Assembly: GCA_016186645.1 (NCBI GenBank)
Contig: JACPLF010000010.1
Location: 10,269-74,268 of the forward strand
Length of the DNA: 64,000 nucleotides
Source of the DNA: Candidatus Levyibacteriota bacterium
GTDB taxonomy: Bacteria > Patescibacteriota > Microgenomatia > Levybacterales > UBA12049
Reading direction: 5' to 3'
The notes under the pieces are model-generated. The model was given only the letters and a program-made list of their open reading frames with translations. It was not told the origin of the DNA and did no database searches. This document shows positions 1-64,000 of this stretch, piece after piece; within the stretch, counting starts at the first letter, position 1, and the number at the start of each line of letters is the position of its first letter. The position numbers were made by a program, and so were the translations under genes.

Positions 1-843
1 CTCACTAAGTGTTATGATCTGACTAACAGAAGAAAGATTATTATTTAATACTGCATCAGCAACTGCTTGTCCGCCAATTCGATTTACCACGTTTGTTGCA
101 ATAAGGTTCTGCACTGCCTGATCCGGAAGAACAGTGACTGTTTTTTGTCCTGCCGGCGTATTAACAGTAAGCATATTGGTAACAAGGTCAATTGAAAGAG
201 GAAAGTCTGTTATTGCGCCTGTTGTACCTCTTTGGATAATGAATTTTTCTGCTCCTGCTGTTGCAATCTTGATTCCGCTTATCCCTAGTCGTTCTTCAAT
301 CTTGAAGATTGTATTATCTTCCAGTTCTACCTCTGTTCCGTCTTCCTGTTCTGCCTTAATAATCATTCTATCATCACGGATTTCAAGACGTGTTTTTATA
401 CCTCCAGATGTAATGTCAATTCTGGTTTGTCCATCTTTTGTGCGGGTACGAATTCTTTCTTCCTCGCTAAGTCTCACTTCCGTACGGGTTTCATCTTGTT
501 TTGCTTCTGTTTGCGTGCGAACACCATTTTCGGTTCTTGTTTCAGTCACCCCGGAGTTTCCACTATTACTGTTTGAGTCTGAGCTTCCTGATGATCCGCT
601 CCCGCTACTTCCAGAATCAGAATTTCCTGAAGATCCGCTCCCGCTAGAGTTACTTCCCGAGGAATCACTGCCACTTCCTGAAGAGCCACTATCATCACCC
701 TTTGCAAGATAAGTGGTGATGCCCAAAGTATTATTACCTGAAGCAAGTAATTTGAGAATAATTACTATTAATAGAACTGCAATTAAAATTACAGGTAGTG
801 GCATTGAGGAAAACTGAGAAGATTTCTTACTCTTTCTTTTCAT
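1..843 (-). CDS. Partial (3'-truncated at window edge) membrane-anchored protein: N-terminal TM/signal anchor, Ser/Gly-rich linker, C-terminal domain of unknown function
   Basis: Reverse-strand frame is open from ATG(843) to position 1, checked codon by codon: MKRKSKKSSQFSSMPLPVILIAVLLIVIILKLLASGNNTLG...SGSSGSGSDSSGSNSS...TRTENGVRTQTEAKQ.... Absent from the ORF track because no stop lies within the window. The + ORF 134..712 is its low-complexity antisense shadow. Confidence 0.5.
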   Translation of the reverse strand, partial: MKRKSKKSSQFSSMPLPVILIAVLLIVIILKLLASGNNTLGITTYLAKGDDSGSSGSGSDSSGSNSSGSGSSGNSDSGSSGSGSSGSSDSNSNSGNSGVTETRTENGVRTQTEAKQDETRTEVRLSEEERIRTRTKDGQTRIDITSGGIKTRLEIRDDRMIIKAEQEDGTEVELEDNTIFKIEERLGISGIKIATAGAEKFIIQRGTTGAITDFPLSIDLVTNMLTVNTPAGQKTVTVLPDQAVQNLIATNVVNRIGGQAVADAVLNNNLSSVSQIITLSE

Positions 844-921
844 CTTTATTATATTTAGGCACAAATATCAAGTGTTTGTCAAGCGCCTCTGGTTTTGCAG
901 GCAAAAATGCCGCTATCAAAA

Positions 922-1341
922 CTAATTCATTTTGAGGACTTCTTTGATTTTGTCTAGAATTCCTTCAAGTTTGACGTCAGATTTTACTAAATAATATGCA
1001 GGCTCATTTTGAAGTACAGAATTTATTACTGAATTAGCATTGGGAGTAACATTGGTCAGGATAATAACCGGAGCTTTCTTTCCCCATTCATCTTCTCTGA
1101 GTTTTTGCAGCATGATCATGCCATCCATTTTTGGCATGAGAATATCCAAAAGAATAAGATCGGGATGCTCTTTTAGAGCAGTTGCCAGCCCTTCTTCTCC
1201 GTCTCTTGCCAAAAGAGTTGCAAATTCCTGATTGATCAAATAATCGGAAACTGCATGCAGCATTGATTCTTCGTCTTCGACTACCAAAATCTTCTTCTTA
1301 TCCACTTCTTTTATTGTAAATAAGAGTAAAGCCGTTTGCAA
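922..1341 (-). CDS. Stand-alone response regulator receiver (CheY-like) protein
   Basis: KKILVVEDEESM...LILLDILMPKMDGM...APVIILT is a receiver domain with the conserved Asp. No output domain. Downstream of the histidine kinase on the same strand. Confidence 0.8.
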   Translation of the reverse strand: MQTALLLFTIKEVDKKKILVVEDEESMLHAVSDYLINQEFATLLARDGEEGLATALKEHPDLILLDILMPKMDGMIMLQKLREDEWGKKAPVIILTNVTPNANSVINSVLQNEPAYYLVKSDVKLEGILDKIKEVLKMN

Positions 1342-1448
1342 TACCTAAACAGGTAAGCCCGCCTGCCATCGCTACGCCCGTCTGTGTTGTCCTTGTCCGG
1401 GACATTGCGCGAATCACTGCGTGCGGTTGCAAAACATTGCGGACAGGC

Positions 1449-2189
1449 TCAGGCGTTAGCGGGCAGGGATATAAAAAATGTCGTTCCCTTGTTTTCCTCT
1501 GATTTAAAGTCAATCTGGGCATTCATCTTTTTTAAGATGCGTTTAATTAAATATAGACTAAAACCCATATCTTTAGAATTAACAGAATCAGCTAATATTT
1601 TGGACTTATGTTCTTTAGGAATTCCATAACCGCTATCTTTTATTTCAATAAATAATTTTTTGTCTGAAAAAACTGCTTTGATAGATACATTTCCATTTTC
1701 AGGAGTATATCTTATTGCATTTTCAATAAGGTTCTGAAGAGCTATTCCTAACAGCTTTGGATCCACCTGAATTATAACCTCTCTGTCTGTTGGATAAATC
1801 TCTTCAAGGTGCAACTTATGTCTTTCAATTTTCAGTTGTAACTCCTTAAGAATTTTACCTACCATTTCCTTTACATTGACCGTTTCTGTTTTAATAGAAA
1901 TATTGCCAGCCTCAAGCTGCAAAAGGACAATTAGAGATTCAATAGTCTCATTCAATTTTTCGCTTGCATTATAAATTTCTGTAAAATATTCTTCCTGCTT
2001 ATCATTTAAATTGCCAACTGATTTATCTGAAAGAAGCTCAATGTACCATCTTATTATCGAAATTGGGGATCTAAATCTATGAACCATAACGTGAAAGAAT
2101 TCTATTTTCTCTTTTTCTTGTTTGGACAATATAATATAAAAAAATATTGTTATTATTATTAGACCCAAAATTGCTAAAAATAGTGGCAT
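1449..2189 (-). CDS. Membrane-anchored sensor histidine kinase (HisKA + HATPase_c)
   Basis: N-terminal TM (MPLFLAILGLIIITIFFYIIL). H-box HRFRSPISII, N-box NLIENAIRYTPENG, G1 DSGYGIP, G2 GTTFFISLP. Confidence 0.8.
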   Translation of the reverse strand: MPLFLAILGLIIITIFFYIILSKQEKEKIEFFHVMVHRFRSPISIIRWYIELLSDKSVGNLNDKQEEYFTEIYNASEKLNETIESLIVLLQLEAGNISIKTETVNVKEMVGKILKELQLKIERHKLHLEEIYPTDREVIIQVDPKLLGIALQNLIENAIRYTPENGNVSIKAVFSDKKLFIEIKDSGYGIPKEHKSKILADSVNSKDMGFSLYLIKRILKKMNAQIDFKSEENKGTTFFISLPANA

Positions 2190-2209
2190 ATTTTTACTAT
2201 ACTATATTT

Positions 2210-2761
2210 ATGGATAAAAGTGGATTACTTGCAAAAATTGCGAAGGCTATAGAAAAGTGCGGAGTTTGTAAGGAGAATAAGAGCGGAAAGGCAGTAGTTG
2301 GTGAAGGAAGTGCAGATGCTAAGGTTATTTTTATAGGGGAAGCACCGGGAAGAAAAGAAGCAGCAACAGGTCGGCCTTTTGTTGGGAGATCTGGTCAGCT
2401 TTTGAGAAGTTTAATAAGGGAAGCCGGATTAAAAGAAGAAGATGTCTACATTACAAGTCCGGTAAAATACTCGCCAGATAGTGGAACGCCAACTGTTAAA
2501 GATATTGAGCATGGAAAAATACACCTGCAAAAACAGTTGGATATAATTGCTCCCAAAATCATAGTGCTTCTAGGCAGGGTGGCAACACTAGGAGTTCTGG
2601 GAGAAATGATAGCGATCAATAAAATGCATGGAGTAATTATCGATAAAGATGATAAGAAATATTTTATAACTTTTCATCCTGCTGCCGCTCTTCGGTTTCC
2701 GCCTCTTAAGGAAAAACTTATTGAGGATTTCAAAAAGTTAAAAAAATTGCTTGAAACCTAA
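2210..2761 (+). CDS. Uracil-DNA glycosylase, family 4/5 type
   Basis: Motif A GEAPGRKEAATGRPFVGRSGQLL and motif B FHPAAALRFP. Start moved to ATG 2210 (MDKSG...) because the track ORF start 2147 overlaps the kinase gene. TATACT -10-like box just upstream. Confidence 0.7.
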   Translation: MDKSGLLAKIAKAIEKCGVCKENKSGKAVVGEGSADAKVIFIGEAPGRKEAATGRPFVGRSGQLLRSLIREAGLKEEDVYITSPVKYSPDSGTPTVKDIEHGKIHLQKQLDIIAPKIIVLLGRVATLGVLGEMIAINKMHGVIIDKDDKKYFITFHPAAALRFPPLKEKLIEDFKKLKKLLET

Positions 2762-2941
2762 GAAAAACCCCCGACTTATCAAGGGCTTTTCTTATCTTAG
2801 TAGACATGGACTGTTATGAAGACTAGCACCTGCTCATTACCATATCTTAATAGCTAACGCTCAGTCTAATCTTACTCGTTAAGGAATATAAGAAAAAAGT
2901 GTAAGAGTTTGGTAAGTTATGTATACTATAAATAGACTGTC

Positions 2942-3820
2942 ATGACTAAATCTCATTATCAGCACCTTAGGGACAGATGGCGAGCCCGACATCAGGACTT
3001 ACAAAGGACACTTTGGAATAAGCATAAAGAATCTTTAGACTGGCTCTCTAACAATTATAGACAGCTGGTAGCAGGCAGCCTGGGAGGATTGATGCTTCTG
3101 ACTGGACACGCCTCCACTCCCACCCTAAATTTCCCTCAGGCTGGTGCTTCTGAGTCTGCAGAGAAAATAATTGATAAGAGAGTGTTTTTGATCTCAGATT
3201 TAGCTAAAATTTTACCTACCCAGGTGAGAACCCTAACTGCCGATGAAGAACAAAAAGCTTTAGACATTTTATCCAGAACTTTTAATTTGAAGCTTGCAGC
3301 CGAACTAGAAGGAAAAAGACTTAACAGAAGCTACGGATTGATAGGTGCAGAGCAACATTTAGCACGATACCCGGGAGATACTCTAAGTACTCATTTTGAT
3401 CAAGAAGAGGAGAGAGAATCATATTGGCAATCGGGAATGGCGCCTGGGCTTGGCGCATGGAGATATTTTGCTAATTCGAGAGACTCACTTACGCAATTAG
3501 ACGCAGATAGGGAAAAATACTACATTGCAGTTCAGACTTTTTTGTCAAAAGACTTTAATAACCGGTTTGCAGAATATAGGGATTTTTATAAATATAGAAA
3601 AATGTTGGTAGTCAACCCAAATAATGGGAAGGCGATAGTTGTCGATATCGGAGATGCGGGGCCCGGTGAATCAACGGGTAAACACTTGGGAGGATCTCCA
3701 GAGGTTATGCATTATCTTGAAAGATTTGATGGAAGACAAAGAGGGCCAGTGTTGTACTTTTTTATAGATGATCCAGATGATAAGATTAAGTTGGGACCGA
3801 TAAGCGAGTTGTCATCCTGA
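2942..3820 (+). CDS. Hypothetical protein with N-proximal hydrophobic segment; C-terminal region faintly resembles a DPBB/3D-like fold
   Basis: 292 aa ORF with LVAGSLGGLMLLTGHAS. C-terminal NPNNGKAIVVDIGDAGPGESTGKHLGGSPEV. No confident family. Confidence 0.45.
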   Translation: MTKSHYQHLRDRWRARHQDLQRTLWNKHKESLDWLSNNYRQLVAGSLGGLMLLTGHASTPTLNFPQAGASESAEKIIDKRVFLISDLAKILPTQVRTLTADEEQKALDILSRTFNLKLAAELEGKRLNRSYGLIGAEQHLARYPGDTLSTHFDQEEERESYWQSGMAPGLGAWRYFANSRDSLTQLDADREKYYIAVQTFLSKDFNNRFAEYRDFYKYRKMLVVNPNNGKAIVVDIGDAGPGESTGKHLGGSPEVMHYLERFDGRQRGPVLYFFIDDPDDKIKLGPISELSS

Positions 3821-3829
3821 GATGATATT

Positions 3830-4162
3830 ATGAAAAAATATTTTTATACACATATCATAGACACATCTACTCTTTCTTTAGAATTGGGGAATATGGAATT
3901 AGATGCTGCGGAAAGAGCGCATCTGATTTCGCTTGTTGATTCAAACATTCATCATGCAGTTTTAGACTTAGTTTTATCAGAGCTTAATCCTGTAGATAAA
4001 AAAACATTTTTAGCCCACTTAGCATCGGAAAACCATGACAAAGTCTGGAAATTTTTAAATGGGAAGGTAGAGAATATTGAAGAAAAAATAAAAAAAACCG
4101 CAGAAGATTTAAAAAAAGAGTTACACAAAGACATAGAAGAAGTACGAACGATTAAGGATTAA
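3830..4162 (+). CDS. Hypothetical small acidic/lysine-rich protein
   Basis: 110 aa ORF 10 bp after the previous stop; no recognised motif. Confidence 0.35.
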   Translation: MKKYFYTHIIDTSTLSLELGNMELDAAERAHLISLVDSNIHHAVLDLVLSELNPVDKKTFLAHLASENHDKVWKFLNGKVENIEEKIKKTAEDLKKELHKDIEEVRTIKD

Positions 4163-4458
4163 TTATTAAACAGGTATTTTTGTAAGTCTATTTTTCCTTT
4201 ACTAAATTTTATTCCCTCTTTTTCCAATATTTCTTTCTGTTTTTTGAGTCCACCAAAAGCATAACCTTTCGCTAGGGATCCATCACTTTTTACTACGCGA
4301 TGGCAGGGAATTTTTTTGGGGTCAATGTTTTTATGAAGGCAAAAACCAACAAGTCTTGGGTTTTTAATCTCTGTTAATTTTGCAATTTGTTTGTAGGTTG
4401 AAACTTTGACTTTTGGAATCTTCGAGACTATTTTGTAAACTTTTTCAAAAGAATTCAC
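4159..4458 (-). CDS. MGMT-family protein (methylated-DNA-protein-cysteine methyltransferase DNA-binding/active-site domain only)
   Basis: Conserved alkyl-acceptor motif IPCHRVV (PCHR). 99 aa, i.e. only the C-terminal Ogt/Ada domain. Confidence 0.65.
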   Translation of the reverse strand: MNSFEKVYKIVSKIPKVKVSTYKQIAKLTEIKNPRLVGFCLHKNIDPKKIPCHRVVKSDGSLAKGYAFGGLKKQKEILEKEGIKFSKGKIDLQKYLFNN

Positions 4459-4793
4459 TAGCGTTTTTCCTTAAGGTACCTTTCTTCTATTTTTTTCAGC
4501 TTATCTCCAACTGCACGTTCTACATCTACCCCTGCAGCAATTGCTAACTGCATGGCAGTTATAATAACATCTGCAAACTCTTCATACATATTGCGTTTGT
4601 CGAAATTTTGCAGCTTTGCGCGCCGTTGGAGTTTGAGAATCGAAAGAATATCATTGCATAGTTCTCCCACTTCTTCATTTAACTTCACTGTCTTTGTCAG
4701 AATCTCTTTTTCTGCTTGAGAGTAAAGTTTGTATTGGGGTCTTGTTTTCTCATTTAACAATTTAATTTTTTCTTGAAGGGATTTGAGATTCAT
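4458..4793 (-). CDS. MazG-like nucleotide pyrophosphohydrolase domain protein
   Basis: EEVGELCNDIL...EEFADVIITAMQLA (EExxE/D MazG signature). Track ORF extends to 4907, but the internal Met (MNLKSLQEKI) at 4793 avoids the N-terminal junk and most of the overlap with the divergent ORF at 4810. Confidence 0.55.
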   Translation of the reverse strand: MNLKSLQEKIKLLNEKTRPQYKLYSQAEKEILTKTVKLNEEVGELCNDILSILKLQRRAKLQNFDKRNMYEEFADVIITAMQLAIAAGVDVERAVGDKLKKIEERYLKEKR

Positions 4794-4809
4794 GCTACCA
4801 TTGTAACAT

Positions 4810-5193
4810 ATGGAAGAGGTAAAAAGTGAGCAGTCCTGGAACAAAAAAAGAATTTTTGCTGCAGTACTCTTATTAACGTTATTGGCAGTAGGGGGATATT
4901 TTTTCAAAACCCGTGTTCTTGGTACAAATTCATCTTTCTCAAATCCCTTCAGATCGGTTAAAAGCGCAAGTTCAGAACAAAATAATGGTAATGGGGGAAA
5001 TTTAAATGTCGGACTGCAAAAAGTTGTAAAAGATCAGCTTGATAATTTAAAACAGGAAGTCTCAAAATTGAATATTGCAGAAGTAGCTTCTTCTTCCCCT
5101 CAAGTTCAGAAAATAATTAATGATATTAAATCTTTGGAGCAATATCCGACTAACCAAGTAAAAGAAATTTGTAGGCAAATTTGCGGTTTATAA
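4810..5193 (+). CDS. Hypothetical membrane-anchored protein
   Basis: N-terminal TM ([18 protein letters not shown]), then a low-complexity Ser/Asn/Gly region. Confidence 0.4.
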
Positions 5194-5278
5194 AATATGG
5201 ATCCCGTTAGAAAATACATATCAGAAAAGAATACATACATTCAACAAATTAACTCAGAAAGGAGGGTTTTCTAACGGG

Positions 5279-6283
5279 ATGGATGAGATAAAAGAAAGAG
5301 TAAATAAGCTATTAATAAAATTTGATGCTGATAAAAAAAGACAGGAAATAAGGAAAATTGAAGCGGAAAGCACAGAGCCTAATTTCTGGCAGGACCATAA
5401 AAATGCAGCTATCAAAATGAAGGAGATGTCTGACCTCCAAGCTGAAATTTCAAAAGCAGAAATTCTGCAAAGCAGAATTGATAATGGTGATTTTGCTGGA
5501 GCAAAAGAGCTATTGGAGGAACTTGAGGTTTTTCTTTATTTATCGGGTTCCTATGATAAAAGTTCTGCAATTTTATCTATTCACGCAGGCCAAGGAGGGG
5601 TTGAGGCAATGGATTGGGCGCAGATGCTTTTTAGAATGTATGCCAGATACGCTGAAAGAAAAGGGTTTAAAACTGAGATAATTGATGAGACATTTGGGGA
5701 AGAAGCAGGATACAAAAGCGTTACCATAACAGTTTCCGGAAAATATGCCTATGGATATTTAAAAGGAGAAGCCGGAGTCCATCGTTTGGTCAGGCTTTCC
5801 CCATATAATGCTGATAATCTTAGGCAAACTTCTTTTGCTTTGGTAGAAGTGTTGCCAGATATTGGAGATAACCAAGAAATAAAAATTAAAGAAGATGATT
5901 TGGAATGGGATTTTTTTAGAGCAGGAGGGCATGGAGGGCAAAATGTAAATAAAGTCTCAACAGCAGTAAGATTGAAACACAAGCCAACAGGGATTGTGGT
6001 AACCGCTCAGACGGAAAGATTTCAAGCCCAAAACCGAGAGTATGCATTGAAGATTCTACGGGCAAAATTATGGATTTTGAAGGAAGAAGAGCGTAAGAAG
6101 CAGGAAAAACAATTAAAAGGCGGATACAAAACGCCGGGATGGGGAAATCAAATTCGTTCTTACGTCTTACACCCTTATCATATGGTGAAAGATCTGCGTA
6201 CAGATTTTGAAACCGGCAATACGGAAGTAGTTCTGGATGGAGATCTGGATGAATTTATAGATGAAGAATTAAGAAAGCTGTAG
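5279..6283 (+). CDS. prfB: Peptide chain release factor 2
   Basis: GGQ motif ([13 protein letters not shown]), RF2-type SPY/SPF tripeptide ([16 protein letters not shown]), VHRLVR. N-terminus aligns with E. coli RF2 ([10 protein letters not shown] ~ LDYDAKKERL), so no internal programmed frameshift. Confidence 0.85.
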
Positions 6284-6290
6284 TTTGCTA

Positions 6291-6330
6291 TGAACTCTTT
6301 AACCTGAACCTGAACTCTTTAACCTGGAAG
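6291..6330. repeat. 20-bp tandem direct repeat (tgaactctttaacctgaacc / tgaactctttaacctggaag) at the left flank of the tnpA-like gene
   Basis: Direct reading of the sequence; the second copy contains the hairpin motif. Confidence 0.8.
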
Positions 6331-6386
6331 GTTGAGCAGTCTCGCAACCTCTTGACATCTGTCGTTTTATTTATTACAAAGAATAT

Positions 6387-7061
6387 ATGTCCTTTATTCG
6401 GCGCACGCCACTAGTTAATGGTGGTTTTTACCATATATTTAATCGAGGTGTTGCTAGGGCACCCACTTTTCTCTCAAGAGCCGAATATAAACAAGCAATG
6501 CTTACCCTTTCTTATTATCGGTACGCAAAGCCTCCTGTTTCCCTTGCAAGATTTAAAGAATTTTCCCAGGAGGAGCGTCAGCAACTTTTGAATTCACTGC
6601 AAAAAACTGAAAAACTTGTTGAGATTGTGGCTTTTGTATTAATGCCTAACCACTTTCACTTTCTTCTTAAACAGAATAAAGATAACGGTATCTCTAAATT
6701 TGTCAGCCAATTTACAAATAGCTACACAAGATATTTTAATACCTTAAATGAAAGAGTTGGCCCTTTATTTCAGGGAGTTTTTAAATCTGTATATATTGAA
6801 GCCGATGAGCAGCTAATTCACGTTTCTCGTTATATTCATCTTAATCCAGTAGTTTCTAATGTGATAAGAGAGGAGGATCTTCTTGCATATCCCTGGTCAT
6901 CACTTCCCGATTATTTGGGAAGTGGCGTGTCAGCACAAATATTCACAGACCCCGTGCTTTCTCATTTCAAAAGTCCTCAGGAATACAGAAGATTTATTTT
7001 CGATCAGATTGGCTATGGAAAAGAATTGGAAAGAATTAAACACCTGGTCGTAGATGATTAG
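6387..7061 (+). CDS. IS200/IS605-family HuH tyrosine transposase (TnpA / REP-associated tyrosine transposase-like)
   Basis: N-terminal YHIFNRG, HuH motif MPNHFHFLL, catalytic Tyr context SRYIHLNPV. 224 aa, longer than minimal TnpA, as in RAYTs. Confidence 0.7.
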   Translation: MSFIRRTPLVNGGFYHIFNRGVARAPTFLSRAEYKQAMLTLSYYRYAKPPVSLARFKEFSQEERQQLLNSLQKTEKLVEIVAFVLMPNHFHFLLKQNKDNGISKFVSQFTNSYTRYFNTLNERVGPLFQGVFKSVYIEADEQLIHVSRYIHLNPVVSNVIREEDLLAYPWSSLPDYLGSGVSAQIFTDPVLSHFKSPQEYRRFIFDQIGYGKELERIKHLVVDD

Positions 7062-7090
7062 GGAAATAAATGTAGGTGGCGAATCTGCTT

Positions 7091-7103
7091 AACCTGGAAG
7101 GTT
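7091..7103. repeat. Hairpin motif AACCTGGAAGGTT (right-flank copy; left copy at 6321-6333)
   Basis: Perfect 5-bp stem with 3-nt loop; identical 15-nt context on both flanks. Confidence 0.75.
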
Positions 7104-7162
7104 ACAGTTGCTTTTTATCGGTTGCTAAAAGTGAAATTTTGTGCTTTACTTAAAGTATTGAA

Positions 7163-7633
7163 ATGGACAAAAAGAAAGATGCTCAAGCGCCATTAGATGT
7201 CGATCCAAAAATCTCTCAAAATCCTGAGAATATTAACTCCATTTTCACAAGAAATCTATTCATTTTTATTATTGGAGCTGTTGTAATGGGGGGAATGGTC
7301 GGATTTATATTAAGCGACAGGAAGTCTAGCGGTAACACTCTCAATACGGGCACAATTAATTCTTCTGAAATATCAAAAGGAACAGTTGTTGGCTCAAGCG
7401 ATACTAAGACTTTTAAAGATATGGCAACAGGGACACTCAAAGAAGGCGGAATCAAAGGAGAAGGACAATTTCATTTGGTTCGTCCAGGAGGAGACAGTCA
7501 AAATGTCTATCTCACATCATCAAGTGTAGATTTATCCAAATTTGTCGGCAAAAAAATCAAAATCTGGGGAGAAACCGAAAAAGCGCAATATGCAGGATGG
7601 TTAATGGATGTAGGTCGTGTAGAAGTCCTCTAA
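7163..7633 (+). CDS. Hypothetical membrane-anchored protein upstream of ftsE
   Basis: TM segment FIFIIGAVVMGGMVGFIL followed by a Ser/Thr/Gly-rich ectodomain. Confidence 0.45.
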   Translation: MDKKKDAQAPLDVDPKISQNPENINSIFTRNLFIFIIGAVVMGGMVGFILSDRKSSGNTLNTGTINSSEISKGTVVGSSDTKTFKDMATGTLKEGGIKGEGQFHLVRPGGDSQNVYLTSSSVDLSKFVGKKIKIWGETEKAQYAGWLMDVGRVEVL

Positions 7634-7635
7634 TT

Positions 7636-8421
7636 ATGATTCGGCTAAGTAAAGTTTCAAAACAATTTCCGACTGGTGTTTTTGCCCTGGAAAATATTAG
7701 TTTTGAGGTAGGAAAAGGAGAGTTCGTTCTTTTAGTAGGTCCTACAGGAAGTGGTAAGACTACTATTTTTAGACTTTTGACCAGAGAATCTCTTCCAACA
7801 GGTGGTGAAATAGTGGTTGATAATTGGGATATTGTGAAGCTTCCGGGAAATAAAATCTCCCATCTTCGCAAAAAGATAGGAGTAGTTTTCCAGGACCTAA
7901 AATTGCTGATGGATAGAACCATTTTTGAAAATATTATTCTCCCTCTTGAAGTTTCGGGAATAAATCCTGTCTCTGCAAAAAAGATTGCCGAGGAGATAAT
8001 GGAAAAAGTTGGAATTGAGTCTCATAAAGACAAATTCCCCATTCAGCTTTCAGGAGGAGAGCTCCAGAGAGCTGCGATTGCAAGAGCTTTAACGCTGGAG
8101 CCTGATATTCTTTTGGCAGATGAGCCAACTGGAAATTTAGATCAGGAAACAGCAATGGAAATAGTAAAACTTCTTTTAGAGATTAATAAAAAGGGTACTA
8201 CTATTATTATGGCAACACACAATGAAGACATTATGAAAGCACTTTCAAAAAGAGTAATCTTTCTGAATAAGGGTAAATTAGCTAAAGACAGTGCCCCAAT
8301 GCATTCTCCACCTAAATCAGATAATATAGAGAAGGGAAATAAAAAGGCGGAAAGTAAGCCAAAACCGGAAAAGAAAAATCCTTCGGCAGGCTCAGGATTA
8401 AAAGAAGATGAAGACTTTTAA
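7636..8421 (+). CDS. ftsE: Cell-division ABC ATPase FtsE with unusual Lys/Pro-rich C-terminal tail
   Basis: Walker A GPTGSGKTT, ABC signature LSGGELQRAAIARAL, Walker B LLADEPTGNLD. Start set at MIRLSKV (7636) to avoid overlapping the upstream gene. Tail ...PKSDNIEKGNKKAESKPKPEKKNP. Confidence 0.85.
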   Translation: MIRLSKVSKQFPTGVFALENISFEVGKGEFVLLVGPTGSGKTTIFRLLTRESLPTGGEIVVDNWDIVKLPGNKISHLRKKIGVVFQDLKLLMDRTIFENIILPLEVSGINPVSAKKIAEEIMEKVGIESHKDKFPIQLSGGELQRAAIARALTLEPDILLADEPTGNLDQETAMEIVKLLLEINKKGTTIIMATHNEDIMKALSKRVIFLNKGKLAKDSAPMHSPPKSDNIEKGNKKAESKPKPEKKNPSAGSGLKEDEDF

Positions 8422-9274
8422 GACAACATGGCGCAACATAAGACGTTCTCCATATCAGGCTTTTGCTGCGATATTTGTCATGACTCTTACTTTTCTATTC
8501 ATATCTTTTTTTACTTTTCTTTTGTATGGTTCATCAAAAGCAATTAGCTACTTTGAGTCTCGTCCTCAAGTAACAGCGTTTTTCAAAAATGAAGTAAAGC
8601 AAGCAGATATAGATAATCTAAAAAATGAATTAAATGCGACCAATAAAGTTGCAGAAATAAAGTTTGTTTCTAAAGAGGATGCTCTTAAAATCTATAGAGA
8701 GCAGAATAAAAGTGATCCTTTACTTTTGGAATTAGTCACTGCAGATATTCTCCCTGCATCCTTGGAAATTTCCACTATAAAAATTGAAGACCTGTCTGAA
8801 ATAAATAATAAGCTTAAAGACTCCCCATTGGTTTCTGAGGTAGTTTTTCAAAAAGACGTAGTTTCTGTTTTGACTTCCTGGACAAATGCGCTTAGAACTA
8901 TTGGATTGGGACTAATAATTGTCCTCTCTTTGGTTTCTATTTTCATCATGGTGATTATTATAGGAATAAAAATATCTCAGAAAAAACAAGACATAGAGAT
9001 AATGAGGCTTATCGGTGCCGGAGGCTGGTATATCAGATGGCCTTTTATGCTTGAGGGGATTTTTTATGGAACTTTCGGAGCATTGTTAGGTTGGATGATC
9101 TCAACAGGAGCCTTGTGGTATGCAACACCGTTTTTGTCCTCCTTTCTTAAAGGAATTCCAATTTTTCCTCTGCCTCTGGTTTTCATATTTGGTTTGCTGG
9201 GAATAGAGATAGCGGTTGCTGTAGTTTTGGGAACTCTTTCGAGTTTCTTGGCAGTATTGAGATATCTTAAATAA
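8408..9274 (+). CDS. ftsX: Cell-division permease-like protein FtsX
   Basis: FtsX topology: N-terminal TM, large extracytoplasmic loop, three C-terminal TMs. Overlaps ftsE stop by 14 nt. Confidence 0.8.
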   Translation: MKTFKTTWRNIRRSPYQAFAAIFVMTLTFLFISFFTFLLYGSSKAISYFESRPQVTAFFKNEVKQADIDNLKNELNATNKVAEIKFVSKEDALKIYREQNKSDPLLLELVTADILPASLEISTIKIEDLSEINNKLKDSPLVSEVVFQKDVVSVLTSWTNALRTIGLGLIIVLSLVSIFIMVIIIGIKISQKKQDIEIMRLIGAGGWYIRWPFMLEGIFYGTFGALLGWMISTGALWYATPFLSSFLKGIPIFPLPLVFIFGLLGIEIAVAVVLGTLSSFLAVLRYLK

Positions 9275-9282
9275 TATGTTTT

Positions 9283-10449
9283 ATGGTAAAAAAAATACTG
9301 TTTGCACTTTTTCTTCTTGGAATATTAGTTTTCTTTAGCCCCTCAATAATTGTTCGTGCTGCAGAGTGCGATGACAAAGCTGGTCAAGAAAAAGTTGATT
9401 GTTTGCAAAATAAAGTTAATGACCTAAAAGGTCAGACCAAAACCCTCTCCTCGCAAATCTCCATAATGGATAGCCAGATTAGATTAACAGAAGCAAGGAT
9501 AGAAGCAAATGAAAGAGATATATTGGATTTAACATTGGATATAGATACCACAACTAAAAAAATAATTACCCTTCAAGATTCTTTGGAAAAAATTGCAGAA
9601 GTATTAATAAATAGAGTTGTCGCAACATATCAGGCAGGAAGAGTGCATCCATTGGAAATACTTCTATCATCTTCCAATGCCTCTAATTTGTTAACAAGAC
9701 TTAACTATCTAAGAATTGCACGAGACCATGACAAACAACTTATGATAGATGTCCAGCAAGCAAAAAATGATTATGCAAATCAAAAAGAAATTTTCGAAGC
9801 AAAGAAGAAAAAAATTGAAACGCTTAAATTGCAGCTTGAAGCATACAATAAAAATTTAGCGCAACAAAAAGTTGCAAAACAGCAGCTTCTTATCGCAACG
9901 CAAGCTGATGAGACAACTTACCAACAGCTTCTTGCGCAAGCTAAAGCTGAACAGGCTGTAGTTTTTGGTGGAGGAGTAGATTCATATCTGCGAGATGTTA
10001 ATCAAGGTGATGCTATTGGCTTTATTGCTTCCCATGGTGTTAGTCCTGGGTGTTCATCGGGAGCTCACTTGCATTTCGAAGTTCAGAAAGATGGCTCAGT
10101 CCAAAATCCTAATAATTATTTAAAATCAGCTAATTTTTCATACGATTACGGGTCTGATAGCTACAGTTACTATGGAACAGTTAATCCTTCAGGAGACTTA
10201 CCATGGCCGTTGAATGACCCATTGATTGTTCATCAGGGGTATGGTTCTCACGGATTTGCCCAAAACTTCTATTCAGGCGGCGTCCACACTGGATTTGATC
10301 TGGATTCCGGATCATCAACAGTAAAAGCCGTAAAATCGGGAAAACTTTATGGAGGATCATATAATTGTTCTAACGGAAAACTTTATTATGCAAAAGTTAT
10401 CCATGACAGCGGATTGGTTACTTGGTATTTACATACGGTAGCAAATTAA
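9283..10449 (+). CDS. Coiled-coil M23/LytM-family peptidase (EnvC-like partner of FtsEX)
   Basis: N-terminal signal/TM, long coiled-coil, then M23 motifs (GAHLHFEVQKDG; later HTGFDLD ... WYLH). Sits directly after ftsEX. Confidence 0.75.
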   Translation: MVKKILFALFLLGILVFFSPSIIVRAAECDDKAGQEKVDCLQNKVNDLKGQTKTLSSQISIMDSQIRLTEARIEANERDILDLTLDIDTTTKKIITLQDSLEKIAEVLINRVVATYQAGRVHPLEILLSSSNASNLLTRLNYLRIARDHDKQLMIDVQQAKNDYANQKEIFEAKKKKIETLKLQLEAYNKNLAQQKVAKQQLLIATQADETTYQQLLAQAKAEQAVVFGGGVDSYLRDVNQGDAIGFIASHGVSPGCSSGAHLHFEVQKDGSVQNPNNYLKSANFSYDYGSDSYSYYGTVNPSGDLPWPLNDPLIVHQGYGSHGFAQNFYSGGVHTGFDLDSGSSTVKAVKSGKLYGGSYNCSNGKLYYAKVIHDSGLVTWYLHTVAN

Positions 10450-10458
10450 AATTGACAG

Positions 10459-11331
10459 ATGAAGGCAGTAATTGCCCTTATTGCGTTTTTATTTTTTCTG
10501 CATTTTGTCAGACCTGCTTTAGCTGTAGAACTTTTATCTGATGGATTTGAAAGCGGTATTGGGTCCTGGTCATCGTCTGGAGGAGGAGCAACAGCTACTA
10601 TTTCAGCAGAATTAGCAAGAACTGGAATCTATTCTTTAAAAGTTCAACATGATAAAACTTCTTCTTATGGTTTTCAAAAAACTATTTCCAATACGGAAGG
10701 AGGAATGTTTTATAGAGCATCCGGGTATGGAAAAACAACAGATGTGAATGTTGCCAGCTATTTTATTCGTATTGCGTGGTACGCAAGTACAGATGGGTCT
10801 GGTTCTCAACTATCATCCCCTAACGATAGTAATTCTTCAACAACTATAAATGGGGATTGGGTTCTCTTGACAATAGATTCTATTCAAGCTCCATCAACCG
10901 CTAATTCTGCGAAGGTTCGTCTCGTTTTAACTTCAGTATCATCTGGGCAAACAGCCTATGTGTATTTCGATGATATTCTTTTTGAAGAATCAATTGCTCC
11001 AACTTCGACTCCTACCCCAACACCTTCACCCACCAATACTCCAACCCCAACCAAAACACCCACTCCATCACCAACTCATAGTCCAACTCCCACCCTAACC
11101 CCGAAACCATCGACAGCATCTTTGTCCGGAGAAATTCTGCCAACTGCAGTTTTAGGAGAAAGTATCGAAAGTGACTTAGTTGGGAAAAATGTCTTGATAT
11201 CTAACAAATCTAAAAATCCAAATGCAAACTTTCAAAAAATGTCCATTGCCATTGGAGGGATATTTTTAATTGCGTGTGCTATACTGTTTTTCCGATTTTA
11301 TCTTAAAAACAAAAAGCAACAGGAAGTCTGA
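10459..11331 (+). CDS. Secreted/surface protein with Thr-Pro-rich linker and C-terminal membrane anchor
   Basis: Signal peptide MKAVIALIAFLFFLHFVRPALA. Linker PTSTPTPTPSPTNTPTPTKTPTPSPTHSPTPTLTPKPS. C-terminal TM plus basic tail (IGGIFLIACAILFFRFYLKNKKQQEV). No canonical LPXTG. Confidence 0.5.
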   Translation: MKAVIALIAFLFFLHFVRPALAVELLSDGFESGIGSWSSSGGGATATISAELARTGIYSLKVQHDKTSSYGFQKTISNTEGGMFYRASGYGKTTDVNVASYFIRIAWYASTDGSGSQLSSPNDSNSSTTINGDWVLLTIDSIQAPSTANSAKVRLVLTSVSSGQTAYVYFDDILFEESIAPTSTPTPTPSPTNTPTPTKTPTPSPTHSPTPTLTPKPSTASLSGEILPTAVLGESIESDLVGKNVLISNKSKNPNANFQKMSIAIGGIFLIACAILFFRFYLKNKKQQEV

Positions 11332-11340
11332 AAAACTCTA

Positions 11341-11796
11341 ATGATACATATCATTAGAGTGGATGATATGAAGATTAAGGAAAAAGTTTTTATTACAAAA
11401 AATTCTCAGGAGACGAAAAAATTGGGTCGTGATTTTGCAAAGACATTAAAAAAAGGGGATGTTGTTTGTTTGTACGGAGATCTGGGATCTGGTAAAACAA
11501 CTTTTACTCAAGGTCTCGCTGAAGGGTTAGGAATTAAAGAAAAAATAATTTCTCCAACTTTTCTAATTATTAGAACTTATCCGCCGAAAAATTTTTACCA
11601 TGTTGATTTATATAGAGTTGCAAACAATAATCTACAGGAATTAGGATTACAAGAAATCTTAAAAGATCCTTCAAATATTACTGCAATTGAGTGGGCGCAG
11701 AACTTGAAAGAAGAATTGCCCAAAAAAAGGATAGATATTATCTTTTCTCATGAAAAAGAAAATACAAGAAGAATTACGTTTAGTTTGACAACATAA
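11341..11796 (+). CDS. tsaE: tRNA threonylcarbamoyladenosine biosynthesis protein TsaE (YjeE)
   Basis: P-loop LYGDLGSGKTTFTQGLAEGLGI...SPTF. Alternative start at M10 (11368). Confidence 0.75.
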   Translation: MIHIIRVDDMKIKEKVFITKNSQETKKLGRDFAKTLKKGDVVCLYGDLGSGKTTFTQGLAEGLGIKEKIISPTFLIIRTYPPKNFYHVDLYRVANNNLQELGLQEILKDPSNITAIEWAQNLKEELPKKRIDIIFSHEKENTRRITFSLTT

Positions 11797-11803
11797 TCTT
11801 TGT

Positions 11804-12022
11804 GTGGTATACATTGTTCGCTGGGACAACATGAATTACACAATTGAGACTAACCTGCTTAATGTAAAAGAAGTATCTAGTATTTTAAAATTAAGCGTCT
11901 TGACAGTTTATAGATATATTTCAGAAAAAAAACTTAAAGCAATACAATTTGGAGGACGGTATCTCATAAAAAAATCTTCTCTAGATCAATTCGTTAAGGA
12001 AAGAAAAACAAAAAGCTCCTAA
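11804..12022 (+). CDS. Small helix-turn-helix protein (excisionase/MerR-like HTH_17)
   Basis: VKEVSSILKLSVLTVYRYISEKKLKAIQFGGRYLI resembles the Xis-type HTH. Confidence 0.5.
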   Translation: MVYIVRWDNMNYTIETNLLNVKEVSSILKLSVLTVYRYISEKKLKAIQFGGRYLIKKSSLDQFVKERKTKSS

Positions 12023-12049
12023 TTTTCCTCAATCAGATATAATTAGCGT

Positions 12050-12961
12050 ATGGAAAAAGAAATTGAAAAGGCTATAGAAATTTTAAAAAATGGAGGAATA
12101 GTTATTTTCCCAACAGATACAGCAATCGGAATCGGCTGCAGAATTGATAATCAAAAGGCAGTTGAAGAATTATTTAAAATTCGCAAAAGGCCAAAAACCA
12201 AAGCTGTCCCTGTTTTGTTTAGCAGTATAGACATGGTGAGAAAATATGTTAAGGAAATTCCGCAAGATGCAGAAAAATTAATGCAAAAATATTGGCCGGG
12301 AGCACTTACTTTAATACTGTATTGTAATAAGGTGAAGGTGCCATCGCTGGTTCGGGGAGGGGGACAAACTTTAGGAGTAAGAATTCCCAATAATAAAATT
12401 ATTAAAACAATTATTGCTCAAGTTGGTATGCCAATTTTAGGTCCATCAGCAAATTTTTCTGGTGAAAAAACTCCTTTTACATTTGGAGAATTAAATCCAA
12501 AGCTTGTAAGTTTAGCGGATTACGTTTTAAATGTGAAAGTAAATTCTGAAAGCAATGTTTCGACTATAATTGATTGTACAATTGAGCCTTGGAAAATTAT
12601 AAGAGAAGGAGCAGTAAAAGTTCAAAGTTCAAAGTTCAAAGTTCAAAGTTGTGTTTTGTTAATAGATACTGCGGATAGTAAACAAATTACGGTAGGATTA
12701 AGAATTGATGGTCAAAAGTATATCAATACAAAAGAAATAAAATCTAATAAGACACAAGTCATTCTTCCCATGATTGATGAAATATTGAAAAAACACTCAT
12801 TAAAGCCAGAAGATATTTGCGAAATACAGATTAATGCCGGACCCGGATCGTTCACGGGCATAAGGGTGGGACTTGCCATAGCAAATACCTTGTCTTTCGT
12901 ACTCAAAATCCCAATTAATGGGAAAAAAGTAGGTCAAATAATTTTACCAATTTATAAGTGA
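12050..12961 (+). CDS. tsaC: L-threonylcarbamoyladenylate synthase TsaC (YrdC domain) fused to a truncated TsaB (YeaZ) N-terminal domain
   Basis: YrdC: GGIVIFPTDTAIGIGC. After a heptamer-repeat-encoded linker (VQSSKFKVQS) comes TsaB-like CVLLIDTADSKQITVGL...AGPGSFTGIRVGLAIA. Confidence 0.65.
   Translation: MEKEIEKAIEILKNGGIVIFPTDTAIGIGCRIDNQKAVEELFKIRKRPKTKAVPVLFSSIDMVRKYVKEIPQDAEKLMQKYWPGALTLILYCNKVKVPSLVRGGGQTLGVRIPNNKIIKTIIAQVGMPILGPSANFSGEKTPFTFGELNPKLVSLADYVLNVKVNSESNVSTIIDCTIEPWKIIREGAVKVQSSKFKVQSCVLLIDTADSKQITVGLRIDGQKYINTKEIKSNKTQVILPMIDEILKKHSLKPEDICEIQINAGPGSFTGIRVGLAIANTLSFVLKIPINGKKVGQIILPIYK
12620..12650. repeat. Heptamer tandem repeat (GTTCAAA)x4 inside the tsaC::tsaB ORF at the domain junction
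   Basis: gttcaaagttcaaagttcaaagttcaaagtt, read directly. Confidence 0.85.
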
Positions 12962-12974
12962 TATAATCAAAGTA

Positions 12975-13823
12975 ATGAAAGATTTTCTGTCTCATCTTTT
13001 CACGCCACGTGAATCCAATAATCATAGGGCAAAAATCTTACACCATACAAATTTGTTTTTAACTATAATATTCCTTCTTCTCTCAAGCCTTCTGATACAG
13101 AGAATAAAGGTAAATTTTCCCTCAGTTCTAGGAATAAAAGCAGATATTTCCGCTGAAGAGCTTCTTTCTTTGACCAATAAAGAAAGACAGAGTGCCGGCG
13201 TTGGTTCCCTAGTCTTGAATGAGAAACTTTCTCAGGCTGCTTTGAAAAAGGCAGACGATATGTTTGAATATAATTATTGGGCACACAGCTCGCCGACTGG
13301 TAAAACTCCCTGGATTTTTATTACAGCCTCAGGATATAAATATGTTTATGCAGGTGAAAATTTGGCAAGAGGATTTTCCAATGCGGAAGATGCGGTGAAG
13401 GCATGGATGGCAAGTCCAGACCACAGAAACAATATGCTCTCGTCAAACTATCAGGATGTGGGATTTGCAGTAAAAATCGGAAAATTAAATGATGAAGAGA
13501 CAGTTTTGATAGTAGAAGAGCTTGGTAGTCTCAACATGCCTATATCTCAAAGTAAAGTTGCCCAAGTTGCAACAGCAGTAGCTCCAGTTGAAAATACGAA
13601 TGTCGGAACAGTTCAGAGGCAACCCCTAGTAAACAGCCAGTCTTTGTCTTCAAACATTTATGTTATCATTATTTCTGTACTTATCTTTGCCCTTCTATTG
13701 GATATGATTATTATAGAGAAAAAGAAAGTCATGCGTTTTGTCGGACACAACATTGATCACATACTGTATCTGCTATTAGTGTTAGTCTTAATTGGCATAT
13801 GGGGTAAGGGGGTTATCATCTAA
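12975..13823 (+). CDS. CAP/SCP (YkwD-like) domain protein with N- and C-terminal membrane segments
   Basis: LTNKERQSAGVGSLVLNEKL...YWAHSSPTG...GENLARGF...WMASPDHRNNML matches the bacterial SCP-like extracellular domain. Confidence 0.65.
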   Translation: MKDFLSHLFTPRESNNHRAKILHHTNLFLTIIFLLLSSLLIQRIKVNFPSVLGIKADISAEELLSLTNKERQSAGVGSLVLNEKLSQAALKKADDMFEYNYWAHSSPTGKTPWIFITASGYKYVYAGENLARGFSNAEDAVKAWMASPDHRNNMLSSNYQDVGFAVKIGKLNDEETVLIVEELGSLNMPISQSKVAQVATAVAPVENTNVGTVQRQPLVNSQSLSSNIYVIIISVLIFALLLDMIIIEKKKVMRFVGHNIDHILYLLLVLVLIGIWGKGVII

Positions 13824-14092
13824 TGCTTACTAAATTTTACAAACACAGCCTATACTATGTTTTCCTTGTTGTTATTTTATCTCTTGGTTTTTTGCTGACA
13901 CAGAATAATTCCAATAAGACTTTCCAAATAGGAGTGGTAGTTGTAACTACTTTTTTCTATGTTCTCTGGGGCATAATGCATCATTTGATAAATCACGACC
14001 TAAGTATAAAAATTGTGATAGAATATATACTCATTGGTTCTTTTGGGTTAGCAATTATATTTTTTCTTTTGGCAACAAGTGGAAATTATTAG
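13823..14092 (+). CDS. Small hydrophobic membrane protein (about 3 TM)
   Basis: 89 aa, three hydrophobic stretches. Start overlaps the previous stop (ATGA). Confidence 0.35.
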   Translation: MLTKFYKHSLYYVFLVVILSLGFLLTQNNSNKTFQIGVVVVTTFFYVLWGIMHHLINHDLSIKIVIEYILIGSFGLAIIFFLLATSGNY

Positions 14093-14095
14093 TTT

Positions 14096-14824
14096 ATGAA
14101 AGGTGTAATTTTAGCAGGAGGGCTCGGGACAAGGCTCTATCCCTTAACTCATGTAACCAATAAACATCTTCTTCCGGTTTATAATAAACCGATGATTTTC
14201 TATCCTATTCAAACTCTGGTTAACGCTGGGGTAACAGATATCTTAATTGTAACGAGTGGCCCTCATGTTGGCCATTTCTTAGGGGTTTTAAAAAATGGAA
14301 AAGAATTGGGCGCTACCCATTTGGAATATGCCTATCAAGAAAAGCCGGATGGGGGTATCGCCGACGCACTTTCTCTTGCACAAGATTTTGCAGACAAAGA
14401 TTCAATTGCGGTTATTTTGGGAGACAATACAACAGATGCGGATATTTCAGAGCCAGTTAAAAGATTTAAGGATGGCGCAGTGGTTTTTCTTAAAAAAGTT
14501 CCAGATCTAAAGCGTTTTGGAGTGCCTGAATTTGATCCGAAAAATCCTAAAAACATAATCGAAATTGAAGAAAAACCGGCAAATCCTAAATCTGAATATG
14601 CGGTTACCGGTGTTTATCTTTATGACAATAATGTTTTTGATTATATTAAAAAATGCGATCCCAACTTTGCTGGACGTGGAGAATTGGAAATTACGGAAGT
14701 AAATAATTTTTATATTAAAGCAAAAAAACTTAGTTGGGAAGAATTAAATGGACACTGGAGTGACGCAGGTACATTTGACAGCCTTTTTATGGCCAATGAT
14801 TATTGGGCAACACAAAAAAAATGA
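14096..14824 (+). CDS. Sugar-phosphate nucleotidyltransferase (RmlA-like glucose-1-phosphate thymidylyltransferase, short form)
   Basis: MKGVILAGGLGTRLYPLTHVTNKHLLPVYNKPMIFYPI is the G-x-G-T-R nucleotidyltransferase signature. 242 aa, shorter than canonical RmlA. Confidence 0.7.
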   Translation: MKGVILAGGLGTRLYPLTHVTNKHLLPVYNKPMIFYPIQTLVNAGVTDILIVTSGPHVGHFLGVLKNGKELGATHLEYAYQEKPDGGIADALSLAQDFADKDSIAVILGDNTTDADISEPVKRFKDGAVVFLKKVPDLKRFGVPEFDPKNPKNIIEIEEKPANPKSEYAVTGVYLYDNNVFDYIKKCDPNFAGRGELEITEVNNFYIKAKKLSWEELNGHWSDAGTFDSLFMANDYWATQKK

Positions 14825-15363
14825 GCCGATGGAAAGTTATTTCTCAAAGAACTATTTTTAAGGCAAAGCTTTTCAATCTTAAGGAAATAGAATTTGAGAC
14901 CAAAAATAAAAAAAAGAAAATACATCATCAAGCCGAACGTGTGCCAATCGTCTCTATTTTTCCCCTAACAGATTCATACGAAATCTATTTAATTTCAGAG
15001 TACAGGTATATGTTGGGAAAAACTATTATTGAAGCTGTAGCAGGGCATATAGAAAAAGGAGAAACAACTATTGCTGCGGCAAAAAGAGAGCTTAAAGAAG
15101 AAGCAGGAATTACTTCTCATCAACTTGAAGAAATCGCAAGGGTAGAAATGTCAGGAAGTGTTTTTAAAAGTAAATCTCATCTTTTTCTGGCAAAAGGTTT
15201 AGAAATTGGAGATAATAAGCCTGAGGATGATGAGGAGATCTCAGTTGTTAAAATGCCCCTAAGCGAAGCTGTTGCAAAAGTTATGAATGGGGAGATCAAT
15301 CATTCAACAAGTATGATAGGAATACTAATTCTAGACAAGTTAAGGATGCAGCAAAAGTTATGA
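14821..15363 (+). CDS. NUDIX hydrolase
   Basis: Nudix box GHIEKGETTIAAAKRELKEEAGI. Start set at MSRWK (14821). Confidence 0.7.
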   Translation: MSRWKVISQRTIFKAKLFNLKEIEFETKNKKKKIHHQAERVPIVSIFPLTDSYEIYLISEYRYMLGKTIIEAVAGHIEKGETTIAAAKRELKEEAGITSHQLEEIARVEMSGSVFKSKSHLFLAKGLEIGDNKPEDDEEISVVKMPLSEAVAKVMNGEINHSTSMIGILILDKLRMQQKL

Positions 15364-16370
15364 AACTGTTGGTAACAGGTGGTGCAGGATTTATAGGCTC
15401 AAATTTTATTCTTTACTGGATGAAAAAATACCCTCAGGATCAGATTGTAAACTTGGATAGCCTTACTTATGCTGGTAACCTAGAGAATCTTAAGGAAATT
15501 GAGAAAAATCCCAACTACAGTTTTATTCATGGAGATATTTGTGATTTAGACGTTGTTGAAAGATCCATGGTGGGAGTTGATTGGGTTGTCCATTTTGCTG
15601 CAGAAAGCCATGTGGATCGTTCTATCAAAGAGCCGTCACCTTTTGTTATGACAAATGTGATAGGAACACATTTCCTTTTAGATGCGTCCTTAAAGAATAG
15701 AGTAAAAAAATTCCACCATATTTCAACTGATGAAGTCTATGGAAGCCTTAATCTTTCTGATCAGAGTAAGTTTAATGAACGAACAAATTACAATCCCAGA
15801 AGCCCTTATTCAGCAAGTAAAGCAGGCTCAGACCATTTGGTAAGGGCATATAATAAAACTTATGGGTTACCAATTACTATAACGAATTGTTCAAATAATT
15901 TTGGACCATATCAATTTCCGGAAAAGTTTATTCCACTGGCAATAACTAACATTTTAGAGAATAAAAAGGTCCCAGTTTACGGAGACGGCTTATATGTAAG
16001 GGATTGGCTTTATGTTCTTGACCATTGTCATGCCATAGATTTAGTTTTAAATAAAGGCAAAGTTGGTGAAACATATTTGGTTGGAGGAATGACCAATGAT
16101 ATTTCTAATCTTGAGGTTATTAAAAAAATATTAAAAATAATGGGAAAAGATGAGGGTTTTATAGAGCACGTTAAAGATAGACTTGGGCATGACCGCCGCT
16201 ATGCAGTTGACTGGTCAAAAATAAAAAATGAATTGGGATGGAGACCGCTTCACAATTTTGACGAATGGCTTGAAAAAACTGTTGAATGGTACAAAGCAAA
16301 TGAGAAGTGGTGGAAAGATGTTAAAACAGGCGCATATCAAGAATACTACAAAGAGCAATATGGATCGTAG
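15360..16370 (+). CDS. rmlB: dTDP-glucose 4,6-dehydratase
   Basis: MKLLVTGGAGFIGSNF, YSASKAGSDHLVRAY (YxxxK), extended SDR, 336 aa. Confidence 0.9.
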   Translation: MKLLVTGGAGFIGSNFILYWMKKYPQDQIVNLDSLTYAGNLENLKEIEKNPNYSFIHGDICDLDVVERSMVGVDWVVHFAAESHVDRSIKEPSPFVMTNVIGTHFLLDASLKNRVKKFHHISTDEVYGSLNLSDQSKFNERTNYNPRSPYSASKAGSDHLVRAYNKTYGLPITITNCSNNFGPYQFPEKFIPLAITNILENKKVPVYGDGLYVRDWLYVLDHCHAIDLVLNKGKVGETYLVGGMTNDISNLEVIKKILKIMGKDEGFIEHVKDRLGHDRRYAVDWSKIKNELGWRPLHNFDEWLEKTVEWYKANEKWWKDVKTGAYQEYYKEQYGS

Positions 16371-16434
16371 AAGGCAACAGGTTAAAAAACTTTGCATTTT
16401 TGATAGACATTTGAGATAATGCTAAAATTAATCT

Positions 16435-17046
16435 ATGCAGTCCGAACATGGGTCATCTGTTCATGAATCGAAGCCTGAAAGAGGATCATTTTCTCCAGAA
16501 GTTGTTAGGAGATTAAAGCAAGAAGGTTATCAAATTTTTACTTTGGACGGCGATTCACTGAGGATTTTGCAAGAAAAAAGAAAAATATCAAGTTCATATG
16601 CTGCTGACTATTTTAATATCAATGATGGGCATTCAGAGCTAAGGCAAATTGCAATTCTGCCGAATCAATTATTTTTGCCCGTTTTGCCAGTAAAAGAAGT
16701 ATATAAACCAGGTTCATTTCCACATATTCCTAGAAAAACTTTTCAACAGCAAGAAAAGGATGTAGAAGAGTATTCCAGACGTTTCTCTAAAACAATTGGA
16801 GGTACGAAGGCTATCATTGGTCAGATTTCCGATTATGCTGCAATTGCGTCTCTATATCTTGAGGAATCTGAGAATTATATTTTTGATGCGTTTCTTTATG
16901 TCCAAGATAGATCTCCTAAGGGGGATAATCTTTTGGCTTTTGTTGGTAGACATATGGCTGGAATAGGTGTGAGCGTGTATCAATGGGATGCTCATTTAGA
17001 CGGAAATCGACAGCCTAAAGTTGCTCCACTTATAATTCCTGCTTAG
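16435..17046 (+). CDS. Hypothetical protein (no recognised motif), own promoter with extended -10 (TGAGATAAT)
   Basis: 203 aa ORF; TTGCAT ... TGAGATAATG upstream. Lies between rmlB and the TrpR-like cassette. Confidence 0.45.
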   Translation: MQSEHGSSVHESKPERGSFSPEVVRRLKQEGYQIFTLDGDSLRILQEKRKISSSYAADYFNINDGHSELRQIAILPNQLFLPVLPVKEVYKPGSFPHIPRKTFQQQEKDVEEYSRRFSKTIGGTKAIIGQISDYAAIASLYLEESENYIFDAFLYVQDRSPKGDNLLAFVGRHMAGIGVSVYQWDAHLDGNRQPKVAPLIIPA

Positions 17047-17110
17047 TTTTATTTTGTTTCAAAAGAACTATTTCTGATTTTTCAAGCTTAAGAGATGGTG
17101 TAATGATTAA

Positions 17111-17132
17111 GTGAAGATTTTGGGAACGGGAT
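17111..17132. repeat. Degenerate duplicate of the rmlD 5' end (GTGAAGATTTTGGGAACGGGAT vs ATGAAGATTTTGGGGACGGGAT at 17956-17977)
   Basis: 20/22 identical; similarity extends about 10 bp further upstream. The upstream copy reads V-K-I-L-G-T-G-stop. Confidence 0.7.
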
Positions 17133-17136
17133 AAAA

Positions 17137-17160
17137 TTCAACAGTTTGAATCATTGAACC
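17137..17160. repeat. 24-bp direct repeat TTCAACAGTTTGAATCATTGAACC (copy 1; copy 2 at 17638-17661), imperfect palindrome with TTCAA/TTGAA arms
   Basis: Exact 24/24 identity; the two copies immediately bracket the TrpR-like gene 17169..17642. Confidence 0.85.
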
Positions 17161-17168
17161 GATAGATA

Positions 17169-17642
17169 TCAAAACTTCTCTCTTTTGAGTTTTCTCCTAA
17201 GCAATTCTTTTCCTTTTTTACTTTTCCTTTCAAATCCTATGCTTTCAAATCGCTTTGGCGGAGATAGTCTTATTAATATTTCTTCTATGTTGTCAATTAA
17301 CGCTTGTTTACTTTGCGCTCTCAATATATTCTCAACGACTTTTCTATAGCCGCCTTTTCCATGTTTTAGCCAGAGCGAAACATTCATGATGGTTGCACGG
17401 GAGACTTTTAATGTGTGGTCAATATACTCGTAAGTTTTACCCTTGGTCAACAATACCGCTATTGCCAGGCGTTTTATGAGCATAATTTTTTCTGCAGGAG
17501 AAAGTAAGTCTTCAATAAAATTTTTTGCCTCAACGGGAGTTTTTATATCGACAACTGTTTTTAAAAAAACCTCAAAGATAGTATTTTCTAATTCCTTGTC
17601 AAGAAATCTTCTGGAAATTTTTGACATCTTACAATAGTTCAA
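17169..17642 (-). CDS. TrpR/YerC/YecD-family HTH DNA-binding protein with basic C-terminal tail
   Basis: LLSPAEKIMLIKRLAIAVLLTKGKTYEYIDHTLKVSRATIMNV matches the TrpR_YerC-type helix-turn-helix. Paralog of 31856..32266. Confidence 0.55.
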   Translation of the reverse strand: MNYCKMSKISRRFLDKELENTIFEVFLKTVVDIKTPVEAKNFIEDLLSPAEKIMLIKRLAIAVLLTKGKTYEYIDHTLKVSRATIMNVSLWLKHGKGGYRKVVENILRAQSKQALIDNIEEILIRLSPPKRFESIGFERKSKKGKELLRRKLKREKF

Positions 17643-17661
17643 CAGTTTGAATCATTGAACC
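17638..17661. repeat. 24-bp direct repeat copy 2 (overlaps the start codon of the TrpR-like gene)
   Basis: Identical to 17137-17160. Confidence 0.85.
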
Positions 17662-17734
17662 ATTATCAGCATAGTTCAGATAGTTAAATTTGTCAAATAT
17701 TAAAGTATTAAATGTTGTGAAATAATTTATCCGC

Positions 17735-17905
17735 CTTCGCAGAAAACCACGGGTTTACCCGTGGATGAATACACAAAAATGCTTCGGCGGATGTCGCCCA
17801 AATGGAGTAAGGCGGATAACCCTTCCGTAGTTCTGCATTGCAGAACGAAGGAGGGTATTATGGGAACAACGGCTTTAGCCGTGGGGCTCCATAAAAACCC
17901 ACACT
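17735..17905 (+). ncRNA. Candidate structured RNA of unknown class (GC-rich, multi-hairpin) inside the inserted segment upstream of rmlD
   Basis: Local GC well above the flanks. Hairpins: CCACGGGtttaCCCGTGG, GCttcgGC (UUCG tetraloop), CCTTCcgtaGTTCTGCattGCAGAACGAAGG, CGGCtttaGCCG. No convincing ORF. Strand uncertain. Confidence 0.25.
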
Positions 17906-17955
17906 TTTGACAATACACGTTTATGTATATTTTGAAAAGATGATATAATTTTGTA

Positions 17956-18840
17956 ATGAAGATTTTGGGGACGGGATTAGATGGACTTGTTGGATCAAGG
18001 ATTGTTGAGCTTTTGGGAGATAAGTACGCATTTGAAAACCTTAGTATCAGTACAGGTATAGATATCACCAACAGAGATGATGTTTTAGAAAAAGTAAAAA
18101 ATTCAGATGCTCAAATAGTCCTTCATCTGGCTGCAAAAACAAATGTAGACGGTTGTGAATTGGATAAGCCATTGGGAGAAAAGGGTGATGCTTGGAGAAT
18201 TAATGTTTGCGGAACGCAAAATGTAGTTGACGGATGTTTGCAAAGTAATAAAAAATTAATCTACATTTCCACAGATTTCGTGTTCGATGGCACAAATCCG
18301 CCGCTTGGGGGATATTCCGAAGAAGACATTCCAAATCCAATCAACTGGTACGCCAAAACAAAATATGAGGGGGAAAAAATCGTACAAAATTTAAAAACTC
18401 CTTGGATTATCGCTCGTATTGCATCTCCGTATAGGGCGATGTTTGAACGATTGGATTTTGCTCGGGCAATTCTTAAGAGATTGCAAGACGGTCTTCCTGT
18501 TGCCGGCGTTACAGACCATATTTTTACTCCAACATTTATTGACGATATTGTTGTTGCTTTATATACGCTTATTGAAAATAGTTCGCAGGGTATATTCCAC
18601 GTTGTTGGAAGCCAGAGCTTGACGCCTTTTGATGCCTCTCACTTGATAGCGAAAGAGTTTGATCTGGATGGGTCTCAGATAAGTCAAACCACGCGAACTG
18701 AGTTTTTTAATAATCGAGCACCTAGGTCTTTTCAACTGGCACTTAAAAATGATAAAATAGGAAAATTGGGAATTAAGATGAAGACATTTGAAGAAGGACT
18801 TAAAGAAATAAAATCTCAAATGTCAAAAAATAACTTATGA
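17956..18840 (+). CDS. rmlD: dTDP-4-dehydrorhamnose reductase
   Basis: MKILGTGLDGLVGSRIVELL...ISTDFVFDGTNPPLGGYSEEDIPNPINWYAKTKYEGE matches the RmlD substrate-binding family. Extended -10 TGATATAAT immediately upstream. Confidence 0.8.
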   Translation: MKILGTGLDGLVGSRIVELLGDKYAFENLSISTGIDITNRDDVLEKVKNSDAQIVLHLAAKTNVDGCELDKPLGEKGDAWRINVCGTQNVVDGCLQSNKKLIYISTDFVFDGTNPPLGGYSEEDIPNPINWYAKTKYEGEKIVQNLKTPWIIARIASPYRAMFERLDFARAILKRLQDGLPVAGVTDHIFTPTFIDDIVVALYTLIENSSQGIFHVVGSQSLTPFDASHLIAKEFDLDGSQISQTTRTEFFNNRAPRSFQLALKNDKIGKLGIKMKTFEEGLKEIKSQMSKNNL

Positions 18841-20129
18841 CAATAACTTTTGTAGGCCATGGATATGTAGGATTAGTTACTGCTTCTGTTTTTGCAGATT
18901 TGGGAAATACAGTTTGGGTTATCGGACACACACAGGAAAAGATAGAAAATCTTAAGAAGGGTATATTGCCAATCTACGAACCCGGACTTGAAGAGATTGT
19001 CAAGAGAAACGTTAAGGCAAAAAGACTCTTATTCACCTTGGAATATAAAGAAGCTATTCCCAATTCGGATGCTATTTTTATAGCAGTTGGTACTCCTCCT
19101 AAGCCAACAGGTGAAGCTGATCTGTCTGTCGTTTTTGAAGTTGCTCGTAAAATTGGAAAAAATCTAGAAGGCTATACAGTTGTAGTAACAAAAAGTACGG
19201 TGCCCGTTGGTACAAATAAAATAACAAAAGAAATTATCGAAACAGCAAAGCCTGAAGGGGCTACATTTGATGCTGCTTCCATTCCGGAATTTTTAAGAGA
19301 AGGACAAGCTATATCTGACACTCTTCATCCAGATAGAATTGTAATAGGGACAGACTCCAAAGAAGCAGAAAAGTTGTTGATCGAACTGCATGAGCCAATT
19401 GATGGAACTTATGTATTAACAAATATAGAAACCGCAGAAATGATTAAGTATGCAGCTAATTCATTTTTGGCAACAAAAATTTCTTATGCAAATGCAATAG
19501 CATATCTTTCAGAATTGACAGGAGCGGATGGATCAAAAGTTTTGGAAGCGGTAGGCTTGGATAAAAGGGTAGGAAATCAATTCTTGTTTGCGGGAGCAGG
19601 TTATGGAGGCAGTTGCTTTCCAAAGGACGTGAAAGCTATGATTGCTATTGCAAAAAAAGCCGGATACAATTTTTCACTTCTTAAAGATGTTGAGGAAATT
19701 AATCAGCAGGCAATATATGGAATTGTTGAAAAGGCAAAAGCACTGCTGGAAGGGAAAATAAAAGGCAAAACTATCGGAATACTCGGATTATCTTTCAAGC
19801 CAAATACAGATGATATGAGGGATGCTCCTTCGATTGCTATTATCGATGCCTTGCAGACAGAGGGCGCAAAAATAAAAGCATACGATCCTATTGCAATGAA
19901 TAATGCAAAACGAATACTTAAAAATGTTGATTTGCATCAAGATCCTTATTCTGCTGCTAAAGATTGCGACGTCTTAATTATAGTAACGGAGTGGAACGAA
20001 TTTAGACAGCTTGATCTACAAAAGTTAAAGAAAATTATGAAAAAGCCAGTTCTTTTGGATGGCAGAAATATTTACGAACCTCATAAATTAAGGGAAATGG
20101 GGTTTACATATACTGGAGTCGGCAGATAA
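18837..20129 (+). CDS. ugd: UDP-glucose 6-dehydrogenase (nucleotide-sugar dehydrogenase family)
   Basis: N-terminal GHGYVGL Rossmann, catalytic GAGYGGSCFPKDV, 430 aa. Confidence 0.85.
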   Translation: MTITFVGHGYVGLVTASVFADLGNTVWVIGHTQEKIENLKKGILPIYEPGLEEIVKRNVKAKRLLFTLEYKEAIPNSDAIFIAVGTPPKPTGEADLSVVFEVARKIGKNLEGYTVVVTKSTVPVGTNKITKEIIETAKPEGATFDAASIPEFLREGQAISDTLHPDRIVIGTDSKEAEKLLIELHEPIDGTYVLTNIETAEMIKYAANSFLATKISYANAIAYLSELTGADGSKVLEAVGLDKRVGNQFLFAGAGYGGSCFPKDVKAMIAIAKKAGYNFSLLKDVEEINQQAIYGIVEKAKALLEGKIKGKTIGILGLSFKPNTDDMRDAPSIAIIDALQTEGAKIKAYDPIAMNNAKRILKNVDLHQDPYSAAKDCDVLIIVTEWNEFRQLDLQKLKKIMKKPVLLDGRNIYEPHKLREMGFTYTGVGR

Positions 20130-20184
20130 TCCACGCCTAGACTATTGGCGGAATATAATCTAGAATAGAAAGAGATTTTATTTT

Positions 20185-21156
20185 ATGAAAAAAGCTTTAA
20201 TAACTGGGATTACAGGACAAGATGCATCATATCTTGCCGAGTTTTTGTTAAAAAAAGGATACAAAGTTTTTGGTACTACAAGAAGATCAAGCACGGTCAA
20301 TAATGAAAGAATTGAGCATATCCAGGACAAAATTACTATTTTGCAGGGAGATTTATTGGACCAAGGATCCCTTTCTTCAGCGCTTTTGGAGTCAGAACCT
20401 GATGAAGTTTATAATCTAGCAGCTCAATCTTTTGTCCAGACATCGTGGAATCAGCCGGTATTAACCGGAGAATTTACAGCACTTGGTGTGACAAGACTGT
20501 TGGAGGCAATAAGAACCGTAAATCCCAAAATAAAATTCTATCAGGCATCAAGCTCTGAAATGTTTGGCAAAGTGACAGAAACTCCGCAAAAAGAAACTAC
20601 AAGATTCCATCCAAGAAGCCCTTATGGAGTAGCTAAAGTGTATGGTCATTATATAACCATGAATTATAGGGAAAGTTTTGGTATTTTTGCCTGCTCAGGA
20701 ATATTGTTCAATCACGAGTCTCCAAGGAGAGGTTTGGAATTTGTAACAAGAAAAATAAGTAATGCAGTCGCAAGAATAAGTCTGAACAAGCAAAAGACTG
20801 TTGAGCTTGGAGCGCTGGAGCCAAAACGCGATTGGGGATTTGCAGGCGACTATGTTGAGGCAATGTGGCTAATGATGCAGCAAGACAAGGCAGATGATTA
20901 CGTAATTGCAACTGGTGAAAATCACGCTGTTTTGGAATTTTTGGATCTCGCTTTTAAAGCAGTTGGGATAAATGATTGGAGTGAATATGTTATTGCCAAC
21001 AAGACACCCCACATGAGACCCGCAGAAGTAGACTACCTGATAGGAGATGCTGCTAAAGCTCATAAAGTATTGGGCTGGAAGCCTAAGACAAGCTTTAAGC
21101 AGTTGGTTGAAATGATGGTTAAAGCCGATTTGGCAATGGAGAAAAAAGAAAAATAA
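20185..21156 (+). CDS. gmd: GDP-mannose 4,6-dehydratase
   Basis: [33 protein letters not shown]...NERIEHI is the classic GMD N-terminus; NHESPRRG. Confidence 0.85.
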
Positions 21157-21160
21157 TGTT

Positions 21161-22120
21161 ATGCAGACAGTTTTGGTCGCCGGAGGAGCTGGATTTATTG
21201 GGTCTCATTTATGCAAGAGTTTATTAAACGAGAATTACAAAGTTATCTGCGTTGACAATCTCCTAACAAGCGAAGCAAAAAACATATCTTCTCTATTAGC
21301 TAAGCCAGATTTTAAATTTATAGAACAAGATATTAGCAAAGCCCTTGATAGTTTAGGTGATATATCAAATATTGATTATATGTTTCATTTGGCATCTCCT
21401 GCATCGCCTAACAAAAACAGTGCAAAAAGTTACATTAATTATCCAATCGAAACTCTTTTAGTTAATTCTGCTGGAACATACAATCTCTTAGAAATAGCCC
21501 TTAAATTTAACTCAAAATTTCTATATGCTTCTTCTTCAGAAATTTATGGCGACCCGGCAATGTCTCCTCAAAAAGAAGATTATTTTGGAAATGTCAATCC
21601 CAATGGAGTAAGATCTGTGTACGATGAGGCAAAAAGATTCGGGGAAGCGATGACTTTCGGGTTTATACGAAAGCATAATCTAGATGCTCGAGTTATACGC
21701 ATTTTCAATACGTATGGTCCCATAATGCTTCCAAATGACGGAAGAGTTATTTCTAACTTTATAAATCAAGCGATAAAAAATGAACCGATTACTGTCTACG
21801 GCACTGGAGACCAAACCAGAAGTTTTTGTTATATTGATGATATGGTTGAAGGAATAAAGCTTGCAATGTTCTCTTCAAATACAAAAGCAGAAGTTTTTAA
21901 TCTAGGAAATCCTGATGAAAGAAAAGTTCTAGACGTCGCAACATTAATTAAACAGATGACAAAGTCGACATCTAAAATTGTTTTTGAGCCTTTACCCACA
22001 GATGATCCCAAGACACGCAAGCCCGACATCTCTAAAGCCAAAAAAATTTTGGGATGGAAACCCAAAATATCAACCGAAGAAGGCTTTGCAAAAACAATAG
22101 AATATTTTAAGAGTATATGA
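21161..22120 (+). CDS. uxs: UDP-glucuronate decarboxylase (UDP-xylose synthase)-like SDR (alternatively ArnA-decarboxylase-like)
   Basis: VLVAGGAGFIGSHL, ASSSEIYGDPAMSPQKEDYFGNVNPNGVRSVYDEAKRFGE, RIFNTYGP: UXS/ArnA-C signatures. Confidence 0.75.
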   Translation: MQTVLVAGGAGFIGSHLCKSLLNENYKVICVDNLLTSEAKNISSLLAKPDFKFIEQDISKALDSLGDISNIDYMFHLASPASPNKNSAKSYINYPIETLLVNSAGTYNLLEIALKFNSKFLYASSSEIYGDPAMSPQKEDYFGNVNPNGVRSVYDEAKRFGEAMTFGFIRKHNLDARVIRIFNTYGPIMLPNDGRVISNFINQAIKNEPITVYGTGDQTRSFCYIDDMVEGIKLAMFSSNTKAEVFNLGNPDERKVLDVATLIKQMTKSTSKIVFEPLPTDDPKTRKPDISKAKKILGWKPKISTEEGFAKTIEYFKSI

Positions 22121-22231
22121 CCATCCTTCATTAAAATTACGGAAGGGTCATGCCGTCGAAGCTGAATAAAGTTTATAAAATGACCTAATTATGTTAAAAG
22201 TTTTACTTAAAGAAAGGATAAGCGAAGTGGC

Positions 22232-23473
22232 ATGAGAGTTGTTGTTATTACTGCTAGTTATAACGAAAAAGGCAATATAGAACGCCTTATTACGATACTT
22301 GAAGAAGAAGTTTTTCCAAAAATAAAAAATCATGAAATGAGCATTCTGGTTGCTGACGATAATTCTCCGGATGGAACTGGAGGAGAAGTTAGAAAATTAA
22401 TGAGAAAATGGAAAAATCTCCATATCTCAAGCGGAGAAAAAAAAGGACTAGGGGCAGCTTACATTAGGGGAATGACGCATGCAGTTGGAGAAATGGGTGC
22501 AGATGTCGTTTTTGAGATTGATGCAGACTTACAGCATGATCCGCATAAGATTCCAGAATTTCTAAAAAAAATAGATAGCGGATTTGATATGGTCGTAGGA
22601 AATAGATATAGTGACGGCGGTTCCATACCTCAAAATTGGCCATTTCTTAGAAAGATATTCTCTATAGTTGCAAATCTTTTTGTAAGGACAGTTTTTACAA
22701 AGTTTTCTGTTCATGACTGGACAGGTGGATATAGAGCCTTGAGACGCGAAGTATTTTTAAAGGAAAAAGATAAATTAACTAATTATAGAGGCTACATATT
22801 TCAGATTTCATTTTTGCATAAAGCCATAAGAGATGGATTTAGGATTGCTGAAGTTCCGTTTCATTTTAGCGACAGAACACTTGGAAATTCAAAAATTGCT
22901 TCCATGGGATACATAACAGATGTGGTTAGGTATGTTGTTTTTGCAAGAATCAAGGAGCTCAAGCGTTTTATAAAGTTTCTGATAGTTGGATCTACCGGAT
23001 TTATTCTCCAAATTTCAACACAAGAAATAGTAGTTAGGAGCGGATTTGCTTTAGTCTTAGCTCAATTTACCAGTCCAGTCCTTTTTACTCTAACAAAACA
23101 TCATGGAATGATTCCTCTGCGTGACAGTATTGGCGGGGGATTTGGCGCAGAGGCCGCGATCCTATCCAATTTTATGTTTAATAATTTCTGGACATTTAGT
23201 GACGCCAGAAAACTAAAAGAGAAATCCCCATTTTATATCAGAATTTTAAAGTTTAATTTGACCTCAGTACTGTCAATATTTATTCAGGCAGGTTCTATAT
23301 GGTTTTTTGTAAGATTACTTGGTGAAAGATTGATGATAATGGATTATTTTATTCCAACTCGAATCGTTGTAGTTGTCCCAACAATTATTTTTCTGGTAAT
23401 TCCATTAAATTATCTTATCTACAACAAAATTATTTGGAAGACACAATATCTAAAAAATGGGAAAACTACTTAA
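22232..23473 (+). CDS. Polyprenol-phosphate glycosyltransferase (GT2, Dpm1/ArnC/GtrB-like) fused to a C-terminal GtrA-like 4-TM domain
   Basis: VVITASYNEKGNIE, VADDNSPDGT, DADLQHDP (Dpm1/ArnC signature). C-terminal FLIVGSTGFILQISTQ... is GtrA-like. Confidence 0.75.
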   Translation: MRVVVITASYNEKGNIERLITILEEEVFPKIKNHEMSILVADDNSPDGTGGEVRKLMRKWKNLHISSGEKKGLGAAYIRGMTHAVGEMGADVVFEIDADLQHDPHKIPEFLKKIDSGFDMVVGNRYSDGGSIPQNWPFLRKIFSIVANLFVRTVFTKFSVHDWTGGYRALRREVFLKEKDKLTNYRGYIFQISFLHKAIRDGFRIAEVPFHFSDRTLGNSKIASMGYITDVVRYVVFARIKELKRFIKFLIVGSTGFILQISTQEIVVRSGFALVLAQFTSPVLFTLTKHHGMIPLRDSIGGGFGAEAAILSNFMFNNFWTFSDARKLKEKSPFYIRILKFNLTSVLSIFIQAGSIWFFVRLLGERLMIMDYFIPTRIVVVVPTIIFLVIPLNYLIYNKIIWKTQYLKNGKTT

Positions 23474-25013
23474 TCACAAAGAGAAGATAATTCTCTTTTT
23501 AATTCTTTTAGCTGCTGCTTTTTTCAGACTTTATCTCATCGAAGAGTATTTAACTTTTCTAGGGGATGAGGGAAGAGACGTATTGGTCGCTTATAAAATA
23601 TTGCATGGAGATTTAACTCTTCTTGGTCCTACAGCTTCTGTTGGGGGATTTTTCTTGGGACCAATATATTATTATTTTATGGCTCCGTTTCTTTGGCTTT
23701 TCAATTATAATCCAGTCGGTCCCGCAATAATGGTTTCTCTTTTTGGGATTGCAACGGTGATGCTTATTTATAAGGTTGGGAAAGAGTTTTTTGGGACAAA
23801 TACTGGGCTAATTGCAGCAGGATTATATGCCATTTCTCCCTTGGTTGTTACATATTCTAGATCCTCATGGAATCCAAACCCTATGCCATTCTTTTCACTT
23901 CTAACTCTTTATCTTATTTATAAAGCAGTAAAAAAGAACAATATAAAGCTTTTTATCTTGTCGGGATTTCTTTTTGGAATTACAATGCAACTTCATTATC
24001 TAGCCTTATTTTTAGGCGTTATTATTTTCGTTTACATATTATTAAATCACTTCGTATACTCCAGAAATAATTATATTTCAAAATCCATTAAAAATTATCT
24101 TTGGATATTCTTAGGTTTTATTATTGGATGGTCACCATTTTTGGCCTTTGAGGTTCGCCATGGATTCCCAAATATCATAAGTATTTTTAATTTCATACTT
24201 GCGTCCGGCGATACAGGGGGGAGTACTCAGTTTACGCCTACCCTTATTGATGTATTTTTTAGAATTTTCGGGAGATTAGTTGCTAATTTTCCAGAGCCAC
24301 AAAAAGTTGCTCTGGGAGCGCACTTGGATATGGCAATTTGGTATTATGCAGCATTTCTTTTGGGTATAGTAAGCGTTTGGTTTTTGATCAAAAGATTTAT
24401 TAAAGAATATAAATCTCGTTCTCCAGAATTTTCAAAGATAAGTCTTCTCGTAGTTTGGTTTATTTTGGGAGTCGGCCTTTTCGGATTTTACAAAAAATCT
24501 ATTTACGACTATTATTTTGGCTTTATGTTTCCATTGCCATTTTTTATTGTTAGTTTCTTTATTGTGAATCTATGGAAGAAAGGGATTGGAAAATTTGTAG
24601 CAATATCGATTCTACTGATTCTAATATGGCTTAACAGCTTAACCTTGCCTTTTAAAGCCTCTGCCAATAGACAGCTGAAGCAAGTAGAGGAGATTTCTAA
24701 ATTTGTGATTGATAAAGTAGATAATAAGCCATTTAATTTTGCACTAATTACAGGTGGAAATTCTGACCATGCATATCGTTATTTTTTTACCATTTGGCAA
24801 AAAGAGCCGGTAACAATTCAGAATGTTTCGCTTGATCCCAAAAGAACAACTGTTACAAATCAGTTACTTGTTGTTTGTGAAATTGTTCCTGATTGCCACC
24901 CATTGGGACACTCTGTTTGGGAAATAGCAGGTTTTGGTAGAGCAGAAATTGTAGAAGATTGGGACGTGTCAGTAGTCAAGGTCTTCAAGCTAGAGCATTA
25001 CAAGGGAAAATAA
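23457..25013 (+). CDS. GT-C family membrane glycosyltransferase (ArnT/PMT-like, GT83/GT39)
   Basis: Polytopic; N-terminal loop FLGDEGRDVLVAYKIL (Asp/Glu motif after TM1); 518 aa. Overlaps the upstream GT2 stop. Confidence 0.65.
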   Translation: MGKLLNHKEKIILFLILLAAAFFRLYLIEEYLTFLGDEGRDVLVAYKILHGDLTLLGPTASVGGFFLGPIYYYFMAPFLWLFNYNPVGPAIMVSLFGIATVMLIYKVGKEFFGTNTGLIAAGLYAISPLVVTYSRSSWNPNPMPFFSLLTLYLIYKAVKKNNIKLFILSGFLFGITMQLHYLALFLGVIIFVYILLNHFVYSRNNYISKSIKNYLWIFLGFIIGWSPFLAFEVRHGFPNIISIFNFILASGDTGGSTQFTPTLIDVFFRIFGRLVANFPEPQKVALGAHLDMAIWYYAAFLLGIVSVWFLIKRFIKEYKSRSPEFSKISLLVVWFILGVGLFGFYKKSIYDYYFGFMFPLPFFIVSFFIVNLWKKGIGKFVAISILLILIWLNSLTLPFKASANRQLKQVEEISKFVIDKVDNKPFNFALITGGNSDHAYRYFFTIWQKEPVTIQNVSLDPKRTTVTNQLLVVCEIVPDCHPLGHSVWEIAGFGRAEIVEDWDVSVVKVFKLEHYKGK

Positions 25014-25023
25014 ATGTCAAGAA

Positions 25024-25051
25024 AACCCCCCGAATAGTCGAGGGGTTTTTG
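25024..25051. terminator. Bidirectional rho-independent terminator
   Basis: aaaaCCCCCCGAatagTCGAGGGGttttt: T-run on the top strand and A-run on the 5' side, so it serves both convergent genes. Confidence 0.55.
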
Positions 25052-25103
25052 CTGTGTTCTTGAGGGAATAATTTCTACTCTCTCAAGAAAAATTCCCAAA
25101 CAA

Positions 25104-25247
25104 TTTAGGCTTTTCCAATTCTGTACATTCCTGTTCCACAAACTGGACATTTACCTTTCATTGCTGGTTTGCCATTTTTCATCGTAACTGCTTGAGCACT
25201 TGGATCTTCTCTCTTTGCTCTGCATTTTACACAATACATTGATGCCA
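25104..25247 (-). CDS. Small zinc-ribbon protein (2x CxxC), unannotated in the ORF track (<60 aa)
   Basis: MASMYCVKCRAKREDPSAQAVTMKNGKPAMKGKCPVCGTGMYRIGKA. Strong RBS GAAGGGGGGTGA 7 nt upstream of the ATG. Confidence 0.45.
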
Positions 25248-25269
25248 TATTCTTTCACCCCCCTTCGTT

Positions 25270-25542
25270 TTAATAATTTAGATTTGGTATTAATAAAACC
25301 TGTTTTTTTAAAAGGAAGAAAAGGATTATTTGTAAACCGATAAGAATTAAAGTTAAAATTAACGTTTTTGAAACATCACGAAAGACATAGGAGTATGAGG
25401 CAGTATCGTTATAAACGATTGTTGTAGGATAATTATTTTTTAAGGAAAAAATATTTTTCTTTTCCAAAGAATAAACCTGACGATTGAAGTCTGCAATAAT
25501 TTTTTCTTGGCGGGTCTTTTTATACTTACTCATCGATAGCAA
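25270..25542 (-). CDS. Hypothetical tail-anchored protein
   Basis: 90 aa ORF with C-terminal TM; no SD or other support. Confidence 0.25.
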   Translation of the reverse strand: MLSMSKYKKTRQEKIIADFNRQVYSLEKKNIFSLKNNYPTTIVYNDTASYSYVFRDVSKTLILTLILIGLQIILFFLLKKQVLLIPNLNY

Positions 25543-25593
25543 AAGACTACACTATTGACAGCGAGCTTGTCAAGAGGCTAAGATATTAATACT

Positions 25594-26052
25594 ATGGACT
25601 CCAATTTTCTCCTGTTTTCTTTTTTTGTGATTTTTCTATGGCTTTCTATTATTACAATATTCCTTTGGAAAGCTTTGTCTCATTACAATAAATTGGGCAA
25701 AGGATTGACGGAAAAAAATTTTAAATCAATAATGGAAAATCTTTTGAAAGACGTAAGTACTACCGAAAAAGATATTGATTATTTAAAATCATATTGTGAT
25801 AAAATACAAAAAGAAGGTCTTTTGCATATTCAAAAAATAGGCCTGGTTCGTTTTAACCCATTTACAGATACGGGCGGAGACCAAAGTTTTATCTTATCGT
25901 TGGTTGATGGAAATGATACAGGAGTTATAATATCAGGATTATACGCTAGGTCGGGAACAAGATGGTATGCAAAAAGAGTGATAAAAGGGAAGTCTTCAGA
26001 CCATGAATTGTCCGATGAAGAGCAGAAAGCTCTCAAAGAAGCAAAGAGTTAG
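25594..26052 (+). CDS. Hypothetical membrane-anchored protein (DUF4446-like)
   Basis: N-terminal TM, then IGLVRFNPFTDTGGDQSFILSLVDGNDTGVIISGLYARSGTRWYAK. Promoter TTGACAgcgagcTTGTCAAG palindrome upstream. Confidence 0.45.
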   Translation: MDSNFLLFSFFVIFLWLSIITIFLWKALSHYNKLGKGLTEKNFKSIMENLLKDVSTTEKDIDYLKSYCDKIQKEGLLHIQKIGLVRFNPFTDTGGDQSFILSLVDGNDTGVIISGLYARSGTRWYAKRVIKGKSSDHELSDEEQKALKEAKS

Positions 26053-26058
26053 TAGGTT

Positions 26059-27225
26059 ATGAATAAAAATAAATTATTAAGTTCTCTATTGGTTTTAGCA
26101 GCTTTTATAATTTCTACAGGTGCATCATACTTATTTTTTTCAGAGGTTTCTTTTCCTAAGAGCAGCAATATTTCCTCTCCCACGACTTCAACGATAGGAG
26201 GCATGTTGTTTGATGATGCTCTTCCAAAAACAGAGCCTTGTCCTCTAAATGGGGCTCTCTATTCAAAACAGCAAAAAGATTGGTGGGAAAAACATAGACC
26301 AATGGGGATAATGATAGAAAATCATCAGGAAGCACGTCCCCAGTCCGGACTATCTTCAGCAGATATAATATATGAAGCGGTCGCAGAAGGAGGAATAACG
26401 CGATTCTTAGCAATATATTATTGTAATGACGCTCAAACTGTGGGGCCAGTCAGAAGTGCCCGAACATATTTTCTTGATTTTATTTCAGAATATGGAGACA
26501 GCCCTTTGTATGTCCATGTTGGGGGAGCAAATCAAGACGGACCTGCAGATGCATTATCTCAAATTGAAGACTATGGTTGGGCAGGACTAAATGACTTGAA
26601 TCAGTTTTCAATTGGTTTTCCTACTTTCTGGAGAGACTACGATAGGCTAGGACATCCTGTTTCCACTGAGCATACCATGTATTCGGCAACAGAAAAACTA
26701 TTGCAGTTTGCTGCAGCCAAAAGAAAACTAACTAATGAGAATGAAGACGGAATTTCCTGGGATAAAGGTTTTATATCGTATAGTTTTAAAGAGGATGCTC
26801 CAGCAGCCCAAAGACCATCCGCACAGAATATTCATCTGGAGTTCTGGACAACAGACCCGGATTACGGGGTAGATTGGATATATGAGCCAACTGCTAATAT
26901 ATACAAAAGGAATAATGGAGGCAAAGCTCATACGGATCTTAATAATAAAAAACAATTAACAGCAAAAAATATTGTAGTTTTGTCTATGATAGAGAGTCGG
27001 GCAAACGATGGATATGAAGGCAATCTGCATTTATTGTATAGAACAAAAGGAGCAGGGAAAGCCAATATATTTATGGATGGTAAAGAAACTGTTGGCACTT
27101 GGAGAAAAGATACGAGAACTGCCAGGACTCTTCTTTTTGATAACGCGGGGCTTCCTATAAAATTTGATAAAGGAACTATCTGGTTTGAAATTCTGCCCAC
27201 AGATGGAATTTTGACAGTAAAGTGA
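26059..27225 (+). CDS. DUF3048 (YerB-like) domain lipoprotein/secreted protein
   Basis: PMGIMIENHQEARPQSGLSSADIIYEAVAEGGITRFLAIYY matches the DUF3048 N-terminal signature; signal peptide. Confidence 0.6.
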   Translation: MNKNKLLSSLLVLAAFIISTGASYLFFSEVSFPKSSNISSPTTSTIGGMLFDDALPKTEPCPLNGALYSKQQKDWWEKHRPMGIMIENHQEARPQSGLSSADIIYEAVAEGGITRFLAIYYCNDAQTVGPVRSARTYFLDFISEYGDSPLYVHVGGANQDGPADALSQIEDYGWAGLNDLNQFSIGFPTFWRDYDRLGHPVSTEHTMYSATEKLLQFAAAKRKLTNENEDGISWDKGFISYSFKEDAPAAQRPSAQNIHLEFWTTDPDYGVDWIYEPTANIYKRNNGGKAHTDLNNKKQLTAKNIVVLSMIESRANDGYEGNLHLLYRTKGAGKANIFMDGKETVGTWRKDTRTARTLLFDNAGLPIKFDKGTIWFEILPTDGILTVK

Positions 27226-27235
27226 TATAATCAGG

Positions 27236-27820
27236 GTGGAATTTATGTTAGCTGATTTAATTACTTCGCAATCTCGAATAAAGTTATTAAGCGTTCTGTT
27301 GTCACATCCTTCAGAAATGTATCACGTTAGGGAACTTGTCAGGAGAACGGGTGATGAAATTAATGCGGTAAGACGAGAGCTCTTATTTCTAGAAAAAAAA
27401 GGCATAGTAGTCAGAGAGCCCCGCGCAAATAGAGTATATTATTCACTATCTAAAAACTACGCTTTTTATTTTGATTTATTAAGAACAGGTGCTAAATTGG
27501 TAGGTTTAGGTGCAGCAATATTAAAAAATCGCGTTAAGATTGGCCGAATAAAATATGCAATGTTTTCTGGAAGATTTGCAAGAAGAATGGAAAAAAGACC
27601 AACAGATGTTGATTTCATAATTGTTGGAACGGTTGTTCTGCCGGAGCTGGCCATTCTTATAAGAGATGAAGAAAAAAGGCTGCAGAGGGAAATAAATTAT
27701 ACAGTAATGACTGAAGAGGAGTTTTCCTTCAGGAAGAAAAAAAGAGATCCATTTATCTTGTCTGTCCTCTCGGGATCTAGGGTTATGCTCTACGGGGATG
27801 AGGAAAGTATGCTCGCATGA
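27236..27820 (+). CDS. Winged-helix transcriptional regulator with C-terminal nucleotidyltransferase-like domain
   Basis: ArsR-like wHTH (SRIKLLSVLLSHPSEMYHVRELVRRTG...LEKKGIVVRE) plus a C-terminal domain. Confidence 0.5.
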   Translation: MEFMLADLITSQSRIKLLSVLLSHPSEMYHVRELVRRTGDEINAVRRELLFLEKKGIVVREPRANRVYYSLSKNYAFYFDLLRTGAKLVGLGAAILKNRVKIGRIKYAMFSGRFARRMEKRPTDVDFIIVGTVVLPELAILIRDEEKRLQREINYTVMTEEEFSFRKKKRDPFILSVLSGSRVMLYGDEESMLA

Positions 27821-29109
27821 AAAAAAGTCCGCGCCTCCTTCTTTGGTTTATTATTCTGTTAACAATTGCAGGAGCTGTAATTAATCTTCCATCAAAAGGC
27901 CCTTTCTCATTTACGAAATCTCTGTCTTTTAAGGAAGGACTTGACCTTGCGGGTGGAACCAGCCTTACCTTTAAAGCAGATATGAGCGATGTAAATAAAG
28001 CTCAAGAAAGTAAAGCGCTGGATGGAGTAAAGAATGTAATTGAAAGAAGGATAAATCTTTTCGGGGTGTCGGAGCCAGTTGTGCAGACTAGTATAAGCAA
28101 AAATGATTATCGTATTATTGTTGAATTGCCTGGCGTTGATATAAATCAAGCAAAGAGCATAATTGGGACTACTGCAGAGCTTTCCTTTTGGGAACAAGCA
28201 GCAAGTGATAGTGCAAAAATAGCAAGTTCTTCTGCGTATCCTCAGGGTGTCATAGAAATTTTGGGATCTGATGCTATAAAAACAAATCTTTCTGGACGGG
28301 ATTTGAAAGATACAAGTGTGGGATTTGATCCAAATAGCGGCAAGCCGCAAGTTCAATTGCAATTTACAAGTGAGGGTACAAAAAAATTTGCAGCCATTAC
28401 TCAAAGAAATGTAAATAAGATTGTGGCAATTGTTTTAGATAATCAAGTGATTGAGGCGCCGCGCGTAAATCAAGCTATATTGACAGGAGATGCTGTTATA
28501 AGCGGATCGTTCACAAGTGAATCAGCAAATGCTTTAAGCACTTCTCTGAATGCCGGTGCTTTGCCTGTACCCCTTATTCCTTTACAGCAGCATGGTGTGG
28601 ATGCGACTTTGGGAAGTGAATCTTTATTAAAAAGTCTTTTTGCAGGAGCATTGGGAATACTTATTATAATTATTTTCATGACTGTTCTGTATGGAAGATT
28701 GGGTATCGTAGCAAGTATAGCTCTGGTTCTTTATACTTTATTTGTATTGTCTATTTTCAAATTAAGCAGTATTGCTCCATACGGAATAACCCTTACTCTT
28801 TCAGGAATTGCCGGTTTTATTCTTTCAGTTGGAATGGCTGTTGATGCAAATATTTTGATTTTTGAAAGAATGAAGGAAGAAAGAAGATTGGGCAGATCAT
28901 GGAAAGAGTCATTGGAGCTGGGATTTTCCAGGGCTTGGACATCAATTCGGGATTCGAATATCTCAAGTCTTATAACGAGTTTTGTGTTGTACCAATTTGG
29001 AACTGGCACTGTTAAGGGATTTGCGCTTGTTTTAGCAATTGGAGTTTTGGTTTCTATGTTCTCGGCAATAATAGTAACCAGGACTTTTTTGAGACTAATA
29101 TACAGATGA
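27817..29109 (+). CDS. secD: Protein translocase subunit SecD
   Basis: LGLDLAGGTSLTFKAD motif, periplasmic domain, C-terminal 6-TM SecDF domain. Confidence 0.85.
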   Translation: MKKSPRLLLWFIILLTIAGAVINLPSKGPFSFTKSLSFKEGLDLAGGTSLTFKADMSDVNKAQESKALDGVKNVIERRINLFGVSEPVVQTSISKNDYRIIVELPGVDINQAKSIIGTTAELSFWEQAASDSAKIASSSAYPQGVIEILGSDAIKTNLSGRDLKDTSVGFDPNSGKPQVQLQFTSEGTKKFAAITQRNVNKIVAIVLDNQVIEAPRVNQAILTGDAVISGSFTSESANALSTSLNAGALPVPLIPLQQHGVDATLGSESLLKSLFAGALGILIIIIFMTVLYGRLGIVASIALVLYTLFVLSIFKLSSIAPYGITLTLSGIAGFILSVGMAVDANILIFERMKEERRLGRSWKESLELGFSRAWTSIRDSNISSLITSFVLYQFGTGTVKGFALVLAIGVLVSMFSAIIVTRTFLRLIYR

Positions 29110-29157
29110 TATTTTGAAGTGGGATGGTCGGATGTTTTTGACCTTGAGTTTTTGAAT

Positions 29158-29171
29158 TCTTGATATCAAGA
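29158..29171. repeat. Perfect 14-bp palindrome TCTTGATATCAAGA in the secD-secF intergenic region, embedded in degenerate 8-mer repeats
   Basis: Read directly; flanked by gatatcaagatatcaaagattcaaaatcaaagg. Confidence 0.7.
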
Positions 29172-29230
29172 TATCAAAGATTCAAAATCAAAGGCGTCAA
29201 GAATATCTAATAACATCAAAAGTTCTAATT

Positions 29231-30127
29231 ATGAACATTATTGGTCGTAAAAATTGGTATTTTGGTTTATCATTGCTGGTTTTGATTCCTGGAATTATCG
29301 CGATATTTTTGTGGGGATTAAATCTTTCTATTGATTTTACTGGGGGTTCTAGATTAACACTAGCTTTTGACAATAGGGTTTCTGAAAAACAGGTGGAAAC
29401 GGTTAACATCATTTTGAAAAAAGAGAATATTAAAGCTGCCAATATAGAAAAAGCTGATAAGTTAATTTTTGTTAGAACTGCTCCAATTGACTCAACGCAA
29501 AACAATAAACTTATAAATGAATTGTCCAGAGAATTTAGAGACGTTAGGCAGCAGGAATTTGAAACAATTGGTCCTGTGATCGGACAGGAGACAACATTAA
29601 ATGCCTTAAAAGCTGTTGGAATTGCATCAATTCTTATTATTCTTTATATCACTTGGTCTTTTAGAGGCGTTCCCAAACCCGCAAGCAGTTTCAGATTTGG
29701 AATCTGTGCAATTATTGCGCTCATCCATGATGTTTTGGTGGTTGTTGGAGTTTTTGCAATATTGGGACATTTTTTTGGAGTTGAAGTGGACTCCCTTTTT
29801 GTTACTGCCATTTTAACTGTCATTGGCTTCTCAGTTCACGATACTATTGTTGTTTTTGATAGAATCAGAGAAAATCTTAGAAAAATGGGAGGAGCTGATT
29901 TTTCCAAAACTGTTAATGAATCAATAATTCAAACCATAGGCAGGTCTTTAAATACTTCACTAACAGTCATCTTGGTATTAATTGCATTGCTATTGTTTGG
30001 CGGAGAGAGTATCAGATGGTTTGTCGTAGCGCTTCTTATTGGAATTATCAGCGGAACCTATTCTTCTATATTTAACGCAAGCCCTCTTTTGGTTTTGTGG
30101 CAGGAGATAAGCCAGAGGAAGAAATAA
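29231..30127 (+). CDS. secF: Protein translocase subunit SecF
   Basis: NLSIDFTGGSRLTLAFD; 6-TM SecDF C-domain. Confidence 0.85.
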   Translation: MNIIGRKNWYFGLSLLVLIPGIIAIFLWGLNLSIDFTGGSRLTLAFDNRVSEKQVETVNIILKKENIKAANIEKADKLIFVRTAPIDSTQNNKLINELSREFRDVRQQEFETIGPVIGQETTLNALKAVGIASILIILYITWSFRGVPKPASSFRFGICAIIALIHDVLVVVGVFAILGHFFGVEVDSLFVTAILTVIGFSVHDTIVVFDRIRENLRKMGGADFSKTVNESIIQTIGRSLNTSLTVILVLIALLLFGGESIRWFVVALLIGIISGTYSSIFNASPLLVLWQEISQRKK

Positions 30128-30580
30128 TTAAGAATTAAGGGATTCCTTTACGATTTTGCTGACTATTCCTCCGTCGGCTTTGCCTTTTACTTTTGGCATT
30201 AATGATCCCATGACTTTTCCCATTTCAGCAACTGTTGTTGCGCCCATTTCGCGGATTGTTTCCTTGACGATTTCGCGGATTTGGTCTTCGCTCATTTGTT
30301 GCGGAAGATAGACTTTCAACATTTCGAGTTCTTTACTTTCTTTTTCTGCTAATTCAGAACGGTTTGCTTTCTTGAATTCTTCAATAGAATCCCTTCTTTG
30401 TTTTGCTTCTTTTTGAATTACAGATAAAACATCTTCATCTGTTGCTTCATATCCTGCTCCGCCCTTCTGGATTTCATAATAGTTAATTGCGGAAAGAAGC
30501 AGTCTAAGAACAGAAGTTTTTAAAACATCTCTTGAGAGCATTGCTTGTTTCAATTCTTCTTGTAATTTTTTCTTAAGCAT
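30128..30580 (-). CDS. GatB/YqeY domain-containing protein
   Basis: [33 protein letters not shown]; 150 aa. Confidence 0.75.
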
Positions 30581-31754
30581 ATTTTTGCAGCTCTTTTATT
30601 CTATCAGTTTTTTCCCAAGGAAGGTTTAAATCCAATCTTCCAAAATGTCCGTATGCTGCAACTTGCCTATAAAGCGGAGCCCGCAGTCCCAAATGTTTTA
30701 TTATCATTCCCGGTCTCAAATCAAATACTTTTATAACTGTCTCACTTAATTTTTCATCGTCAATTTTTCCTGTTCCAAAAGCATCTACCAAAACAGACAT
30801 TGGCGCCGGTCTTCCAATAGCATAGGATATTTGCACTTCGCATTTTTTGGCAAGTCCCGCTGCAACAATATTTTTTGCAATATAGCGCGCCATATACTGA
30901 GCGGATCTATCTACTTTGGTTGGATCTTTTCCGGAAAAAGCTCCGCCTCCGTGACGCGAATATCCGCCATAAGTATCAACAATTATTTTTCTTCCTGTTA
31001 ATCCCGTGTCTGCCTGCGGCCCTCCGATAACAAATCTTCCGGTCGTATTAACATGATATTTTGTTTTGCTGTCCACTAATTTTTTAGGTAAAACTTTTAG
31101 AATTACTTTATTAATAATCTCACGTTTTAGTTTGTCTTGATTGATATGTTCATCGTGTTGTGCGGCAATCAAAACCTGGTCAATTCTCAAAGGTCTGCCG
31201 TCTTTATATTCAACTGTAATTTGAGATTTTCCATCAGGTCTTAAGCCTTTAATTATTTTTTTCTTTCGGACAAGGGAGAGTCTTTGACACAATTTATGAG
31301 CAAGCACTATTGGCAAAGGCATTAATTCCGCAGTTTCATCAATTGCAAATCCAAACATCAGTCCTTGATCTCCAGCCCCCAATTTTTCCAAATCTTCTTG
31401 GACAATCTTTCCGCCTTTTTCTTCTTTGTAGCTATCAACGCCTTTTGCAATATCTGAGGATTGTCCGTGAATCGCAATTGTAACTCCGCTTGTTTCGAAG
31501 TGAAATCCGTAGCGTGCATCTGTGTAGCCGATATCTTTAATTACCTGCCTCACAATTTCCGGAATCTCAACATAAATATTTGTTGTAATCTCTCCGGCCA
31601 CAAAAATAACACCATTTGTTATTAACGCTTCTACAGCAACTCGGGCTTTGGGGTCCTGCCTTAGAATTTCGTCCAAAATTGCGTCTGCAATTTGATCGCA
31701 CATTTTATCAGGGTGTCCTTCTGTCACAGATTCCGAAGTAAAATATCTTCTCAT
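30573..31754 (-). CDS. metK: S-adenosylmethionine synthetase
   Basis: [50 protein letters not shown]. Confidence 0.9.
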
Positions 31755-31819
31755 TATTAAGTTTTGAGTATAGGGTATTACAATTAGTTAATCAAGCATT
31801 TTTATTTGCAATAAAGTTT

Positions 31820-31836
31820 CGTTGTCTAGACAACGG
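31820..31836. promoter_or_regulatory. Palindromic site CGTTGTCTAGACAACGG (core GTTGTCTAGACAAC), copy 1, between the metK start and the TrpR-like gene stop
   Basis: Perfect 14-bp palindrome; second copy at 32273-32290, 8 nt upstream of the TrpR-like ATG. Confidence 0.6.
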
Positions 31837-31855
31837 AACAATTCTTTAACTTTAA

Positions 31856-32266
31856 TTAACGATCTACATCTTTTCTTTTAAAACCGGTATACTCCTTCTT
31901 TTTAAAAACAAGCTTTGGTCCGCCAATAAGTCGATATTTTTTTCTAGCGTACTCATTTTCTACTTTTTTCCTCCTTTTGTTAATTAAATCTAAAAAAAGA
32001 AAATTTTCATCCAGCTTTTTTGCTACAGACATGATTGTATTTTTTCCCACTTTTAGGGTTTTTGCTATCTCATCAATTCCCATCCCCTCCCTTATGTATT
32101 CGGCGACAAGAATTCTTCTTCCTATTTTTAGCTTTTCGTCATGAGTCAGTAAGCCTTTTATTATTTTCTCAACTTCATCTCCATTTTTTGCCGCAAGAAA
32201 AGCATCCCTTAATCGATTGAAAGCATCATATATATCATCTTTTGTCAAAAATTTATATCTTCTCAT
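31856..32266 (-). CDS. TrpR/YerC/YecD-family HTH DNA-binding protein with basic C-terminal tail (paralog of 17169..17642)
   Basis: LLTHDEKLKIGRRILVAEYIREGMGIDEIAKTLKVGKNTIMSV; C-terminal KRRKKVENEYARKKYRL... Confidence 0.55.
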   Translation of the reverse strand: MRRYKFLTKDDIYDAFNRLRDAFLAAKNGDEVEKIIKGLLTHDEKLKIGRRILVAEYIREGMGIDEIAKTLKVGKNTIMSVAKKLDENFLFLDLINKRRKKVENEYARKKYRLIGGPKLVFKKKEYTGFKRKDVDR

Positions 32267-32272
32267 TTAAAT

Positions 32273-32290
32273 CCGTTGTCTAGACAACGA
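32273..32290. promoter_or_regulatory. Palindromic site CCGTTGTCTAGACAACGA, copy 2, in the TrpR-like gene promoter
   Basis: Same 14-bp core palindrome as 31821-31834. Confidence 0.6.
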
Positions 32291-32374
32291 GACAAAACAC
32301 GCGCAGAAATATTTTATATGTTAGATAAAATTTATGCAAATATTAAGAAGAATAAGAAGAAATAGGAAATTTAT

Positions 32375-32794
32375 TTAGGGACTGGAGGCTAATTGTCTAG
32401 TTGGTATTAGGGATTTTAAAATTTTTAAAAGCAGAACATAATTACTAGCTTCTTCTAGAGTCATTTCTCGTTCAGGGTCTGAGCTTATGCCTGTATTAAC
32501 TTTTTCTTTTGGTCGTACAAACGCGTTAGGATACGTTTTCAGCGGGTCTCCCGGTCCTAGACGGAATAAAGCTTCATGAGGCCAATCCCGAACATTTATT
32601 ATAAATGTTTCTACCTTATCAGAAGGATAAACTCTTATGTGAACTTTTCTTGGTTGACCTTGATTTTGGACAGGAATTTCGTATTCAAATGTAGTAGCCT
32701 CCTTAAGTTGATGGGAATTAGTTAATCCTGCAATTGCACCAAAGAGAAATGCAATTATTGGTCTGCTTTCTCTAGGTTTAAGCGCTTCTACCAT
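32375..32794 (-). CDS. Hypothetical protein
   Basis: ORF 32375..32884 trimmed to the internal Met (MVEALKPRESRP) to avoid 65-nt overlap with the cca 3' end. No motif recognised. Confidence 0.35.
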   Translation of the reverse strand: MVEALKPRESRPIIAFLFGAIAGLTNSHQLKEATTFEYEIPVQNQGQPRKVHIRVYPSDKVETFIINVRDWPHEALFRLGPGDPLKTYPNAFVRPKEKVNTGISSDPEREMTLEEASNYVLLLKILKSLIPTRQLASSP

Positions 32795-32819
32795 GAATGT
32801 ATTGTATTGTAATAATAAT

Positions 32820-34277
32820 CTATTTGTCAACAGTCCGGATTCGTTTAATGAGATATTCTTTAGTATTTTTAGATAAATCTTCATCGACTTCGAGAAAAAG
32901 TTTATTCAAGATTTCGCCGATTTTTGGTCCCGGTTTAATACTTAATTCTTTTATGATGTCATTTCCGTCAATGGCTAAATCATTAATAGAAAAAGGTAAT
33001 GGTTTTAATTGCTCCTCAATTCTTTTTTTAAATAATTTCAGTCTCCAGCTTTCTGCAGTTTGGGTTCCGCCGCCAAGTCTGTCCCCGATTCTTATATCCA
33101 TCATGTCTTTTACATTCTCAACGCCAATTCTTCTTATAAATCTTCTTATTCCGGCATCTGATAATTTCTCGTCCACCGTAAACATGTGCCAGCGAATTAA
33201 ATTCACAATCTTATTGCGTTCTTTTTTTGAAAATTTGAGACGATCGCAAATCTCTCTTGCTATATTTGTTCCGGCAACTTCATGATTGTAAAAAATTACG
33301 AGTCCTTCTTCATCCTTACTCATCACTTTGGGTTTTCCTACGTCATGCAGAAGCGCTGCAAGTTTTATAATAGGATCAAGGGACGGACAAAATTTCATAG
33401 ACAATACGTTGTGAGTAAATACATCATCCGTGTGATGGCGGCCGGGCCTTTTTTGGGAAACTCCAACTCCTTCCATTAATTCTGGAAGAATATAATTTAA
33501 AAGATCAGATTTTTGTAAGAGCAAGACCCCTTCATAAGCTTTGTCACTTGCTAAAATTCTCAAAAGTTCAACACGAATTCTTTCTCCCGAAACTTTTTTA
33601 ATAAGTTGGGCATCAGCGATTACTTCTCTCCAAGTTTTTTCCTCAATAGCGAAAGAAAGTTCAGTCGCAATTCTGACAGCTCGCAAAAGTCTAAGCGCAT
33701 CTTCCTTGAATCGTGCTTTTGGGTTTCCAACAGCCCGAATAATTTTATTTTTGATATCTTTTTGCCCGTCATATGGATCAACAAGATTAGTTGAGAGTTG
33801 AGAGTTGAAAGTTGAGAGTTTCATAGCGATGGCGTTGATGGTGAAGTCGCGGCGGGCAAGATCTTCCTCGATAGATTTTCCCCATGATACTTTTTCAGGA
33901 TGTCTACTGTCGAAAAAACCCTGCTCGGTACGAAAAGTAGTTATTTCAACGATTATTTTTTGTGTCATCCTGGCTTGTCCAGGATCAGATTCTGGAGTCG
34001 TTGCTTCGCTCCTCCCCAGAATGACGGGGATGCCCACAGTGCCAAATTTATTATCGTAAAATCCCTCTTTGAAGATTTTAAGAAGATTTTGCGGGGCTGC
34101 ATTTGTGGTCATGTCCCAGTCTTTTACAGGTCTTTTTAAGAGAAGATTCCTAACACATCCTCCGACCAAATATACTTGGAAATTAGCCTTTTCTACTTTT
34201 TTATAAATGTCTAGAATTTGCTGTGGAATAAGTTTTACCATACTGGTATAGTATAGCAATGAAATATCAAATCTCAA
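32820..34277 (-). CDS. cca: CCA-adding tRNA nucleotidyltransferase (class II) with HD domain
   Basis: LVGGCVRNLLLKRPVKDWDMTT (PolA head); HD domain HHTDDVFTHNV...LLHDVGKP. Confidence 0.85.
   Translation of the reverse strand: MRFDISLLYYTSMVKLIPQQILDIYKKVEKANFQVYLVGGCVRNLLLKRPVKDWDMTTNAAPQNLLKIFKEGFYDNKFGTVGIPVILGRSEATTPESDPGQARMTQKIIVEITTFRTEQGFFDSRHPEKVSWGKSIEEDLARRDFTINAIAMKLSTFNSQLSTNLVDPYDGQKDIKNKIIRAVGNPKARFKEDALRLLRAVRIATELSFAIEEKTWREVIADAQLIKKVSGERIRVELLRILASDKAYEGVLLLQKSDLLNYILPELMEGVGVSQKRPGRHHTDDVFTHNVLSMKFCPSLDPIIKLAALLHDVGKPKVMSKDEEGLVIFYNHEVAGTNIAREICDRLKFSKKERNKIVNLIRWHMFTVDEKLSDAGIRRFIRRIGVENVKDMMDIRIGDRLGGGTQTAESWRLKLFKKRIEEQLKPLPFSINDLAIDGNDIIKELSIKPGPKIGEILNKLFLEVDEDLSKNTKEYLIKRIRTVDK
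33790..33820. repeat. Heptamer tandem repeat (GTTGAGA/GTTGAAA)x4 inside cca (encodes LSTFNSQLSTN linker on the minus strand)
   Basis: gttgagagttgagagttgaaagttgagagtt, read directly. Confidence 0.85.
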
Positions 34278-36001
34278 ATCTCAAATCTCAAATCTCAAAT
34301 CCAAAAGACCTCATTAAAATTCTGCTTGCAAATCGGGGAATAAAAACCAAGAAAGAGATTGAAGATTTTCTGAATCCAAAACTTGTAAAAGTTACTGCTA
34401 AAAGCGTTGGGATAGATACTCAACAACTGAAAAAAACAGTCGCTAGAATTAAAAAAGCGATAAAAAATAAAGAACAAATTGTAGTTTTTGGAGATTATGA
34501 TGTTGATGGTATTTGCGGCACAGCAATTCTTTGGGAGACCCTTCGGCTCGCTTCGCTTGCTCAGGGCAAGCCCTACGAAAATGTTTTTCCATACATTCCT
34601 CATCGAATTGACGAAGGCTACGGTTTGTCAATAAAAGGCATTCAAAATGTTCAGGATAAATACAAGAATGTAAAATTAATCATAACGGTTGACAATGGGA
34701 TTGTTGCAAATAAAGCAGTTGATTTTGCAAACAAAAATGATATTGATGTAATAATCACTGATCATCATGTACCATCCAAAATTAAACCTAAAGCATTATC
34801 AATAGTTCACACGACAAAATTATGCGGAACCGGAGTGGCTTGGATACTTTCAGATGAGATGCTGAACTCCTCCAAGAGGACTTTCCTCAGCGGAGGTGGC
34901 GCAGTTCAGCATGACAATATGCATAAAAACCATTTAGAATTGGTAGCGCTTGCGACTGTTGCAGATTTGGTTTCCCTAAAAGGAGCAAATAGAACACTTC
35001 TTAAGTTTGGTTTGGAAGGACTTCGAAAAACAAAAAGAATTGGACTTCTGGAATTATTTAAAGAAGCCGGGTTAAGAAAAGAATCTGCTGGAGTTTATGA
35101 AATAGGCCATATAATTGCGCCTAGGCTAAATGCAATGGGAAGACTTGAGTATGCGATGGATAGTCTGAGATTGATATGCACGAATAATCAAAAAAGAGCA
35201 GAAGAACTAGCGCGATTGCTAGGAAGTACGAATAAAGAAAGACAGGATCTAACGCTGCAATCAGTTTTACATGCCAAATCTGCAATTCAGAATTCAAAAT
35301 CTAGAATTCAGAATTTGATTTTTATTTCGCATGAGTCATATCAGCCAGGCGTAATTGGATTAATTGCGGGGAAAATGGTTGAAGAATTTTATCGTCCTGC
35401 AATAGTTGTTTCAATCGGGGAAAAATTTAGCAAGGCATCGGCAAGATCAGTTCACGGATTTAATATTATAGAATTTATCCGCGGTGCATCAGAATTATTA
35501 ATTGATGCAGGAGGACATCCAATGGCAGCTGGGTTTACTGTTGAAACAGCGAAACTTCTGAAACTCCAAAAAGCGCTGGAAGATAAGGCAGAATTAGCGC
35601 TTAGTAAAGATTTGTTAACCCGCAGTCTTAGGATTGATTGCGAGTTGCCTTTGTCGGCTATTAATATAAATTTATATGAATCATTGCAAGCGCTTTACCC
35701 GTTTGGGATGGGTAATCCAGAGCCCACTTTTATAAGTAAAGGCGTTGTGGTTGAAGATATAAGATTGGTTGGAGCAGAAAATAAACATCTAAAGTTTAGA
35801 TTTAAGATTCAAGATTTAAGATTTATGATTGATGGAATTGGATTTGGGATGGGAGAAATGTCCGCAAAAATACACATTGGCGACAAAGTAGATATCGTTT
35901 ATACGATTGATGAAAATGAGTGGCCTGCCCCTCGGAGCCTTGGCGAAGTGGGGAATGGAGAAAAAAGACTGCAATTGAAGATTAAAGATCTAACGAGCTA
36001 A
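34259..36001 (+). CDS. recJ: Single-stranded-DNA-specific exonuclease RecJ
   Basis: DHH motifs (VVFGDYDVDGICGTAIL; ITDHH), DHHA1 region, C-terminal OB-like. N-terminal extension MKYQISNLKSQISNPKD encoded by a heptamer repeat. Confidence 0.85.
   Translation: MKYQISNLKSQISNPKDLIKILLANRGIKTKKEIEDFLNPKLVKVTAKSVGIDTQQLKKTVARIKKAIKNKEQIVVFGDYDVDGICGTAILWETLRLASLAQGKPYENVFPYIPHRIDEGYGLSIKGIQNVQDKYKNVKLIITVDNGIVANKAVDFANKNDIDVIITDHHVPSKIKPKALSIVHTTKLCGTGVAWILSDEMLNSSKRTFLSGGGAVQHDNMHKNHLELVALATVADLVSLKGANRTLLKFGLEGLRKTKRIGLLELFKEAGLRKESAGVYEIGHIIAPRLNAMGRLEYAMDSLRLICTNNQKRAEELARLLGSTNKERQDLTLQSVLHAKSAIQNSKSRIQNLIFISHESYQPGVIGLIAGKMVEEFYRPAIVVSIGEKFSKASARSVHGFNIIEFIRGASELLIDAGGHPMAAGFTVETAKLLKLQKALEDKAELALSKDLLTRSLRIDCELPLSAININLYESLQALYPFGMGNPEPTFISKGVVVEDIRLVGAENKHLKFRFKIQDLRFMIDGIGFGMGEMSAKIHIGDKVDIVYTIDENEWPAPRSLGEVGNGEKRLQLKIKDLTS
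34269..34303. repeat. Heptamer tandem repeat (AAATCTC)x5 at the 5' end of recJ
   Basis: aaatctcaaatctcaaatctcaaatctcaaatcca, read directly. Confidence 0.85.
35288..35315. repeat. Degenerate heptamer repeat (CAGAATT/CAAAATC/TAGAATT/CAGAATT) inside recJ
   Basis: Read directly; encodes IQNSKSRIQN. Confidence 0.7.
35798..35825. repeat. Heptamer tandem repeat (AGATTTA/AGATTCA)x4 inside recJ
   Basis: agatttaagattcaagatttaagattta, read directly; encodes FRFKIQDLRF. Confidence 0.8.
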
Positions 36002-36205
36002 CGGTCTACCGATATTTTGTCTTCCTGTTATTCCTGATGTTTCAACTCTGTTTCTCGTCCCTTCTCTCAAGACATATCTTCTTAGATGGGTTAAAGTGCG
36101 CACAGATCTTACTTGTGGATTAACAACAGGTTTTTTAAGCCATTCATGTGGATGGTCGTAGGGTCTAATTGCTTGAGGAGTAAGACTTGTTTCTATGCGA
36201 TTCAT
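35990..36205 (-). CDS. Hypothetical Arg-rich small protein; downstream half of a possibly interrupted about 144-aa ORF
   Basis: 71 aa; same frame as 36209..36424, separated only by TAA + ATT. Confidence 0.25.
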   Translation of the reverse strand: MNRIETSLTPQAIRPYDHPHEWLKKPVVNPQVRSVRTLTHLRRYVLREGTRNRVETSGITGRQNIGRPLAR

Positions 36206-36208
36206 AAT

Positions 36209-36424
36209 TTATTTTTGTGTTGTAGGTTTATTCAAAGCACTATCAACTCTATTAAGAAGTCTTGCGGGAACAAATTGCACGCCGCCTACATCTTGCACGT
36301 AAGGCTTTAATGCTTCATGTAATGGTGGTTTTGTTGGTATCCAGGGACCGAAACAGGCTTCCGAAATATTGCCTAAGACACGGCTAGCTTCTTGACCCCC
36401 GATGAAGCCTACTTCTTTCTTCAT
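36209..36424 (-). CDS. Hypothetical small protein; upstream half of a possibly interrupted ORF
   Basis: 71 aa: MKKEVGFIGGQEASRVLGNISEACFGPWIPTKPP...; no recognised motif. Confidence 0.25.
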   Translation of the reverse strand: MKKEVGFIGGQEASRVLGNISEACFGPWIPTKPPLHEALKPYVQDVGGVQFVPARLLNRVDSALNKPTTQK

Positions 36425-36488
36425 AACAAAAGCTTATAAGATAGTATCAGACTTAGCTTGACAGGTTTCTGACTTTAAGCTGACAGTT

Positions 36489-36506
36489 TTGTAATCTAGA
36501 TTACAA
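36489..36506. promoter_or_regulatory. Perfect 18-bp palindrome TTGTAATCTAGATTACAA upstream of the aspS promoter
   Basis: Read directly; shares the TCTAGA core with the palindrome at 32275. Followed by AGCTTGTCAAGA and a TACAAT -10-like box before aspS. Confidence 0.5.
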
Positions 36507-36572
36507 AACAAGCGTAATTAATCTCACCAGCTTGTCAAGATCAAAAAACTAATATACAATGTTATCTATTAA

Positions 36573-37910
36573 ATGTCAAACCGTACATTAATTTCGGAAA
36601 CAGTTGATTGTGTGGGGAAAATAGTAGCTGTTGAAGGCTGGATTCATTTACGCCGCGATCATGGTAAACTTATTTTTCTAAGCTTTAGAGATAGATCGGG
36701 ATTCCTTCAAATAGTCGTAAATGCGAAGGAATCTTCAAGCGCTTATGAGACTGCAAAAAAAGTACGGCCTGAATTTGCGGTTAAAGTAATTGGTCTTGTT
36801 AAAAAGAGGCCGGAAAACGCGGTTGATAAGAATTCAGTTGCAGGCTCAGTTGAGCTTGAAGCTCAGAAAATTAGTATCTTATCCAAAGCAGAAGTTTTGC
36901 CTTTTGATATGGGAGGAAAAGACCTTAATCTGGAACTTCCGACTCTTTTAGATCATCGCGGTTTAAGCTTGCGGCATCAAAAAGTAGCTGCAATTTTTAA
37001 AGTCCAGGAGACAGTTATAGATTCTTTCAGAATTGCATGTAAGAAAAAAGACTTCACGGAATTCCAGTCTCCGGTAATTGTTCCACAAGGCGCGGAAGGC
37101 GGATCCGAAGTTTTTGAAATAAAATATTTTGACCATAAGGCTTACCTTTCTCAAAGTCCGCAATTCTATAAGCAAATCATGGTTGGAGTGTTCGAGCGGG
37201 TTTTTACCGTGAATAAAACAATGAGAGCCGAACCGTCGGTAACAACAAGACACCTAACAGAAGTAACAACTCTTGATGCGGAATTTGGTTTTATTGACAG
37301 TTGGCTTGATCTCATAGATATGGCAGAATATGTTATTAAGTTTATGATAGATAGCGTAAGTAAGCAAAATTTAGATGTCCTTAAAATGTATAACGCAACA
37401 TCTCCAAAAATCTCGGCAAAAATTCCAAGAATAAAATTACGTGAAGCACAAGAAATTATTTTTAAGCGTACAGGCCGCGACAACAGGCAAGATCCTGATC
37501 TTAGTCCGGAAGATGAGCGGGAAATTTGCAGATGGTCTCTTGAGGAAAAGAATTCGGACCTAGTTTTTGTTACCCACTATCCTGTTTCGAAAAGACCATT
37601 TTATACTTTGGAAGATCCCAAGGACAAAGGTTATACATTGAGTTTTGATTTAATCGGGCGGGGAACAGAATGGATGACCGGAGGACAAAGAATAAATGAT
37701 TACAAAAAATTGACAGAGAATGCAAGAAAAAGAGGAATAGATCTAAAAAAAAGCGAAATTTACCTGCAGGCTTTTAGATATGGCATGCCGAGTGAGGGCG
37801 GATTCTCTTTTGGGAGTGAAAGAATCACAATGCATATTTTGGGACTTCAAAATGTTCGGGAAGCGAGTCTTTTCCCAAGAGACATGGAGCGGGTAGATGA
37901 AAGGCTATAA
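36573..37910 (+). CDS. aspS: Aspartyl-tRNA synthetase, archaeal/eukaryotic-type class IIb (AsnRS not fully excluded)
   Basis: N-terminal OB fold. QSPQFYKQ, motif 2 MRAEPSVTTRHLTEVTTLDAEF, motif 3 GGFSFGSERITMHILGL. 445 aa. Confidence 0.65.
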   Translation: MSNRTLISETVDCVGKIVAVEGWIHLRRDHGKLIFLSFRDRSGFLQIVVNAKESSSAYETAKKVRPEFAVKVIGLVKKRPENAVDKNSVAGSVELEAQKISILSKAEVLPFDMGGKDLNLELPTLLDHRGLSLRHQKVAAIFKVQETVIDSFRIACKKKDFTEFQSPVIVPQGAEGGSEVFEIKYFDHKAYLSQSPQFYKQIMVGVFERVFTVNKTMRAEPSVTTRHLTEVTTLDAEFGFIDSWLDLIDMAEYVIKFMIDSVSKQNLDVLKMYNATSPKISAKIPRIKLREAQEIIFKRTGRDNRQDPDLSPEDEREICRWSLEEKNSDLVFVTHYPVSKRPFYTLEDPKDKGYTLSFDLIGRGTEWMTGGQRINDYKKLTENARKRGIDLKKSEIYLQAFRYGMPSEGGFSFGSERITMHILGLQNVREASLFPRDMERVDERL

Positions 37911-38811
37911 AAGGCCACTATTATACTTCTTTCTTTTTGTATGCCTTTCTTTTTTGGTTACTTTTGCTATTTTTGATTTATTTTTAAGATATTACATCTT
38001 CGACAAAAAAATAGAAGAAGTTCCGCTTACTATTTCGAATACTCTATATCCTGTTTTCAAATCGGAAATAAATCCTGACACAACGGCCAAAGCTGTAGTA
38101 GTATTGGATGATGAATCTAAAGTTTTACTTTTTTCAAAAAATCCTAATCTATTATTTTCTATGGCATCAACCACAAAAATTATGACAGCTTTAGTTGCAT
38201 TAGATTATTACAAAATGGATGATGTTTTGATAATAAAGACAGAAAATGTGGAAGGAGTTAATATAGGATTTAAAGTAGGAGAAAAATTGAATTTCGTAGA
38301 TGTTCTGTATGCTATGCTTCTTCCATCCGGCAATGACGCGGCCTTAGCTTTGGCTAAAAATTATCCGGGAGGAGAAGGAGAATTTGTAAAGAAAATGAAT
38401 GAAAAAGCCAAGTTCCTAAACCTTACTAATACTAATTTTGCAGATCCAATCGGACTTGAGGACAGCCGGGATTATACAACTCCGTTGGACTTGGCTAGGC
38501 TCGCATCAGCAGCTTTAGAAAATAAAATCTTTTCAAATGTTGTTGGAACAAGAACGATAGAAATATCAGATATATCAGGGGAAAATAAATATTTATTGAG
38601 GAATCTAAATAAACTGTTGGGGGTTAGTGGCGTTGATGGGGTGAAGACTGGACATACAACAGAGGCTGGTCAAGTTTTGGTCACTTCCAAAAAAGAGGGA
38701 AGTCATCGGATAATAATTGTAGTAATGGATAGTCAAGATAGATTTTCCGATACGGAAAAATTACTGAATTTGATATCGGGGAATATTAATTATTTATCCA
38801 TTCATCCCTAA
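37897..38811 (+). CDS. D-alanyl-D-alanine carboxypeptidase (peptidase S11, PBP5-like)
   Basis: SxxK SMASTTK, SxN LPSGNDAA, KTG GVKTGHT; N-terminal TM/signal. Confidence 0.8.
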   Translation: MKGYKRPLLYFFLFVCLSFLVTFAIFDLFLRYYIFDKKIEEVPLTISNTLYPVFKSEINPDTTAKAVVVLDDESKVLLFSKNPNLLFSMASTTKIMTALVALDYYKMDDVLIIKTENVEGVNIGFKVGEKLNFVDVLYAMLLPSGNDAALALAKNYPGGEGEFVKKMNEKAKFLNLTNTNFADPIGLEDSRDYTTPLDLARLASAALENKIFSNVVGTRTIEISDISGENKYLLRNLNKLLGVSGVDGVKTGHTTEAGQVLVTSKKEGSHRIIIVVMDSQDRFSDTEKLLNLISGNINYLSIHP

Positions 38812-39826
38812 CAGCAGATACGTAAGCGACAAAATCATTGTCTCCCTCAAATATAACAACCGGCATGAGGAATTCCTGTTCTAACTCTCCCGCATAATAT
38901 CCCAAAGACACTTTTTTGATAGCAACTTCGACCACATCAATCGATTTGGATGCAACAAAACCTTTTCCTTGTTTCAACTCGTCAAATGCTGTTGCTGCAG
39001 ATTTTATTGCATAAGTTGATGATTCGTTGGAGGTATTTTTGTGGAAATACGCTGCGCTTATAACCTTTAATCCATTGCTTGTTTTTCCGATGAAAAGATC
39101 AATGGTCGATGCTACACCTTTGTCATAATAAATTGGCAATCCGTCAATATCCTTTTGAAAGAAATTTACTCTAATTATTTTGGCACCAGCGATTTTGGAT
39201 GTTGGGACAAGAATTCCTGCCTCTACTGCATACAAAGAAGTTTTTGTTTTGTCTTCGTCAAGGTCTTCTGTAAAAAGAGACATATCTTCAAGAAAAGATT
39301 TGGCTGTATCAATAGCGTTGTCTTTCTCACTAGAGCTAGTAAGGGTTTGTAGGAAGGGCGTTGTTAAGAATAGTGAAGAGACCGTAAAGTCTGAGGAAAA
39401 AATATTAATTGTTATCCTTCTTTGCAAATCAGATCCTGGATCCGTCCACCGATATACGTCTTGGGCAATCTGAGTTTCTTGAGAAGTAAAGTCTACATTT
39501 GAAACTTTTTCTCGCGTTTTATCAAGTCCTAGTAGAGTTGGTTGGTCAGGATTTATCTTATACACAATTGCTCTGTCAGAAAAATTTGGAAGAAAACCGG
39601 TAAGGGTATTTAACGTATAGGTTATAGCTTCTTTCTGTTTTACAGGAAAAGGAATTGGCAGCAATTTTCCGAAAGAAGCCGTCGGTGGCGGAGGCGGAAC
39701 AAACAGGTCTTTAATAAATGTCAAAGACCTTATGCCGAGCAAAAAAAGAAAAATTATAAAAAGAAGTATTCCCGTCCATCTTAGGATTGTTTGTGTTTCC
39801 TTCTTGGCTTTATTTAAAGTAGGCAT
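38786..39826 (-). CDS. Hypothetical membrane-anchored protein with poly-Pro linker and extracytoplasmic domain
   Basis: Track ORF 38786..40237 trimmed to the internal Met (MPTLNKAKK...) at 39826; the upstream part overlaps gltX. TM GILLFIIFLFLLG then PPPPP. Confidence 0.45.
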   Translation of the reverse strand: MPTLNKAKKETQTILRWTGILLFIIFLFLLGIRSLTFIKDLFVPPPPPTASFGKLLPIPFPVKQKEAITYTLNTLTGFLPNFSDRAIVYKINPDQPTLLGLDKTREKVSNVDFTSQETQIAQDVYRWTDPGSDLQRRITINIFSSDFTVSSLFLTTPFLQTLTSSSEKDNAIDTAKSFLEDMSLFTEDLDEDKTKTSLYAVEAGILVPTSKIAGAKIIRVNFFQKDIDGLPIYYDKGVASTIDLFIGKTSNGLKVISAAYFHKNTSNESSTYAIKSAATAFDELKQGKGFVASKSIDVVEVAIKKVSLGYYAGELEQEFLMPVVIFEGDNDFVAYVSAVRDEWINN

Positions 39827-39862
39827 GTCTTGAGTATAAAGAATACTTAATGTACAATCAAG

Positions 39863-41287
39863 ATGATGGTAAGAGTTAGAATTGCGCCAAGCCCCACAGG
39901 GTATCCGCATATTGGGACTATCTTTCAGGCACTTATCAATTATGCCATTGCCAAAAATGCAAAGCCGCAAGGGAAATTTATAGTTCGTATCGAAGACACT
40001 GATAGGACACGATTCGTAGAAGGTGCAGAAGAAAAGATTTATGAAGCGCTTGATTGGTTTAATCTTACAGAAGATGAAAGCCCACGGAGACGTAGAGAAG
40101 GCGATTATGGTCCGTATCGACAGTCGGAAAAGCTTGAGATATATCAAGAAAGAGCGCAATGGCTGGTTGACCATGGTAAGGCATACTATTGTTTTTGTAC
40201 GCCAGAAGAGCTCGATACAATGCGTAAAAAGCAACAACTTGAAGGTAAATCTCCCATGTATAATCGGACTTGTCGGGATTTAGATCCAAAAAAAGCTGCA
40301 GAAAGGGCAAAGAAAGAGCCTCATGTAATCAGAATGAGAATTATCTATGGTGGAGCCATCCTAAAAATACATGATGACATTAGGGGAGACATCGAGTTTA
40401 AAAAAGATCTCATTGATGACCAGGTAATTCTCAAGTCAGATGAGTTTCCCACCTATCACTTAGCAGTTGTTGTAGATGACCACGACATGAAGATTACCCA
40501 TGTGGTGCGGGGAGAAGAATGGATAAGTTCTACACCAAAGCATGTTTTGCTGTATCAATATTTTGGATGGAATCCACCAAGTTTCGGTTCCGTTAAGAGT
40601 GGGTTTGTAGTTTTGCACACTCCATTACTGAGAAATCCTGATGGTTCCAAGCTAAGCAAACGTCATGGTCACGCGGCAGTTAGCTGGTACAAGGAACAGG
40701 GATTCTTGCCAGAAGCAATATTAAATTATTTAGCAAGTCTCGTTTATAACTATCCCAAAGGAGAGATCTTTTCACTCGGTGATTTTGTGGATTCTTTTGA
40801 CAGAACGAAAATTCATTCGGTAGGAGCCCGTTTTGATTTAACAAAGCTTAAGTGGATGAATGGTGAGCATATAAGAATGATGGACAATAAAACTTTAAAA
40901 ATTGCACTTGCTGATTTTTATAAAGACGATTTAGAAATTATTAAATTTTTGGAAAGCGAAGAGTCCTTAAAAATTCTTGATCTTGCAAAAACCAGAATGA
41001 AGACACTTAAGGATTTCAAAAATCTTGTTATTCCGACAAAACCAGAACTTTCAAATGAAGAAAAAAATGTTGCAAAAACTTTGTTGGAAAATTTTTCTAA
41101 AATTGATAGCTGGACTAAGGAAGCAATTCTTTCCGCAATGCGAGAAACTTTAAATGTCCATAAAGCAAAGGGGAGCGTTCTGTATAAAATTGCGACAGGA
41201 TACGAATCAGGATTACCTTTGCCTGATTCTTTAGAAATTTTGGGAAAAGAAAAGGCAATCGAGCGAATTAAAAAATCTTCAGAATAG
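39863..41287 (+). CDS. gltX: Glutamyl-tRNA synthetase
   Basis: HIGH motif PSPTGYPHIGT; KMSKS KLSKRHG; class I. Confidence 0.9.
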   Translation: MMVRVRIAPSPTGYPHIGTIFQALINYAIAKNAKPQGKFIVRIEDTDRTRFVEGAEEKIYEALDWFNLTEDESPRRRREGDYGPYRQSEKLEIYQERAQWLVDHGKAYYCFCTPEELDTMRKKQQLEGKSPMYNRTCRDLDPKKAAERAKKEPHVIRMRIIYGGAILKIHDDIRGDIEFKKDLIDDQVILKSDEFPTYHLAVVVDDHDMKITHVVRGEEWISSTPKHVLLYQYFGWNPPSFGSVKSGFVVLHTPLLRNPDGSKLSKRHGHAAVSWYKEQGFLPEAILNYLASLVYNYPKGEIFSLGDFVDSFDRTKIHSVGARFDLTKLKWMNGEHIRMMDNKTLKIALADFYKDDLEIIKFLESEESLKILDLAKTRMKTLKDFKNLVIPTKPELSNEEKNVAKTLLENFSKIDSWTKEAILSAMRETLNVHKAKGSVLYKIATGYESGLPLPDSLEILGKEKAIERIKKSSE

Positions 41288-41288
41288 T

Positions 41289-41888
41289 ATGAATGGTTTT
41301 GCGAAAGCTGTATCTTTTTTCTTAGGTCCAATATTTATTTTGCTCCCCATCCCTTTTATTTTGGTTGCGAAATTTACTAAGGATTATTCTTATGCTTTAA
41401 AATGGACAGTATTTTCTTACGCTTTTATTTTAGCTGTTGCCGTTTTTGTAATTATAGGAGTATTGTTGGGAGTTTTTTCTAATTTTGACGTTTCCAAAAG
41501 AGAACAACGCCCGATTCTTTTTTCATTCTGCGCATTTGCTGCATTTTGCTATGTCTTATCGCTCTATATTCTTGATGGACCAAAAATTCTTTTTATCGGA
41601 TTTTTTGCAATTATCTTAGGATTAATAGCTATAATAATTATTAACAAATGGGTAAAAGCAAGCATACATGTGGCAACTGCCACATCTGTTCTACTATTTA
41701 TAGGGATTGTTTATAAAGGATATTATTTTTTATTTCTTTCTCTTATTCCTCTTCTTGCATGGGCTCGTATCAAAACAAAAGAACACACACCAATGGAAAC
41801 TGTAATTGGAAGTATTTTAGGAATCGTGATAACATTAATTGTGTATGTTGTTAGTAAGCAATTTTTGTTGGGAATGATTTATAATTAG
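41289..41888 (+). CDS. Polytopic membrane protein, PAP2-like phosphatase with degenerate motifs
   Basis: KREQRP, SIH, ARIKTKEHTPME approximate the PAP2 KxxxxxxRP / PSGH / SRxxxxxHxxxD motifs. Adjacent to dgkA. Confidence 0.4.
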   Translation: MNGFAKAVSFFLGPIFILLPIPFILVAKFTKDYSYALKWTVFSYAFILAVAVFVIIGVLLGVFSNFDVSKREQRPILFSFCAFAAFCYVLSLYILDGPKILFIGFFAIILGLIAIIIINKWVKASIHVATATSVLLFIGIVYKGYYFLFLSLIPLLAWARIKTKEHTPMETVIGSILGIVITLIVYVVSKQFLLGMIYN

Positions 41889-41891
41889 ACT

Positions 41892-42266
41892 ATGAGTATG
41901 GTTTACAATAGATCGCTAATAAAATCTTTTGGATATTCGTTGGAAGGAGTTTGGCATGCATTGAAAAATAACCGCAATTTACGCATTACTTTTTTTCTTG
42001 CCTCAATTGTAATCTTAGTAGGTTTATATTTTCATGTTACTTCTTTTGAAATGGTTCTTTTGGTAATAGCTATTTTGCTTGTAATTTTATCGGAAATGAT
42101 AAATACGGCAATAGAGGAGATGGTAAACCTTATTACATTTGAACACAGGAAAGAAGCAAAAATCGCAAAAGATGTCGCAGCGGGAATGGTTTTGGTTGCA
42201 GCTGTGGGATCTGTAATTATCGGTCTTTTGATATTTACCCCTTATATTTTAAAGTTATTTAAATAG
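41892..42266 (+). CDS. dgkA: Diacylglycerol/undecaprenol kinase
   Basis: EMINTAIEEMVNLIT..HRKEAKIAKDVAAGMVLVAAVGS matches the prokaryotic DAGK family; 3 TM. Confidence 0.75.
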   Translation: MSMVYNRSLIKSFGYSLEGVWHALKNNRNLRITFFLASIVILVGLYFHVTSFEMVLLVIAILLVILSEMINTAIEEMVNLITFEHRKEAKIAKDVAAGMVLVAAVGSVIIGLLIFTPYILKLFK

Positions 42267-42812
42267 AGAAAACGCAGAAACGAGAAGAAATATCCCTGTT
42301 ATATTCAAAACCAAGGATAGCAGAACAAATTGATAAGTTTTTATTTGAGTTAGCCCCATCAAGCTTATTCCTAATTCATCCGGGAATGGGGATGCAATAA
42401 TAATAGCGCCAACTATAGGCAGGCTCCATCTGAAATATTTATGATGCATTAATTCTGTCACATGCCCTCCTCCTAATTTGTTATAAATCGGTGTTATTTC
42501 GCCAATTAAGTTGCCTTTGAAAAAACGAAAAAGAACAAAATTTGCCACAACCGCACCCAGCCCTGCGAATGTCGCTATTTCTAATGCAGATAAAGTTTTT
42601 GATAAGCCCAAAAGAAGAAGCACTCCGAATACGACTGTAGAAGCTGAAACATAGAGTATCCCTGCAATAAAAGAGCCAAATATGGGAATACTGCGGGAAA
42701 CATCAGAAATATTTTGATTCAGGGATTCATCTCCGGAAAAGAATATCGTAATTAAGATACTGATTGCGATAAGAGTCAGCCCTTTATATTTATATTCCCT
42801 AAACCTTTTCAC
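42255..42812 (-). CDS. Hypothetical polytopic membrane protein
   Basis: 185 aa, 5-6 hydrophobic helices; no motif recognised. Confidence 0.4.
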   Translation of the reverse strand: MKRFREYKYKGLTLIAISILITIFFSGDESLNQNISDVSRSIPIFGSFIAGILYVSASTVVFGVLLLLGLSKTLSALEIATFAGLGAVVANFVLFRFFKGNLIGEITPIYNKLGGGHVTELMHHKYFRWSLPIVGAIIIASPFPDELGISLMGLTQIKTYQFVLLSLVLNITGIFLLVSAFSLFK

Positions 42813-43090
42813 CTATCCAGTATAGCATTAATTAGCGTCTCTTTTTGAGTGTGGGATAATTTTTTGAGTTCTGCTTCCCGTTTTAAAGCTTGTGAAAGAG
42901 CGGGGTGGGTTTCGCTATAAACCAATTTAAATGATTTGAAAGAGCGCATGTATTTTGCGGATTTACTTGTTTTATTTTTGTGTTCTTTTAATCTTTTCTC
43001 TAAATTATTTGTCTGTCCTGTATAAAAAGTATTTGAAGATGTCCGAAGAATGTAAACGGTGTAATTCATCCTTTCATTATACCCATTCAA
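42809..43090 (-). CDS. GIY-YIG nuclease family protein (UPF0213/YhbQ-like)
   Basis: YTVYILRTSSNTFYTGQTNNLEKRLKEH is the GIY-YIG core. Confidence 0.65.
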   Translation of the reverse strand: MNGYNERMNYTVYILRTSSNTFYTGQTNNLEKRLKEHKNKTSKSAKYMRSFKSFKLVYSETHPALSQALKREAELKKLSHTQKETLINAILDR

Positions 43091-43123
43091 TCCTCCTTCG
43101 CCAAGGCTACGGAAGGATTTCGC

Positions 43124-44347
43124 CTACTGCTCAATAAATGTTAATGCGATTCCTTTCTTATCTGCTCTGCCTGTGCGTCCGATTCTATGGACATAGACTT
43201 CGTATGATTCAGGCATATCGTAATTAATAACATGGCTAACATCTGGGATATCAAGTCCACGGGATGCTACGTCTGTTCCCAAAAGTATATTAATCTCGTT
43301 TGATTTAAAAGCTTCCAGAGTTTTCTGGCGCTGATTTTGTCTTTTGTTTCCATGAATTGCTCCCGCTTTAAATCCGCGTCTGATTAGCTCTTCTGTTAAT
43401 TTTTGCACGCCCCATTTTGTCCGTCCAAAAATAAGAACTTTTTCAAAACCAGGCTGTCTTAAAAGATCATGTAATTTATCAACCTTATTTTGTCCCGGAG
43501 CAACTCTGATAATTTCCTGTTCAATTCCTTCTGCAGTTTCCTGCTTTTTAACAGAAACCGTAATGGGGTTTCTGACAAAATTTTGCAAAATCTCTTTTAC
43601 TTTTCCTGAGATTGTTGCTGAGAAAAAAAGAGATTGTCTCACTTGCGGCATTAGAGAAATAAAATATTTAATGTCTTTGATAAACCCAATATCGACCATT
43701 CGGTCTGCTTCGTCCAAAACAACATTGTGGAATTCTGACAAATTTAAAATTCTGGTTTCAATAATATCTTTCAGTCTTCCGGGAGTCCCAATTACAAAAT
43801 GGGGTTTCTGTCTGAGCTGGGAGATTTGCTTGCCCATACTGACTCCTCCAATGCAAAGTGCAGTGTAAATACCTAATCCTCTGGCAAATCCGCGCAATTC
43901 ATCGTGGATTTGGAGAACCAACTCGTGAGTTGGGGCAACAATTAGCACTCTCTCCAATTTATTTCTGAAAACTTTATCGGCTAAAGGAATTAAAAAAGCA
44001 GCAGTTTTACCTGTACCCGTGTTGGCAATACCAATTACATCCCGCCCTTCAATTATGGAATGCATTATTCTATCTTGAATTGGAGTAGGCGTTGTATAGC
44101 CTTTGAGTTTAATATTCTCCAAAACAAGAGGTGATATTTTAAAATCTTCAAATTTATTTGTTGGAATGTATTCAGCATCGGGCTGTGTTTGTTTAATTTC
44201 GTTGAGAGCTTTAGTTGTCGCAATCGCAGCAATTAACTCCGCCTTTGGCATTGTTCTTTGGGGGAATTTCCTGAAACCCCTATTAAAACCGCGTCCATTG
44301 TTTTTTCTTGGATTTCCTCCAGGATGGGTAAATCTACGTTTATCCAT
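43124..44347 (-). CDS. DEAD-box ATP-dependent RNA helicase
   Basis: Q-motif, GTGKTAAF, DEAD (VLDEADRM), SAT, HRIGRTGR; Arg/Gly-rich N-terminus. Confidence 0.85.
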   Translation of the reverse strand: MDKRRFTHPGGNPRKNNGRGFNRGFRKFPQRTMPKAELIAAIATTKALNEIKQTQPDAEYIPTNKFEDFKISPLVLENIKLKGYTTPTPIQDRIMHSIIEGRDVIGIANTGTGKTAAFLIPLADKVFRNKLERVLIVAPTHELVLQIHDELRGFARGLGIYTALCIGGVSMGKQISQLRQKPHFVIGTPGRLKDIIETRILNLSEFHNVVLDEADRMVDIGFIKDIKYFISLMPQVRQSLFFSATISGKVKEILQNFVRNPITVSVKKQETAEGIEQEIIRVAPGQNKVDKLHDLLRQPGFEKVLIFGRTKWGVQKLTEELIRRGFKAGAIHGNKRQNQRQKTLEAFKSNEINILLGTDVASRGLDIPDVSHVINYDMPESYEVYVHRIGRTGRADKKGIALTFIEQ

Positions 44348-44449
44348 AAATTGAAGCTATGAGTAGGGGAAAAGATGCGAGCCTACTGCCTAGACTTATA
44401 CCCTATATTATACCAGAAATCGCTTTAAAAGTCAATTAAGCTTTGTAGA

Positions 44450-44710
44450 TTAAGCTTTGTAGATTGTTGTTCCGCTCTTTACAGCTTGGTCTACCTTAAT
44501 AGCCACTTCCTCATTCTTTTTTCCCGAAGTCACTGGCTTATGATCAAGCTGCATTGACTCTATGGTTTGCTCAAAAGACGCATCATTTTTTGTAAATTTG
44601 ACTTTATCTTCCACTTTTAAAGCCTTTTCAAGTTTTACTACTGCGACTCCTATTTTATCGTAGTAGTGAATGACCTTGCCAACCAAATCCTTTTTATTCA
44701 TCACTCTCAC
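44450..44710 (-). CDS. Hypothetical small protein (beta-barrel-like)
   Basis: 86 aa: KVIHYYDKIGVAVVKLEKALKVEDKVKF... Confidence 0.4.
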   Translation of the reverse strand: MRVMNKKDLVGKVIHYYDKIGVAVVKLEKALKVEDKVKFTKNDASFEQTIESMQLDHKPVTSGKKNEEVAIKVDQAVKSGTTIYKA

Positions 44711-44734
44711 CCCCTTCTAGAAGTTCTTTCCGAT

Positions 44735-44900
44735 CCCCAGCCTTGGCGGGGGAGGAATTAGAACTTCTTAAACCCGCCGCTAAAGCGCTCTTTGCAGCGT
44801 GTATGAATAATACTGACCTGCCCGCAATGCTACGCATAAGCGTTGCAGGCGGGAAAGCTGCAAAGCAAGCTTAGGCGGGTCTCACCAAATCTTTTCCAAC
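44735..44900. other. GC-rich structured intergenic region between divergent genes (candidate leader/ncRNA)
   Basis: GGCGGG...CCCGCC hairpin, complementary CTTTGCAGC/GCTGCAAAG segments, CCTGCCCGCAA...TTGCAGGCGGG. GC far above the flanking DNA. Confidence 0.25.
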
Positions 44901-44955
44901 AGCATCTTCACTTTAGTACTATATAATTCATGTGTCAATAGTATAATATGAGTCT

Positions 44956-46185
44956 ATGAAATACAAGAGAATTGCGGTTATCTCATACCACACTTGTCCT
45001 TTGTCAGACAGCGAGGGAGAGGAAACAGGAGGACTGAATGTTTATGTGCTTGAATTGTGCAAGCAATTGGCAAGAAAAGGCTTAACAATAGATATTTTCA
45101 CCCGCTCTCAAGACAGAACAAATCAAAGAATCGTTAATGTCCGAGACAATCTTCGCGTTATACATATTGCAGCCGGCAAAGAAGAAAAAATTGAAAAGAA
45201 GAAGCTAATTCTTCATATTCCTGAATTCTTAGCCAATATGTATGATTTTATAAATGAAAATAAGATTGTTTACGATTTGGTTTATTCCCATTATTATTTG
45301 TCCGGAATTATTGGTTTACAAATTAAGGAAAAATATAATATACCTCTTTTTGTTACTTTTCATACATTGGCTCTTATGAAAAATCTTGTTGCAAGGGACG
45401 AATCGGAAAGGGAAGATGTTAAGCGGATTGAGTATGAGATACTGTTTACAAAAAAAGCAGACAAGATTATCGCAACAAGTAATTCGGATGCCCAATATCT
45501 CACTTCTTTGTATAGGTGTCCCAAAAACAAAATTTCAGTTGTAACTCCGGGAGTTGATTTGAAAATTTTCAGTCCGAAAAATAAAAGTAAAGCAAAAAAA
45601 TCTATTGGAATAAGCGAAGATCAGAAATTAATTCTTTTTGTTGGACGAATAGAGCCGCTCAAAGCTATAGATGTACTTTTGTATGCTGTAGAAATCTTAC
45701 GCGGTAACAATCCTGGGATGAAGCTCTGTCTTTGGATTTTGGGAGGAATTGTTAGAAAGAGAAATGAAAAGAATCATAAAGAACTGAAAAGACTAGAGCG
45801 ATTGAGTAAGTCATTAAACATTTTAACAGAGGTAAAATTTATAGAAAGAAAACATCAAAGTGAATTGCCAAACTATTATAATGCATCTGAAGTTGTTGTT
45901 TTACCATCGCATTATGAATCTTTTGGTATTGTCGCATTGGAGGGAATTGCTTGTGGAATTCCAGTTATTATTTCAGACACTGCAGGAGCTGCAGGTCTTT
46001 TTGACAAAAAAACTTCACCGCTGGTTACTTCTCCCAATAATCCATTGATGTTGGCTGAAAAAATAAAATACTTGTTGACAGACAAAAATGTGTATCAAAA
46101 AGTCAGAGGAGAAGTCTTAGAAAAAGTAAAAGAATTAAGTTGGGAAAATATCGCAAATAAATTTGTTGAAATTATAGAGAATTAA
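44956..46185 (+). CDS. GT4-family glycosyltransferase (MshA/BshA-like)
   Basis: N-terminal HTCPLSDSEGEETGGLNVYVLEL...LARKGLTIDIFT (MshA-type); C-terminal GT4 E-x7-E region. Confidence 0.7.
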   Translation: MKYKRIAVISYHTCPLSDSEGEETGGLNVYVLELCKQLARKGLTIDIFTRSQDRTNQRIVNVRDNLRVIHIAAGKEEKIEKKKLILHIPEFLANMYDFINENKIVYDLVYSHYYLSGIIGLQIKEKYNIPLFVTFHTLALMKNLVARDESEREDVKRIEYEILFTKKADKIIATSNSDAQYLTSLYRCPKNKISVVTPGVDLKIFSPKNKSKAKKSIGISEDQKLILFVGRIEPLKAIDVLLYAVEILRGNNPGMKLCLWILGGIVRKRNEKNHKELKRLERLSKSLNILTEVKFIERKHQSELPNYYNASEVVVLPSHYESFGIVALEGIACGIPVIISDTAGAAGLFDKKTSPLVTSPNNPLMLAEKIKYLLTDKNVYQKVRGEVLEKVKELSWENIANKFVEIIEN

Positions 46186-46735
46186 ATTCTGCCGCATATA
46201 TTTCACCAGGCTGTATGTATCCTTTGATTGGTCTAATCGAATTAATTTCAAGCGGCAACCCTCTTATTTGAGCTTTAATGATCATGATCGGATCGCCGTG
46301 TCCAATAACAGCGATATTCTTTCCTTTATATTTTTTAATTATTTGATCAGAAAATTCTTGCATTCTTTGCGCGACATCTTCAATAGTTTCATCTGAGAAA
46401 TTATTTTTTGCAGAGGCATATATATTTAATTTAGGGAAATGGGCAGAAATATAAGAAAAAGTTTGACCTTGCAAGGAAGATTTGATTTCCAAAATATCTT
46501 CGGAATAATTTATAGGCAAATGCAAAATATCAGCAATAATTTTTGCGCTTTGTTTGGTTCGAAGCAGCGGGCTTGCATAAATGGCGCTTACATTTTTTTT
46601 GGAGAGAAGCTCTGCGGTTTTGGCAATTTGGGCTTTTCCATCTTGAGACAAGGGAAATCCGGGAAGTCTGCCATACATAACCTTATCCGGATTATCCACC
46701 TGTCCATGTCTAACAAAAAAAATCCTCGTAATCAT
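46172..46735 (-). CDS. Histidine phosphatase family protein (phosphoglycerate-mutase-like)
   Basis: FFVRHGQVDNP is the RHG catalytic motif; 187 aa. Confidence 0.75.
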   Translation of the reverse strand: MITRIFFVRHGQVDNPDKVMYGRLPGFPLSQDGKAQIAKTAELLSKKNVSAIYASPLLRTKQSAKIIADILHLPINYSEDILEIKSSLQGQTFSYISAHFPKLNIYASAKNNFSDETIEDVAQRMQEFSDQIIKKYKGKNIAVIGHGDPIMIIKAQIRGLPLEINSIRPIKGYIQPGEIYAAEFNSL

Positions 46736-47698
46736 TTATTGTAACATATTGTCAAGCGCTTGTTTTAGGGAGTTAAGACTTTCTTGATTATAAATTGAAC
46801 ATGCAAGAACTTTATCCCCTTTTTTCTTAAGGATTTTTAGATTGTTTTTAATAATTTCTTCATCTGCGAGGTCGGTTTTGGTAAACAAAATAATTTCAGG
46901 CTTGTCTAATAATGAGGTATTATATTGTTCAAATTCTTTTCTGACTGTTGAGTACACTTTTTGTACGTCTTCTGCACAAGAATCTATGCAATGAACCAAA
47001 ACCTTAGTCTTTTCAATGTGTTTTAAGAACTCCACTCCCAATCCTTTTCCTTTGGATGCTCCCTCAATTAGACCTGGGATATCTGCAATCGCATGGCTAT
47101 TCATCATTCCAATGTTTGGTTCAAGAGTTGTAAAGGGATAGTTGCCGATTTTGGGATTCGCATTTGTTAAAACACTAAGCAAACTGCTTTTGCCGGCATT
47201 TGGCAGCCCAATTAGTCCAACGTCAGCGATTATTCGTAGTTCCAAAAATAACTTTTTTTCTTCTCCGGGCGTTCCTTTTTCAGCATATCTTGGGGACTGA
47301 TTGGTGGCAGATTTAAATTCTGTATTTCCTCGTCCGCCTTTTCCGCCTTTAGCAATTAGAATAGGGGTTGTAGTGTCAATTATTTCAACAACTTTTCCTG
47401 AAGTTGTATCAGTTACTCGTGTTCCCAAAGGAAGAAGAATGGTTAAGTCTTGTGCATTTTTGCCAAATAGTTTTTTGTGCTTGCCCGGAATTCCATCATC
47501 TGCTTCAATTCTTTTCTTGTACCGAAATTCGCGAAGGTCATTCACATTTGTAGACCCCTGAAAATATACACTTCCGCCATTTCCGCCATTGCCTCCGTCA
47601 GGTCCGCCTTTGGCTTTGCCTTCGTTTCGAAGAAATGTCGCAGCGCCATCCCCGCCATTTCCAGCTTTAACAACTAATTTAATATTGTCCACCAACAT
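46736..47698 (-). CDS. obg: GTPase Obg (short form, no C-terminal TGS/OCT extension)
   Basis: Gly-rich Obg fold (GNGGDGAATF...GGPDGGNGGNGGSV), G-domain GLPNAGKSS, DIPG. Confidence 0.85.
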   Translation of the reverse strand: MLVDNIKLVVKAGNGGDGAATFLRNEGKAKGGPDGGNGGNGGSVYFQGSTNVNDLREFRYKKRIEADDGIPGKHKKLFGKNAQDLTILLPLGTRVTDTTSGKVVEIIDTTTPILIAKGGKGGRGNTEFKSATNQSPRYAEKGTPGEEKKLFLELRIIADVGLIGLPNAGKSSLLSVLTNANPKIGNYPFTTLEPNIGMMNSHAIADIPGLIEGASKGKGLGVEFLKHIEKTKVLVHCIDSCAEDVQKVYSTVRKEFEQYNTSLLDKPEIILFTKTDLADEEIIKNNLKILKKKGDKVLACSIYNQESLNSLKQALDNMLQ

Positions 47699-47739
47699 GT
47701 CGACATTGTATCACAAGAATGGTAGAATTGAGATTGAAT

Positions 47740-47810
47740 TACGGGATCGTCTAATGGTAGGACATGGGACTCTGAATCCCATTATCTAGGTTCGAATCCT
47801 AGTCCCGTAG
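47740..47810 (+). tRNA. tRNA-Gln (anticodon CUG)
   Basis: Manual fold: acceptor TACGGGA/TCCCGTA, D-stem GTCT/GGAC, anticodon stem TGGGA/TCCCA with loop CTCTGAA, T-arm CTAGG-TTCGAAT-CCTAG, discriminator G; CCA not encoded. Confidence 0.8.
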
Positions 47811-47811
47811 C

Positions 47812-48813
47812 ATGGATAATTTAAAAGCTCAGCTAAAAACAACAATAGATCCCGCTCAGGAATTGAAAGCTGGCGGTGAAACTGTCCATAATGTTTATGG
47901 CGAGATGAGCATATCCTTAAATAGGCTAGCTAAGCTGGTTAGAGGAGAAAACAGATGGAAGATAGATGATTGGAGTAGATATATCTTTGAGCCATTTTTC
48001 CAAAAAAGTGAAGAAACATTAAATACAGTCTATAGCAATCAAAAGGAAGTTAGGAAATTAATATTCAGGATTTCGCTTATCGTCGGTTTTGTTTTGATAC
48101 TAATCTTTTTTCTTCTTCCCCTAATTAAAAGTAATCGGGTCACCCTATCTTTTAATTTCAACACGAATCTACCTCGTTTAAGTAACTCTCTGGATCCGTC
48201 TATATCAAACAATCTGACGCAAAATTTTATGGCTATATCGACTTTTCTTGCCGTAATAGTCGCACTTTTTGCTGAACGATTTTGGAAATGGAAAGACAGA
48301 CCAAAAATAAAAATTGATTTTGATAAGAGCTCAGACAGATGTTTTAGATGGGCGATGGTTCCTTTGTGTAATATACAGGATGAAGGACAACGAAAAGATG
48401 TAAAAAAATACTATTTTAGACTTAAAGTTACCAATGATGGTGATGCAGCAATAAAGTTAAGAGTAAGGGTCGATATTAAAGACGAAACAGGAAGGGAAAT
48501 AGAAAGATTTGAGCCTTCCACCTTGCAATGGATTAATAAAAAGGAAGAAACAGATTTGCTAAAAGGAGAGTCTGAATATGTAAACTTTCTTTCGCAAGTG
48601 GTTAATTCTCCAGAAATAAAAAATCGGTTGACTATTGAGATTTTTGATACGAGTCCGCGAGGAATTGCGTGGGATAGACCATTAGACACATATGAATACG
48701 CTGTAACAATATATGGGGAAAACATTAAGCCAATTTTAATACATGCAAAATTTGTTCCAGATAGCAATATAATGAAACCTGGAAAATTAACAATAGGTAC
48801 GAGTTTGCGCTGA
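47812..48813 (+). CDS. Hypothetical two-TM membrane protein with about 180-aa C-terminal domain, immediately downstream of tRNA-Gln
   Basis: TMs LIFRISLIVGFVLILIFFLLPLI and FMAISTFLAVIVALFA; no recognised motifs. Confidence 0.45.
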   Translation: MDNLKAQLKTTIDPAQELKAGGETVHNVYGEMSISLNRLAKLVRGENRWKIDDWSRYIFEPFFQKSEETLNTVYSNQKEVRKLIFRISLIVGFVLILIFFLLPLIKSNRVTLSFNFNTNLPRLSNSLDPSISNNLTQNFMAISTFLAVIVALFAERFWKWKDRPKIKIDFDKSSDRCFRWAMVPLCNIQDEGQRKDVKKYYFRLKVTNDGDAAIKLRVRVDIKDETGREIERFEPSTLQWINKKEETDLLKGESEYVNFLSQVVNSPEIKNRLTIEIFDTSPRGIAWDRPLDTYEYAVTIYGENIKPILIHAKFVPDSNIMKPGKLTIGTSLR

Positions 48814-48854
48814 CACCTTCCAGGCGGGAAGCTATTTTCATACAGTTTTGAGAA

Positions 48855-49193
48855 TTGGGTATTGACACGTATTGTCATGTTTGGTACAATTTGGTCATGA
48901 TTAGCAATCAATTTTTACCTAAAGTGTACACTCCCGAACAAGTAGCTATAATGCTTCAGCTTAGCAAGAATACGATTTATCAGCTGATTAGCCGCGGTGA
49001 GATTGTGGCAAAAAAAATTGGTAAAGTTTACCGCATCCCCGCAAGCTCACTTTCTTTTATCTTTACCGGCCTTGACGAAGATCTTTATAGGGCTGAGCAG
49101 GAAGATTTAAAGAACATTGCGAAAGTGCAAAAAGAGCTTGTTGAAGTTAGGAAAAAGTTGCGTATGTCGTGCTCCCACACCCCAGCCATTTAA
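48855..49193 (+). CDS. Excisionase-like (HTH_17) DNA-binding protein
   Basis: VYTPEQVAIMLQLSKNTIYQLISRGEIVAKKIGKVYRIP is the Xis/MerR-type HTH. Possible later start at MISNQF. Confidence 0.5.
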   Translation: MGIDTYCHVWYNLVMISNQFLPKVYTPEQVAIMLQLSKNTIYQLISRGEIVAKKIGKVYRIPASSLSFIFTGLDEDLYRAEQEDLKNIAKVQKELVEVRKKLRMSCSHTPAI

Positions 49194-49319
49194 TTAAATC
49201 AAGCGGCCGCTGTCTACAATTAAATGCCTAATTTGCTCTTGACAGTTTTAATTTTAATTTAGACAGTTTTTAATATGGCGAGTTTGTTATATTGAGCTTT
49301 GATATAATAAGTAAGTTTA

Positions 49320-49874
49320 ATGAAGTACGGGAAAGTTTTTCCTCATATACTCTTTGCGGTTTTGGTTGGGGCTTTTGTTTTGATAAATAATCCTGATTTA
49401 ATAAGCAATAAGTTTAATTTTTCTTCTCCAAATACAGAAATAATTGAAACAAAAGAAACAGCAAAAGTTCGAAGAGTTATTGATGGAGATACGATTGAAG
49501 TTTTATTAAATAACAAAAAAGATGCGGTTCGGTTAATTGGGATTGATGCGCCGGAGACAGATGATCCAAGGAAAACTGTTGAATGTTTTGGAAGAGAGGC
49601 CAGCGATAAAGCGAAAGAAGTTTTAAACGGTAAAACAATTACTTTAGAATCGGATCCAACGCAAGGAGACAGAGACAAATATCATAGACTTTTGCGTTAT
49701 GTTTTTCTTAACGATTTAAATTTCAATAAATTTATGATAAGTGAAGGTTATGCTCATGAGTATACTTACAAAAGTAATCCTTATAAATATATGGAGGAGT
49801 TTATAAACGCGGAAAAGGAAGCTCGGAAAAACAAAAAAGGGCTTTGGAATGAGAACGTCTGCAAAAATCCTTAG
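49320..49874 (+). CDS. Thermonuclease (staphylococcal-nuclease-like), secreted/anchored
   Basis: N-terminal hydrophobic segment; RVIDGDTIEV...VRLIGIDAPE...RLLRYV. Confidence 0.75.
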   Translation: MKYGKVFPHILFAVLVGAFVLINNPDLISNKFNFSSPNTEIIETKETAKVRRVIDGDTIEVLLNNKKDAVRLIGIDAPETDDPRKTVECFGREASDKAKEVLNGKTITLESDPTQGDRDKYHRLLRYVFLNDLNFNKFMISEGYAHEYTYKSNPYKYMEEFINAEKEARKNKKGLWNENVCKNP

Positions 49875-49886
49875 GTGTCAAGCTAT

Positions 49887-49917
49887 CGTACCCCAGGGGT
49901 GTACGAGTTTTGCTTTA
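49887..49917 (+). terminator. Rho-independent terminator after the nuclease gene
   Basis: CGTACCCCaggGGTGTACG hairpin followed by agTTTTgcTTT. Confidence 0.5.
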
Positions 49918-49945
49918 CCTTTACTATGATATAATATTTGACGGT

Positions 49946-50281
49946 ATGGATTTAACAAAAAAACATTGTGTTCCGTGCGAAGGCGGAACACCTCCATTGT
50001 CCAACGAAAAAGAGGACGAGATGCTGAAATTAATTCAGGGATGGATGCTTGTTAGAAAGGGAACGCATAAAATTACGAGACAATTCAAATTTAAAGATTT
50101 TAAAAAAGCAATGGAATTTGTTAATAAAATTGCAGCGCTTGCTGAGAATGAGGGACACCATCCTGATATCAAAATTGTTTACAACAAAGTTCAATTGGGT
50201 CTTTTTACTCACTCTGTCGGAGGATTGTCGGAAAATGATTTTATAATGGCTTCCAAAATAAATGAACTGCCTGAAAGTTAA
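49946..50281 (+). CDS. Pterin-4a-carbinolamine dehydratase
   Basis: EGHHPDIKIVYNKVQLGLFTHSVGGLSENDF is the PCD signature. Start set at MDLTKKHCVPCEGG rather than the track start 49910. Confidence 0.75.
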   Translation: MDLTKKHCVPCEGGTPPLSNEKEDEMLKLIQGWMLVRKGTHKITRQFKFKDFKKAMEFVNKIAALAENEGHHPDIKIVYNKVQLGLFTHSVGGLSENDFIMASKINELPES

Positions 50282-51282
50282 TACCATTTTTTATGCTTGA
50301 AGTACAAGAGCATTAAGATTAGAGGGATAACCGACAATATAACAACAAAAATCAAAGTGGTATAATGCCCCCAAAAATTCCAGGGTCCTTCCTCTATCCC
50401 TCCAGGGAGCAAAATATTCATACCATAAAATGTTCCAATAACTGTTGCCGGGATTGTCAAAGTAAACATGATCGTCAAAGTTGCCATAATTTGATTTGTT
50501 TTGGAACGAAGTAGGAATTCACTGCTTTCAGATATTCCTCCGATAAGCTCCTGATTATCCTCAACCCTGTCCAAGATTTTCTGTAAATGGTCTAAGACGT
50601 TACCCCAGAAAGGCTGCATTGTGCCGTTGAGATTTTCATATTTTCCTTCTTCAAGGCTTGAAAATAATGGTAGAATAGGCTTGATCATTGTATGAAATAC
50701 TACGAGGTTTCTTCTGGTTGTGGAGATGTCCTCCAAGATTCTTTGAGACTGTTTATATTCCAAGTCTTTATCAATTTTGTCAATAGTTGCAGTTAGCTCG
50801 TTAATAACTGGAAAGCAAGTGTCTACCAGGGCATCTATAATTTTGTAGGCAAGGAATACCGATCCTTGAGACATATATTCGGTTCGATTGTGAAGAGTTT
50901 TTTGGCAAAGGGAAAAGATATGCTCAATTTGAGGCAGCGTTCCGTCATGAACAACTACGATATATTCTTGCGCAATAAAGAAATTTACGTAGCTGCTTAG
51001 CAATCTTCGCTTTTTGAAATACATATGAAAAGCGGGAAGATGCACTACGCCATATTGATGCGAATTTTGAGGCACGTTTTCGGTAAAAAGAGGAAAGCGG
51101 AGAACGATAAGATCGTATTTTTTGTGATTCTCTATTTTGGGTATTTGTGTTTTATGAACGTAGTCTTCCAAGTTTAAGGAATTAAAGTAATAATTGTTCT
51201 TGAGATATTTCATCTCGAAGTCAGTAGGCTTCTCGACATTTACAAAAGATAGTCTTTCGAAGTTAACCGTTTGTACATTCAT
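50278..51282 (-). CDS. corA: Magnesium/cobalt transporter CorA
   Basis: GMN motif (FYGMNI) before the two C-terminal TMs; 334 aa. Confidence 0.85.
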   Translation of the reverse strand: MNVQTVNFERLSFVNVEKPTDFEMKYLKNNYYFNSLNLEDYVHKTQIPKIENHKKYDLIVLRFPLFTENVPQNSHQYGVVHLPAFHMYFKKRRLLSSYVNFFIAQEYIVVVHDGTLPQIEHIFSLCQKTLHNRTEYMSQGSVFLAYKIIDALVDTCFPVINELTATIDKIDKDLEYKQSQRILEDISTTRRNLVVFHTMIKPILPLFSSLEEGKYENLNGTMQPFWGNVLDHLQKILDRVEDNQELIGGISESSEFLLRSKTNQIMATLTIMFTLTIPATVIGTFYGMNILLPGGIEEGPWNFWGHYTTLIFVVILSVIPLILMLLYFKHKKWY

Positions 51283-51376
51283 AAGCCGTATACTATAATA
51301 TTAGTACTTAGGAAGAGTTTGTCAATCCCCAGGGTATTGACAATTAGCAGATGGTATGATAGATTGCTAATTAAAT

Positions 51377-53728
51377 ATGGAAAAACTGATTCCTTTAATT
51401 CCAATAAGAGACGGAGTAATATTTCCCAACACAGATTCGGTTTTGACTTTTGGCAGGCCAAAAAGTCTGGCCGCATTAGAATCATCTTTTTCCAGCGAAA
51501 GAATTGTCTGTTTTGTTCTTCAAAAAAACTCCAAACTTAACGATCCAAGCCCCTCAGATTTATATGGCATCGGAACTCTCTCCCGTATTGAGAGAATGAC
51601 AAGGACTGAAGGGGAAATAATTGCACAAGTAAGGGGCATTACGAGGGTCAAAATAAAGTCTATCTTTGAGGAGAGCTCATACTTAATGGCAAAAGTAATT
51701 GAAGTCCCCGATATAGTGGATAACAGCCCCGAAATAAAAGCTTTATGCAATCATTTAACTAACGAATTCAGGCGTGCGATGAACCTTGGGAAGACTGTAG
51801 ACTTTTTGGTGTTCATGAATATCATGTCGGACAATTCTCCTTATGAATTTGCAGATCTTATTGCCTCAGTTTTGGACATAAAACCTTCAGAACGCCAGGA
51901 GTTATTGGAAATTAACGATGTTAGGAAAAGACTTGAAAAAATTACAGACCTTCTCACAAAAGAGCTAAAAGTTCTGGAACTTGAAAAACGTATTGCTTCC
52001 AAAACTCAGGAGAGATTTGAAAAGGGAGCAAGGGAAGCAATTCTTCGGGAGAGACTTAAGACTATAGAAAAAGAACTTGGGGATGAGGATGAAACAGGAA
52101 CGCAGGAGATTTTGGAAAAAATTAAAAAAGCTGGGATGCCTCCAGAAACCGAAGAAAAAGCCAGAAAAGAAGCTAAGAAACTGTCTCAAATGGCTCAATT
52201 CAATCCCGAGGCAGGATATATTAGAAATTATTTGGAATGGCTGGTTTCTCTTCCATGGGTAGCAAAAAGTCAGAATAATTTGGATATTAAAAAAGCAGAG
52301 AAGATTTTGGATGAAGATCATTACGGACTAAAGAAAGCCAAAGAAAGAATCGTTGAATATCTAGCGGTTCACAAACTGTCTGGGAAAATGAAAGGTCCGA
52401 TACTTTGTTTTGCAGGACCTCCGGGAGTTGGAAAAACCTCAATTGGAAAATCCATTGCAAGGAGTTTGGGCAGAAAATTCGTAAGAGTTTCTTTGGGCGG
52501 AATCAGAGATGAGGCGGAGATAAGAGGACATAGAAGAACATATGTTGGCGCACTTCCGGGACGTATAATACAGGGAGTAAAAGATGCCGGTACGCATAAT
52601 CCTGTTTTTATGCTTGATGAAATCGATAAGGTGGGTACGGACTTTAGGGGAGATCCTTCGTCCGCGCTTTTGGAAGCATTGGATCCGGAACAGAATAATC
52701 AATTTTCAGACCACTATCTTGAAGTGCCCTTTGATTTATCCGACGTAATGTTTGTTACAACAGCAAATGTTTTGGATACAATCCCGCCCGCATTAAGAGA
52801 CAGGCTTGAAGTTATAAATTTTGCAGGTTACACGCACGATGAAAAATTCAAAATTGCCAGGGAATTCTTGCTTAAAAAGCAAATAGAAAATCATGGTCTA
52901 AGTCAGGATAAGATTGAAATAACGGACAATGCTGTTCGTTTTATCATAGAGCATTACACCAGAGAAGCAGGAGTTAGAAGTCTTGAACGGCAAATTGCGG
53001 CAATTCTTAGAAAAGCCGCAAAATTGATAGCAGAAGGTAAGGTTAAAAAATTAAAAGTGACTGAGAAAGATGTCACTAAATATCTTGGGCCAATCAAGAT
53101 AAGCTCAACTTTTCTTGAGAAGAAAGATGAGATCGGAATGTCCACAGGACTTGCCTGGACTGAGGCAGGAGGAGACATCTTATTTATCGAAGTTGCATTA
53201 ATGCCGGGAAAGGGTCAGCTGATTCTCACAGGTCAGCTGGGGGATGTAATGAAAGAATCTTGCCAGGCAGCAATGTCTTATATCAGGGCTCGTGCCCGAC
53301 AATTCGGTTTGTCAGATAAATTTTATCAGAAAATTGATGTGCATGTGCATGTTCCCGAGGGCGCTGTTCCCAAAGATGGTCCATCGGCCGGGATTGCAAT
53401 TACTTCGGCGATAATGTCGGCTCTGACAAAAATTCCTGTAAATAGAAGGGTTGGAATGACAGGGGAAATTACCTTACGAGGTAGGGTTATGGAAATCGGC
53501 GGACTCAAAGAGAAAGTTATTGCCGCTCACAGAGCAGGACTTAAAACAATTATTGTTCCAAAAGAGAACAAGAAAGATTTGGTAGAATTGCCAAAAGAAG
53601 TTCTGAAGGACTTAACTTTTAAATTCGTTTCTCACATGGATGAGGTAATAGGGATTGCCTTCAAAAGACCATTGAGATTAAGACAAACAGATTCTCCACA
53701 GCATCTCCAAGCCGTCCTCCACGCCTAA
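51377..53728 (+). CDS. lon: ATP-dependent Lon protease
   Basis: LON N-domain, Walker A GPPGVGKTS, catalytic PKDGPSAGIA; 783 aa. Confidence 0.9.
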   Translation: MEKLIPLIPIRDGVIFPNTDSVLTFGRPKSLAALESSFSSERIVCFVLQKNSKLNDPSPSDLYGIGTLSRIERMTRTEGEIIAQVRGITRVKIKSIFEESSYLMAKVIEVPDIVDNSPEIKALCNHLTNEFRRAMNLGKTVDFLVFMNIMSDNSPYEFADLIASVLDIKPSERQELLEINDVRKRLEKITDLLTKELKVLELEKRIASKTQERFEKGAREAILRERLKTIEKELGDEDETGTQEILEKIKKAGMPPETEEKARKEAKKLSQMAQFNPEAGYIRNYLEWLVSLPWVAKSQNNLDIKKAEKILDEDHYGLKKAKERIVEYLAVHKLSGKMKGPILCFAGPPGVGKTSIGKSIARSLGRKFVRVSLGGIRDEAEIRGHRRTYVGALPGRIIQGVKDAGTHNPVFMLDEIDKVGTDFRGDPSSALLEALDPEQNNQFSDHYLEVPFDLSDVMFVTTANVLDTIPPALRDRLEVINFAGYTHDEKFKIAREFLLKKQIENHGLSQDKIEITDNAVRFIIEHYTREAGVRSLERQIAAILRKAAKLIAEGKVKKLKVTEKDVTKYLGPIKISSTFLEKKDEIGMSTGLAWTEAGGDILFIEVALMPGKGQLILTGQLGDVMKESCQAAMSYIRARARQFGLSDKFYQKIDVHVHVPEGAVPKDGPSAGIAITSAIMSALTKIPVNRRVGMTGEITLRGRVMEIGGLKEKVIAAHRAGLKTIIVPKENKKDLVELPKEVLKDLTFKFVSHMDEVIGIAFKRPLRLRQTDSPQHLQAVLHA

Positions 53729-53788
53729 GATTTGGTTTGGTTGCTAAACTTGTTTGAATAGTTATTTTAGAGTAAAATAAGCTGTAAA

Positions 53789-53862
53789 GGCGCTTTCGTC
53801 TAGTGGTCTAGGACGTCACCTTCTCAAGGTGAATATCACGGGTTCGAATCCCGTAAGCGCTA
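53789..53862 (+). tRNA. tRNA-Glu (anticodon CUC)
   Basis: Manual fold: acceptor GGCGCTT/AAGCGCT (G1·U72), D-stem GTCT/GGAC, anticodon stem TCACC/GGTGA with loop TTCTCAA, T-arm ACGGG-TTCGAAT-CCCGT. Confidence 0.75.
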
Positions 53863-53925
53863 CTGTCTTAAGTTTCCGAACAAGCTAAATTGTTCTACCT
53901 CTCAATTTTTAGTATAATTTTTTGT

Positions 53926-54681
53926 ATGGAGCAAATTTATTTATCCGTTGTAATTCCGTCTTATGATGAGATGGCGAATTTGCAAAAAGGGGTTTTGGAT
54001 AAAGTTGAACATTTCCTAAGCCGGAAAAAGTATTCTTTTGAGGTAATTATTGTTGATGACGGCTCAACTGATGGAAGCGTTGAATTTGTTAAAGAGTTTA
54101 TTAAGGATAATCCCAACTTTAGGCTTATTGAGAATCCTCATTTGGGTAAAGCGGGAGCGGTAACAACCGGCATCCTTAATTCAAAAGGAGCATGTGTGCT
54201 TTTTTCCGATATGGATCAAGCAACTCCGATTGAAGAGGTTGATAAGCTATTGCCATATTTTAATGAGAATTACGATATTGTAATTGGGTCAAGGAAATCC
54301 CAGAGAAAAGGCGCGCCATGGACAAGAATTCTTATGGCAAAAGGAATGATTTTCTTAAGAACATTATTGGTAAATATTCATGGCATCTCAGATACTCAAT
54401 GCGGGTTCAAAATGTTCAAAAGAGAAGTAGCATTAAAACTTTTTGGCAGGATTAATGAAATGCATCATAATTTTAAAAAAGTTTCAGGATCAAGTGTTAC
54501 TGCGGGATTTGATGTTGAACTTTTGTATCTTGCACAAAAAATGGGATATAAGATCAAAGAAGTCCCCGTTAGTTGGTTGTATGTTGAAACAAGAAGGGTC
54601 AGTCCTATAAAGGATTCGGTAGAAGGCCTCATAGACCTTATCCGGATAAAAGGAAAGTCTCTTGGAGGAGGCTATAATTGA
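53926..54681 (+). CDS. Polyprenol-phosphate glycosyltransferase (GT2, Alg5/GtrB-like)
   Basis: LSVVIPSYDEMANL, VIIVDDGSTDGS, FSDMDQATP (Alg5-type DxDxAT). Start set at MEQIY (53926); the track start 53890 lies just after the tRNA. Confidence 0.7.
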   Translation: MEQIYLSVVIPSYDEMANLQKGVLDKVEHFLSRKKYSFEVIIVDDGSTDGSVEFVKEFIKDNPNFRLIENPHLGKAGAVTTGILNSKGACVLFSDMDQATPIEEVDKLLPYFNENYDIVIGSRKSQRKGAPWTRILMAKGMIFLRTLLVNIHGISDTQCGFKMFKREVALKLFGRINEMHHNFKKVSGSSVTAGFDVELLYLAQKMGYKIKEVPVSWLYVETRRVSPIKDSVEGLIDLIRIKGKSLGGGYN

Positions 54682-55865
54682 AAAAATTCTCATTCTCAAA
54701 CGTTGGATATCTAATTGCTGTAATTGGATTATTTTTTTATTCCTTTACTCAAGTTGATCTAAGTCTTACTTTGTCTCAGATATCCATATGGCAGGTATTT
54801 GAAAAGTTTTTTCAGCACATTGGTTATTTTCAAAGACCTCTTTCCGGTTGGTTATTCATTGGCACTGTATCTTTACTTTTTATTTTTTATCTGGCTATAC
54901 TTCGTGGCGTTCATAAAAAAAAGATTTCCAGAGAAACAATTTGGTTTTTAATTATCTCAACTGTAGTACTTTTGGCCTTTTCTTATAATGCATTTTCTTA
55001 TGATCTTTTCAATTATATTTTTGATGCAAAGATTGTAACCAACTACAATCTAAATCCGTACACACATAAGGCTTTAGATTTTCCTGGTGACCCAATGCTT
55101 TCTTTTATGCACTCGACTCACCGGCCATACCCTTATGGCCCGGTCTGGATATTGTTAACAGCTCCTCTGTCTTTTTTAGGTTTTGGATTTTTCTTGCCGA
55201 CTTTTCTTATTTTCAAAACTTTTATTGCAGCAAGTTTTTTAGGATCTAGTTATTTCTTAGAAAAGATTTTAAAGCAAGTAAAAATACAAGATGATTTATT
55301 TGCCCTATCTTTTTTCGCTCTTAATCCTCTTGTTATTGTTGAATCATTGGTTTCAGGACACAATGATATTGTTATGATTTTTTTATCATTATGGTCTTTG
55401 TATTTAATAATAAATAAAAAATATATTGGAGCATTTCTATTGTTAGTATTATCAATAGGAATAAAATTTGCAACCGTAATTTTATTGCCGGTATTTATCT
55501 ATATTTTGGTGAAACAATTAAAAAATAATGCAATCGATTTCAAGAAAATTTTCATGATTGCCTTTATCTCAATGTGCTCAGCTGTTACAATAACTTCATT
55601 CGCCTCCGGCATAAATAAAAATCCAGAGATTCAGCCTTGGTATTTTCTTATGGTTTTTCCTTTTGCGGCCCTTGTAGCTCATAAAAGGCTGATTGTTTTT
55701 CTTTCAATTTGCATATCTGTTGGAATGCTAATTTCGTATATTCCATATCTTTTGATGGGTGAGTGGCCAAAGGATATTGCTGAGCTAAAAGTAAAATTAT
55801 TGATTTTATCAATAGGTTTGGGATTTTTTCTTTACGCTATCAAAAGGAGGTTTCTGATAAAATAA
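54678..55865 (+). CDS. Polytopic membrane protein, GT-C-like (possibly DUF2029/GT87-related)
   Basis: About 10 TM; loop AFSYDLFNYIFDAKIVTNYNLNPYTHKALDFPGDPMLSF...YPYGPVW. Confidence 0.4.
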   Translation: MKKFSFSNVGYLIAVIGLFFYSFTQVDLSLTLSQISIWQVFEKFFQHIGYFQRPLSGWLFIGTVSLLFIFYLAILRGVHKKKISRETIWFLIISTVVLLAFSYNAFSYDLFNYIFDAKIVTNYNLNPYTHKALDFPGDPMLSFMHSTHRPYPYGPVWILLTAPLSFLGFGFFLPTFLIFKTFIAASFLGSSYFLEKILKQVKIQDDLFALSFFALNPLVIVESLVSGHNDIVMIFLSLWSLYLIINKKYIGAFLLLVLSIGIKFATVILLPVFIYILVKQLKNNAIDFKKIFMIAFISMCSAVTITSFASGINKNPEIQPWYFLMVFPFAALVAHKRLIVFLSICISVGMLISYIPYLLMGEWPKDIAELKVKLLILSIGLGFFLYAIKRRFLIK

Positions 55866-55869
55866 GTTT

Positions 55870-57393
55870 ATGGGTTTTATTAAGAAGTACAGAATTCAAA
55901 TTCTCGTTTTGGCAGCCTTAACGTTAATATATCTTGTCTCCAGATTCTACAGCATTTTGTCTTTACCCATATTTACTGATGAAGCAATTTATGTTAGGTG
56001 GGCGCAGATTGCAAAACAAGATGCCAACTGGCGATTCATTTCTCTAACCGATGGAAAGCAACCAATGTTTATTTGGCTAATGATGATCTCCTTGCGTTTC
56101 ATAGAAGATCCTTTGTTGGCCGGAAGAGTTGTTTCTGTGGGAGCTGGATTTCTCAGTCTAATTGGAATGTATTTCTTGGGAAGGGAATTGTTTAGGAGTA
56201 ACAAAATCGGATTGATTTCAAGCTCATTGTATGTCTTTTTTCCAATGAGTTTAGTATATGACAGGATGGCTTTGTACGACAGCCTTGTCGGAGCATTTGC
56301 TATCTGGGGGTTGTTTTTTATAGTTCTTCTGGTTCGGACAGTACGCCTAGACGTTGCGCTGATTCTTGGAATGGTAATAGGAGGAGGAGTCCTTACTAAG
56401 ACTAATGCCTTTTTCAATATCTATCTTCTTCCTTTTTCTCTAATTTTGTTTGATTGGCGGGGGAAGGGTATAAAGAATAGGCTAATGAGGTGGTTAGGTT
56501 TGACTGTTGTCGTACTAATAATTACTTATGCATTATATTCAGTCCTGCGACTTTCCCCCTTTTTCCATATAATAACTGAAAAAAATGCAATTTTTGTTTA
56601 TCCCCTGAAGGATTGGCTTAACCATCCTTTCGCTTTTTTTATCGGTAATTGGAAAGCTTTTTGGGATTGGACTATTAGATATTTAACGTGGCCGCTTCTT
56701 GCTCTTGCGCTTTTATCTTTTTTTGTTTCAAAATCTTTTTTTAGAGAAAAATTAATTCTTTTCTTTTGGTTTATTCTTCCGATTGTAGCTTTAGGCCTTT
56801 TTGGGAGAACTCTTTATCCTCGTTTTATTTTCTTCATGCTGCTTCCGCTTTTGCCTCTTATTGCATTTTCCTTAGTTAATATTTCCAAGCGATTAAAGAA
56901 AACTTATTTATTGATAATTTTTCTTGTTTTATCTTTTGCTTTACCTCTCAAAACAGATTTTCTGATACTTACTGATTTTGCTAAGGCCTATATTCCTGTT
57001 TCCGATCAGAGGCAATATCTAAGTGATTGGCCGGCGGGCGGAGGAGTCAAGGATGCTGTTGAGTTTTTTAAAAAAGAAGCAGAAAAGGGAAAAATTTATG
57101 TAGCAACTCAAGGGACTTTTGGATTAATGCCATTCGCATTAGAAATTTATTTGGTGCAAAATCCCAACATAACAATTGAAGGGATATGGCCAGTAGAAGA
57201 CGTTATCCCTCAAAGAGTTCTTGAGAAAAGTAAGCAAATGCCGACATATTTTGTTTTTTACCAGCCCTGCATGATAAAAACTTGCCCTTTTATAGGAGAG
57301 GCGCCGACGACATGGAAAAATTTAGAGCTTATTCAGCAATACAGAAAAGGCTATGGTAAAAGATTTTTCTCTTTGTACAAAGTAATGCCATGA
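55870..57393 (+). CDS. GT-C glycosyltransferase (GT39/PMT_2/ArnT-like)
   Basis: First loop LPIFTDEAIYVRWAQ (DE motif); about 11 TM. Confidence 0.6.
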   Translation: MGFIKKYRIQILVLAALTLIYLVSRFYSILSLPIFTDEAIYVRWAQIAKQDANWRFISLTDGKQPMFIWLMMISLRFIEDPLLAGRVVSVGAGFLSLIGMYFLGRELFRSNKIGLISSSLYVFFPMSLVYDRMALYDSLVGAFAIWGLFFIVLLVRTVRLDVALILGMVIGGGVLTKTNAFFNIYLLPFSLILFDWRGKGIKNRLMRWLGLTVVVLIITYALYSVLRLSPFFHIITEKNAIFVYPLKDWLNHPFAFFIGNWKAFWDWTIRYLTWPLLALALLSFFVSKSFFREKLILFFWFILPIVALGLFGRTLYPRFIFFMLLPLLPLIAFSLVNISKRLKKTYLLIIFLVLSFALPLKTDFLILTDFAKAYIPVSDQRQYLSDWPAGGGVKDAVEFFKKEAEKGKIYVATQGTFGLMPFALEIYLVQNPNITIEGIWPVEDVIPQRVLEKSKQMPTYFVFYQPCMIKTCPFIGEAPTTWKNLELIQQYRKGYGKRFFSLYKVMP

Positions 57394-59021
57394 GGTTTTT
57401 CCGCTATTATCTTTTAGTTCTTATCTTATCTTGTCTGCCGTTTATCGGTATTTTTTTAACCTCACTTTTGCCTCATACCCATGATGGTTTGGTTCACCTG
57501 GCAAGAATAGGGGCATATTTTAAAGCACTTTCAGATGGGCAAATTCCGGTTAGGTGGGCCGGGGATCTCAATTACGGGTATGGAATGCCACTTTTTAATT
57601 TTATGTACCATGTTCCATACATTATTTCTTCTTTTTTTGTCTTTTTGGGAGCAGGGCTGGTAAGTGCTTTCAAGATTGCTCTTGTTTTGAGTTTTATATT
57701 GTCGGGAATTTTTATGTTTGGATTTTCCTTAAGTTTTTTTAAAGACATAAAAAAAGCTTTTTTGGTCACACTTTTTTATCAATTTTTCCCTTTCAGACTT
57801 GTTGAAATTTTAATTAGGGGAAGTTTTGGAGAAGTATACGCCTATGCTTTTTTTCCTCTTGTTCTATGGGGAATAGTATTGCTTTCCAAAAAAGTTAACT
57901 TTAAAAATATTTCAGTAACATCTTTAGGAACAGCATTGCTTATACTTTCTCATAACGCTTTAAGTCTGGTATTTTTTTCAATCTGCATTATTTTTATATT
58001 ATTCTTTGCAGGGAAACCCAAAAATTATATCTATCCATTTTTTGCACTTTTTCTAGGTCTTCTTTTGGCCGCATTTTATTGGATTCCTGCAATTTTTGAA
58101 CACAACTATACATATGGAGATTTATTTATGAAAGATTTATACACCACCCACTTTCCTCCAATTCAGAATTTTTTTATTCCCAACTTTCTTAATAATTCAG
58201 TCTTGCAAACAGGAGGAATATCTATTCAAATTGGTTTGTTTCATACGCTAGTTTTTGCCTTAGGAATCTTCGCCCTTTTTTCTAAAAAAATCGCAAAGTT
58301 CGACAAAAGATTAACTATTTTTTGTCTTTGTATTTTTGCTGGTGCCCTATTTATAATGCAGCCAATTTCAATTTTCCTTTGGGAGAAAATATCTCTTCTT
58401 CGCCAATTTCAATTTTCTTGGAGACTTCTTTCTGTTATTGGTTTTGCAACATCCCTTATGGCAATTTCAATATTTTATTTTGGTTTTTTCAAGAAAAAAA
58501 TTATTTATTTTTCGCTGCTTTTCTTATTAATTTTCTCGACCTTTTATTATTGGAAACCAGTTCTGGGATGGGATAAGATTGACGAAAAATATTATTGGAA
58601 TTTTCCTCTTACAACAACCTATTTTGGAGAGACGGATCTAATATGGTCGGAAGGTCCTGCCAAAAAGTATCCGCTTCATAGAGTTGAAGTGATTGACGGA
58701 AAAGGAGTTGTTAGTCAGTTGGTAAAAAAATCTAATATTCTTACCTTTAAGACTGATAATGAAACTCCAATCAAAGTCGTAACCCACATTCAATATTTTC
58801 CCGGCTGGAGAGCGTTCGTTGATGATAAGCAAGTATCAATTGAGTTTCAGTACGGAATCTATAGGGGACATATTGTTTTTGAAATTCCTATTGGCCAGCA
58901 TGAAGTAAAACTTTCTTTTGGAGAAAGTAGGATAAGATTTATCGCGGATATGCTGACAGTAATTGGGTTTGTATTTTTAATCTCCGTAGGGTTTTTGCTT
59001 AAATATTTTAAGAAAACATGA
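57390..59021 (+). CDS. GT-C-like polytopic membrane protein (paralog of the 63018+ gene)
   Basis: First loop LPHTHDGLVHLARIGAYFKALSDGQIPVRWAGDLNYGYGMPLFNFMYH. Start codon overlaps the preceding stop. Confidence 0.5.
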   Translation: MRFFRYYLLVLILSCLPFIGIFLTSLLPHTHDGLVHLARIGAYFKALSDGQIPVRWAGDLNYGYGMPLFNFMYHVPYIISSFFVFLGAGLVSAFKIALVLSFILSGIFMFGFSLSFFKDIKKAFLVTLFYQFFPFRLVEILIRGSFGEVYAYAFFPLVLWGIVLLSKKVNFKNISVTSLGTALLILSHNALSLVFFSICIIFILFFAGKPKNYIYPFFALFLGLLLAAFYWIPAIFEHNYTYGDLFMKDLYTTHFPPIQNFFIPNFLNNSVLQTGGISIQIGLFHTLVFALGIFALFSKKIAKFDKRLTIFCLCIFAGALFIMQPISIFLWEKISLLRQFQFSWRLLSVIGFATSLMAISIFYFGFFKKKIIYFSLLFLLIFSTFYYWKPVLGWDKIDEKYYWNFPLTTTYFGETDLIWSEGPAKKYPLHRVEVIDGKGVVSQLVKKSNILTFKTDNETPIKVVTHIQYFPGWRAFVDDKQVSIEFQYGIYRGHIVFEIPIGQHEVKLSFGESRIRFIADMLTVIGFVFLISVGFLLKYFKKT

Positions 59022-61360
59022 AAATAAAAAATATTTTTCTGGCCATTTTGCTTTTTTCCGTAATCATTTTCGGTTTTTTTTACAAGACTGCATTTAATAA
59101 ATACGTCCCTTTTCCCGGAGATCTTTTGGTTTCCGAATATAACCCTTGGAAAGCATATTCTTTTTTGGGCTACAATCCAGGGTCGTATCCCAATAAAGCT
59201 CAGTATTTTGATGTATTAAGGCAAATTTATCCGTGGAAAACATTTTCAATAGATTCTCTTAAGAATGGTGTTTTGCCTTTGTGGAATCCATATAATTTTT
59301 CGGGATCTCCGCTTCTGGCTAATTTCCAATCCTCTGTATTTTATCCTTTTAACTTTTTATATTTTTTACTGCCCCAAATCTGGGCATGGAGCACCATAGT
59401 TATCCTTCAGCCTTTCCTAGCACTGGTATTTACGTTTTTATATACAAGAAAAATAGGAATAAGTCGGGCTGGGTCAATTTTAGCAAGTACGTCTTTTGCT
59501 TTTTCTTCCTTCATGACTGTTTGGCTTGAGTACAATACGATTGGACATGTAATATTATGGCTTCCTTTAATCTTATTGTCTTTAGAGAAACTTTTTGAAA
59601 AAAGATCTGCAATCTGGTCACTTATTTTAGTTCTTTCTCTTGCATCTTCACTTTTTGCAGGACACATACAGATCTTTGTCTATCTATTCTTTTTCACTTT
59701 CCTTTATTCTTTTGCAAGAAAAAAAATATCTTTATTTTTAATATTTTTATTTATCTTGTCTTTGGGGATAGGCGCTGTTCAGCTTATTCCTGGAATTGAA
59801 TTGATATTGCAGTCTGCACGAAGTGCTCATTCATATGACTTAATAGTTAACAAAATCCTAATCCAGCCTTGGCAGCTTGCCATGCTGTTTGTTCCCGATC
59901 TTTTTGGAAATCCGGCAACGCGTAATTATTTTATACAGGATACTTATGTCGGGGATGTAATTTACGTGGGTTTAATACCATTATTATTTTCCATATTTGC
60001 AATTTTCAATGTCAGAAACTCTTTCGTAAAACTTTTTTCCGCTGCTGCTTTTATTCTTTTTATTTTAATAACTCTTAATCCTTTAACTCAATTGATTTAT
60101 AAAATAAATATACCTTTTATTTCCTCAAGCGCATCAAATCTTTTGGTATTTTTAATTTGTTTTTCATTAAGTGTTCTTTGTGGCTTTGGAGTTGATCAGT
60201 TTATTAAAAATAGATATCCGCTAAAAAGTAGTCTCAAATTTTTAGGATCTTTTGTTTTAATTTTCTCTATTTTATGGTTGACGGTTTTAGTCTTTTCCAA
60301 TCTTCCTCTCTCCTCACGTAACCTTATTTATTCAACGATTCTATTTATTGTAGCTTTAGTTTTATTCCTTGCCGCAGTTGTTAATAATAGAATTAAATAT
60401 CTTGTCGTAATACTCTTAATTCTTATCAGCATCTTTGATCTATGGAGATTTTTTCAGAAATTTAATCCTTTTTCGCCTATCGAATTTACAATGCCTACTA
60501 CTCCCATTCTCGATTTTATAAAGAAAAATAATGGGATAAATAGATTCTGGGGATATGGAAGCGGGACTATTGAAGCCAATTTTGCCACACAATATTCAAT
60601 TTTTTCAACTGATGGCTACGATCCTTTGTATCCAAAAAGATATGGTGAATTTATTCAGTCATCCAAAGATGGAAAAATTCAAACACAATTTACTGCCCAA
60701 ACCCGTTCAGACGCATTTGTTGTGCCAGGGTTTGGTGAGACTGATCTAATAGCGAATGAGTCGCGATTAAAGGTTCTCGACCTTTTAGGAGCTAAATACA
60801 TTTTAGATAAAAAAGAAAATGCCAGTACTCAAAAAACGTTTCCCCTAGATAGGTTTTCCTTAGTTTATGAACAAGATGGATGGAAAATTTTTGAGAATAA
60901 GAAAGCATTGCCGCGGGCATTCCTGGTCTCGGATTACAAGGTGGCAAAAAATTCTTCAGAATTTGAAAAGATATTTTTTGCCAAAGATTTCGACTCCTCA
61001 AAGACAATAATTTTAGAAGAAGATTTGAAAGATCAGTACTTCGATAATTCAAATCATCTAAGCGACGTTCAGACAATATTCTACGGCCCAAACGAAATTC
61101 AATTTAAAACAAATACCGATGGGAAGCATCTGCTTTTTCTCTCAGATACTTATTATCCCGGCTGGGAAGCTTATGTCGATAGCAATGATGCCAAAATATA
61201 CAGAGCAGATTATGCGTTCAGGGCAGTAATAATTCCTTCGGGAAGTCACAGTGTGAAGTTTGTTTATAATCCTATATCTTTTAAGATTGGATATATCATT
61301 TCCTTGATCAGCTTAGCTTTGTTAGGGATTACGCTTTTGACTGTAAAAAAGAAGCTGTAG
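59018..61360 (+). CDS. Large GT-C-like membrane protein (YfhO-like)
   Basis: N-terminal FPGDLLVSEYNPW...LPLWNPYNFSGSPLLANFQSSVFYPFN, many TMs, about 230-aa C-terminal extracytoplasmic domain. Confidence 0.5.
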   Translation: MKIKNIFLAILLFSVIIFGFFYKTAFNKYVPFPGDLLVSEYNPWKAYSFLGYNPGSYPNKAQYFDVLRQIYPWKTFSIDSLKNGVLPLWNPYNFSGSPLLANFQSSVFYPFNFLYFLLPQIWAWSTIVILQPFLALVFTFLYTRKIGISRAGSILASTSFAFSSFMTVWLEYNTIGHVILWLPLILLSLEKLFEKRSAIWSLILVLSLASSLFAGHIQIFVYLFFFTFLYSFARKKISLFLIFLFILSLGIGAVQLIPGIELILQSARSAHSYDLIVNKILIQPWQLAMLFVPDLFGNPATRNYFIQDTYVGDVIYVGLIPLLFSIFAIFNVRNSFVKLFSAAAFILFILITLNPLTQLIYKINIPFISSSASNLLVFLICFSLSVLCGFGVDQFIKNRYPLKSSLKFLGSFVLIFSILWLTVLVFSNLPLSSRNLIYSTILFIVALVLFLAAVVNNRIKYLVVILLILISIFDLWRFFQKFNPFSPIEFTMPTTPILDFIKKNNGINRFWGYGSGTIEANFATQYSIFSTDGYDPLYPKRYGEFIQSSKDGKIQTQFTAQTRSDAFVVPGFGETDLIANESRLKVLDLLGAKYILDKKENASTQKTFPLDRFSLVYEQDGWKIFENKKALPRAFLVSDYKVAKNSSEFEKIFFAKDFDSSKTIILEEDLKDQYFDNSNHLSDVQTIFYGPNEIQFKTNTDGKHLLFLSDTYYPGWEAYVDSNDAKIYRADYAFRAVIIPSGSHSVKFVYNPISFKIGYIISLISLALLGITLLTVKKKL

Positions 61361-61380
61361 GCTATATAATATAAGCATAG

Positions 61381-63021
61381 ATGAGCAAAAAAGTCGTATT
61401 TATCTTTCTTGCAGTATTGTTGGTTGCTTCTGTTTTCAGACTCTACGAATTAATTGATATTCCACCAGGAGTTAATCGTGACGAAGCATCAATCGGTTAT
61501 ACTGCATATTCGATATTGCATACAGGTAAGGATGAGTATGGAAAACTCTTTCCGCTATCTTTTCAATCTTTTGGTGATTGGAAATTACCTTTATATATTT
61601 ATACAGTAGTTCCTTTTGTTTCTGTTTTTGGACTGAGTGAATTAGCGGTTAGATTGCCATCTGCAATCATTGGCATTTTATCAGTAGCTCTTACTTTTTA
61701 TTTAGTAAAAATTCTTTTCAAAAATAACCTGCTTGCTCTTATTGCAATGTTTTTGGCTGCGGTCTCTTCCTGGAGCGTTCATTTATCCAGAGTAGAATCA
61801 GAGTCTAACACTGCTGTTTTCCTTACGCTCTTAGGAACTATTCTCTTTCTAAAGAGTTTTAAAGAAAAGAAATGGTTGATTATTCCAAGCGCTTTTTGTT
61901 TCGCTTTAACGTACTTTACCTATGCCGGAAATCATATTTTCACAACCTTTTTTGTTGCAGGATTAGTATTCTTTTATCGCGATCAAATTAAGCAAACTCG
62001 ATTAAATCTTATAGCTTTTTTTATTTTTTTAAGTTTGTCTGGGCTTATTTTTTACCAGACACTTTTTAGCGCAAGTACGACAAAATTATCAGGTATAAGT
62101 ATTTTTGGAGATCCATCAGTTATTCATGCAAAAATTGAAATTCCCCGAAATGAACATACAGATTCCCAGTCTCTTTTTGCAAGAATTACGCATAATAAAA
62201 TAGTTTTTGCGGGAGAAAGAATTGCTCAAAACTACCTTAACTCGTTCTCTCCTTCATTCCTGTTTATAAAGGGCGGAGATAATAACGCGCATAATATTGC
62301 AAATTTTGGCAACATGTATATTGTTGAAGCACCTTTCCTTTTCTTGGGATTGATTTACCTTCTTGCTATAAGAAAGGGTAGAGAAAAAAAACTTCTGATG
62401 TTGTGGTTTTTCATTGCACCTATTGCCGTAAGCATAACTAAAGACGCGCCCCATACAAACAGAATGTTTGCCATATTTCCAGCACTTCAATTGGTTACAG
62501 CTTTTGGGATATGGTGGACGATTAGCGAGTTGATCAAAAAGGACGCTTTTAAAAAAATATTTATAGCTGTTGTTGCATTTTTATTCTTGATAAATGTCGC
62601 CGTATACATAGACAGATATTTTATTCATTTTCCAAGAAACGAAGTAAGGAATTGGGGATTGGGATATAAAAAACTGGATGAGGTTTTATCCAAGCCTGAA
62701 TTTGTTAATAAAAAAATTATTATATCAAGACCTAAATATTCTCCTTACATTTACTTACTTTTTTACAATCCTTATGACCCCAGCAAATATCAAAAAGAAG
62801 TAAAAAGATATCCTCCAACACAGGATGGATTTGTAGATGTAAAAGGATTTGGAAGGTATGAATTTAGAGGGATTGATTGGGGAAAAGATATTCAAACGCC
62901 CAACACTCTGATTGTTGATTGGTCTTCAGATGTTCCTGCATCTGTAAAACAAGCTTTCCATAAGGAAGATATCATACTTCCAAATGACGAATTTATGTTT
63001 ACGATTATTGAAACGCGATGA
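61381..63021 (+). CDS. GT-C glycosyltransferase (GT39/PMT_2/ArnT-like)
   Basis: First loop NRDEASIGYTAYSILHTGKDEYGKLFPLSF is the classic ArnT/PMT Asp-Glu loop; about 12 TM. Confidence 0.65.
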   Translation: MSKKVVFIFLAVLLVASVFRLYELIDIPPGVNRDEASIGYTAYSILHTGKDEYGKLFPLSFQSFGDWKLPLYIYTVVPFVSVFGLSELAVRLPSAIIGILSVALTFYLVKILFKNNLLALIAMFLAAVSSWSVHLSRVESESNTAVFLTLLGTILFLKSFKEKKWLIIPSAFCFALTYFTYAGNHIFTTFFVAGLVFFYRDQIKQTRLNLIAFFIFLSLSGLIFYQTLFSASTTKLSGISIFGDPSVIHAKIEIPRNEHTDSQSLFARITHNKIVFAGERIAQNYLNSFSPSFLFIKGGDNNAHNIANFGNMYIVEAPFLFLGLIYLLAIRKGREKKLLMLWFFIAPIAVSITKDAPHTNRMFAIFPALQLVTAFGIWWTISELIKKDAFKKIFIAVVAFLFLINVAVYIDRYFIHFPRNEVRNWGLGYKKLDEVLSKPEFVNKKIIISRPKYSPYIYLLFYNPYDPSKYQKEVKRYPPTQDGFVDVKGFGRYEFRGIDWGKDIQTPNTLIVDWSSDVPASVKQAFHKEDIILPNDEFMFTIIETR

Positions 63022-64000
63022 AAAAAAATATTCTTCTGATTCTTATTTTGATTATTTTTTCTATACCCGCAATACTTCCTCTTTTTAATAAGGGTTTTTT
63101 CCAAAGCGATGACGGAGAATGGATGATTATAAGAGCGGCATCCTTTTATTCAGCACTTGCGGATGGACAATTCCCTGTTAGATATTTATCTAGTCTTAAT
63201 TATGGGTATGGATATCCTGTTGCTAATTTTCTATATCCGGGATTTATGTATTTAGCTGTTCCAATTCATATTTTGAGTTTTGGTTTTGTGGATACGATTA
63301 AAATTATCTTAGGACTTTCCATGGTTGGTTCTGCTGTCTTTTCTTTCCTCTGGCTTTCAAAAATATTTAATAAATTTTCTGCATTTGTTGGATCGATATA
63401 CTATCTATATATGCCATATCACTTATTTGATCTTTATAAAAGGGGATCTGTTGGAGAAATTCTTGCGTTGGCAATTGTTCCTTTTATCTTGTGGCAAATT
63501 GAGAGAAAAAGTTTTTTCTGGACTATCTTGGGAATATCATGTCTTATTCCCGCTCACAATACCCTAGCTCTTTTGTTTTTCCCAATTGTCATTTTTTATT
63601 TGGCTAGAAAATTCTCTGTCCGCGACACTTTATACACACTAATTATCAGTCTTGGCATGTCCTGTTTCTTCTGGATTCCCGCTCTTTTTGATTTACAATA
63701 TACAATTTTTTCTAGAACAAAAGTATCTGAATGGCAAAACTATTTTGCAGACATAAATGTTATCAGTTATTTGTCGTTAATTATCCTTGCTATAGGTATT
63801 GGGATGGCAGCAAAAAAGAAAGTTTTGGGTGCAGCTCTCTTTCTCTTAATTGTAGGATTAATATCTTTATTTTTATCAACTTCAGGTAGTAGTTTTATTT
63901 GGCAAGCACTTCCCATATCGTTTGTACAATTTCCTTTTAGATTTTTATCAGTAGAAATCTTGACCGTTTCATATTTAGCGAGTTTTATTTTGTCTAGTAT
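63018..64000 (+). CDS. GT-C-like polytopic membrane protein, 3'-partial at window edge (paralog of 57390..59021)
   Basis: SDDGEWMIIRAASFYSALADGQFPVRYLSSLNYGYGYPVANFLYPGF is parallel to the 57390 paralog. ATGA start/stop overlap with the previous gene. Confidence 0.5.
   Translation, partial: MKKNILLILILIIFSIPAILPLFNKGFFQSDDGEWMIIRAASFYSALADGQFPVRYLSSLNYGYGYPVANFLYPGFMYLAVPIHILSFGFVDTIKIILGLSMVGSAVFSFLWLSKIFNKFSAFVGSIYYLYMPYHLFDLYKRGSVGEILALAIVPFILWQIERKSFFWTILGISCLIPAHNTLALLFFPIVIFYLARKFSVRDTLYTLIISLGMSCFFWIPALFDLQYTIFSRTKVSEWQNYFADINVISYLSLIILAIGIGMAAKKKVLGAALFLLIVGLISLFLSTSGSSFIWQALPISFVQFPFRFLSVEILTVSYLASFILSS

Follow-up and report, generated by a model that had tools for sequence, protein, structure and literature searches.

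The segment between rmlB and rmlD in a Levybacteria (CPR) genome raises the question of whether a helix-turn-helix (HTH) gene bracketed by exact 24-bp repeats, a duplicated start of rmlD and a GC-rich, strongly folding block are layers of one integrative element or features of separate origin. The sequence-only reading of this locus, which lies in a 64-kb window (the whole stretch of DNA analysed here), had favored three nested layers inserted as a unit. All three of its observations proved to be real. The idea of an insertion also holds in part: relative to an ancestral junction that is still empty in three relatives (L151, L152 and L153), a cassette bracketed by the duplicated 5' end of rmlD is indeed inserted, but it is neither one nested element nor recent. 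We conclude, with a probability of roughly 0.7, that the segment consists of three features of unlike ages lying side by side, namely, a conserved gene for a TrpR-like repressor with two likely binding sites, an old duplication of the rmlD start, and a recent 164-bp element of the IS200 type. Each of these components belongs to a known kind of feature. This explanation is based on the anatomy of the sequence, the fold of the protein, synteny, the empty sites, conservation of the palindromic sites across the family, and homology to IS200 ends.

Gene content of the rmlB-rmlD junction

The segment is bounded by rmlB (15360..16370, plus strand; dTDP-glucose 4,6-dehydratase, Pfam GDP_Man_Dehyd/Epimerase) and rmlD (17956..18840, plus strand; dTDP-4-dehydrorhamnose reductase, PF04321, E 2e-51). 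Downstream of rmlB lies a 203-aa ORF (16435..17046, plus strand) with no match in Pfam, NCBIfam or PHROG. The cargo at this position differs in each relative and is lacking in L156, and we consider the ORF lineage-specific cargo in the hot spot that separates rmlB from the regulator unit. Apart from the HTH gene and such cargo, nothing is encoded between rmlB and rmlD in the window or in the loci of the relatives, and no recombinase or integrase genes were found there; a domain search and tblastn of the window detected neither a recombinase nor a transposase, as the sequence-only reading had noted for recombinases.

A TrpR-like regulator flanked by two copies of one palindrome

The HTH gene (17169..17627, minus strand) encodes a TrpR/YerC-like regulator of 152 aa, as indicated by Pfam and PDB profiles, AlphaFold2 modeling combined with Foldseek, and alignment of homologs. 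The protein matches Trp_repressor (PF01371) over residues 21-101 with a score of 49.7 bits (cut-off 27; E 4e-13) as well as the PDB profiles of 3g1c, 3frw and 3kor (E 3e-11 to 2e-9). The AlphaFold2 model has a pLDDT of 86-94 across residues 11-100, and its top Foldseek matches are 3kor, 3frw, 3g1c and E. coli TrpR, with target-normalised TM-scores of 0.75-0.85. The N-terminal ~105 aa are accordingly modeled as the all-helical fold of the TrpR type, whereas the C-terminal ~50 aa form a basic extension with an invariant LSPPK motif. The gene had previously been assigned to the same family but with a product of 157 aa; the family stands, but the length does not because the homologs have 152 aa, which places the start at the ATG at 17627 rather than at a TTG.

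The relatives of this regulator form 950 clusters (50% identity) at E <= 1e-10, mostly of 140-152 aa, and the TrpR/HisR-fold regulator is typical of Levy-, Curtiss- and Paceibacteria. This subfamily is separate from YerC/YecD and longer; the regulator scores 39.2 bits against the YerC/YecD (HisR) model of NCBIfam, TIGR02531, below the cut-off of 42.2. The neighbors of the gene include rml genes, SpoU, GlmS and others, but neither his nor trp genes. Palindrome sites of the kind described next were found only around the regulator gene, both in the 64-kb window and at the loci of the relatives, and none upstream of genes for histidine biosynthesis or transport.

The 64-kb window contains two exact copies of the 24-mer TTCAACAGTTTGAATCATTGAACC, located at 17137-17160 and at 17638-17661 (0.00 expected), and no other match with up to 3 mismatches. 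Thus, the exact repeats reported to hug both ends of the HTH gene are present as described, and so are their TTCAA/TTGAA arms: both 24-mers are copies of a 22-bp imperfect palindrome, TTCAAYRRTT-NN-AAYYRTTGAA. The upstream copy, putative operator 1 (17638..17661), is located 10 nt 5' of the regulator ATG. It begins 7 nt past the -10 box of the predicted regulator promoter (17668..17696, minus strand; TTGACA, 17 nt, TATGCT), which has its -35 box kept in relatives, and hence covers the predicted transcription start. The identical downstream copy, putative operator 2 (17137..17160; the palindrome plus 2 nt), lies 8 nt past the stop codon.

At each of the roughly 19 homologous loci examined, which come from Levy-, Curtiss- and Paceibacteria, the palindrome flanks the TrpR-like gene on both sides, whatever the genomic context, with one site at the promoter, the other just past the stop codon, and a spacing of 477-513 bp. 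The palindrome is absent from the rml regions with an empty site. In several lineages, the center of the palindrome also serves as the -10 box. The two copies co-vary within genomes, lineage-specific variants being matched between both copies: L020 carries TAAAATGATTTGAATCATTTAA twice and L021 carries TTCAATGAACTGAATCATTGAA twice, the half-sites TTCGATAG of L157 are present in both copies, and L019 has the variant TTCGATTATTCGAATAATCGAA. Proteins of the TrpR family bind 20-bp palindromes and often autoregulate (PMC9413887). Most likely, the pair of palindromes represents the putative operators of the repressor. Of the two readings offered earlier, twin operators are the better one, given that the palindromes flank the gene at all loci examined and co-vary, whereas the role of element ends has to be abandoned because the repeats accompany the gene everywhere, the SpoU/GlmS neighborhood included. 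The proposed search for further copies of the 24-bp repeat thus yielded the two in the 64-kb window and variants of the palindrome flanking homologous genes in relatives.

With operator 1 overlying the predicted transcription start of the regulator's own promoter, a regulator dimer most likely represses its own synthesis via this site. Operator 2 would be bound as well, serving either to form a loop with operator 1 or to block convergent transcription, which in the window would start at the duplicated leaderless rmlD promoter (see below), 33 nt from operator 2. The operator spacing has no constant helical phase, so that looping lacks specific support. The orientation of the pair, direct or inverted, is ambiguous, with differences only at 2-5 central or half-site positions. 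The two 24-mers are identical even at non-palindromic positions, beyond what operator selection alone requires, which implies gene conversion or an extra constraint.

An old insertion marked by a duplicated rmlD start

The sequence TGAAGATTTTGGGRACGGGAT was found in the window only at 17112 and 17957 (0.01 expected). The similarity around it, previously estimated at about 32 bp, extends over 48 nt (17090-17137 versus 17935-17982; 77% identity, with 36 of 43 positions identical in a separate alignment), and both copies hold an extended -10 box. In the downstream copy (17935..17982, plus strand), which we consider the functional promoter and start of rmlD, this box is TGATATAAT at 17941-17949, and 6 nt separate its end from the ATG at 17956; the functional start of rmlD is predicted to be of the leaderless type. 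The upstream copy (17090..17137, plus strand) is a truncated duplicate of this promoter and start, with the extended -10 box TGGTGTAAT at 17096-17104 and a GTG at 17111 that opens an ORF of 7 codons (VKILGTG; stop at 17132-17134). In the window, 6 instances of the arrangement of an extended -10 box, 6 nt and a start codon were counted where 0.68 are expected, and the additional ones all open a real ORF.

Three related Levybacteria, L151, L152 and L153, have no cassette at this junction, and in each of them the stop codon of rmlB overlaps the ATG of rmlD (ATGA). Hence, relatives in which rmlB is directly followed by rmlD, the comparison proposed with the original description, do exist, and not all syntenic relatives are occupied. 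Among the occupied loci, the copy of the rmlD 5' end beside rmlB is identical at 40 of 40 positions in L156 and at 51 of 57 in L154, which corroborates the duplication at both cassette borders. The pseudo-copies in the window, L009, L010, L154 and L156 are at most 57 nt long and have a common breakpoint, ...GTCGGAT. The second copy of the rmlD start is a genuine scar of insertion. The cassette is common to relatives with regulators 78-93% identical, so the insertion of the regulator unit is old and clade-wide, not recent. In other lineages, the unit has a different "home" context, SpoU-regulator-GlmS.

We propose that the whole regulator unit entered at about codon 13/14 of rmlD, which then overlapped rmlB, in the ancestor of the clade, and that the event left a copy of ~57 bp, comprising the promoter region and the first 40 nt of rmlD, on either side of the insert. 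The downstream copy would now drive rmlD as a leaderless gene, and the upstream copy would have decayed to 43-48 nt in the window. As the mechanism, a Campbell-type single crossover or a duplication-coupled rearrangement is as possible as an integrative element. In a neighbor-joining tree of rmlB and rmlD, built without support values, empty and occupied genomes are interleaved, so that a single insertion requires later losses or allele exchange.

The GC-rich block is an IS200-type miniature element

The region 17725-17915 has a GC content of 0.43-0.47 compared to about 0.35 around it, and the block folds strongly on both strands relative to shuffled sequence (z of -5.8 and -5.9). The composition and folding previously described for a GC-rich, hairpin-dense segment of ~170 nt are therefore borne out, but the segment is not a structured RNA of the inserted cassette, and its true limits are 17729-17892. 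The block is missing from five syntenic relatives. Searches of Rfam 15, at the gathering scores as well as at permissive cut-offs, gave no credible match at E <= 10 in 17000-18050 and none at E <= 0.1 in seven related loci. From its absence in the five relatives, the homology of its ends to those of IS200, and seven further copies, we identify the block as a tnpA-less, 164-bp miniature element of the IS200 type (17729..17892, plus strand).

A 31-nt block of the element is identical, at 31 of 31 positions, to the left end (LE) of plasmid IS200 copies; 19 plasmids of Vibrio and Alteromonas carry it 27 nt 5' of tnpA. Members of a sister subfamily (L148/L149) match the 3' end of tnpA together with the right end (RE). 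The suggested search for other copies of the insert yielded seven more copies of this block, all in unrelated metagenome contigs, and no second copy in the 64-kb window. By tblastn, tnpA is absent from the element and from the whole 64-kb window, and none was found near the seven other copies; lacking a Y1 HUH tnpA, the element is at best a non-autonomous derivative.

The LE hairpin, CCACGGGTTTACCCGTGG (17747-17764, plus strand; element nt 19-36), is followed by a stem-loop hiding the Shine-Dalgarno (SD) sequence, CCCTTCC...GAAGGAGGG (17820-17855; element nt 92-127), which is supported by compensatory changes, and by an ATG at 17860 (element nt 132). The RE hairpin, ACGGCTTTAGCCGT(GG) (17869-17882, or to 17884 with the GG), is similar to the LE hairpin and on the same strand, and the RE terminus, GGGGCTCCAT, ends at 17892. 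The predicted structure also includes a P1 pairing of 17729-17737 with 17809-17817. The structure is conserved among the copies, with compensatory changes, and the loop-closing pair of the LE and RE hairpins covaries between C-G and G-C. The element has no terminal inverted repeats, and its flanks contain no repeat, that is, no target duplication. Similar same-strand, subterminal LE and RE hairpins along with the lack of terminal inverted repeats and target duplication characterize the IS200/IS605 family (PMC6006769), and the left end of IS200 consists of a terminator hairpin (nt 12-34), an SD-sequestering stem-loop (nt 69-138) and then the ATG (PMC4513863). The miniature element fits this regulatory anatomy in its hairpin, SD-hiding stem-loop and ATG, and also has a terminator-like match on the minus strand. 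Of 5 copies, 4 have a T run at the end of the left flank and the other has TCT, and the guide region is AAAA, AAGA or AAAG, the copies being few for an assessment of covariation.

Judging from its sequence, the GC-rich block is an independent, much younger IS200-type miniature insertion. It would have been inserted later, 3' of a T run between two divergent promoters, with neither promoter disrupted, and would join a left end, including its 5'UTR structures, to a right-end hairpin, with no transposase. A blastn search with the block found no match in phages or E. coli genomes and only the 31-nt LE block in plasmids, and queries taken from L145 and L147 had no match in plasmids. A full-length parent with termini of the window type was sought in viral contigs with two end patterns, with 0 matches. 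A looser LE pattern gave 3 chance matches in viral contigs, which were rejected because they had no hairpin or tnpA. A 16-mer hairpin pattern was unspecific, with at least 120 stretches; among those listed, only L033 had a tnpA, which was of the IS605 type and uninformative.

Alternative explanations

The direct repeats, the duplicated end of the target gene and the existence of empty sites could all be accommodated by a single miniature or decayed integrative element of ~820 bp that recently entered rmlD, with the 24-bp repeats as its ends and the HTH gene and an RNA as cargo. This explanation is barely credible and is largely refuted by cassettes lacking the GC-rich block and by cassettes outside the rml locus: five syntenic relatives carry the rest of the segment without the block, and the 24-mers flank the gene in all lineages and contexts, so the three layers do not form one nested element. 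Furthermore, the insertion is shared by relatives 78-93% identical, and the duplicated rmlD end lies outside the 24-mers, 34 nt from them in L156. That only the operator-gene-operator unit is a mobile cassette, the palindromes being recombination sites for a recombinase acting in trans or for the HTH protein itself, would explain why both palindromes always travel with the gene. It agrees with the intact unit in at least three contexts (rml, SpoU/GlmS and others), with copies often identical beyond palindromic need (24-30 nt in the window, L011, L020 and L021), and with the long target duplication bracketing the unit at the rml locus. We nevertheless find this improbable given that the unit has no catalytic domain and no neighboring recombinase gene, the target duplication is not adjacent to the palindromes, the insert takes in the promoter and ~150 nt beyond operator 1, each contig has one copy only, and the context changes only at deep divergence (<=65% identity), as ordinary rearrangement predicts. 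A speculative extension, to which we assign a slightly better but still small chance, is that operator-gene-operator is a self-contained relocatable module of CPR bacteria, with palindromes that are both operators and sites of movement or homogenisation, and that its entry into rml with the ~57-bp duplication reflects an undescribed recombinase-independent or trans-mobilised mechanism; in a weaker form, the protein would be a regulator widely conserved in CPR bacteria, with the downstream operator shielding its gene against convergent transcription. The 24-mers might instead act as hairpins in the regulator mRNA, stabilising it at the 5' end and terminating it at the 3' end. The asymmetric positions in the window would be G-U wobbles in the sense strand, without mismatches, and TTTTAT follows operator 2 there, but the upstream site overlaps the -10 box in many lineages and would be incompletely transcribed, the U tract is missing at most downstream sites, and hairpins would require neither matching sequences at the two ends nor the conservation of TTCAA/TTGAA arms seen across CPR classes; these facts make RNA hairpins very improbable and favor protein operators.

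A host structured RNA (a small RNA, an rmlD leader or a riboswitch) rather than a mobile-element remnant would account for the strong predicted folding of the GC-rich block (z about -5.8), its conserved structure with compensatory pairs, its location upstream of rmlD, and promoter-like and terminator-like signals on the minus strand; there is also a precedent, as the left ends of Salmonella IS200 are known to yield regulatory RNAs (PMC5435999, PMC4513863). Yet this origin is highly unlikely for a block that is missing from five syntenic relatives, has other copies in unrelated contexts, even between convergent genes, matches no Rfam family, and has ends homologous to the LE and RE of tnpA-carrying IS200 copies. 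Finally, the occupied state could be ancestral, with the empty junctions arising by deletion and the rmlD start having been duplicated locally in tandem, without any insertion, and retained as another promoter. The interleaving of empty and occupied genomes in the rmlB/rmlD tree is compatible with this scenario, and all five lineages with a pseudo-copy preserve its first ~16 nt and its -10 box, hinting at a function. However, recombination between the repeats would leave a spacer, as at the left junction of L156, and not the ATGA overlap seen at 3 of 3 empty sites; the unit has the SpoU/GlmS context in other Levy- and Curtissbacteria; and in the Paceibacteria outgroup L021, rmlB and rmlD are ~0.5 kb apart with one ORF and no unit between them, the unit following rmlD. 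We therefore consider ancestral occupancy unlikely and an old insertion the preferable explanation.

Relationship to known systems and implications

The window regulator shares its fold with HisR (YerC) and TrpR (PF01371; 3g1c, 3frw, 3kor and E. coli TrpR), and like them would have a palindromic operator of ~20-22 bp over its own promoter (PMC9413887), the window sites being predicted from sequence. It differs from both in its length of 152 aa, with the ~50-aa basic C-terminal extension (LSPPK...KKGKELLRRK), in the second identical putative operator that is always present just past the stop codon, and in having no his/trp link. In the lac (O1/O2), gal (OE/OI) and deo systems, the same operator is present at the promoter and again a few hundred bp downstream. 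The two putative operators in the window are likewise placed at the promoter and downstream, but the second site is beyond the whole gene, at a near-constant distance of ~490-510 bp, and any oligomerisation domain of the regulator is putative. We know of no earlier description of a rule by which a promoter site is paired with an identical site past the stop codon and, as far as we are aware, known transcription factors are few in CPR bacteria and known operators almost absent. The regulator and its palindromes thus offer a clean candidate regulator-operator pair, directly testable, from a large CPR family (950 clusters at 50% identity).

With IS200 (IS200/IS605) and its PATE/MITE-like derivatives, the miniature element shares the LE hairpin doubling as a bidirectional terminator, the SD-sequestering 5'UTR stem-loop, similar LE and RE hairpins on one strand, the lack of terminal inverted repeats or target duplication, and the identity of the LE over 31 of 31 nt. 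In contrast to IS200, it has no tnpA, its RE hairpin is 3 codons after the ATG, and an autonomous parent with the same termini was not found; the predicted pairing of its left terminus with an internal segment (P1) may be a further difference. An IS200-type miniature element is thus present in a Levybacteria genome with a left end identical over 31 nt to Vibrio plasmid copies, a warning for the discovery of non-coding RNAs: in AT-rich genomes, an intergenic block of high GC content that folds strongly can be a remnant of IS200 ends.

The old insertion resembles integrative elements at gene ends (islands in tRNA or protein genes) in that a duplication of the target end brackets the insert, the gene stays intact, and relatives have empty sites; it differs in lacking an integrase, in its size of only ~0.85 kb, in a duplication that includes the promoter, and in its old, clade-fixed event. 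The locus documents a broken rml operon that a duplicated, predicted leaderless promoter would have mended, and relatives still retain the empty site. As a separate observation, the rmlD promoter region resembles the 3' end of rmlB suggestively in L156 (ATGAT in both) and weakly elsewhere.

A probable old insertion in the rml cluster

The window belongs to a Candidate Phyla Radiation genome with a GC content of ~35%, and its genes are arranged in the order CAP-domain protein, small ORF, rmlA, NUDIX, rmlB (15360-16370), a 203-aa ORF that matches no family (16435-17046), the segment studied, rmlD (17956-18840), ugd and several epimerases. The segment contains a TrpR/YerC-like HTH gene (17169-17627, minus strand) flanked by two palindrome copies, denoted operator 1 (17638-17661, 5' of the ATG) and operator 2 (17137-17160, past the stop codon); gene and palindromes together form the regulator unit, or cassette. 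The order rmlB, variable cargo, regulator (reverse) and rmlD is common to seven relatives, with regulators 78-93% identical. In three other Levybacteria, rmlB and rmlD are directly adjacent and overlap at ATGA, and neither the regulator nor the operator sites were found in these loci; the RmlD proteins of these empty sites are 82, 77 and 71% identical to that of the window, that is, as close as those of cassette-bearing relatives.

The clearest relative is L156, where 40 nt of the rmlD 5' end are repeated, at 100% identity to the real start, 11 nt past the rmlB stop. A 34-nt stretch leads from there to operator 2, the regulator gene and operator 1; a further ~150 nt lie between operator 1 and GATGATATAAT, after which the real rmlD comes. 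In L154, which encodes an identical regulator, the pseudo-copy spans 57 nt (51 identical) with the -10 box among them, and the breakpoint ...GTCGGAT is shared; an extra 437-aa gene is inserted beside it. Shorter pseudo-copies are left in the window, L009 and L010, and none in L001, L004 and L008. The empty sites and the pseudo-copies in L156 and L154 bear out the sequence-only reading of the segment as an insertion with target duplication, and the compared loci indicate that the cassette insertion is old. The insertion point of the unit would be near codon 13/14 of rmlD, and ~57 bp would have been duplicated in the process, whether by site-specific integration, by Campbell-type crossover or by a different rearrangement coupled to duplication; the window's pseudo-copy, now abutting operator 2, would be a truncated remnant. 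Empty and occupied genomes interleave in a neighbor-joining tree of RmlB and RmlD (without support values), so that later losses or allele exchange must be assumed.

Cargo changes from relative to relative in the hot spot that separates rmlB from the regulator unit (16371-17136 in the window; the same stretch in L001, L004, L006, L008, L009, L154 and L156): the window has the 203-aa orphan, whereas other genomes have an inositol phosphatase, a pair of PIN toxin genes, a 437-aa ORF or no cargo. The regulators of L154 and L156 are 100% identical, yet the two loci differ by a 437-aa gene. RmlA of L010 and L006 is 49% identical to the window RmlA, compared to 69-81% for RmlB, RmlD and Ugd, which suggests that rmlA was replaced by a different allele or paralogue.

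Duplication of a predicted leaderless promoter

The duplicated rmlD start is real: its 21-mer core occurs in the window only at 17112 and 17957, and the similarity extends over 43-48 nt, with 36 of 43 positions identical. In both copies, 6 nt separate the end of an extended -10 box from the start codon (TGGTGTAAT-N6-GTG in the upstream copy, at 17111, vs TGATATAAT-N6-ATG in rmlD, at 17956). The pattern TGnTRTAAT-N6-start codon has six occurrences in the window where 0.68 would be expected, and all four additional sites, with start codons at 4793 (-), 34259 (+), 42812 (-) and 43069 (-), open real ORFs of 86-580 aa. Because the pattern is enriched and opens real ORFs, the duplicated module is predicted to be a leaderless promoter-plus-start unit, the downstream copy of which now appears to express rmlD. 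The pattern also points to frequent use of leaderless mRNAs in this genome.

A miniature IS200-type element in the GC-rich block

The GC-rich block (17729-17892) is indeed predicted to be structured, folding far better than shuffled controls on both strands (z -5.8 and -5.9), with no Rfam family match. In the alignment of the regulator-rmlD intergenic region from six genomes, it is a clean insertion in the window only (325 nt vs 110-175 nt). A blastn search against plasmids picked out 19, from Vibrio and Alteromonas, that match 17740-17770 (CAGAAAACCACGGGTTTACCCGTGGATGAAT) at 31/31 nt; in the one Vibrio and the one Alteromonas record inspected, an annotated IS200/IS605 tnpA lies 27 nt 3' of the match. 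In the pVA1-type plasmids of Vibrio, these perfectly matching 31 nt (L142:2501-2531) are the IS200 left end. For a non-coding IS end, such identity between a Levybacteria chromosome and Vibrio plasmids is unusually strong cross-phylum conservation.

A metagenome scan for the 31-nt block with a second hairpin 85-115 nt downstream detected seven further copies in unrelated contigs (GC 36-57%), all intergenic and none with tnpA found nearby. Their flanks are unrelated, with a T run 5' of the left end in four of five; the closest copy, in contig L144, is 87% identical to the window element. For the subfamily in contigs L148 and L149, the alignment with the Alteromonas IS200 covers the left end as well as the last ~35 nt of tnpA and the right end (...AGCTGTAA...AAGAACC-hairpin-ATCTATTAA), and members of this subfamily are therefore internal-deletion derivatives of IS200. 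Contig L149 also carries a CRISPR array (8300-8549; repeats just below the RF01343 threshold).

The window element reproduces the anatomy of published IS200 (PMC4513863): 18 nt separate the terminus from the left hairpin, which is followed on the minus strand by TTTTCT, as in the IS200 'bidirectional terminator' (PMC4513863); 3' of this hairpin come a predicted stem-loop sequestering a strong SD sequence (CCCTTCC/GAAGGAGGG), an ATG at 17860, three codons, the right-end hairpin and the terminus GGGGCTCCAT. RNAalifold analysis of six copies recovered the same helices, with compensatory changes in eight pairs, and G-U pairs put the structure on the plus strand. No tnpA was found in the element or the whole 64-kb window, and a search for an autonomous parent IS with the same termini found none. 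These comparisons argue against a riboswitch or sRNA gene of the host and show the block to be a non-autonomous miniature element of the IS200 type, a separate and young insertion; a domesticated RNA role is possible. The element sits in the spacer between two divergent predicted promoters, interrupting neither. Of the proposal that the segment is one recent element lacking a recombinase, the insertion stands, and no recombinase is present at the cassette, but the layers are not a single recent element: seven relatives have the arrangement, and among the six genomes aligned only the window has the GC-rich block.

A TrpR-like regulator bracketed by putative operators

With its start at the ATG at 17627, the HTH gene encodes 152 aa, as in all homologues, rather than the 157 aa previously read from a TTG start. 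The protein exceeds the Pfam Trp_repressor threshold; the profile of its family matched the TrpR-like structures 3g1c, 3frw and 3kor, and its AlphaFold2 model, confident for residues 11-100, superposes on these and on E. coli TrpR. Its score does not reach the curated YerC/YecD cut-off, and its C-terminus is extended by ~50 residues, basic in character, in which the motif LSPPK is invariant. We infer that it represents a subfamily separate from YerC/YecD. An exhaustive profile search for the regulator family yielded 950 clusters (50% identity) at E <= 1e-10, mostly of 140-152 aa. Solved TrpR/YerC structures lack this extension (17169-17330, residues ~100-152), in which a lysine/arginine-rich tail lies beside LSPPK, and the model is of low confidence there (pLDDT 52-71). 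The extension might serve in minor-groove contacts or in oligomerisation.

Exact copies of the 24-mer TTCAACAGTTTGAATCATTGAACC start at 17137 and 17638; the window has no other match at up to three mismatches (0.00 expected). We compared ~19 distinct homologue loci (43-93% identical) from Levybacteria, Curtissbacteria, one Paceibacteria MAG and several mislabelled MAGs. In all of them, two palindromes with the consensus TTCAAYRRTT-NN-AAYYRTTGAA flank the regulator gene, 477-513 bp apart, the upstream copy 3-24 nt 5' of the ATG and the downstream copy from 19 nt before to 23 nt after the end of the stop codon. Lineage variants match between both copies of a locus (TAAAATGATTTGAATCATTTAA in L020, TTCAATGAACTGAATCATTGAA in L021, TTCGATAG half-sites in L157), and the pairs are often identical beyond the requirement of two-fold symmetry; L019 has the variant TTCGATTATTCGAATAATCGAA. 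In the window, the upstream 24-mer begins 7 nt past the -10 box of a TTGACA-17-TATGCT promoter, and in several other lineages the -10 box that lies 17 nt 3' of TTGACA is formed by the palindrome centre (TAAACT or CAAACT).

The repeats had been interpreted as ends of an element or, alternatively, as twin operators. Since the pair accompanies the regulator gene in every context, including a recurrent one outside rml between a divergent SpoU methylase and a convergent GlmS, the 24-mers are not element termini, and the simplest reading is that they are operators of the regulator protein. TrpR-family proteins including YerC/HisR bind 20-bp palindromes, and they autoregulate in roughly one half of the studied genomes (PMC9413887). 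The putative downstream operator may act in looping, as a roadblock to convergent transcription or as a hairpin. Each part of the segment is of a known kind: the regulator is a predicted autoregulator of the TrpR family, the rmlD junction carries an insertion scar in which a promoter is duplicated, and the GC-rich block is a miniature derived from IS200. Of greatest interest is that two identical putative operators bracket this CPR regulator throughout its family; that this pairing, with the relocation of the unit, marks an unusual mobile or self-insulating module seems quite improbable.

Outside the rml clade (L011, L012, L013, L014, L015, L157 and L158), the unit usually lies between the SpoU-type methylase and GlmS genes, and in the Paceibacteria MAG (L021) it comes after rmlB and rmlD. 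A recurrent link to cell-envelope sugar metabolism is possible. No third palindrome site was found in the 64-kb window. At L010:6522 (the same place as L006:7522), a third perfect palindrome, TTCAATAGTTTAAACTATTGAA, lies ~1 kb past operator 2, with a PIN-domain gene on one side and a 183-aa ORF on the other; in some genomes, the regulator may control additional genes.

Follow-up and report, generated by a model that had tools for sequence, protein, structure and literature searches.

Analysis of a 64-kb stretch of DNA (referred to here as the window; GC content, 36%) points to a small gene that is probably a self-bracketed autorepressor cassette, in which a dimeric TrpR-fold helix-turn-helix (HTH) repressor would be encoded between two cognate operators flanking its own gene. 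The 136-aa product would belong to a clade of dimeric TrpR-fold repressors expanded in the Microgenomates (CPR) and would recognize a long palindrome, tGTAyCGTnGWCT|AGWCnACGrTACa, both flanking copies of which would be its operators. The features of the locus are as follows.

31856 to 32266, minus strand: regulator gene (family A), an open reading frame (ORF) encoding a 136-aa TrpR-superfamily HTH protein.
32274 to 32289, unstranded: predicted upstream operator copy CGTTGTCTAGACAACG, an exact match whose homologous position is kept in related loci.
31820 to 31835, unstranded: predicted downstream operator copy CGTTGTCTAGACAACG, an exact match; at least 37 of 46 related loci have such a downstream copy, whatever the neighboring gene.
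32311 to 32340, minus strand: sigma-70-like promoter candidate of the regulator (TTTGCA-18-TAAAAT or TTGCAT-17-TAAAAT), a consensus match only.
31767 to 31795, minus strand: sigma-70-like promoter candidate of metK (TTGATT-17-TATACT), a consensus match only.
30573 to 31754, minus strand: metK (SAM synthetase), an ORF that neighbors the regulator and lies outside the conserved cassette.

The sequence CGTTGTCTAGACAACG is a perfect 16-bp palindrome with the core 14-mer GTTGTCTAGACAAC. Its upstream copy is separated from the regulator ATG by 7 nt (8 nt for the 14-mer), and its downstream copy lies 20 nt past the TAA stop, with 65 nt between its far end and the metK ATG (position 31754). The downstream copy extends to a 24-bp near-palindrome, GTTTCGTTGTCTAGACAACGGAAC, at positions 31816 to 31839. 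Both copies had been reported in the initial annotation, and their positions and their distances to the ATG, the stop, and metK all proved correct by the window sequence. These two copies are the only ones in the 64 kb; the next-best matches have three mismatches, and by chance a given 16-mer would be repeated exactly only about 3e-5 times in a stretch of this length. A position weight matrix (PWM) of family-A sites matched the window at three places only, the two copies (32274 to 32289 and 31820 to 31835) and a palindrome at 36486 to 36509.

It is extremely improbable that the palindromes arose by chance or belong to a dispersed repeat unrelated to the gene. The exact 16-mer was found in 76 metagenome stretches, most of them without the gene and only 5 next to a family gene, and at least 13 contigs of one metagenome sample end in a repeat that contains it. 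However, these repeats are unrelated coincidences: apart from the 5 next to a family gene and about 10 stretches that are intergenic, lie on low-GC CPR-like contigs, and have extended GTAT...ATAC arms, the matches are high-GC chance matches or RT-like ORFs in which the 16-mer encodes RCLDNG. Since most matches were of these two kinds, the metagenome scan of the 16-mer could not define a regulon. Also against chance are the two window copies, both located at gene ends, and the paired layout seen with different sequences in dozens of loci. The palindrome is thus very unlikely to be the dispersed repeat that the initial annotation had considered as a possible alternative.

A scan of a genome collection yielded 47 related loci from Levy-, Woese-, and Daviesbacteria and relatives, and the sites in them were centered by an iterated PWM. 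In most family-A loci, one palindrome lies 1 to 30 nt 5′ of the ATG and a second lies 0 to 40 nt 3′ of the stop. The PWM placed a site on each side of the gene in 33 loci, a number that rose to at least 37 of 46 once four gene boundaries had been corrected; one copy is absent from about 9 of the 46. The upstream and downstream 18-mers of the same locus were identical at a median of 16 of 18 positions, compared to 13 of 18 for pairs taken across loci, and flanks matching at 15 or more of 18 positions were found for 4 of 222 control genes (1.8%), these being other genes in the same loci. No more copies were found within 3 kb on either side of the related loci, and 273 kb of flanking DNA contained a single genuine extra site. 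The sites conform to the family-A consensus given above, with the core form CGTnGWCTAGWCnACG, in which T at −6 and C at −2 are invariant and positions −10, −9, −8, −5, −4, and −3 vary. The two copies are spaced 439 to 488 bp from center to center (median, 452 bp). Orthologues also share their synteny: recJ points away from cca, which is followed in the same direction by the regulator and, further on, by yqeY, and secF points toward yqeY from the far side. Other paralogue classes keep neighbors of their own, with the predicted transcription factor (TF) in the orders recA-TF-recX, rseP-TF-frr, and GATase_3-TF-gatC. Because the layout recurs in so many diverged relatives, it appears to be a property of the regulator gene and not a switch for metK.

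The same arrangement was found around more distant relatives. The window contains a second TrpR-like paralogue, assigned to family B, which is about 30% identical to family A and scores 49.7 bits against PF01371 and 39.2 bits against TIGR02531 (YerC/YecD), below the cutoff of 42.2. The initial annotation had ascribed a two-site layout to this gene as well, and this was borne out by an exact 24-mer on both sides.

17169 to 17627, minus strand: family-B paralogue, 152 aa from the ATG at 17627.
17638 to 17661, minus strand: upstream family-B site GGTTCAATGATTCAAACTGTTGAA, exact 24-mer, 10 nt before the ATG.
17137 to 17160, minus strand: downstream family-B site GGTTCAATGATTCAAACTGTTGAA, exact 24-mer, 8 nt after the stop.

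The gene 3′ of this paralogue (16435 to 17046, plus strand) is convergent with it. The family-B bracket is repeated, with the site GGTTCAATAGTTCAAACTATCGAACC, in four further loci, where most of the genes that follow are convergent and the copy is kept; the predicted family-B operator has the form GTTCAATAGTTC|GAACTATTGAAC. Brackets also surround four far more distant CPR TrpR-like proteins (profile E values, ∼1e-7 to 1e-8), with an unrelated sequence in each case: one of the TCGTCCGGACGA type, CTATGATATATCATAG, one of the GTTACGTAAC type, and, in L133, 33-nt inverted copies around CTCTAGAG. The bracket thus characterizes the CPR TrpR-like radiation as a whole and is no peculiarity of one locus.

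The upstream copy occupies a position suited to autorepression. In the window, it lies in the initially transcribed region, 3′ of the promoter-like TTGCAT-17-TAAAAT with a spacer of 21 nt, and the end of the −10 candidate is 29 nt from the operator center. In related loci with a good sigma-70-like promoter, the −10 element ends 5 to 22 nt before the center of the upstream site; the promoters score 9 to 10 out of 12 in L021, L025, L028, L036, and L047 and 9 out of 12 in L002, L005, L010, L011, L018, and L020. With the window included, the −10 candidates, all of them consensus matches, end 5 to 29 nt before the site center. At this spacing, the operator falls on the −10 element, the start of transcription, or the initial ∼25 bases of the transcript, a standard location for repression. 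Binding to the upstream copy, between the −10 element and the start codon, would then shut off the gene's own transcription (negative autoregulation). The autorepression position proposed earlier for this copy is thus supported by the spacing to the −10 candidates as well as by the position kept in related loci.

The assignment of the protein as TrpR/YerC-like was correct at the level of the superfamily but not of the subfamily. Its match to PF01371 (Trp_repressor) is marginal, 29.7 bits against a gathering threshold of 27, and its predicted fold also places it among the TrpR-superfamily HTH proteins. However, it scores only 20.4 bits against both the TrpR equivalog model TIGR01321 (cutoff, 67.25) and the YerC/YecD (HisR) model TIGR02531 (cutoff, 42.2) of NCBIfam. 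The label "TrpR/YerC paralog" therefore overstates its membership; judged by these scores, the protein is neither a TrpR nor a YerC/HisR orthologue. Its sequence matches that of HYW62_04675 from a Candidatus Levybacteria MAG with 100% identity. When 1.8 billion representative proteins were searched with a profile, 400 clusters were obtained at an E value of ≤1e-3 and 44 at ≤1e-10, which means that the family is small, and its members come mostly from Levybacteria and other Microgenomates, as judged from the names of the first-search matches and the related loci.

An AF2 monomer model of the 136-aa protein (pLDDT, 86.5) has helices at residues 9 to 25, 29 to 39, 42 to 59, 64 to 71 (the first HTH helix), 75 to 87 (the recognition helix), and 90 to 110, followed by a β-hairpin at residues 111 to 126. 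The HTH corresponds to helices D and E of the all-helical TrpR-type fold. Five helices of the model superpose on the TrpR, YerC, and HisR structures, whereas the additional basic helix (90 to 110) and the hairpin (111 to 126) are absent from TrpR and HisR. This basic C-terminal extension, ∼40 aa beyond the TrpR fold, would be the only candidate interface for a higher-order oligomer. The best Foldseek matches in the PDB were 3FRW, 3KOR, 3G1C, and E. coli TrpR (target TM scores for the best matches, 0.63 to 0.80), and the top 29 were all TrpR, YerC, or HisR structures, with probabilities of 0.99 to 1.00 and target TM scores of 0.59 to 0.80. In a profile search of PDB sequences, the nearest solved structure was 3KOR (E = 1e-5), and the recognition helix KVGKNTIMSVAKK aligned to GAGIATITRGSNS of TrpR.

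Several observations suggest that the protein reads its sites. First, paralogues of a single genome have different site pairs. A good example of this is MFPJ01, in which L011 is flanked by CGTTGACTAGACAAC, L028 by CCAGTTGTCCAGTCAACCGG, and L032 by CCGTGGACTAGTCCACGG. Second, when the loci are sorted by site, the residues that follow "VG" in the protein track the site class (KN, KQ, NN, RS, RT, YS, LT, etc.). Third, of all protein columns, N76 shares the most mutual information with half-site positions, and S80 and K75 are within the top five of the 136 columns; the test is confounded by phylogeny, but its signal falls on the recognition helix. In the alignment, K75, N76, T77, M79, and S80 correspond to TrpR I79, A80, T81, T83, and R84, all listed as DNA contacts (PMC9413887). 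The three columns with high mutual information, N76, S80, and K75, thus align to Ala80, Arg84, and Ile79 of TrpR, each named as a DNA-contacting residue in the same source (PMC9413887). Both palindromes are very probably operators of the 136-aa protein, as the initial annotation had proposed; the recurring cognate pairs and the covariation with the recognition helix speak for this. The site type of the family is a CTAG-centered palindrome, in line with the TCTAGA-centered palindromes that the annotation had proposed. A candidate recognition code would pair residues 75, 76, and 80 with positions −9 to −3 of the half-site.

The palindromes might instead act as stem-loops in the 5′ and 3′ untranslated regions of the mRNA, blocking translation or serving as an attenuator, a terminator, or a stability element. 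Both copies are probably transcribed, the downstream copy was flagged as terminator-like on both strands by a simple scan, and the 5′ copy lies right next to the start codon, so that a hairpin there could interfere with initiation in a lineage with weak Shine-Dalgarno usage. However, we regard this reading as very unlikely. First, it offers no reason for 5′ and 3′ hairpins of identical sequence and no account of why that sequence covaries with recognition-helix residues. Second, the stem is broken by a conserved A:A or T:T at ±3, the commonest asymmetry, which corresponds to a W tolerated independently in either half, and G:U pairs on the sense strand are not in excess (7 mismatches of the G:U type versus 10 of the A:C type). 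Third, asymmetric sites are sometimes inverted between the two sides of a gene (L005 and L015). Fourth, no consistent T-tract follows the downstream copies, and in L128 and L130 the downstream copy lies 68 to 84 nt past the stop, in L128 behind another hairpin. Finally, no Rfam family matches the palindromes; a search of the whole window returned only two tRNAs and no SAM riboswitch or other family upstream of metK. The mismatch pattern, the inverted sites, the missing T-tracts, and the far downstream copies therefore favor a DNA operator over an RNA hairpin or terminator.

The position of the downstream copy invites another interpretation, namely, that it is an operator of metK and that the protein is a SAM- or Met-responsive repressor of both SAM synthetase and itself. 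In minus-strand order, the downstream CGTTGTCTAGACAACG is followed by 24 nt, the metK promoter candidate TTGATT-17-TATACT, and the metK ATG, so that the site lies 5′ of metK on the same strand. The gene is also downstream of the regulator in L001 and L016, and in some other paralogue classes the downstream copy directly precedes a codirectional gene, for example at 35 nt before recX in L010. This interpretation nevertheless appears unlikely. These two loci and the window are the only 3 of ∼20 syntenic loci with metK 3′ of the regulator, and the site stays where metK is absent; elsewhere among the 47 loci, the next gene is yqeY, an ABC ATPase gene, recX, frr, gatC, or another gene, and the regulator still has its downstream copy. 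A convergent gene follows in 17 of 46 family-A loci, most of which retain the copy. Since metK is rarely the next gene and convergent neighbors keep the site, control of metK is not supported. Furthermore, the center of the downstream site is ∼32 nt 5′ of the −35 element of the best metK promoter candidate, a position that does not overlap or occlude it, and the distance from site to metK is not fixed, with values of 74 to 117 nt in the three loci that have metK. The HMMER alignment pairs the co-repressor contact Arg84 of TrpR with Ser80 of family A, a variable residue, and no ligand can be inferred; no link of the 136-aa protein to SAM or Met was found. The earlier view of the gene as an autoregulated dimeric repressor that also controls its neighbor therefore stands for the autorepression layout and falls for metK, because the site is kept whatever gene follows and does not overlap the metK promoter candidate. 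If the cassette affects metK at all, the effect would be incidental and limited to the blocking of read-through, with no dedicated SAM/Met circuit. This corrects a tempting misannotation of the locus as a "metK/SAM regulon." A shared ATGAGAAGATAT (MRRY) at the start of the regulator and metK was judged to be coincidental.

In the autorepressor model, the downstream copy would be a part of the same self-contained cassette. Its most likely role would be either that of a second anchor for a repression loop of ∼450 bp around the gene or that of a protein roadblock, which could stop transcription leaving the gene or entering from convergent neighbors. Precedents for the first option are lambda cI (OR/OL), lac (O3-O1-O2), and gal (OE/OI), where operators are also placed around the regulated gene within a few hundred bp, with a self-acting repressor. 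Those systems, however, need tetramers or octamers and cooperativity. The family-A bracket is tight (the sites lie within ∼40 nt of the start and stop), contains no gene but that of the repressor, and lacks phasing. Between the two copies in family-A loci there was no helical phasing (R = 0.07 at 10.5 bp), and looping is unsupported because of this and because there is no evidence of tetramers. A roadblock, on the other hand, would lie after the stop codon, with no obvious benefit for the regulator's own level. The bracket is kept across subfamilies with unrelated sites, so the downstream copy presumably has a selected function that goes beyond textbook models of autoregulation.

It is possible, if rather unlikely, that site-gene-site is a distinct CPR device in which the operators serve as programmable boundaries, either roadblock insulators or a closed loop, between housekeeping genes and which may spread or be lost by recombination between palindromes. 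Paralogue cassettes are found between housekeeping genes (recA|recX, cca|yqeY, rseP|frr, and gatD|gatC). If this reading were true, each protein would act mainly on the locus that encodes it and on how transcription of the flanking genes is coupled.

A further explanation is that the locus is a relic of a cassette or mobile element, with the two copies as terminal repeats or recombination sites of a small insertion cassette whose only cargo would be an HTH protein that binds the cassette ends, so that the bracket would record arrival and not regulation. Known analogues are Xer-type dif modules, IS1 InsA, and RAYT/REP elements. Some loci seem to fit. In the close relative L122 (neighbors 77 to 86% identical), the regulator gene is missing from the cca-yqeY interval, which contains a solitary 24-bp palindrome at the orthologous place; in L013, the next gene is the one bracketed by two perfect copies, while the upstream copy of the regulator itself is degenerate; L133 has the 33-nt inverted flanks; and paralogues separate genes that are normally neighbors, such as recA|recX. 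The solo site of L122 and the arrangement of L013 may fit a history of cassette insertion and deletion as well as a regulatory one. There are also weak Pfam and NCBIfam HTH matches to IS630, IS1, and TnsD. Even so, we consider this explanation quite unlikely. The transposase matches are far below cutoff, and a deletion between direct repeats would account equally well for the solo site of L122. Within each paralogue class, synteny is conserved across genera, and the paralogues of one genome are only ∼50 to 60% identical and have different ends; from this stable synteny and divergence, there is no sign of recent mobility. The proteins have no catalytic domain, no recombinase is consistently adjacent, and a search of viral contigs found no relatives of the 136-aa protein. 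Likewise, of the features by which an insertion sequence or MITE would be recognized, neither a transposase or recombinase domain nor extra copies within 3 kb on either side were found. Family A resembles IS1 InsA and RAYT/REP in that a gene is hugged by palindromic or inverted sites that its product binds (a prediction in family A) and in the occasional orphan sites, and it differs from them in having no transposase or HUH domain, a stable synteny, and two copies plus a few orphans instead of hundreds of dispersed ones.

Among known regulators, E. coli TrpR is negatively autoregulated through an operator at its own promoter, and we know of no second operator after the trpR stop codon. Family A shares with TrpR the fold (by Foldseek), an alignable HTH in which T77 corresponds to Thr81, and a palindromic operator with CTAG and TGTA...TACA outer arms. 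The two differ in that family-A sites have one central CTAG in a 16- to 28-bp palindrome, compared to two CTAG 8 bp apart for TrpR, and in that family A has the basic ∼40-aa C-terminal extension, does not conserve the Trp contact Arg84, and comprises several paralogues per genome. The TrpR motif is TGTAcTnGTnnACnAgTACA (PMC9413887). The closest solved relatives by sequence (E = 1e-5 to 3e-4) and by fold are those of HisR (YerC/YecD; B. subtilis yerC; 3KOR and 3G1C), a small TrpR-family repressor with a ∼20-bp palindromic motif, cacTTTAnnnnnnTAAAgtg, that is often autoregulated (PMC9413887). The family-A and family-B sites, however, are unrelated to cacTTTAnnnnnnTAAAgtg, and no his genes occur among the neighbors (cca, metK, yqeY, recA/recX, frr, and gatC). 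HisR is also single copy in most genomes and ∼100 aa long, and a downstream operator has not been reported for it.

To our knowledge, very few transcription factors are recognized in CPR/Patescibacteria, and none has been characterized experimentally. A lineage-expanded TrpR-fold family has now been defined, with a predicted operator for each paralogue. A genome holds several mutually distinct predicted protein-operator pairs, and these might serve as orthogonal repressor parts. No description of the family or its layout in CPR was found in the searchable literature, in which the HisR/YerC paper (PMC9413887) alone was useful.

The third PWM match in the window is an orphan.

36486 to 36509, unstranded: orphan perfect 24-bp palindrome GTTTTGTAATCTAGATTACAAAAC, with aspS on one side and two small minus-strand ORFs on the other.

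A TCTAGA-core palindrome had been noted near aspS before; it is real and, at 24 bp, longer than described. A sensitive Rfam search of positions 35900 to 36700 found no RNA gene at this palindrome. In the solo locus L122, the 165-aa ORF beside the single palindrome of the cca-yqeY interval is no homologue of the window's orf169. The orphan palindrome lies ∼24 nt upstream of the −35 candidate of aspS (TTGTCA-17-TACAAT), and L122, a close relative, shares it with CTGG in place of CTAG, along with the aspS promoter candidate. It is probably the target of a paralogue encoded outside the window, because its core, GTAATCTAGATTAC, equals the site class that brackets the paralogues L041 and L042. Given this site and the ∼10 intergenic metagenome sites, the proteins probably have further targets.

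The putative operators of the family-A regulators, the 136-aa TrpR-fold HTH protein in the window and its homologues in related loci, share an invariant CTAG centre, despite the under-representation of this tetranucleotide in the window. CTAG occurs 82 times in window 1-64000; base composition alone predicts 212 occurrences, and a Markov estimate gives 102. Exact matches to the 16-bp palindrome that brackets the regulator gene call for caution. At least 13 contigs of a single metagenome (sample Ga0210059) carry the same 16-mer at their ends, and it is also found within reverse-transcriptase-like ORFs, where it encodes RCLDNG. The repeat bearing it is a multicopy RT-bearing element with no relation to the regulator, which means that exact-pattern matches need not be operator sites.

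Stretches carrying the 16-mer
Ga0210059: L061, L066, L068, L069, L075, L080, L090, L101, L102, L109, L115, L118, L121
Listed beside these for the same 16-mer: L076; L113

In the distant CPR relative L128, the stop codon is followed first by a strong separate hairpin, TTGGCCTCTGTC...GACAGAGGCCAA (L128:1957-2010), and only then by the downstream operator copy; therefore, the operator is probably not the 3′ hairpin of the transcript at that locus.

At L013, two perfect copies of GTGCCGTAGTCTATACTACGGCAC (3436-3455 and 4034-4053) stand on either side of the next gene after the regulator (179 aa), and of the regulator's own upstream copy only a half-site is left, ~84 nt upstream. In L122, from a close relative of the window organism, the interval orthologous to cca-yqeY contains a single 24-bp perfect palindrome, GTTTCGTTGTCTAGACAACGAAAC (7066-7089), and no TrpR-like gene. 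The 3′ flank of this solo palindrome (aaactttatt) agrees with the sequence flanking the downstream copy in the window. It could have arisen by deletion between two copies, or it could be an unoccupied site. Paralogue classes of the regulator (TF) occupy conserved positions between housekeeping genes, and in L010 the recX Shine-Dalgarno sequence directly adjoins the downstream palindrome.

Neighbourhoods of the paralogue classes
recA-TF-recX: L010, L033, L025
rseP-TF-frr: L026, L032
GATase_3 (CobQ-like)-TF-gatC: L039, L041, L042

Small ORFs were also seen near the regulator and aspS.

Window 32375-32884, minus strand: putative 169-aa ORF between cca and the regulator
Window 35990-36424, minus strand: two consecutive 71-aa ORFs between recJ and aspS

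The 169-aa putative ORF has no family match and shares 65 nt with the 3′ end of cca; in L001 it is absent, and the regulator comes straight after cca. The two 71-aa ORFs, in a region that looks higher in GC than its surroundings, matched nothing in Pfam or NCBIfam; they may form a small module of two genes or represent a single gene split in two. The L122 counterpart of the recJ-aspS interval is shorter and alignable only in part.

Among the representative proteins, residues 28-77 of the family profile were matched (E = 1e-9) by P0170. This 1724-aa protein consists of about ten repeats that are almost identical to one another; it is probably repetitive and eukaryote-like, containing an HTH-like unit.

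Follow-up and report, generated by a model that had tools for sequence, protein, structure and literature searches.

The locus lies in a 64,000-nucleotide stretch of DNA, which we call the window, from a member of Candidatus Levybacteria (Microgenomates/Patescibacteria), a groundwater bacterium with a tiny genome. A tRNA-Glu gene is followed there by a GT2 gene and then by six consecutive genes for polytopic GT-C proteins, the last of which runs off the window. This arrangement, described in a first-pass annotation, was confirmed by ARAGORN and the list of open reading frames, and its features are the following:

53789..53863, + strand: tRNA-Glu (anticodon CTC), found by ARAGORN; upstream boundary of the locus
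53926..54681 (ATG; alternative TTG start at 53890), + strand: GT2a, soluble GT-A protein of the GT2 type, 251 aa (263 aa from the TTG)
54678..55865, + strand: O2, polytopic GT-C of the PimE/MptA/GT87 type (GT-C_B-like), 395 aa
55870..57393, + strand: O3, PMT_2/ArnT-like GT-C, 507 aa
57390..59021, + strand: O4, GT-C of the PF10131 PTPS_related/YfhO superfamily, 543 aa
59018..61360, + strand: O5, YfhO-family GT-C, 780 aa
61381..63021, + strand: O6, PMT/PMT_2 (ArnT-like) GT-C, 546 aa
63018..64000, open at the window end, + strand: O7, second GT-C of the PF10131/YfhO superfamily

Regarding the layout, all the genes are on the + strand and the gaps at the junctions from GT2a through O7 are -4, +4, -4, -4, +20 and -4 nt. 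Four of these six junctions are 4-bp start/stop overlaps, which bears out the several overlaps reported before. Neither terminator-like signals (2 against 8 expected) nor promoter-like signals (31 against 38 expected) were enriched in the interior of the array, and the whole locus looks like an operon. A Lon protease gene (51377-53728) precedes the tRNA-Glu in the window, and Lon was also found upstream of GT2a in six related loci (L005, L013, L029, L037, L048 and L059).

The array does not stop at the window end. On an identical contig (L001) O7 has a full length of 501 aa and is followed, with a 4-bp overlap, by a fragment of a further gene, O8, so that there are at least seven GT-Cs and not the six counted previously. 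When the array was compared across relatives, as the first-pass annotation had suggested, the order GT2a-O2-O3-O4-O5-O6-O7-O8 with its seven GT-Cs proved to be constant in 19 complete related loci, and 55 truncated contigs agreed with it. The -4 overlaps dominate the O3>O4 and O4>O5 junctions across these relatives. Downstream of O8 the relatives encode a polyprenyl-P-sugar-synthase-like GT2 (GT2b), a MOP flippase (Polysacc_synt_3, 4.8e-47; MOP family, 6.6e-35; O-glycosylation flippase model, 9e-29) and a third GT2. The array in the window is the first two-thirds of a conserved 11-gene locus of about 17-18 kb. It had been called a complete toolkit, which is not the case, because it contains no flippase and in relatives the flippase and two more GT2s lie downstream.

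An unusual paralog expansion, also proposed earlier, did not hold up either. By hhalign the seven GT-Cs form three lineages, {O4, O7, O8, O5}, {O3, O6} and {O2}, between which kinship could not be detected in every case, and each array position is a group of one-to-one orthologs at 40-80% identity. Since these orthologs keep a fixed order at the 19 other loci, the set is old and fixed and does not represent a lineage-specific burst. Variant loci also occur: L008, L009, L030, L041, L066, L080 and L090 kept only O4-O5-O6, other GT-Cs having been gained or lost; in L008, L009, L030 and L056 the opposite strand bears a tandem of three PMT-type copies; and the GT2 after O8 alternates between two types (GT2b and GT2b') among the relatives.

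GT2a is predicted to be a polyprenyl-phosphate sugar synthase. It matched PF00535 (98.6 bits, 4.8e-28; cut-off 23.3) and carries the motifs VDDGS and DMDQAT, the latter at residues 95-100, in agreement with its earlier description as an Alg5/GtrB-type GT2 with a DxDxAT motif; residues D44, D45, D95 and D97 are conserved in 22 orthologs. Its nearest solved relatives are GtrB sll0501 (9e-14), the Pyrococcus DPMS (1.8e-13) and ArnC (1.5e-10), and its top NCBIfam models are PgfS, ArnC, PpgS and Dol-P-hexose transferase. Both GT2a and the GT2b/GT2b' of the relatives scored best against polyprenyl-phosphate glycosyltransferases (GtrB, DPMS, ArnC, AglJ, PgfS, PpgS), with none reaching an NCBIfam equivalog cut-off (best 68-70 bits vs 325-529 bits required), and no specific enzyme or sugar is assignable to GT2a or GT2b from such scores. 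According to hydropathy, GT2a and GT2b contain no hydrophobic segment and therefore no C-terminal membrane anchor of the GtrA/DPMS type. As they have no membrane domain and reach no equivalog cut-off, polyprenyl phosphate is a predicted acceptor for them. Soluble catalytic GT2 subunits that need a membrane partner exist, as in GacI/GacJ (PMC8035078). A separate GT2 at 22232-23473 does bear a GtrA-type domain (PF04138), and a classical stand-alone GT2 plus GT-C pair is found at 22232-25013 in the window.

O2 to O8 are polytopic by hydropathy, and in each of them the first loop, behind TM1, contains an acidic residue. The first-loop motifs TDE, RDE, HDG, DDG and PGD are at least 97% conserved among 27-67 orthologs, and the GT-C set keeps further invariant Arg, His and Glu positions. 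Judging from homology, the first loop would lie outside and the sugar would be taken from a polyprenyl-phosphate donor. A WWD or W[WYF]DxG motif was present in none of the eight proteins (O8 was scanned as its 179-aa N-terminal fragment); there being no WWDYG motif in any of them, there is no evidence for an oligosaccharyltransferase (STT3/PglB/AglB).

Classification by HMM searches, which had been proposed with the first annotation, placed O3, O6 and O5 above the PMT_2, PMT and YfhO cut-offs. O3 matched PMT_2 (PF13231) with 41.4 bits and 2.3e-10 (cut-off 26.1), and O6 matched both PMT (PF02366; 36.7 bits, 4.3e-9, cut-off 22.7) and PMT_2 (30.2 bits, 6e-7, cut-off 26.1), in line with their previous assignment as ArnT/PMT-type proteins with DE loops. 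Their motifs, TDE after TM1 in O3 (D37 E38) and RDE in O6 (D34 E35), are at least 97% conserved in 35 and 40 orthologs respectively, and both proteins end in a C-terminal soluble domain. The kinship between O3 and O6 is seen at the profile level only (BLASTP E 0.24; hhalign probability 97.3, E 2e-11).

O2 starts with a TTG codon preceded by the SD sequence GGAGGAGG, and its Asp27, directly after TM1, is invariant in A3 and A5. It had been considered DUF2029-like, which holds in the sense of a GT87/PimE-like protein, with weaker support than for the other genes: O2 scored 22.4 bits against GT87 (PF09594), below the cut-off of 25, and 49.8 bits (2.5e-13) against TIGR03459 (MptA), whose cut-off is 439. 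GT87 was matched at E<=1e-3 by 6 of the 19 O2 orthologs; O2 homologs carry the precomputed PF26314, and some are named DUF2029 or GT87 in the sources. The AF2 model of O2 (pLDDT 82.3, pTM 0.86) has among its six best PDB matches GPI-mannosyltransferase I, PimE, ALG6 and PIG-U, a GT-C-fold subunit, with probability 0.6-0.99, weak E values of 0.065-0.8 and TM of 0.30-0.45.

The genes at 57390 and 63018, O4 and O7, had been described as a distinct paralogous pair with an HDG/DDG loop. Indeed they are paralogs (31% identity, E 6e-34), and they proved to belong to PF10131 (PTPS_related), a relative of YfhO. O4 has the loop HTHDG, with D32 invariant, and O7 has SDDG (D31 D32). Taken singly, O4 had no Pfam match at E<=0.01, PF10131 included, and O7 had no significant one (PF10131 at E 0.26, under the gathering cut-off); no sequence-level match of either to a solved structure was found. 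At the family level, PF10131 was matched by 37 of the 41 aligned O4/O7/O8 members (best 2.2e-16). O8 is the third paralog: its MHDD loop is present in the L001 fragment and in the L005 ortholog, and an O8 ortholog passes the PF10131 cut-off (33.9 bits, cut-off 26.4) as well as PMT_2 (31.6 bits). PF10131 is listed in the GT-C clan CL0111 (PMC7801869). The AF2 model of O4 (pLDDT 85.7, pTM 0.88) matched STT3, AftD, PglB, AglB, ArnT and Pmt4 in the PDB by Foldseek at probability 1.00 (best E 3e-5); the match to STT3 reflects the common GT-C_A membrane core. O4 closes at its C-terminus with a beta-sandwich (roughly residues 433-510) and, after it, a last TM helix.

The YfhO-like nature of the gene at 59018, O5, was corroborated by its match to PF09586 (107.9 bits, 6.6e-31, cut-off 28.5), and the O4-type and YfhO-type O5 families are connected by hhalign with a probability of 99.2 (E 1.6e-19). 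D35 of its PGD loop is invariant in 19 orthologs and at least 97% conserved in 55. The C-terminal part of O5 forms a large extracytoplasmic domain with a last TM behind it, and this C-terminus resembles PgfM1/PgfM2.

Altogether, a GT2 like GtrB, DPMS and ArnC next to GT-C enzymes makes it very probable that this is a polyprenyl-P-sugar plus GT-C locus for extracytoplasmic glycosylation, and in this respect the lipid-carrier-dependent function suggested before stands. Most likely it builds or decorates a cell-surface glycan outside the membrane. Patescibacteria are generally regarded as monoderm, and therefore of the "periplasmic glycosylation" put forward in the first-pass annotation we retain the location outside the membrane and replace the word by "extracytoplasmic", which is safer.

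[quoted passage not shown] The charged lipid might then be flipped by the MOP flippase that the relatives encode downstream; alternatively, the GT2 at 22232-23473 might do this with its GtrA-type domain. Outside, the lipid-P sugars would be used by the seven GT-Cs, one PimE/MptA-like, two PMT/ArnT-like and four YfhO/PTPS_related-like, each with a conserved Asp in the loop that directly follows TM1, the hallmark of outer-face lipid-phosphate-sugar transferases. The fixed order and the one-to-one orthology argue that the GT-Cs are non-redundant, and therefore that they may be successive or branch-specific steps on one glycoconjugate, each with a linkage of its own and all supplied by no more than two donor lipids. 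With middling confidence, we thus favour a single coordinated multi-step pathway acting on one surface glycoconjugate. Its acceptor may be a surface protein that has a tract rich in Ser/Thr/Pro, or else a glycan anchored to a lipid or to the wall. Two candidate acceptors are encoded in the window, one at 10459-11331 with a signal peptide, a PT-rich linker and a C-terminal anchor, and the other at 1-864 on the - strand with an N-terminal TM and then a Ser/Gly-rich tract. There are precedents in other bacteria: a GT2 works together with a GT-C of the YfhO or PMT_2 kind to put sugars on teichoic acids, on polysaccharides of the wall or on proteins (PMC8035078, PMC12041528), and polyprenyl-P-sugar donors are carried by MOP-superfamily (MATE) flippases (PMC11127046).

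We found no description of this seven-GT-C locus in the searchable literature, and it is best read as an unusually large relative of known multi-component transmembrane glycosylation systems. The Gram-positive ones include CsbB/GtcA/YfhO, GtlA/GtlB, CsdAB/CD/EF and GacI/GacL (PMC8035078, PMC5836110). In them too a GT-A/GT2 of the C55-P-sugar-synthase type adjoins YfhO- or PMT_2-type GT-Cs that bear an acidic motif on one of their extracellular loops, transfer of the sugar takes place outside the membrane and the flippase is separate, of the GtrA or Wzx/MOP type (MOP in the loci of Levybacteria relatives). However, they pair one GT2 with one GT-C for a single sugar, whereas here there are seven GT-Cs of three lineages and two synthase-like GT2s that have no membrane anchor. 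To our knowledge, no teichoic acid or acceptor is known for the patescibacterial host.

A second comparison is with streptococcal protein O-glycosylation, that is, PgfS-PgfM1-PgfE-PgfM2 of S. mutans and GtrB/PgtC2 of S. pyogenes and S. pneumoniae (PMC12041528). PgfS is the best NCBIfam match of GT2a (6.9e-19), PgfM1/PgfM2 match the C-terminus of O5, the Pgf operon also combines more than one YfhO-type GT-C with one GT2, and the window has Ser/Thr-rich extracytoplasmic tracts as possible acceptors. Nevertheless, the scores are far under the equivalog cut-offs (68 vs 500 bits; 31 vs 1500 bits), and the Levybacteria array has seven GT-Cs instead of two, with neither an epimerase nor embedded adhesin genes.

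The assembly of mycobacterial and corynebacterial lipomannan, LAM and arabinogalactan, with Ppm1 and the GT-Cs PimE, MptA/B/C, AftA-D and EmbA-C, is similar in that a polymer is put together step by step outside the membrane by many GT-Cs, which draw on one or two polyprenyl-P sugars. O2 matches MptA (2.5e-13) and, weakly in its model, PimE (9dm5/9dm7), the O4 model matches AftD (6w98), and aftA-embCAB are also tandem GT-Cs (Emb structure 7bvf). The mycobacterial genes, however, mostly lie apart from one another, no more than about four of them being adjacent; the likeness is distant, no cut-off being reached, and the decaprenyl-P-arabinose pathway genes are absent here. Nor is a mycolate-type envelope to be expected in the Levybacteria lineage.

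In the lumen of the eukaryotic ER, the N-glycan precursor is extended and transferred with the synthases ALG5 and DPM1 and with ALG3, 9, 12, 6, 8 and 10 and STT3. There also two lipid-P-sugar synthases feed about seven GT-Cs (GT-C_A and GT-C_B) after flipping, GT2a has the ALG5-like D-x-D-x-A-T, and the models match ALG6 (O2, weakly; 6snh) and STT3 (O4; 8agb). The absence of WWDYG here sets the two apart, and the resemblance is architectural only, with no ALG orthology shown.

Finally, the GT136 three-component systems add pentofuranose side chains to Gram-negative O antigens (Kelly et al. 2024, PMC11127046). They too rely on a polyprenyl-P-sugar synthase, a flippase of the MOP superfamily (MATE) and a GT-C, and this GT-C carries a carbohydrate-binding module at its C-terminus, much as O4, O5 and O7 have a beta-rich domain outside the membrane at theirs. 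They differ in their PRPP-dependent synthase family, in their single GT-C and in their flippase, MATE as opposed to the Wzx-like Polysacc_synt_3 of the Levybacteria relatives.

A possible, less probable explanation than a single pathway is that several independent three-component decoration systems lie side by side. One or two donors would be common to them and each GT-C would add a single sugar to an acceptor of its own, these being different Ser/Thr-rich surface proteins, a teichoic-acid-like polymer or a wall polysaccharide. Lactococcus lactis with its three Csd pairs, or Listeria with CsbB/YfhO and GtlA/GtlB, would be comparable. Known YfhO/PMT_2 enzymes do add one sugar to one acceptor class (PMC8035078, Table 1), and PgtC2 and PgfM1 act on proteins (PMC12041528); the window has the two candidate protein acceptors mentioned above; moreover, the distal GT2 is exchangeable and the variant loci gain, lose and duplicate single GT-Cs, as in the tandem PMT-type copies. 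However, such systems normally have one GT2 per GT-C, whereas the ratio here is 2:7, and in 19 loci, down to about 42% identity, the seven GT-Cs remain neighbours in an unchanged order, with overlaps of the translational-coupling type. Furthermore, the stand-alone pair at 22232-25013 shows that this genome keeps such systems apart. As for the single pathway that we favour, fixed synteny among related small genomes can occur without it, and the variant architectures and the GT2 swap are as compatible with modular, combinatorial decoration as with a fixed assembly line.

It is rather unlikely that only some of the seven GT-Cs are catalytic and the rest are scaffolds, acceptor-binding subunits or flippase-associated or lipid-carrier-handling partners, comparable to the subunit PIG-U or to the archaeal "flippase activity-associated" Agl23. 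PIG-U, a non-catalytic GT-C-fold subunit, is among the fold matches of O2, and O6 and an upstream PMT_2 protein match the Agl23-type TIGR03663 at 5.5e-9 and 3.6e-7, although far under the model cut-off of 126 bits. One review raises the idea that GT-Cs of small size might depend on a separate partner for acceptor binding (PMC8035078). Nevertheless, the first-loop acidic residue is kept in all seven (at least 97% in O3-O7, invariant in O2, MHDD in the O8 fragment and in L005) along with the invariant Arg, His and Glu, which is not expected of degenerate subunits.

Transporters or other non-glycosyltransferases with a superficial GT-C likeness, the outcome that the first-pass annotation had set against its own proposal, did not appear, and this reading is effectively refuted: although O4 and O7 by themselves have neither a significant Pfam match nor a sequence-level match to a solved structure, O3, O5 and O6 pass curated cut-offs, the O4/O7/O8 family matches PF10131 and is homologous to the YfhO family, and at probability 1.00 the O4 model matches only GT-C enzymes, MFS and other transporters staying at a Foldseek probability of 0.28 or less and a TM of 0.15 or less.

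The array begins behind a tRNA gene and all its reading frames are on the forward strand:

53789-53863: tRNA-Glu(ctc), predicted by ARAGORN
53890 or 53926 to 54681, forward: GT2a, a GT2 glycosyltransferase
54678-55865, forward: O2, a short GT-C gene
55870-57393, forward: O3, a GT-C gene
57390-59021, forward: O4, a GT-C gene
59018-61360, forward: O5, the largest GT-C gene
61381-63021, forward: O6, a GT-C gene
63018 to beyond the window end, forward: O7, a GT-C gene, open at the edge

The gaps at the successive junctions are -4, +4, -4, -4, +20 and -4 nt, and therefore both the coordinates and the tight packing proposed in the first-pass annotation hold. Regarding the genes beyond the edge, the Logan contig L001, which is identical to the window, gives O7 a full length of 501 aa and contains the start of O8. 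This gene is the third of the O4/O7 family and overlaps the end of O7 by 4 bp. The G+C content of the array is slightly reduced (0.33-0.36) and the AT skew is negative, as expected from the T-rich codons of hydrophobic proteins.

Scans for promoters and terminators showed no enrichment inside the array. By eye, we noticed TTGTTC (53890-53895) and TATAAT (53913-53918), separated by a 17-nt spacer and 8 nt upstream of the ATG at 53926; the automatic promoter scan omitted this pair because the -35 element matches just 3/6 positions. If real, the pair would favour the ATG as the start of GT2a, since the TTG at 53890 would then be ruled out and the mRNA would be leaderless. Of the array genes, O2 alone is preceded by a clear Shine-Dalgarno sequence, GGAGGAGG.

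The locus was followed in 9 loci taken from one genome per species and in 79 loci from JGI metagenomes, whose ORFs were classified by HMMs built from orthologs. The full run from GT2a through O2, O3, O4, O5, O6 and O7 to O8 was found in 19 loci, 55 shorter contigs fit the same order and 14 loci are arranged otherwise. The orthologs are 40-82% identical to the proteins of the window, overlaps of 4 bp predominate at the O3-O4 and O4-O5 junctions, and in six related loci Lon is found upstream, as in the window. Judged from these sequences, the locus is conserved in a lineage of CPR bacteria whose genomes are very small.

The genes downstream of O8 were read in relatives and are predicted from them for the window's own genome. 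They are, in order, a second GT2 of either of two types (GT2b or GT2b'), a MOP-family flippase and a third GT2 (GT2c). The flippase matches Polysacc_synt_3 at 4.8e-47, the MOP family at 6.6e-35 and an O-glycosylation flippase model at 9e-29. Some loci (L088, L090 and L031) carry more YfhO-type GT-Cs and GT2s past GT2c.

The variants retain an O4-O5-O6 core, gain as many as three tandem PMT-type genes on the opposite strand, or relocate O4. In L008, L009, L030, L035, L041, L045, L056 and L074 this core stands opposite a divergent block of one O4-like and three tandem PMT-type (O6-like) genes, and neither the GT87-like gene nor GT2a is adjacent to it. L005, L008 and L010 (CAYPUE010000001.1, CAYIBX010000001.1 and CAYHQC010000020.1) are titled 'uncultured Gammaproteobacteria bacterium'. 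L005 has a Levybacteria-type locus in the same order, with a Lon of 80% identity, and L008 and L010 have the variant O4-O5-O6 architecture; these labels look wrong.

GT2a matches PF00535 at 4.8e-28 and has the motif DMDQAT at residues 95-100. Hydropathy, which we used solely to tell polytopic proteins from those with no TM segment, gave no hydrophobic segment in it. Among solved structures it is closest to the polyprenyl-phosphate glycosyltransferases GtrB (9e-14), Pyrococcus DPMS (1.8e-13) and ArnC (1.5e-10); among NCBIfam models it scores best with PgfS, ArnC, PpgS, Dol-P-hexose transferase and AglJ, every one of these scores being far under the cut-off. Since none of the NCBIfam GT2 equivalog cut-offs was reached, the donor sugar cannot be named from sequence. 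The GT2 that follows O8 in relatives is anchor-less and scores best with ArnC, AglJ, PgfS and Dol-P-hexose transferase. Its two alternative types are not orthologous:

L013:18931-19656, L016:12617-13348 and L037:18897-19631: one type
L005:16048-16782: the other type

Both are similar to lipid-phosphate-sugar synthases, GT2b with the motif VDDGSSD and GT2b' with IADNAS, and GT2b' is the type carried by the window's closest relatives. This exchange suggests a swap of the second donor sugar between lineages.

Regarding the GT-C genes, O3 passes the PMT_2 cut-off, O6 those of PMT and PMT_2, and O5 that of YfhO. O4 and O7 are paralogous (31% identity, E 6e-34) and have no Pfam match of their own. 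O4 is 100% identical to the database entry HYW62_04825 of Candidatus Levybacteria bacterium, annotated as 'hypothetical protein' and encoded on a 75-kb contig, which makes the host a Microgenomates/Patescibacteria (CPR) MAG. A search with O4 returned hundreds of homologs, chiefly from Levybacteria and other Patescibacteria. Most of them have a precomputed match to PF10131 'PTPS_related', and some are named '6-pyruvoyl-tetrahydropterin synthase-related protein' by NCBI. When the members of the O4/O7/O8 family were aligned, 37 of the 41 matched PF10131 (best 2.2e-16) and 3 of the 41 matched YfhO; furthermore, the profile of this family matches that of the O5 (YfhO) family with 99.2% probability (E 1.6e-19). 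PF10131 itself belongs to the GT-C clan of Pfam (PMC7801869).

The AlphaFold2 model of O4 (pLDDT 85.7, pTM 0.88) combines a membrane core with a beta-sandwich (about residues 433-510) and a terminal TM helix. When it was compared with the PDB by Foldseek, the matches at probability 1.00 were only GT-C enzymes, namely STT3, AftD, PglB, AglB, ArnT and Pmt4 (best E 3e-5). Transporters appeared only at probabilities of at most 0.28 and TM of at most 0.15. The idea that the polytopic proteins are transporters was rejected. Membership of the STT3 oligosaccharyltransferases was rejected as well because the WWDYG motif is absent, and the match to STT3 therefore reflects the shared core. The sequences of O4, O5 and O6 and the profiles of the O4/O7/O8, O2 and O5 families gave no match against all PDB chains, and their link to solved GT-Cs is by fold comparison only.

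O2 has the weakest placement of all the array genes. It scores 22.4 bits with GT87, whose cut-off is 25, and 2.5e-13 with the MptA model TIGR03459; GT87 is matched at E<=1e-3 by 6 of its 19 orthologs, and the sources of some homologs call them DUF2029 or GT87. The six best fold matches of its model (pLDDT 82.3) are GPI-mannosyltransferase I, PimE, ALG6 and PIG-U, with weak E values of 0.065-0.8. O2 is probably a GT-C_B-type enzyme.

The genes had been described as six paralogs, which proved too strong. In an all-against-all profile comparison O4, O7 and O8 are linked at 100% probability, with O5 joining them at 95-99%, and O3 and O6 are linked at 97% (E 2e-11). These two groups are separate except for a weak O3-O8 link at 67%, and O2 reaches at most 23% with any other GT-C. 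By profile comparison, the array is thus a combination of three GT-C lineages. An acidic residue in the loop directly after TM1 is kept in each of the six GT-Cs tested (O2-O7). D37E38 of O3, D32 of O4, D35 of O5, D34E35 of O6 and D31D32 of O7 are at least 97% conserved, D27 of O2 is invariant in two alignments, and the fragment of O8 carries the equivalent loop, MHDD.

By homology, a GT2 of the lipid-phosphate-sugar-synthase kind adjoins GT-Cs with a catalytic-loop signature, and multi-component transmembrane glycosylation systems in Gram-positive bacteria are arranged in this way (PMC8035078). Judged from sequence, structure models and synteny, the locus is very probably one for extracytoplasmic glycosylation by GT-Cs from polyprenyl-phosphate sugars. 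YfhO-type enzymes add sugars to teichoic acids in Bacillus and Listeria, and in streptococci to Ser/Thr-rich regions of proteins (PMC12041528). A lipid-phosphate-sugar donor can be carried by flippases of the MOP superfamily (PMC11127046). In the mechanism that we propose, the two synthases would make two donor lipids and the MOP protein would be the flippase, with the GtrA-type domain of a separate GT2 (22232-23473) as an alternative candidate. Each of the seven non-redundant GT-Cs, fixed in order, would then catalyse a transfer of its own on a single surface glycoconjugate. Such stepwise GT-C logic is known from the assembly of mycobacterial lipomannan/LAM and from the extension of the N-glycan precursor in the ER lumen.

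That all seven enzymes serve a single glycoconjugate has, in our opinion, an even chance of being right. The main rival explanation is that the enzymes draw on common donors but decorate independently, a single sugar each, as a bundle of systems. This bundle is favoured by the variant architectures and by the swappable distal GT2. The fixed order and the lack of redundancy speak for one product. We consider the bundle the less likely of the two. Returning to the single pathway, we tentatively suggest that the locus may form a self-contained line, in which a short primer would be flipped (MOP flippase and cytoplasmic GT2c) and the seven GT-Cs would extend and branch a complex glycan using two polyprenyl-phosphate monosaccharide donors only. 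This would be a one-operon bacterial counterpart of N-glycan extension in the ER lumen or of mycobacterial lipomannan/LAM synthesis, and Levybacteria would make with it a major surface glycoconjugate, which possibly takes part in attachment to host cells. In that case, an episymbiont lineage with ultra-small genomes would devote around 2% of its genome to the array.

In a literature search we found no published description of this locus or of GT-C arrays in Patescibacteria, nor of a compact locus that unites seven GT-Cs from three lineages, two synthase-like GT2s and a MOP flippase in a fixed combination. All components belong, or probably belong, to known families, their class of mechanism is known as well and the principle is not new; as far as we found, this is the densest fixed arrangement of GT-Cs from three lineages. 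Almost nothing of the cell surface of Patescibacteria (CPR) has been characterised, although this surface is presumably the interface for attaching to and living off host cells, and the locus is a well-delimited lead into its chemistry. The strongly conserved block of a GT2 and seven GT-Cs, followed by GT2s and a flippase, points to a heavy investment of one CPR lineage in extracytoplasmic glycosylation from lipid-linked sugars. It would give a first functional context to the uncharacterised PF10131 family, and could serve as a compact natural system for how GT-Cs share out linkages and acceptors. As a defined gene set, it could feasibly be reconstituted in a heterologous host.

The window abounds in surface-sugar genes. 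Outside the array we found candidate acceptors and genes related to sugars and lipid carriers:

1-864, reverse: predicted surface protein with an N-terminal TM segment and then a Ser/Gly/Asp/Asn tract of about 45 residues
10459-11331, forward: predicted surface protein with a signal peptide, a beta-rich domain, a 40-residue Pro/Thr/Ser linker (PTSTPTPTPSPTNTPTPTKTPTPSPTHSPTPT) and a C-terminal TM anchor
17956-22120, forward: nucleotide-sugar block with an RmlD-type reductase, a UDP-glucose/GDP-mannose dehydrogenase, a GDP-mannose/dTDP-glucose 4,6-dehydratase-type enzyme (PF16363 2e-129) and an NAD-dependent epimerase
22232-25013, forward: separate pair of a GT2 and a GT-C, directly after the nucleotide-sugar block
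41289-42266, forward: adjacent PAP2-family phosphatase (1.3e-6) and prokaryotic DgkA-type kinase (3e-32)
44956-46185: GT4

Neither surface protein has a Pfam match. Their low-complexity tracts resemble those O-glycosylated in actinobacteria and streptococci, which makes these proteins possible acceptors and protein O-glycosylation plausible. The nucleotide-sugar block could supply donor sugars. In the separate pair, the GT2 (413 aa) matches PF00535 at 9e-25 and has a C-terminal GtrA/DPMS TM domain (PF04138 5.9e-10); its end overlaps the start of the GT-C (518 aa), which matches PMT_2 at 4e-19 and has an LGDEGRD loop. With this extra PMT_2 gene, a stretch of about 45 kb contains eight or more GT-C genes. 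PAP2 phosphatase and DgkA-type kinase activities recycle undecaprenyl pyrophosphate and undecaprenol in Gram-positive bacteria, and the pair found here may feed the lipid carrier pool of the GT2/GT-C systems.

Two other ORFs of the window deserve mention. A 333-aa ORF (47812-48813), in which no Pfam match was found, starts at the base next to a tRNA-Gln (47740-47811). Finally, a 483-aa TTG-initiated ORF on the reverse strand (38786-40237), which lies against 39863-41287 on the forward strand, overlaps the genes of a glutamyl/glutaminyl-tRNA synthetase (PF00749 1e-89) and an S11 D-Ala-D-Ala carboxypeptidase and is most likely a spurious antisense ORF.
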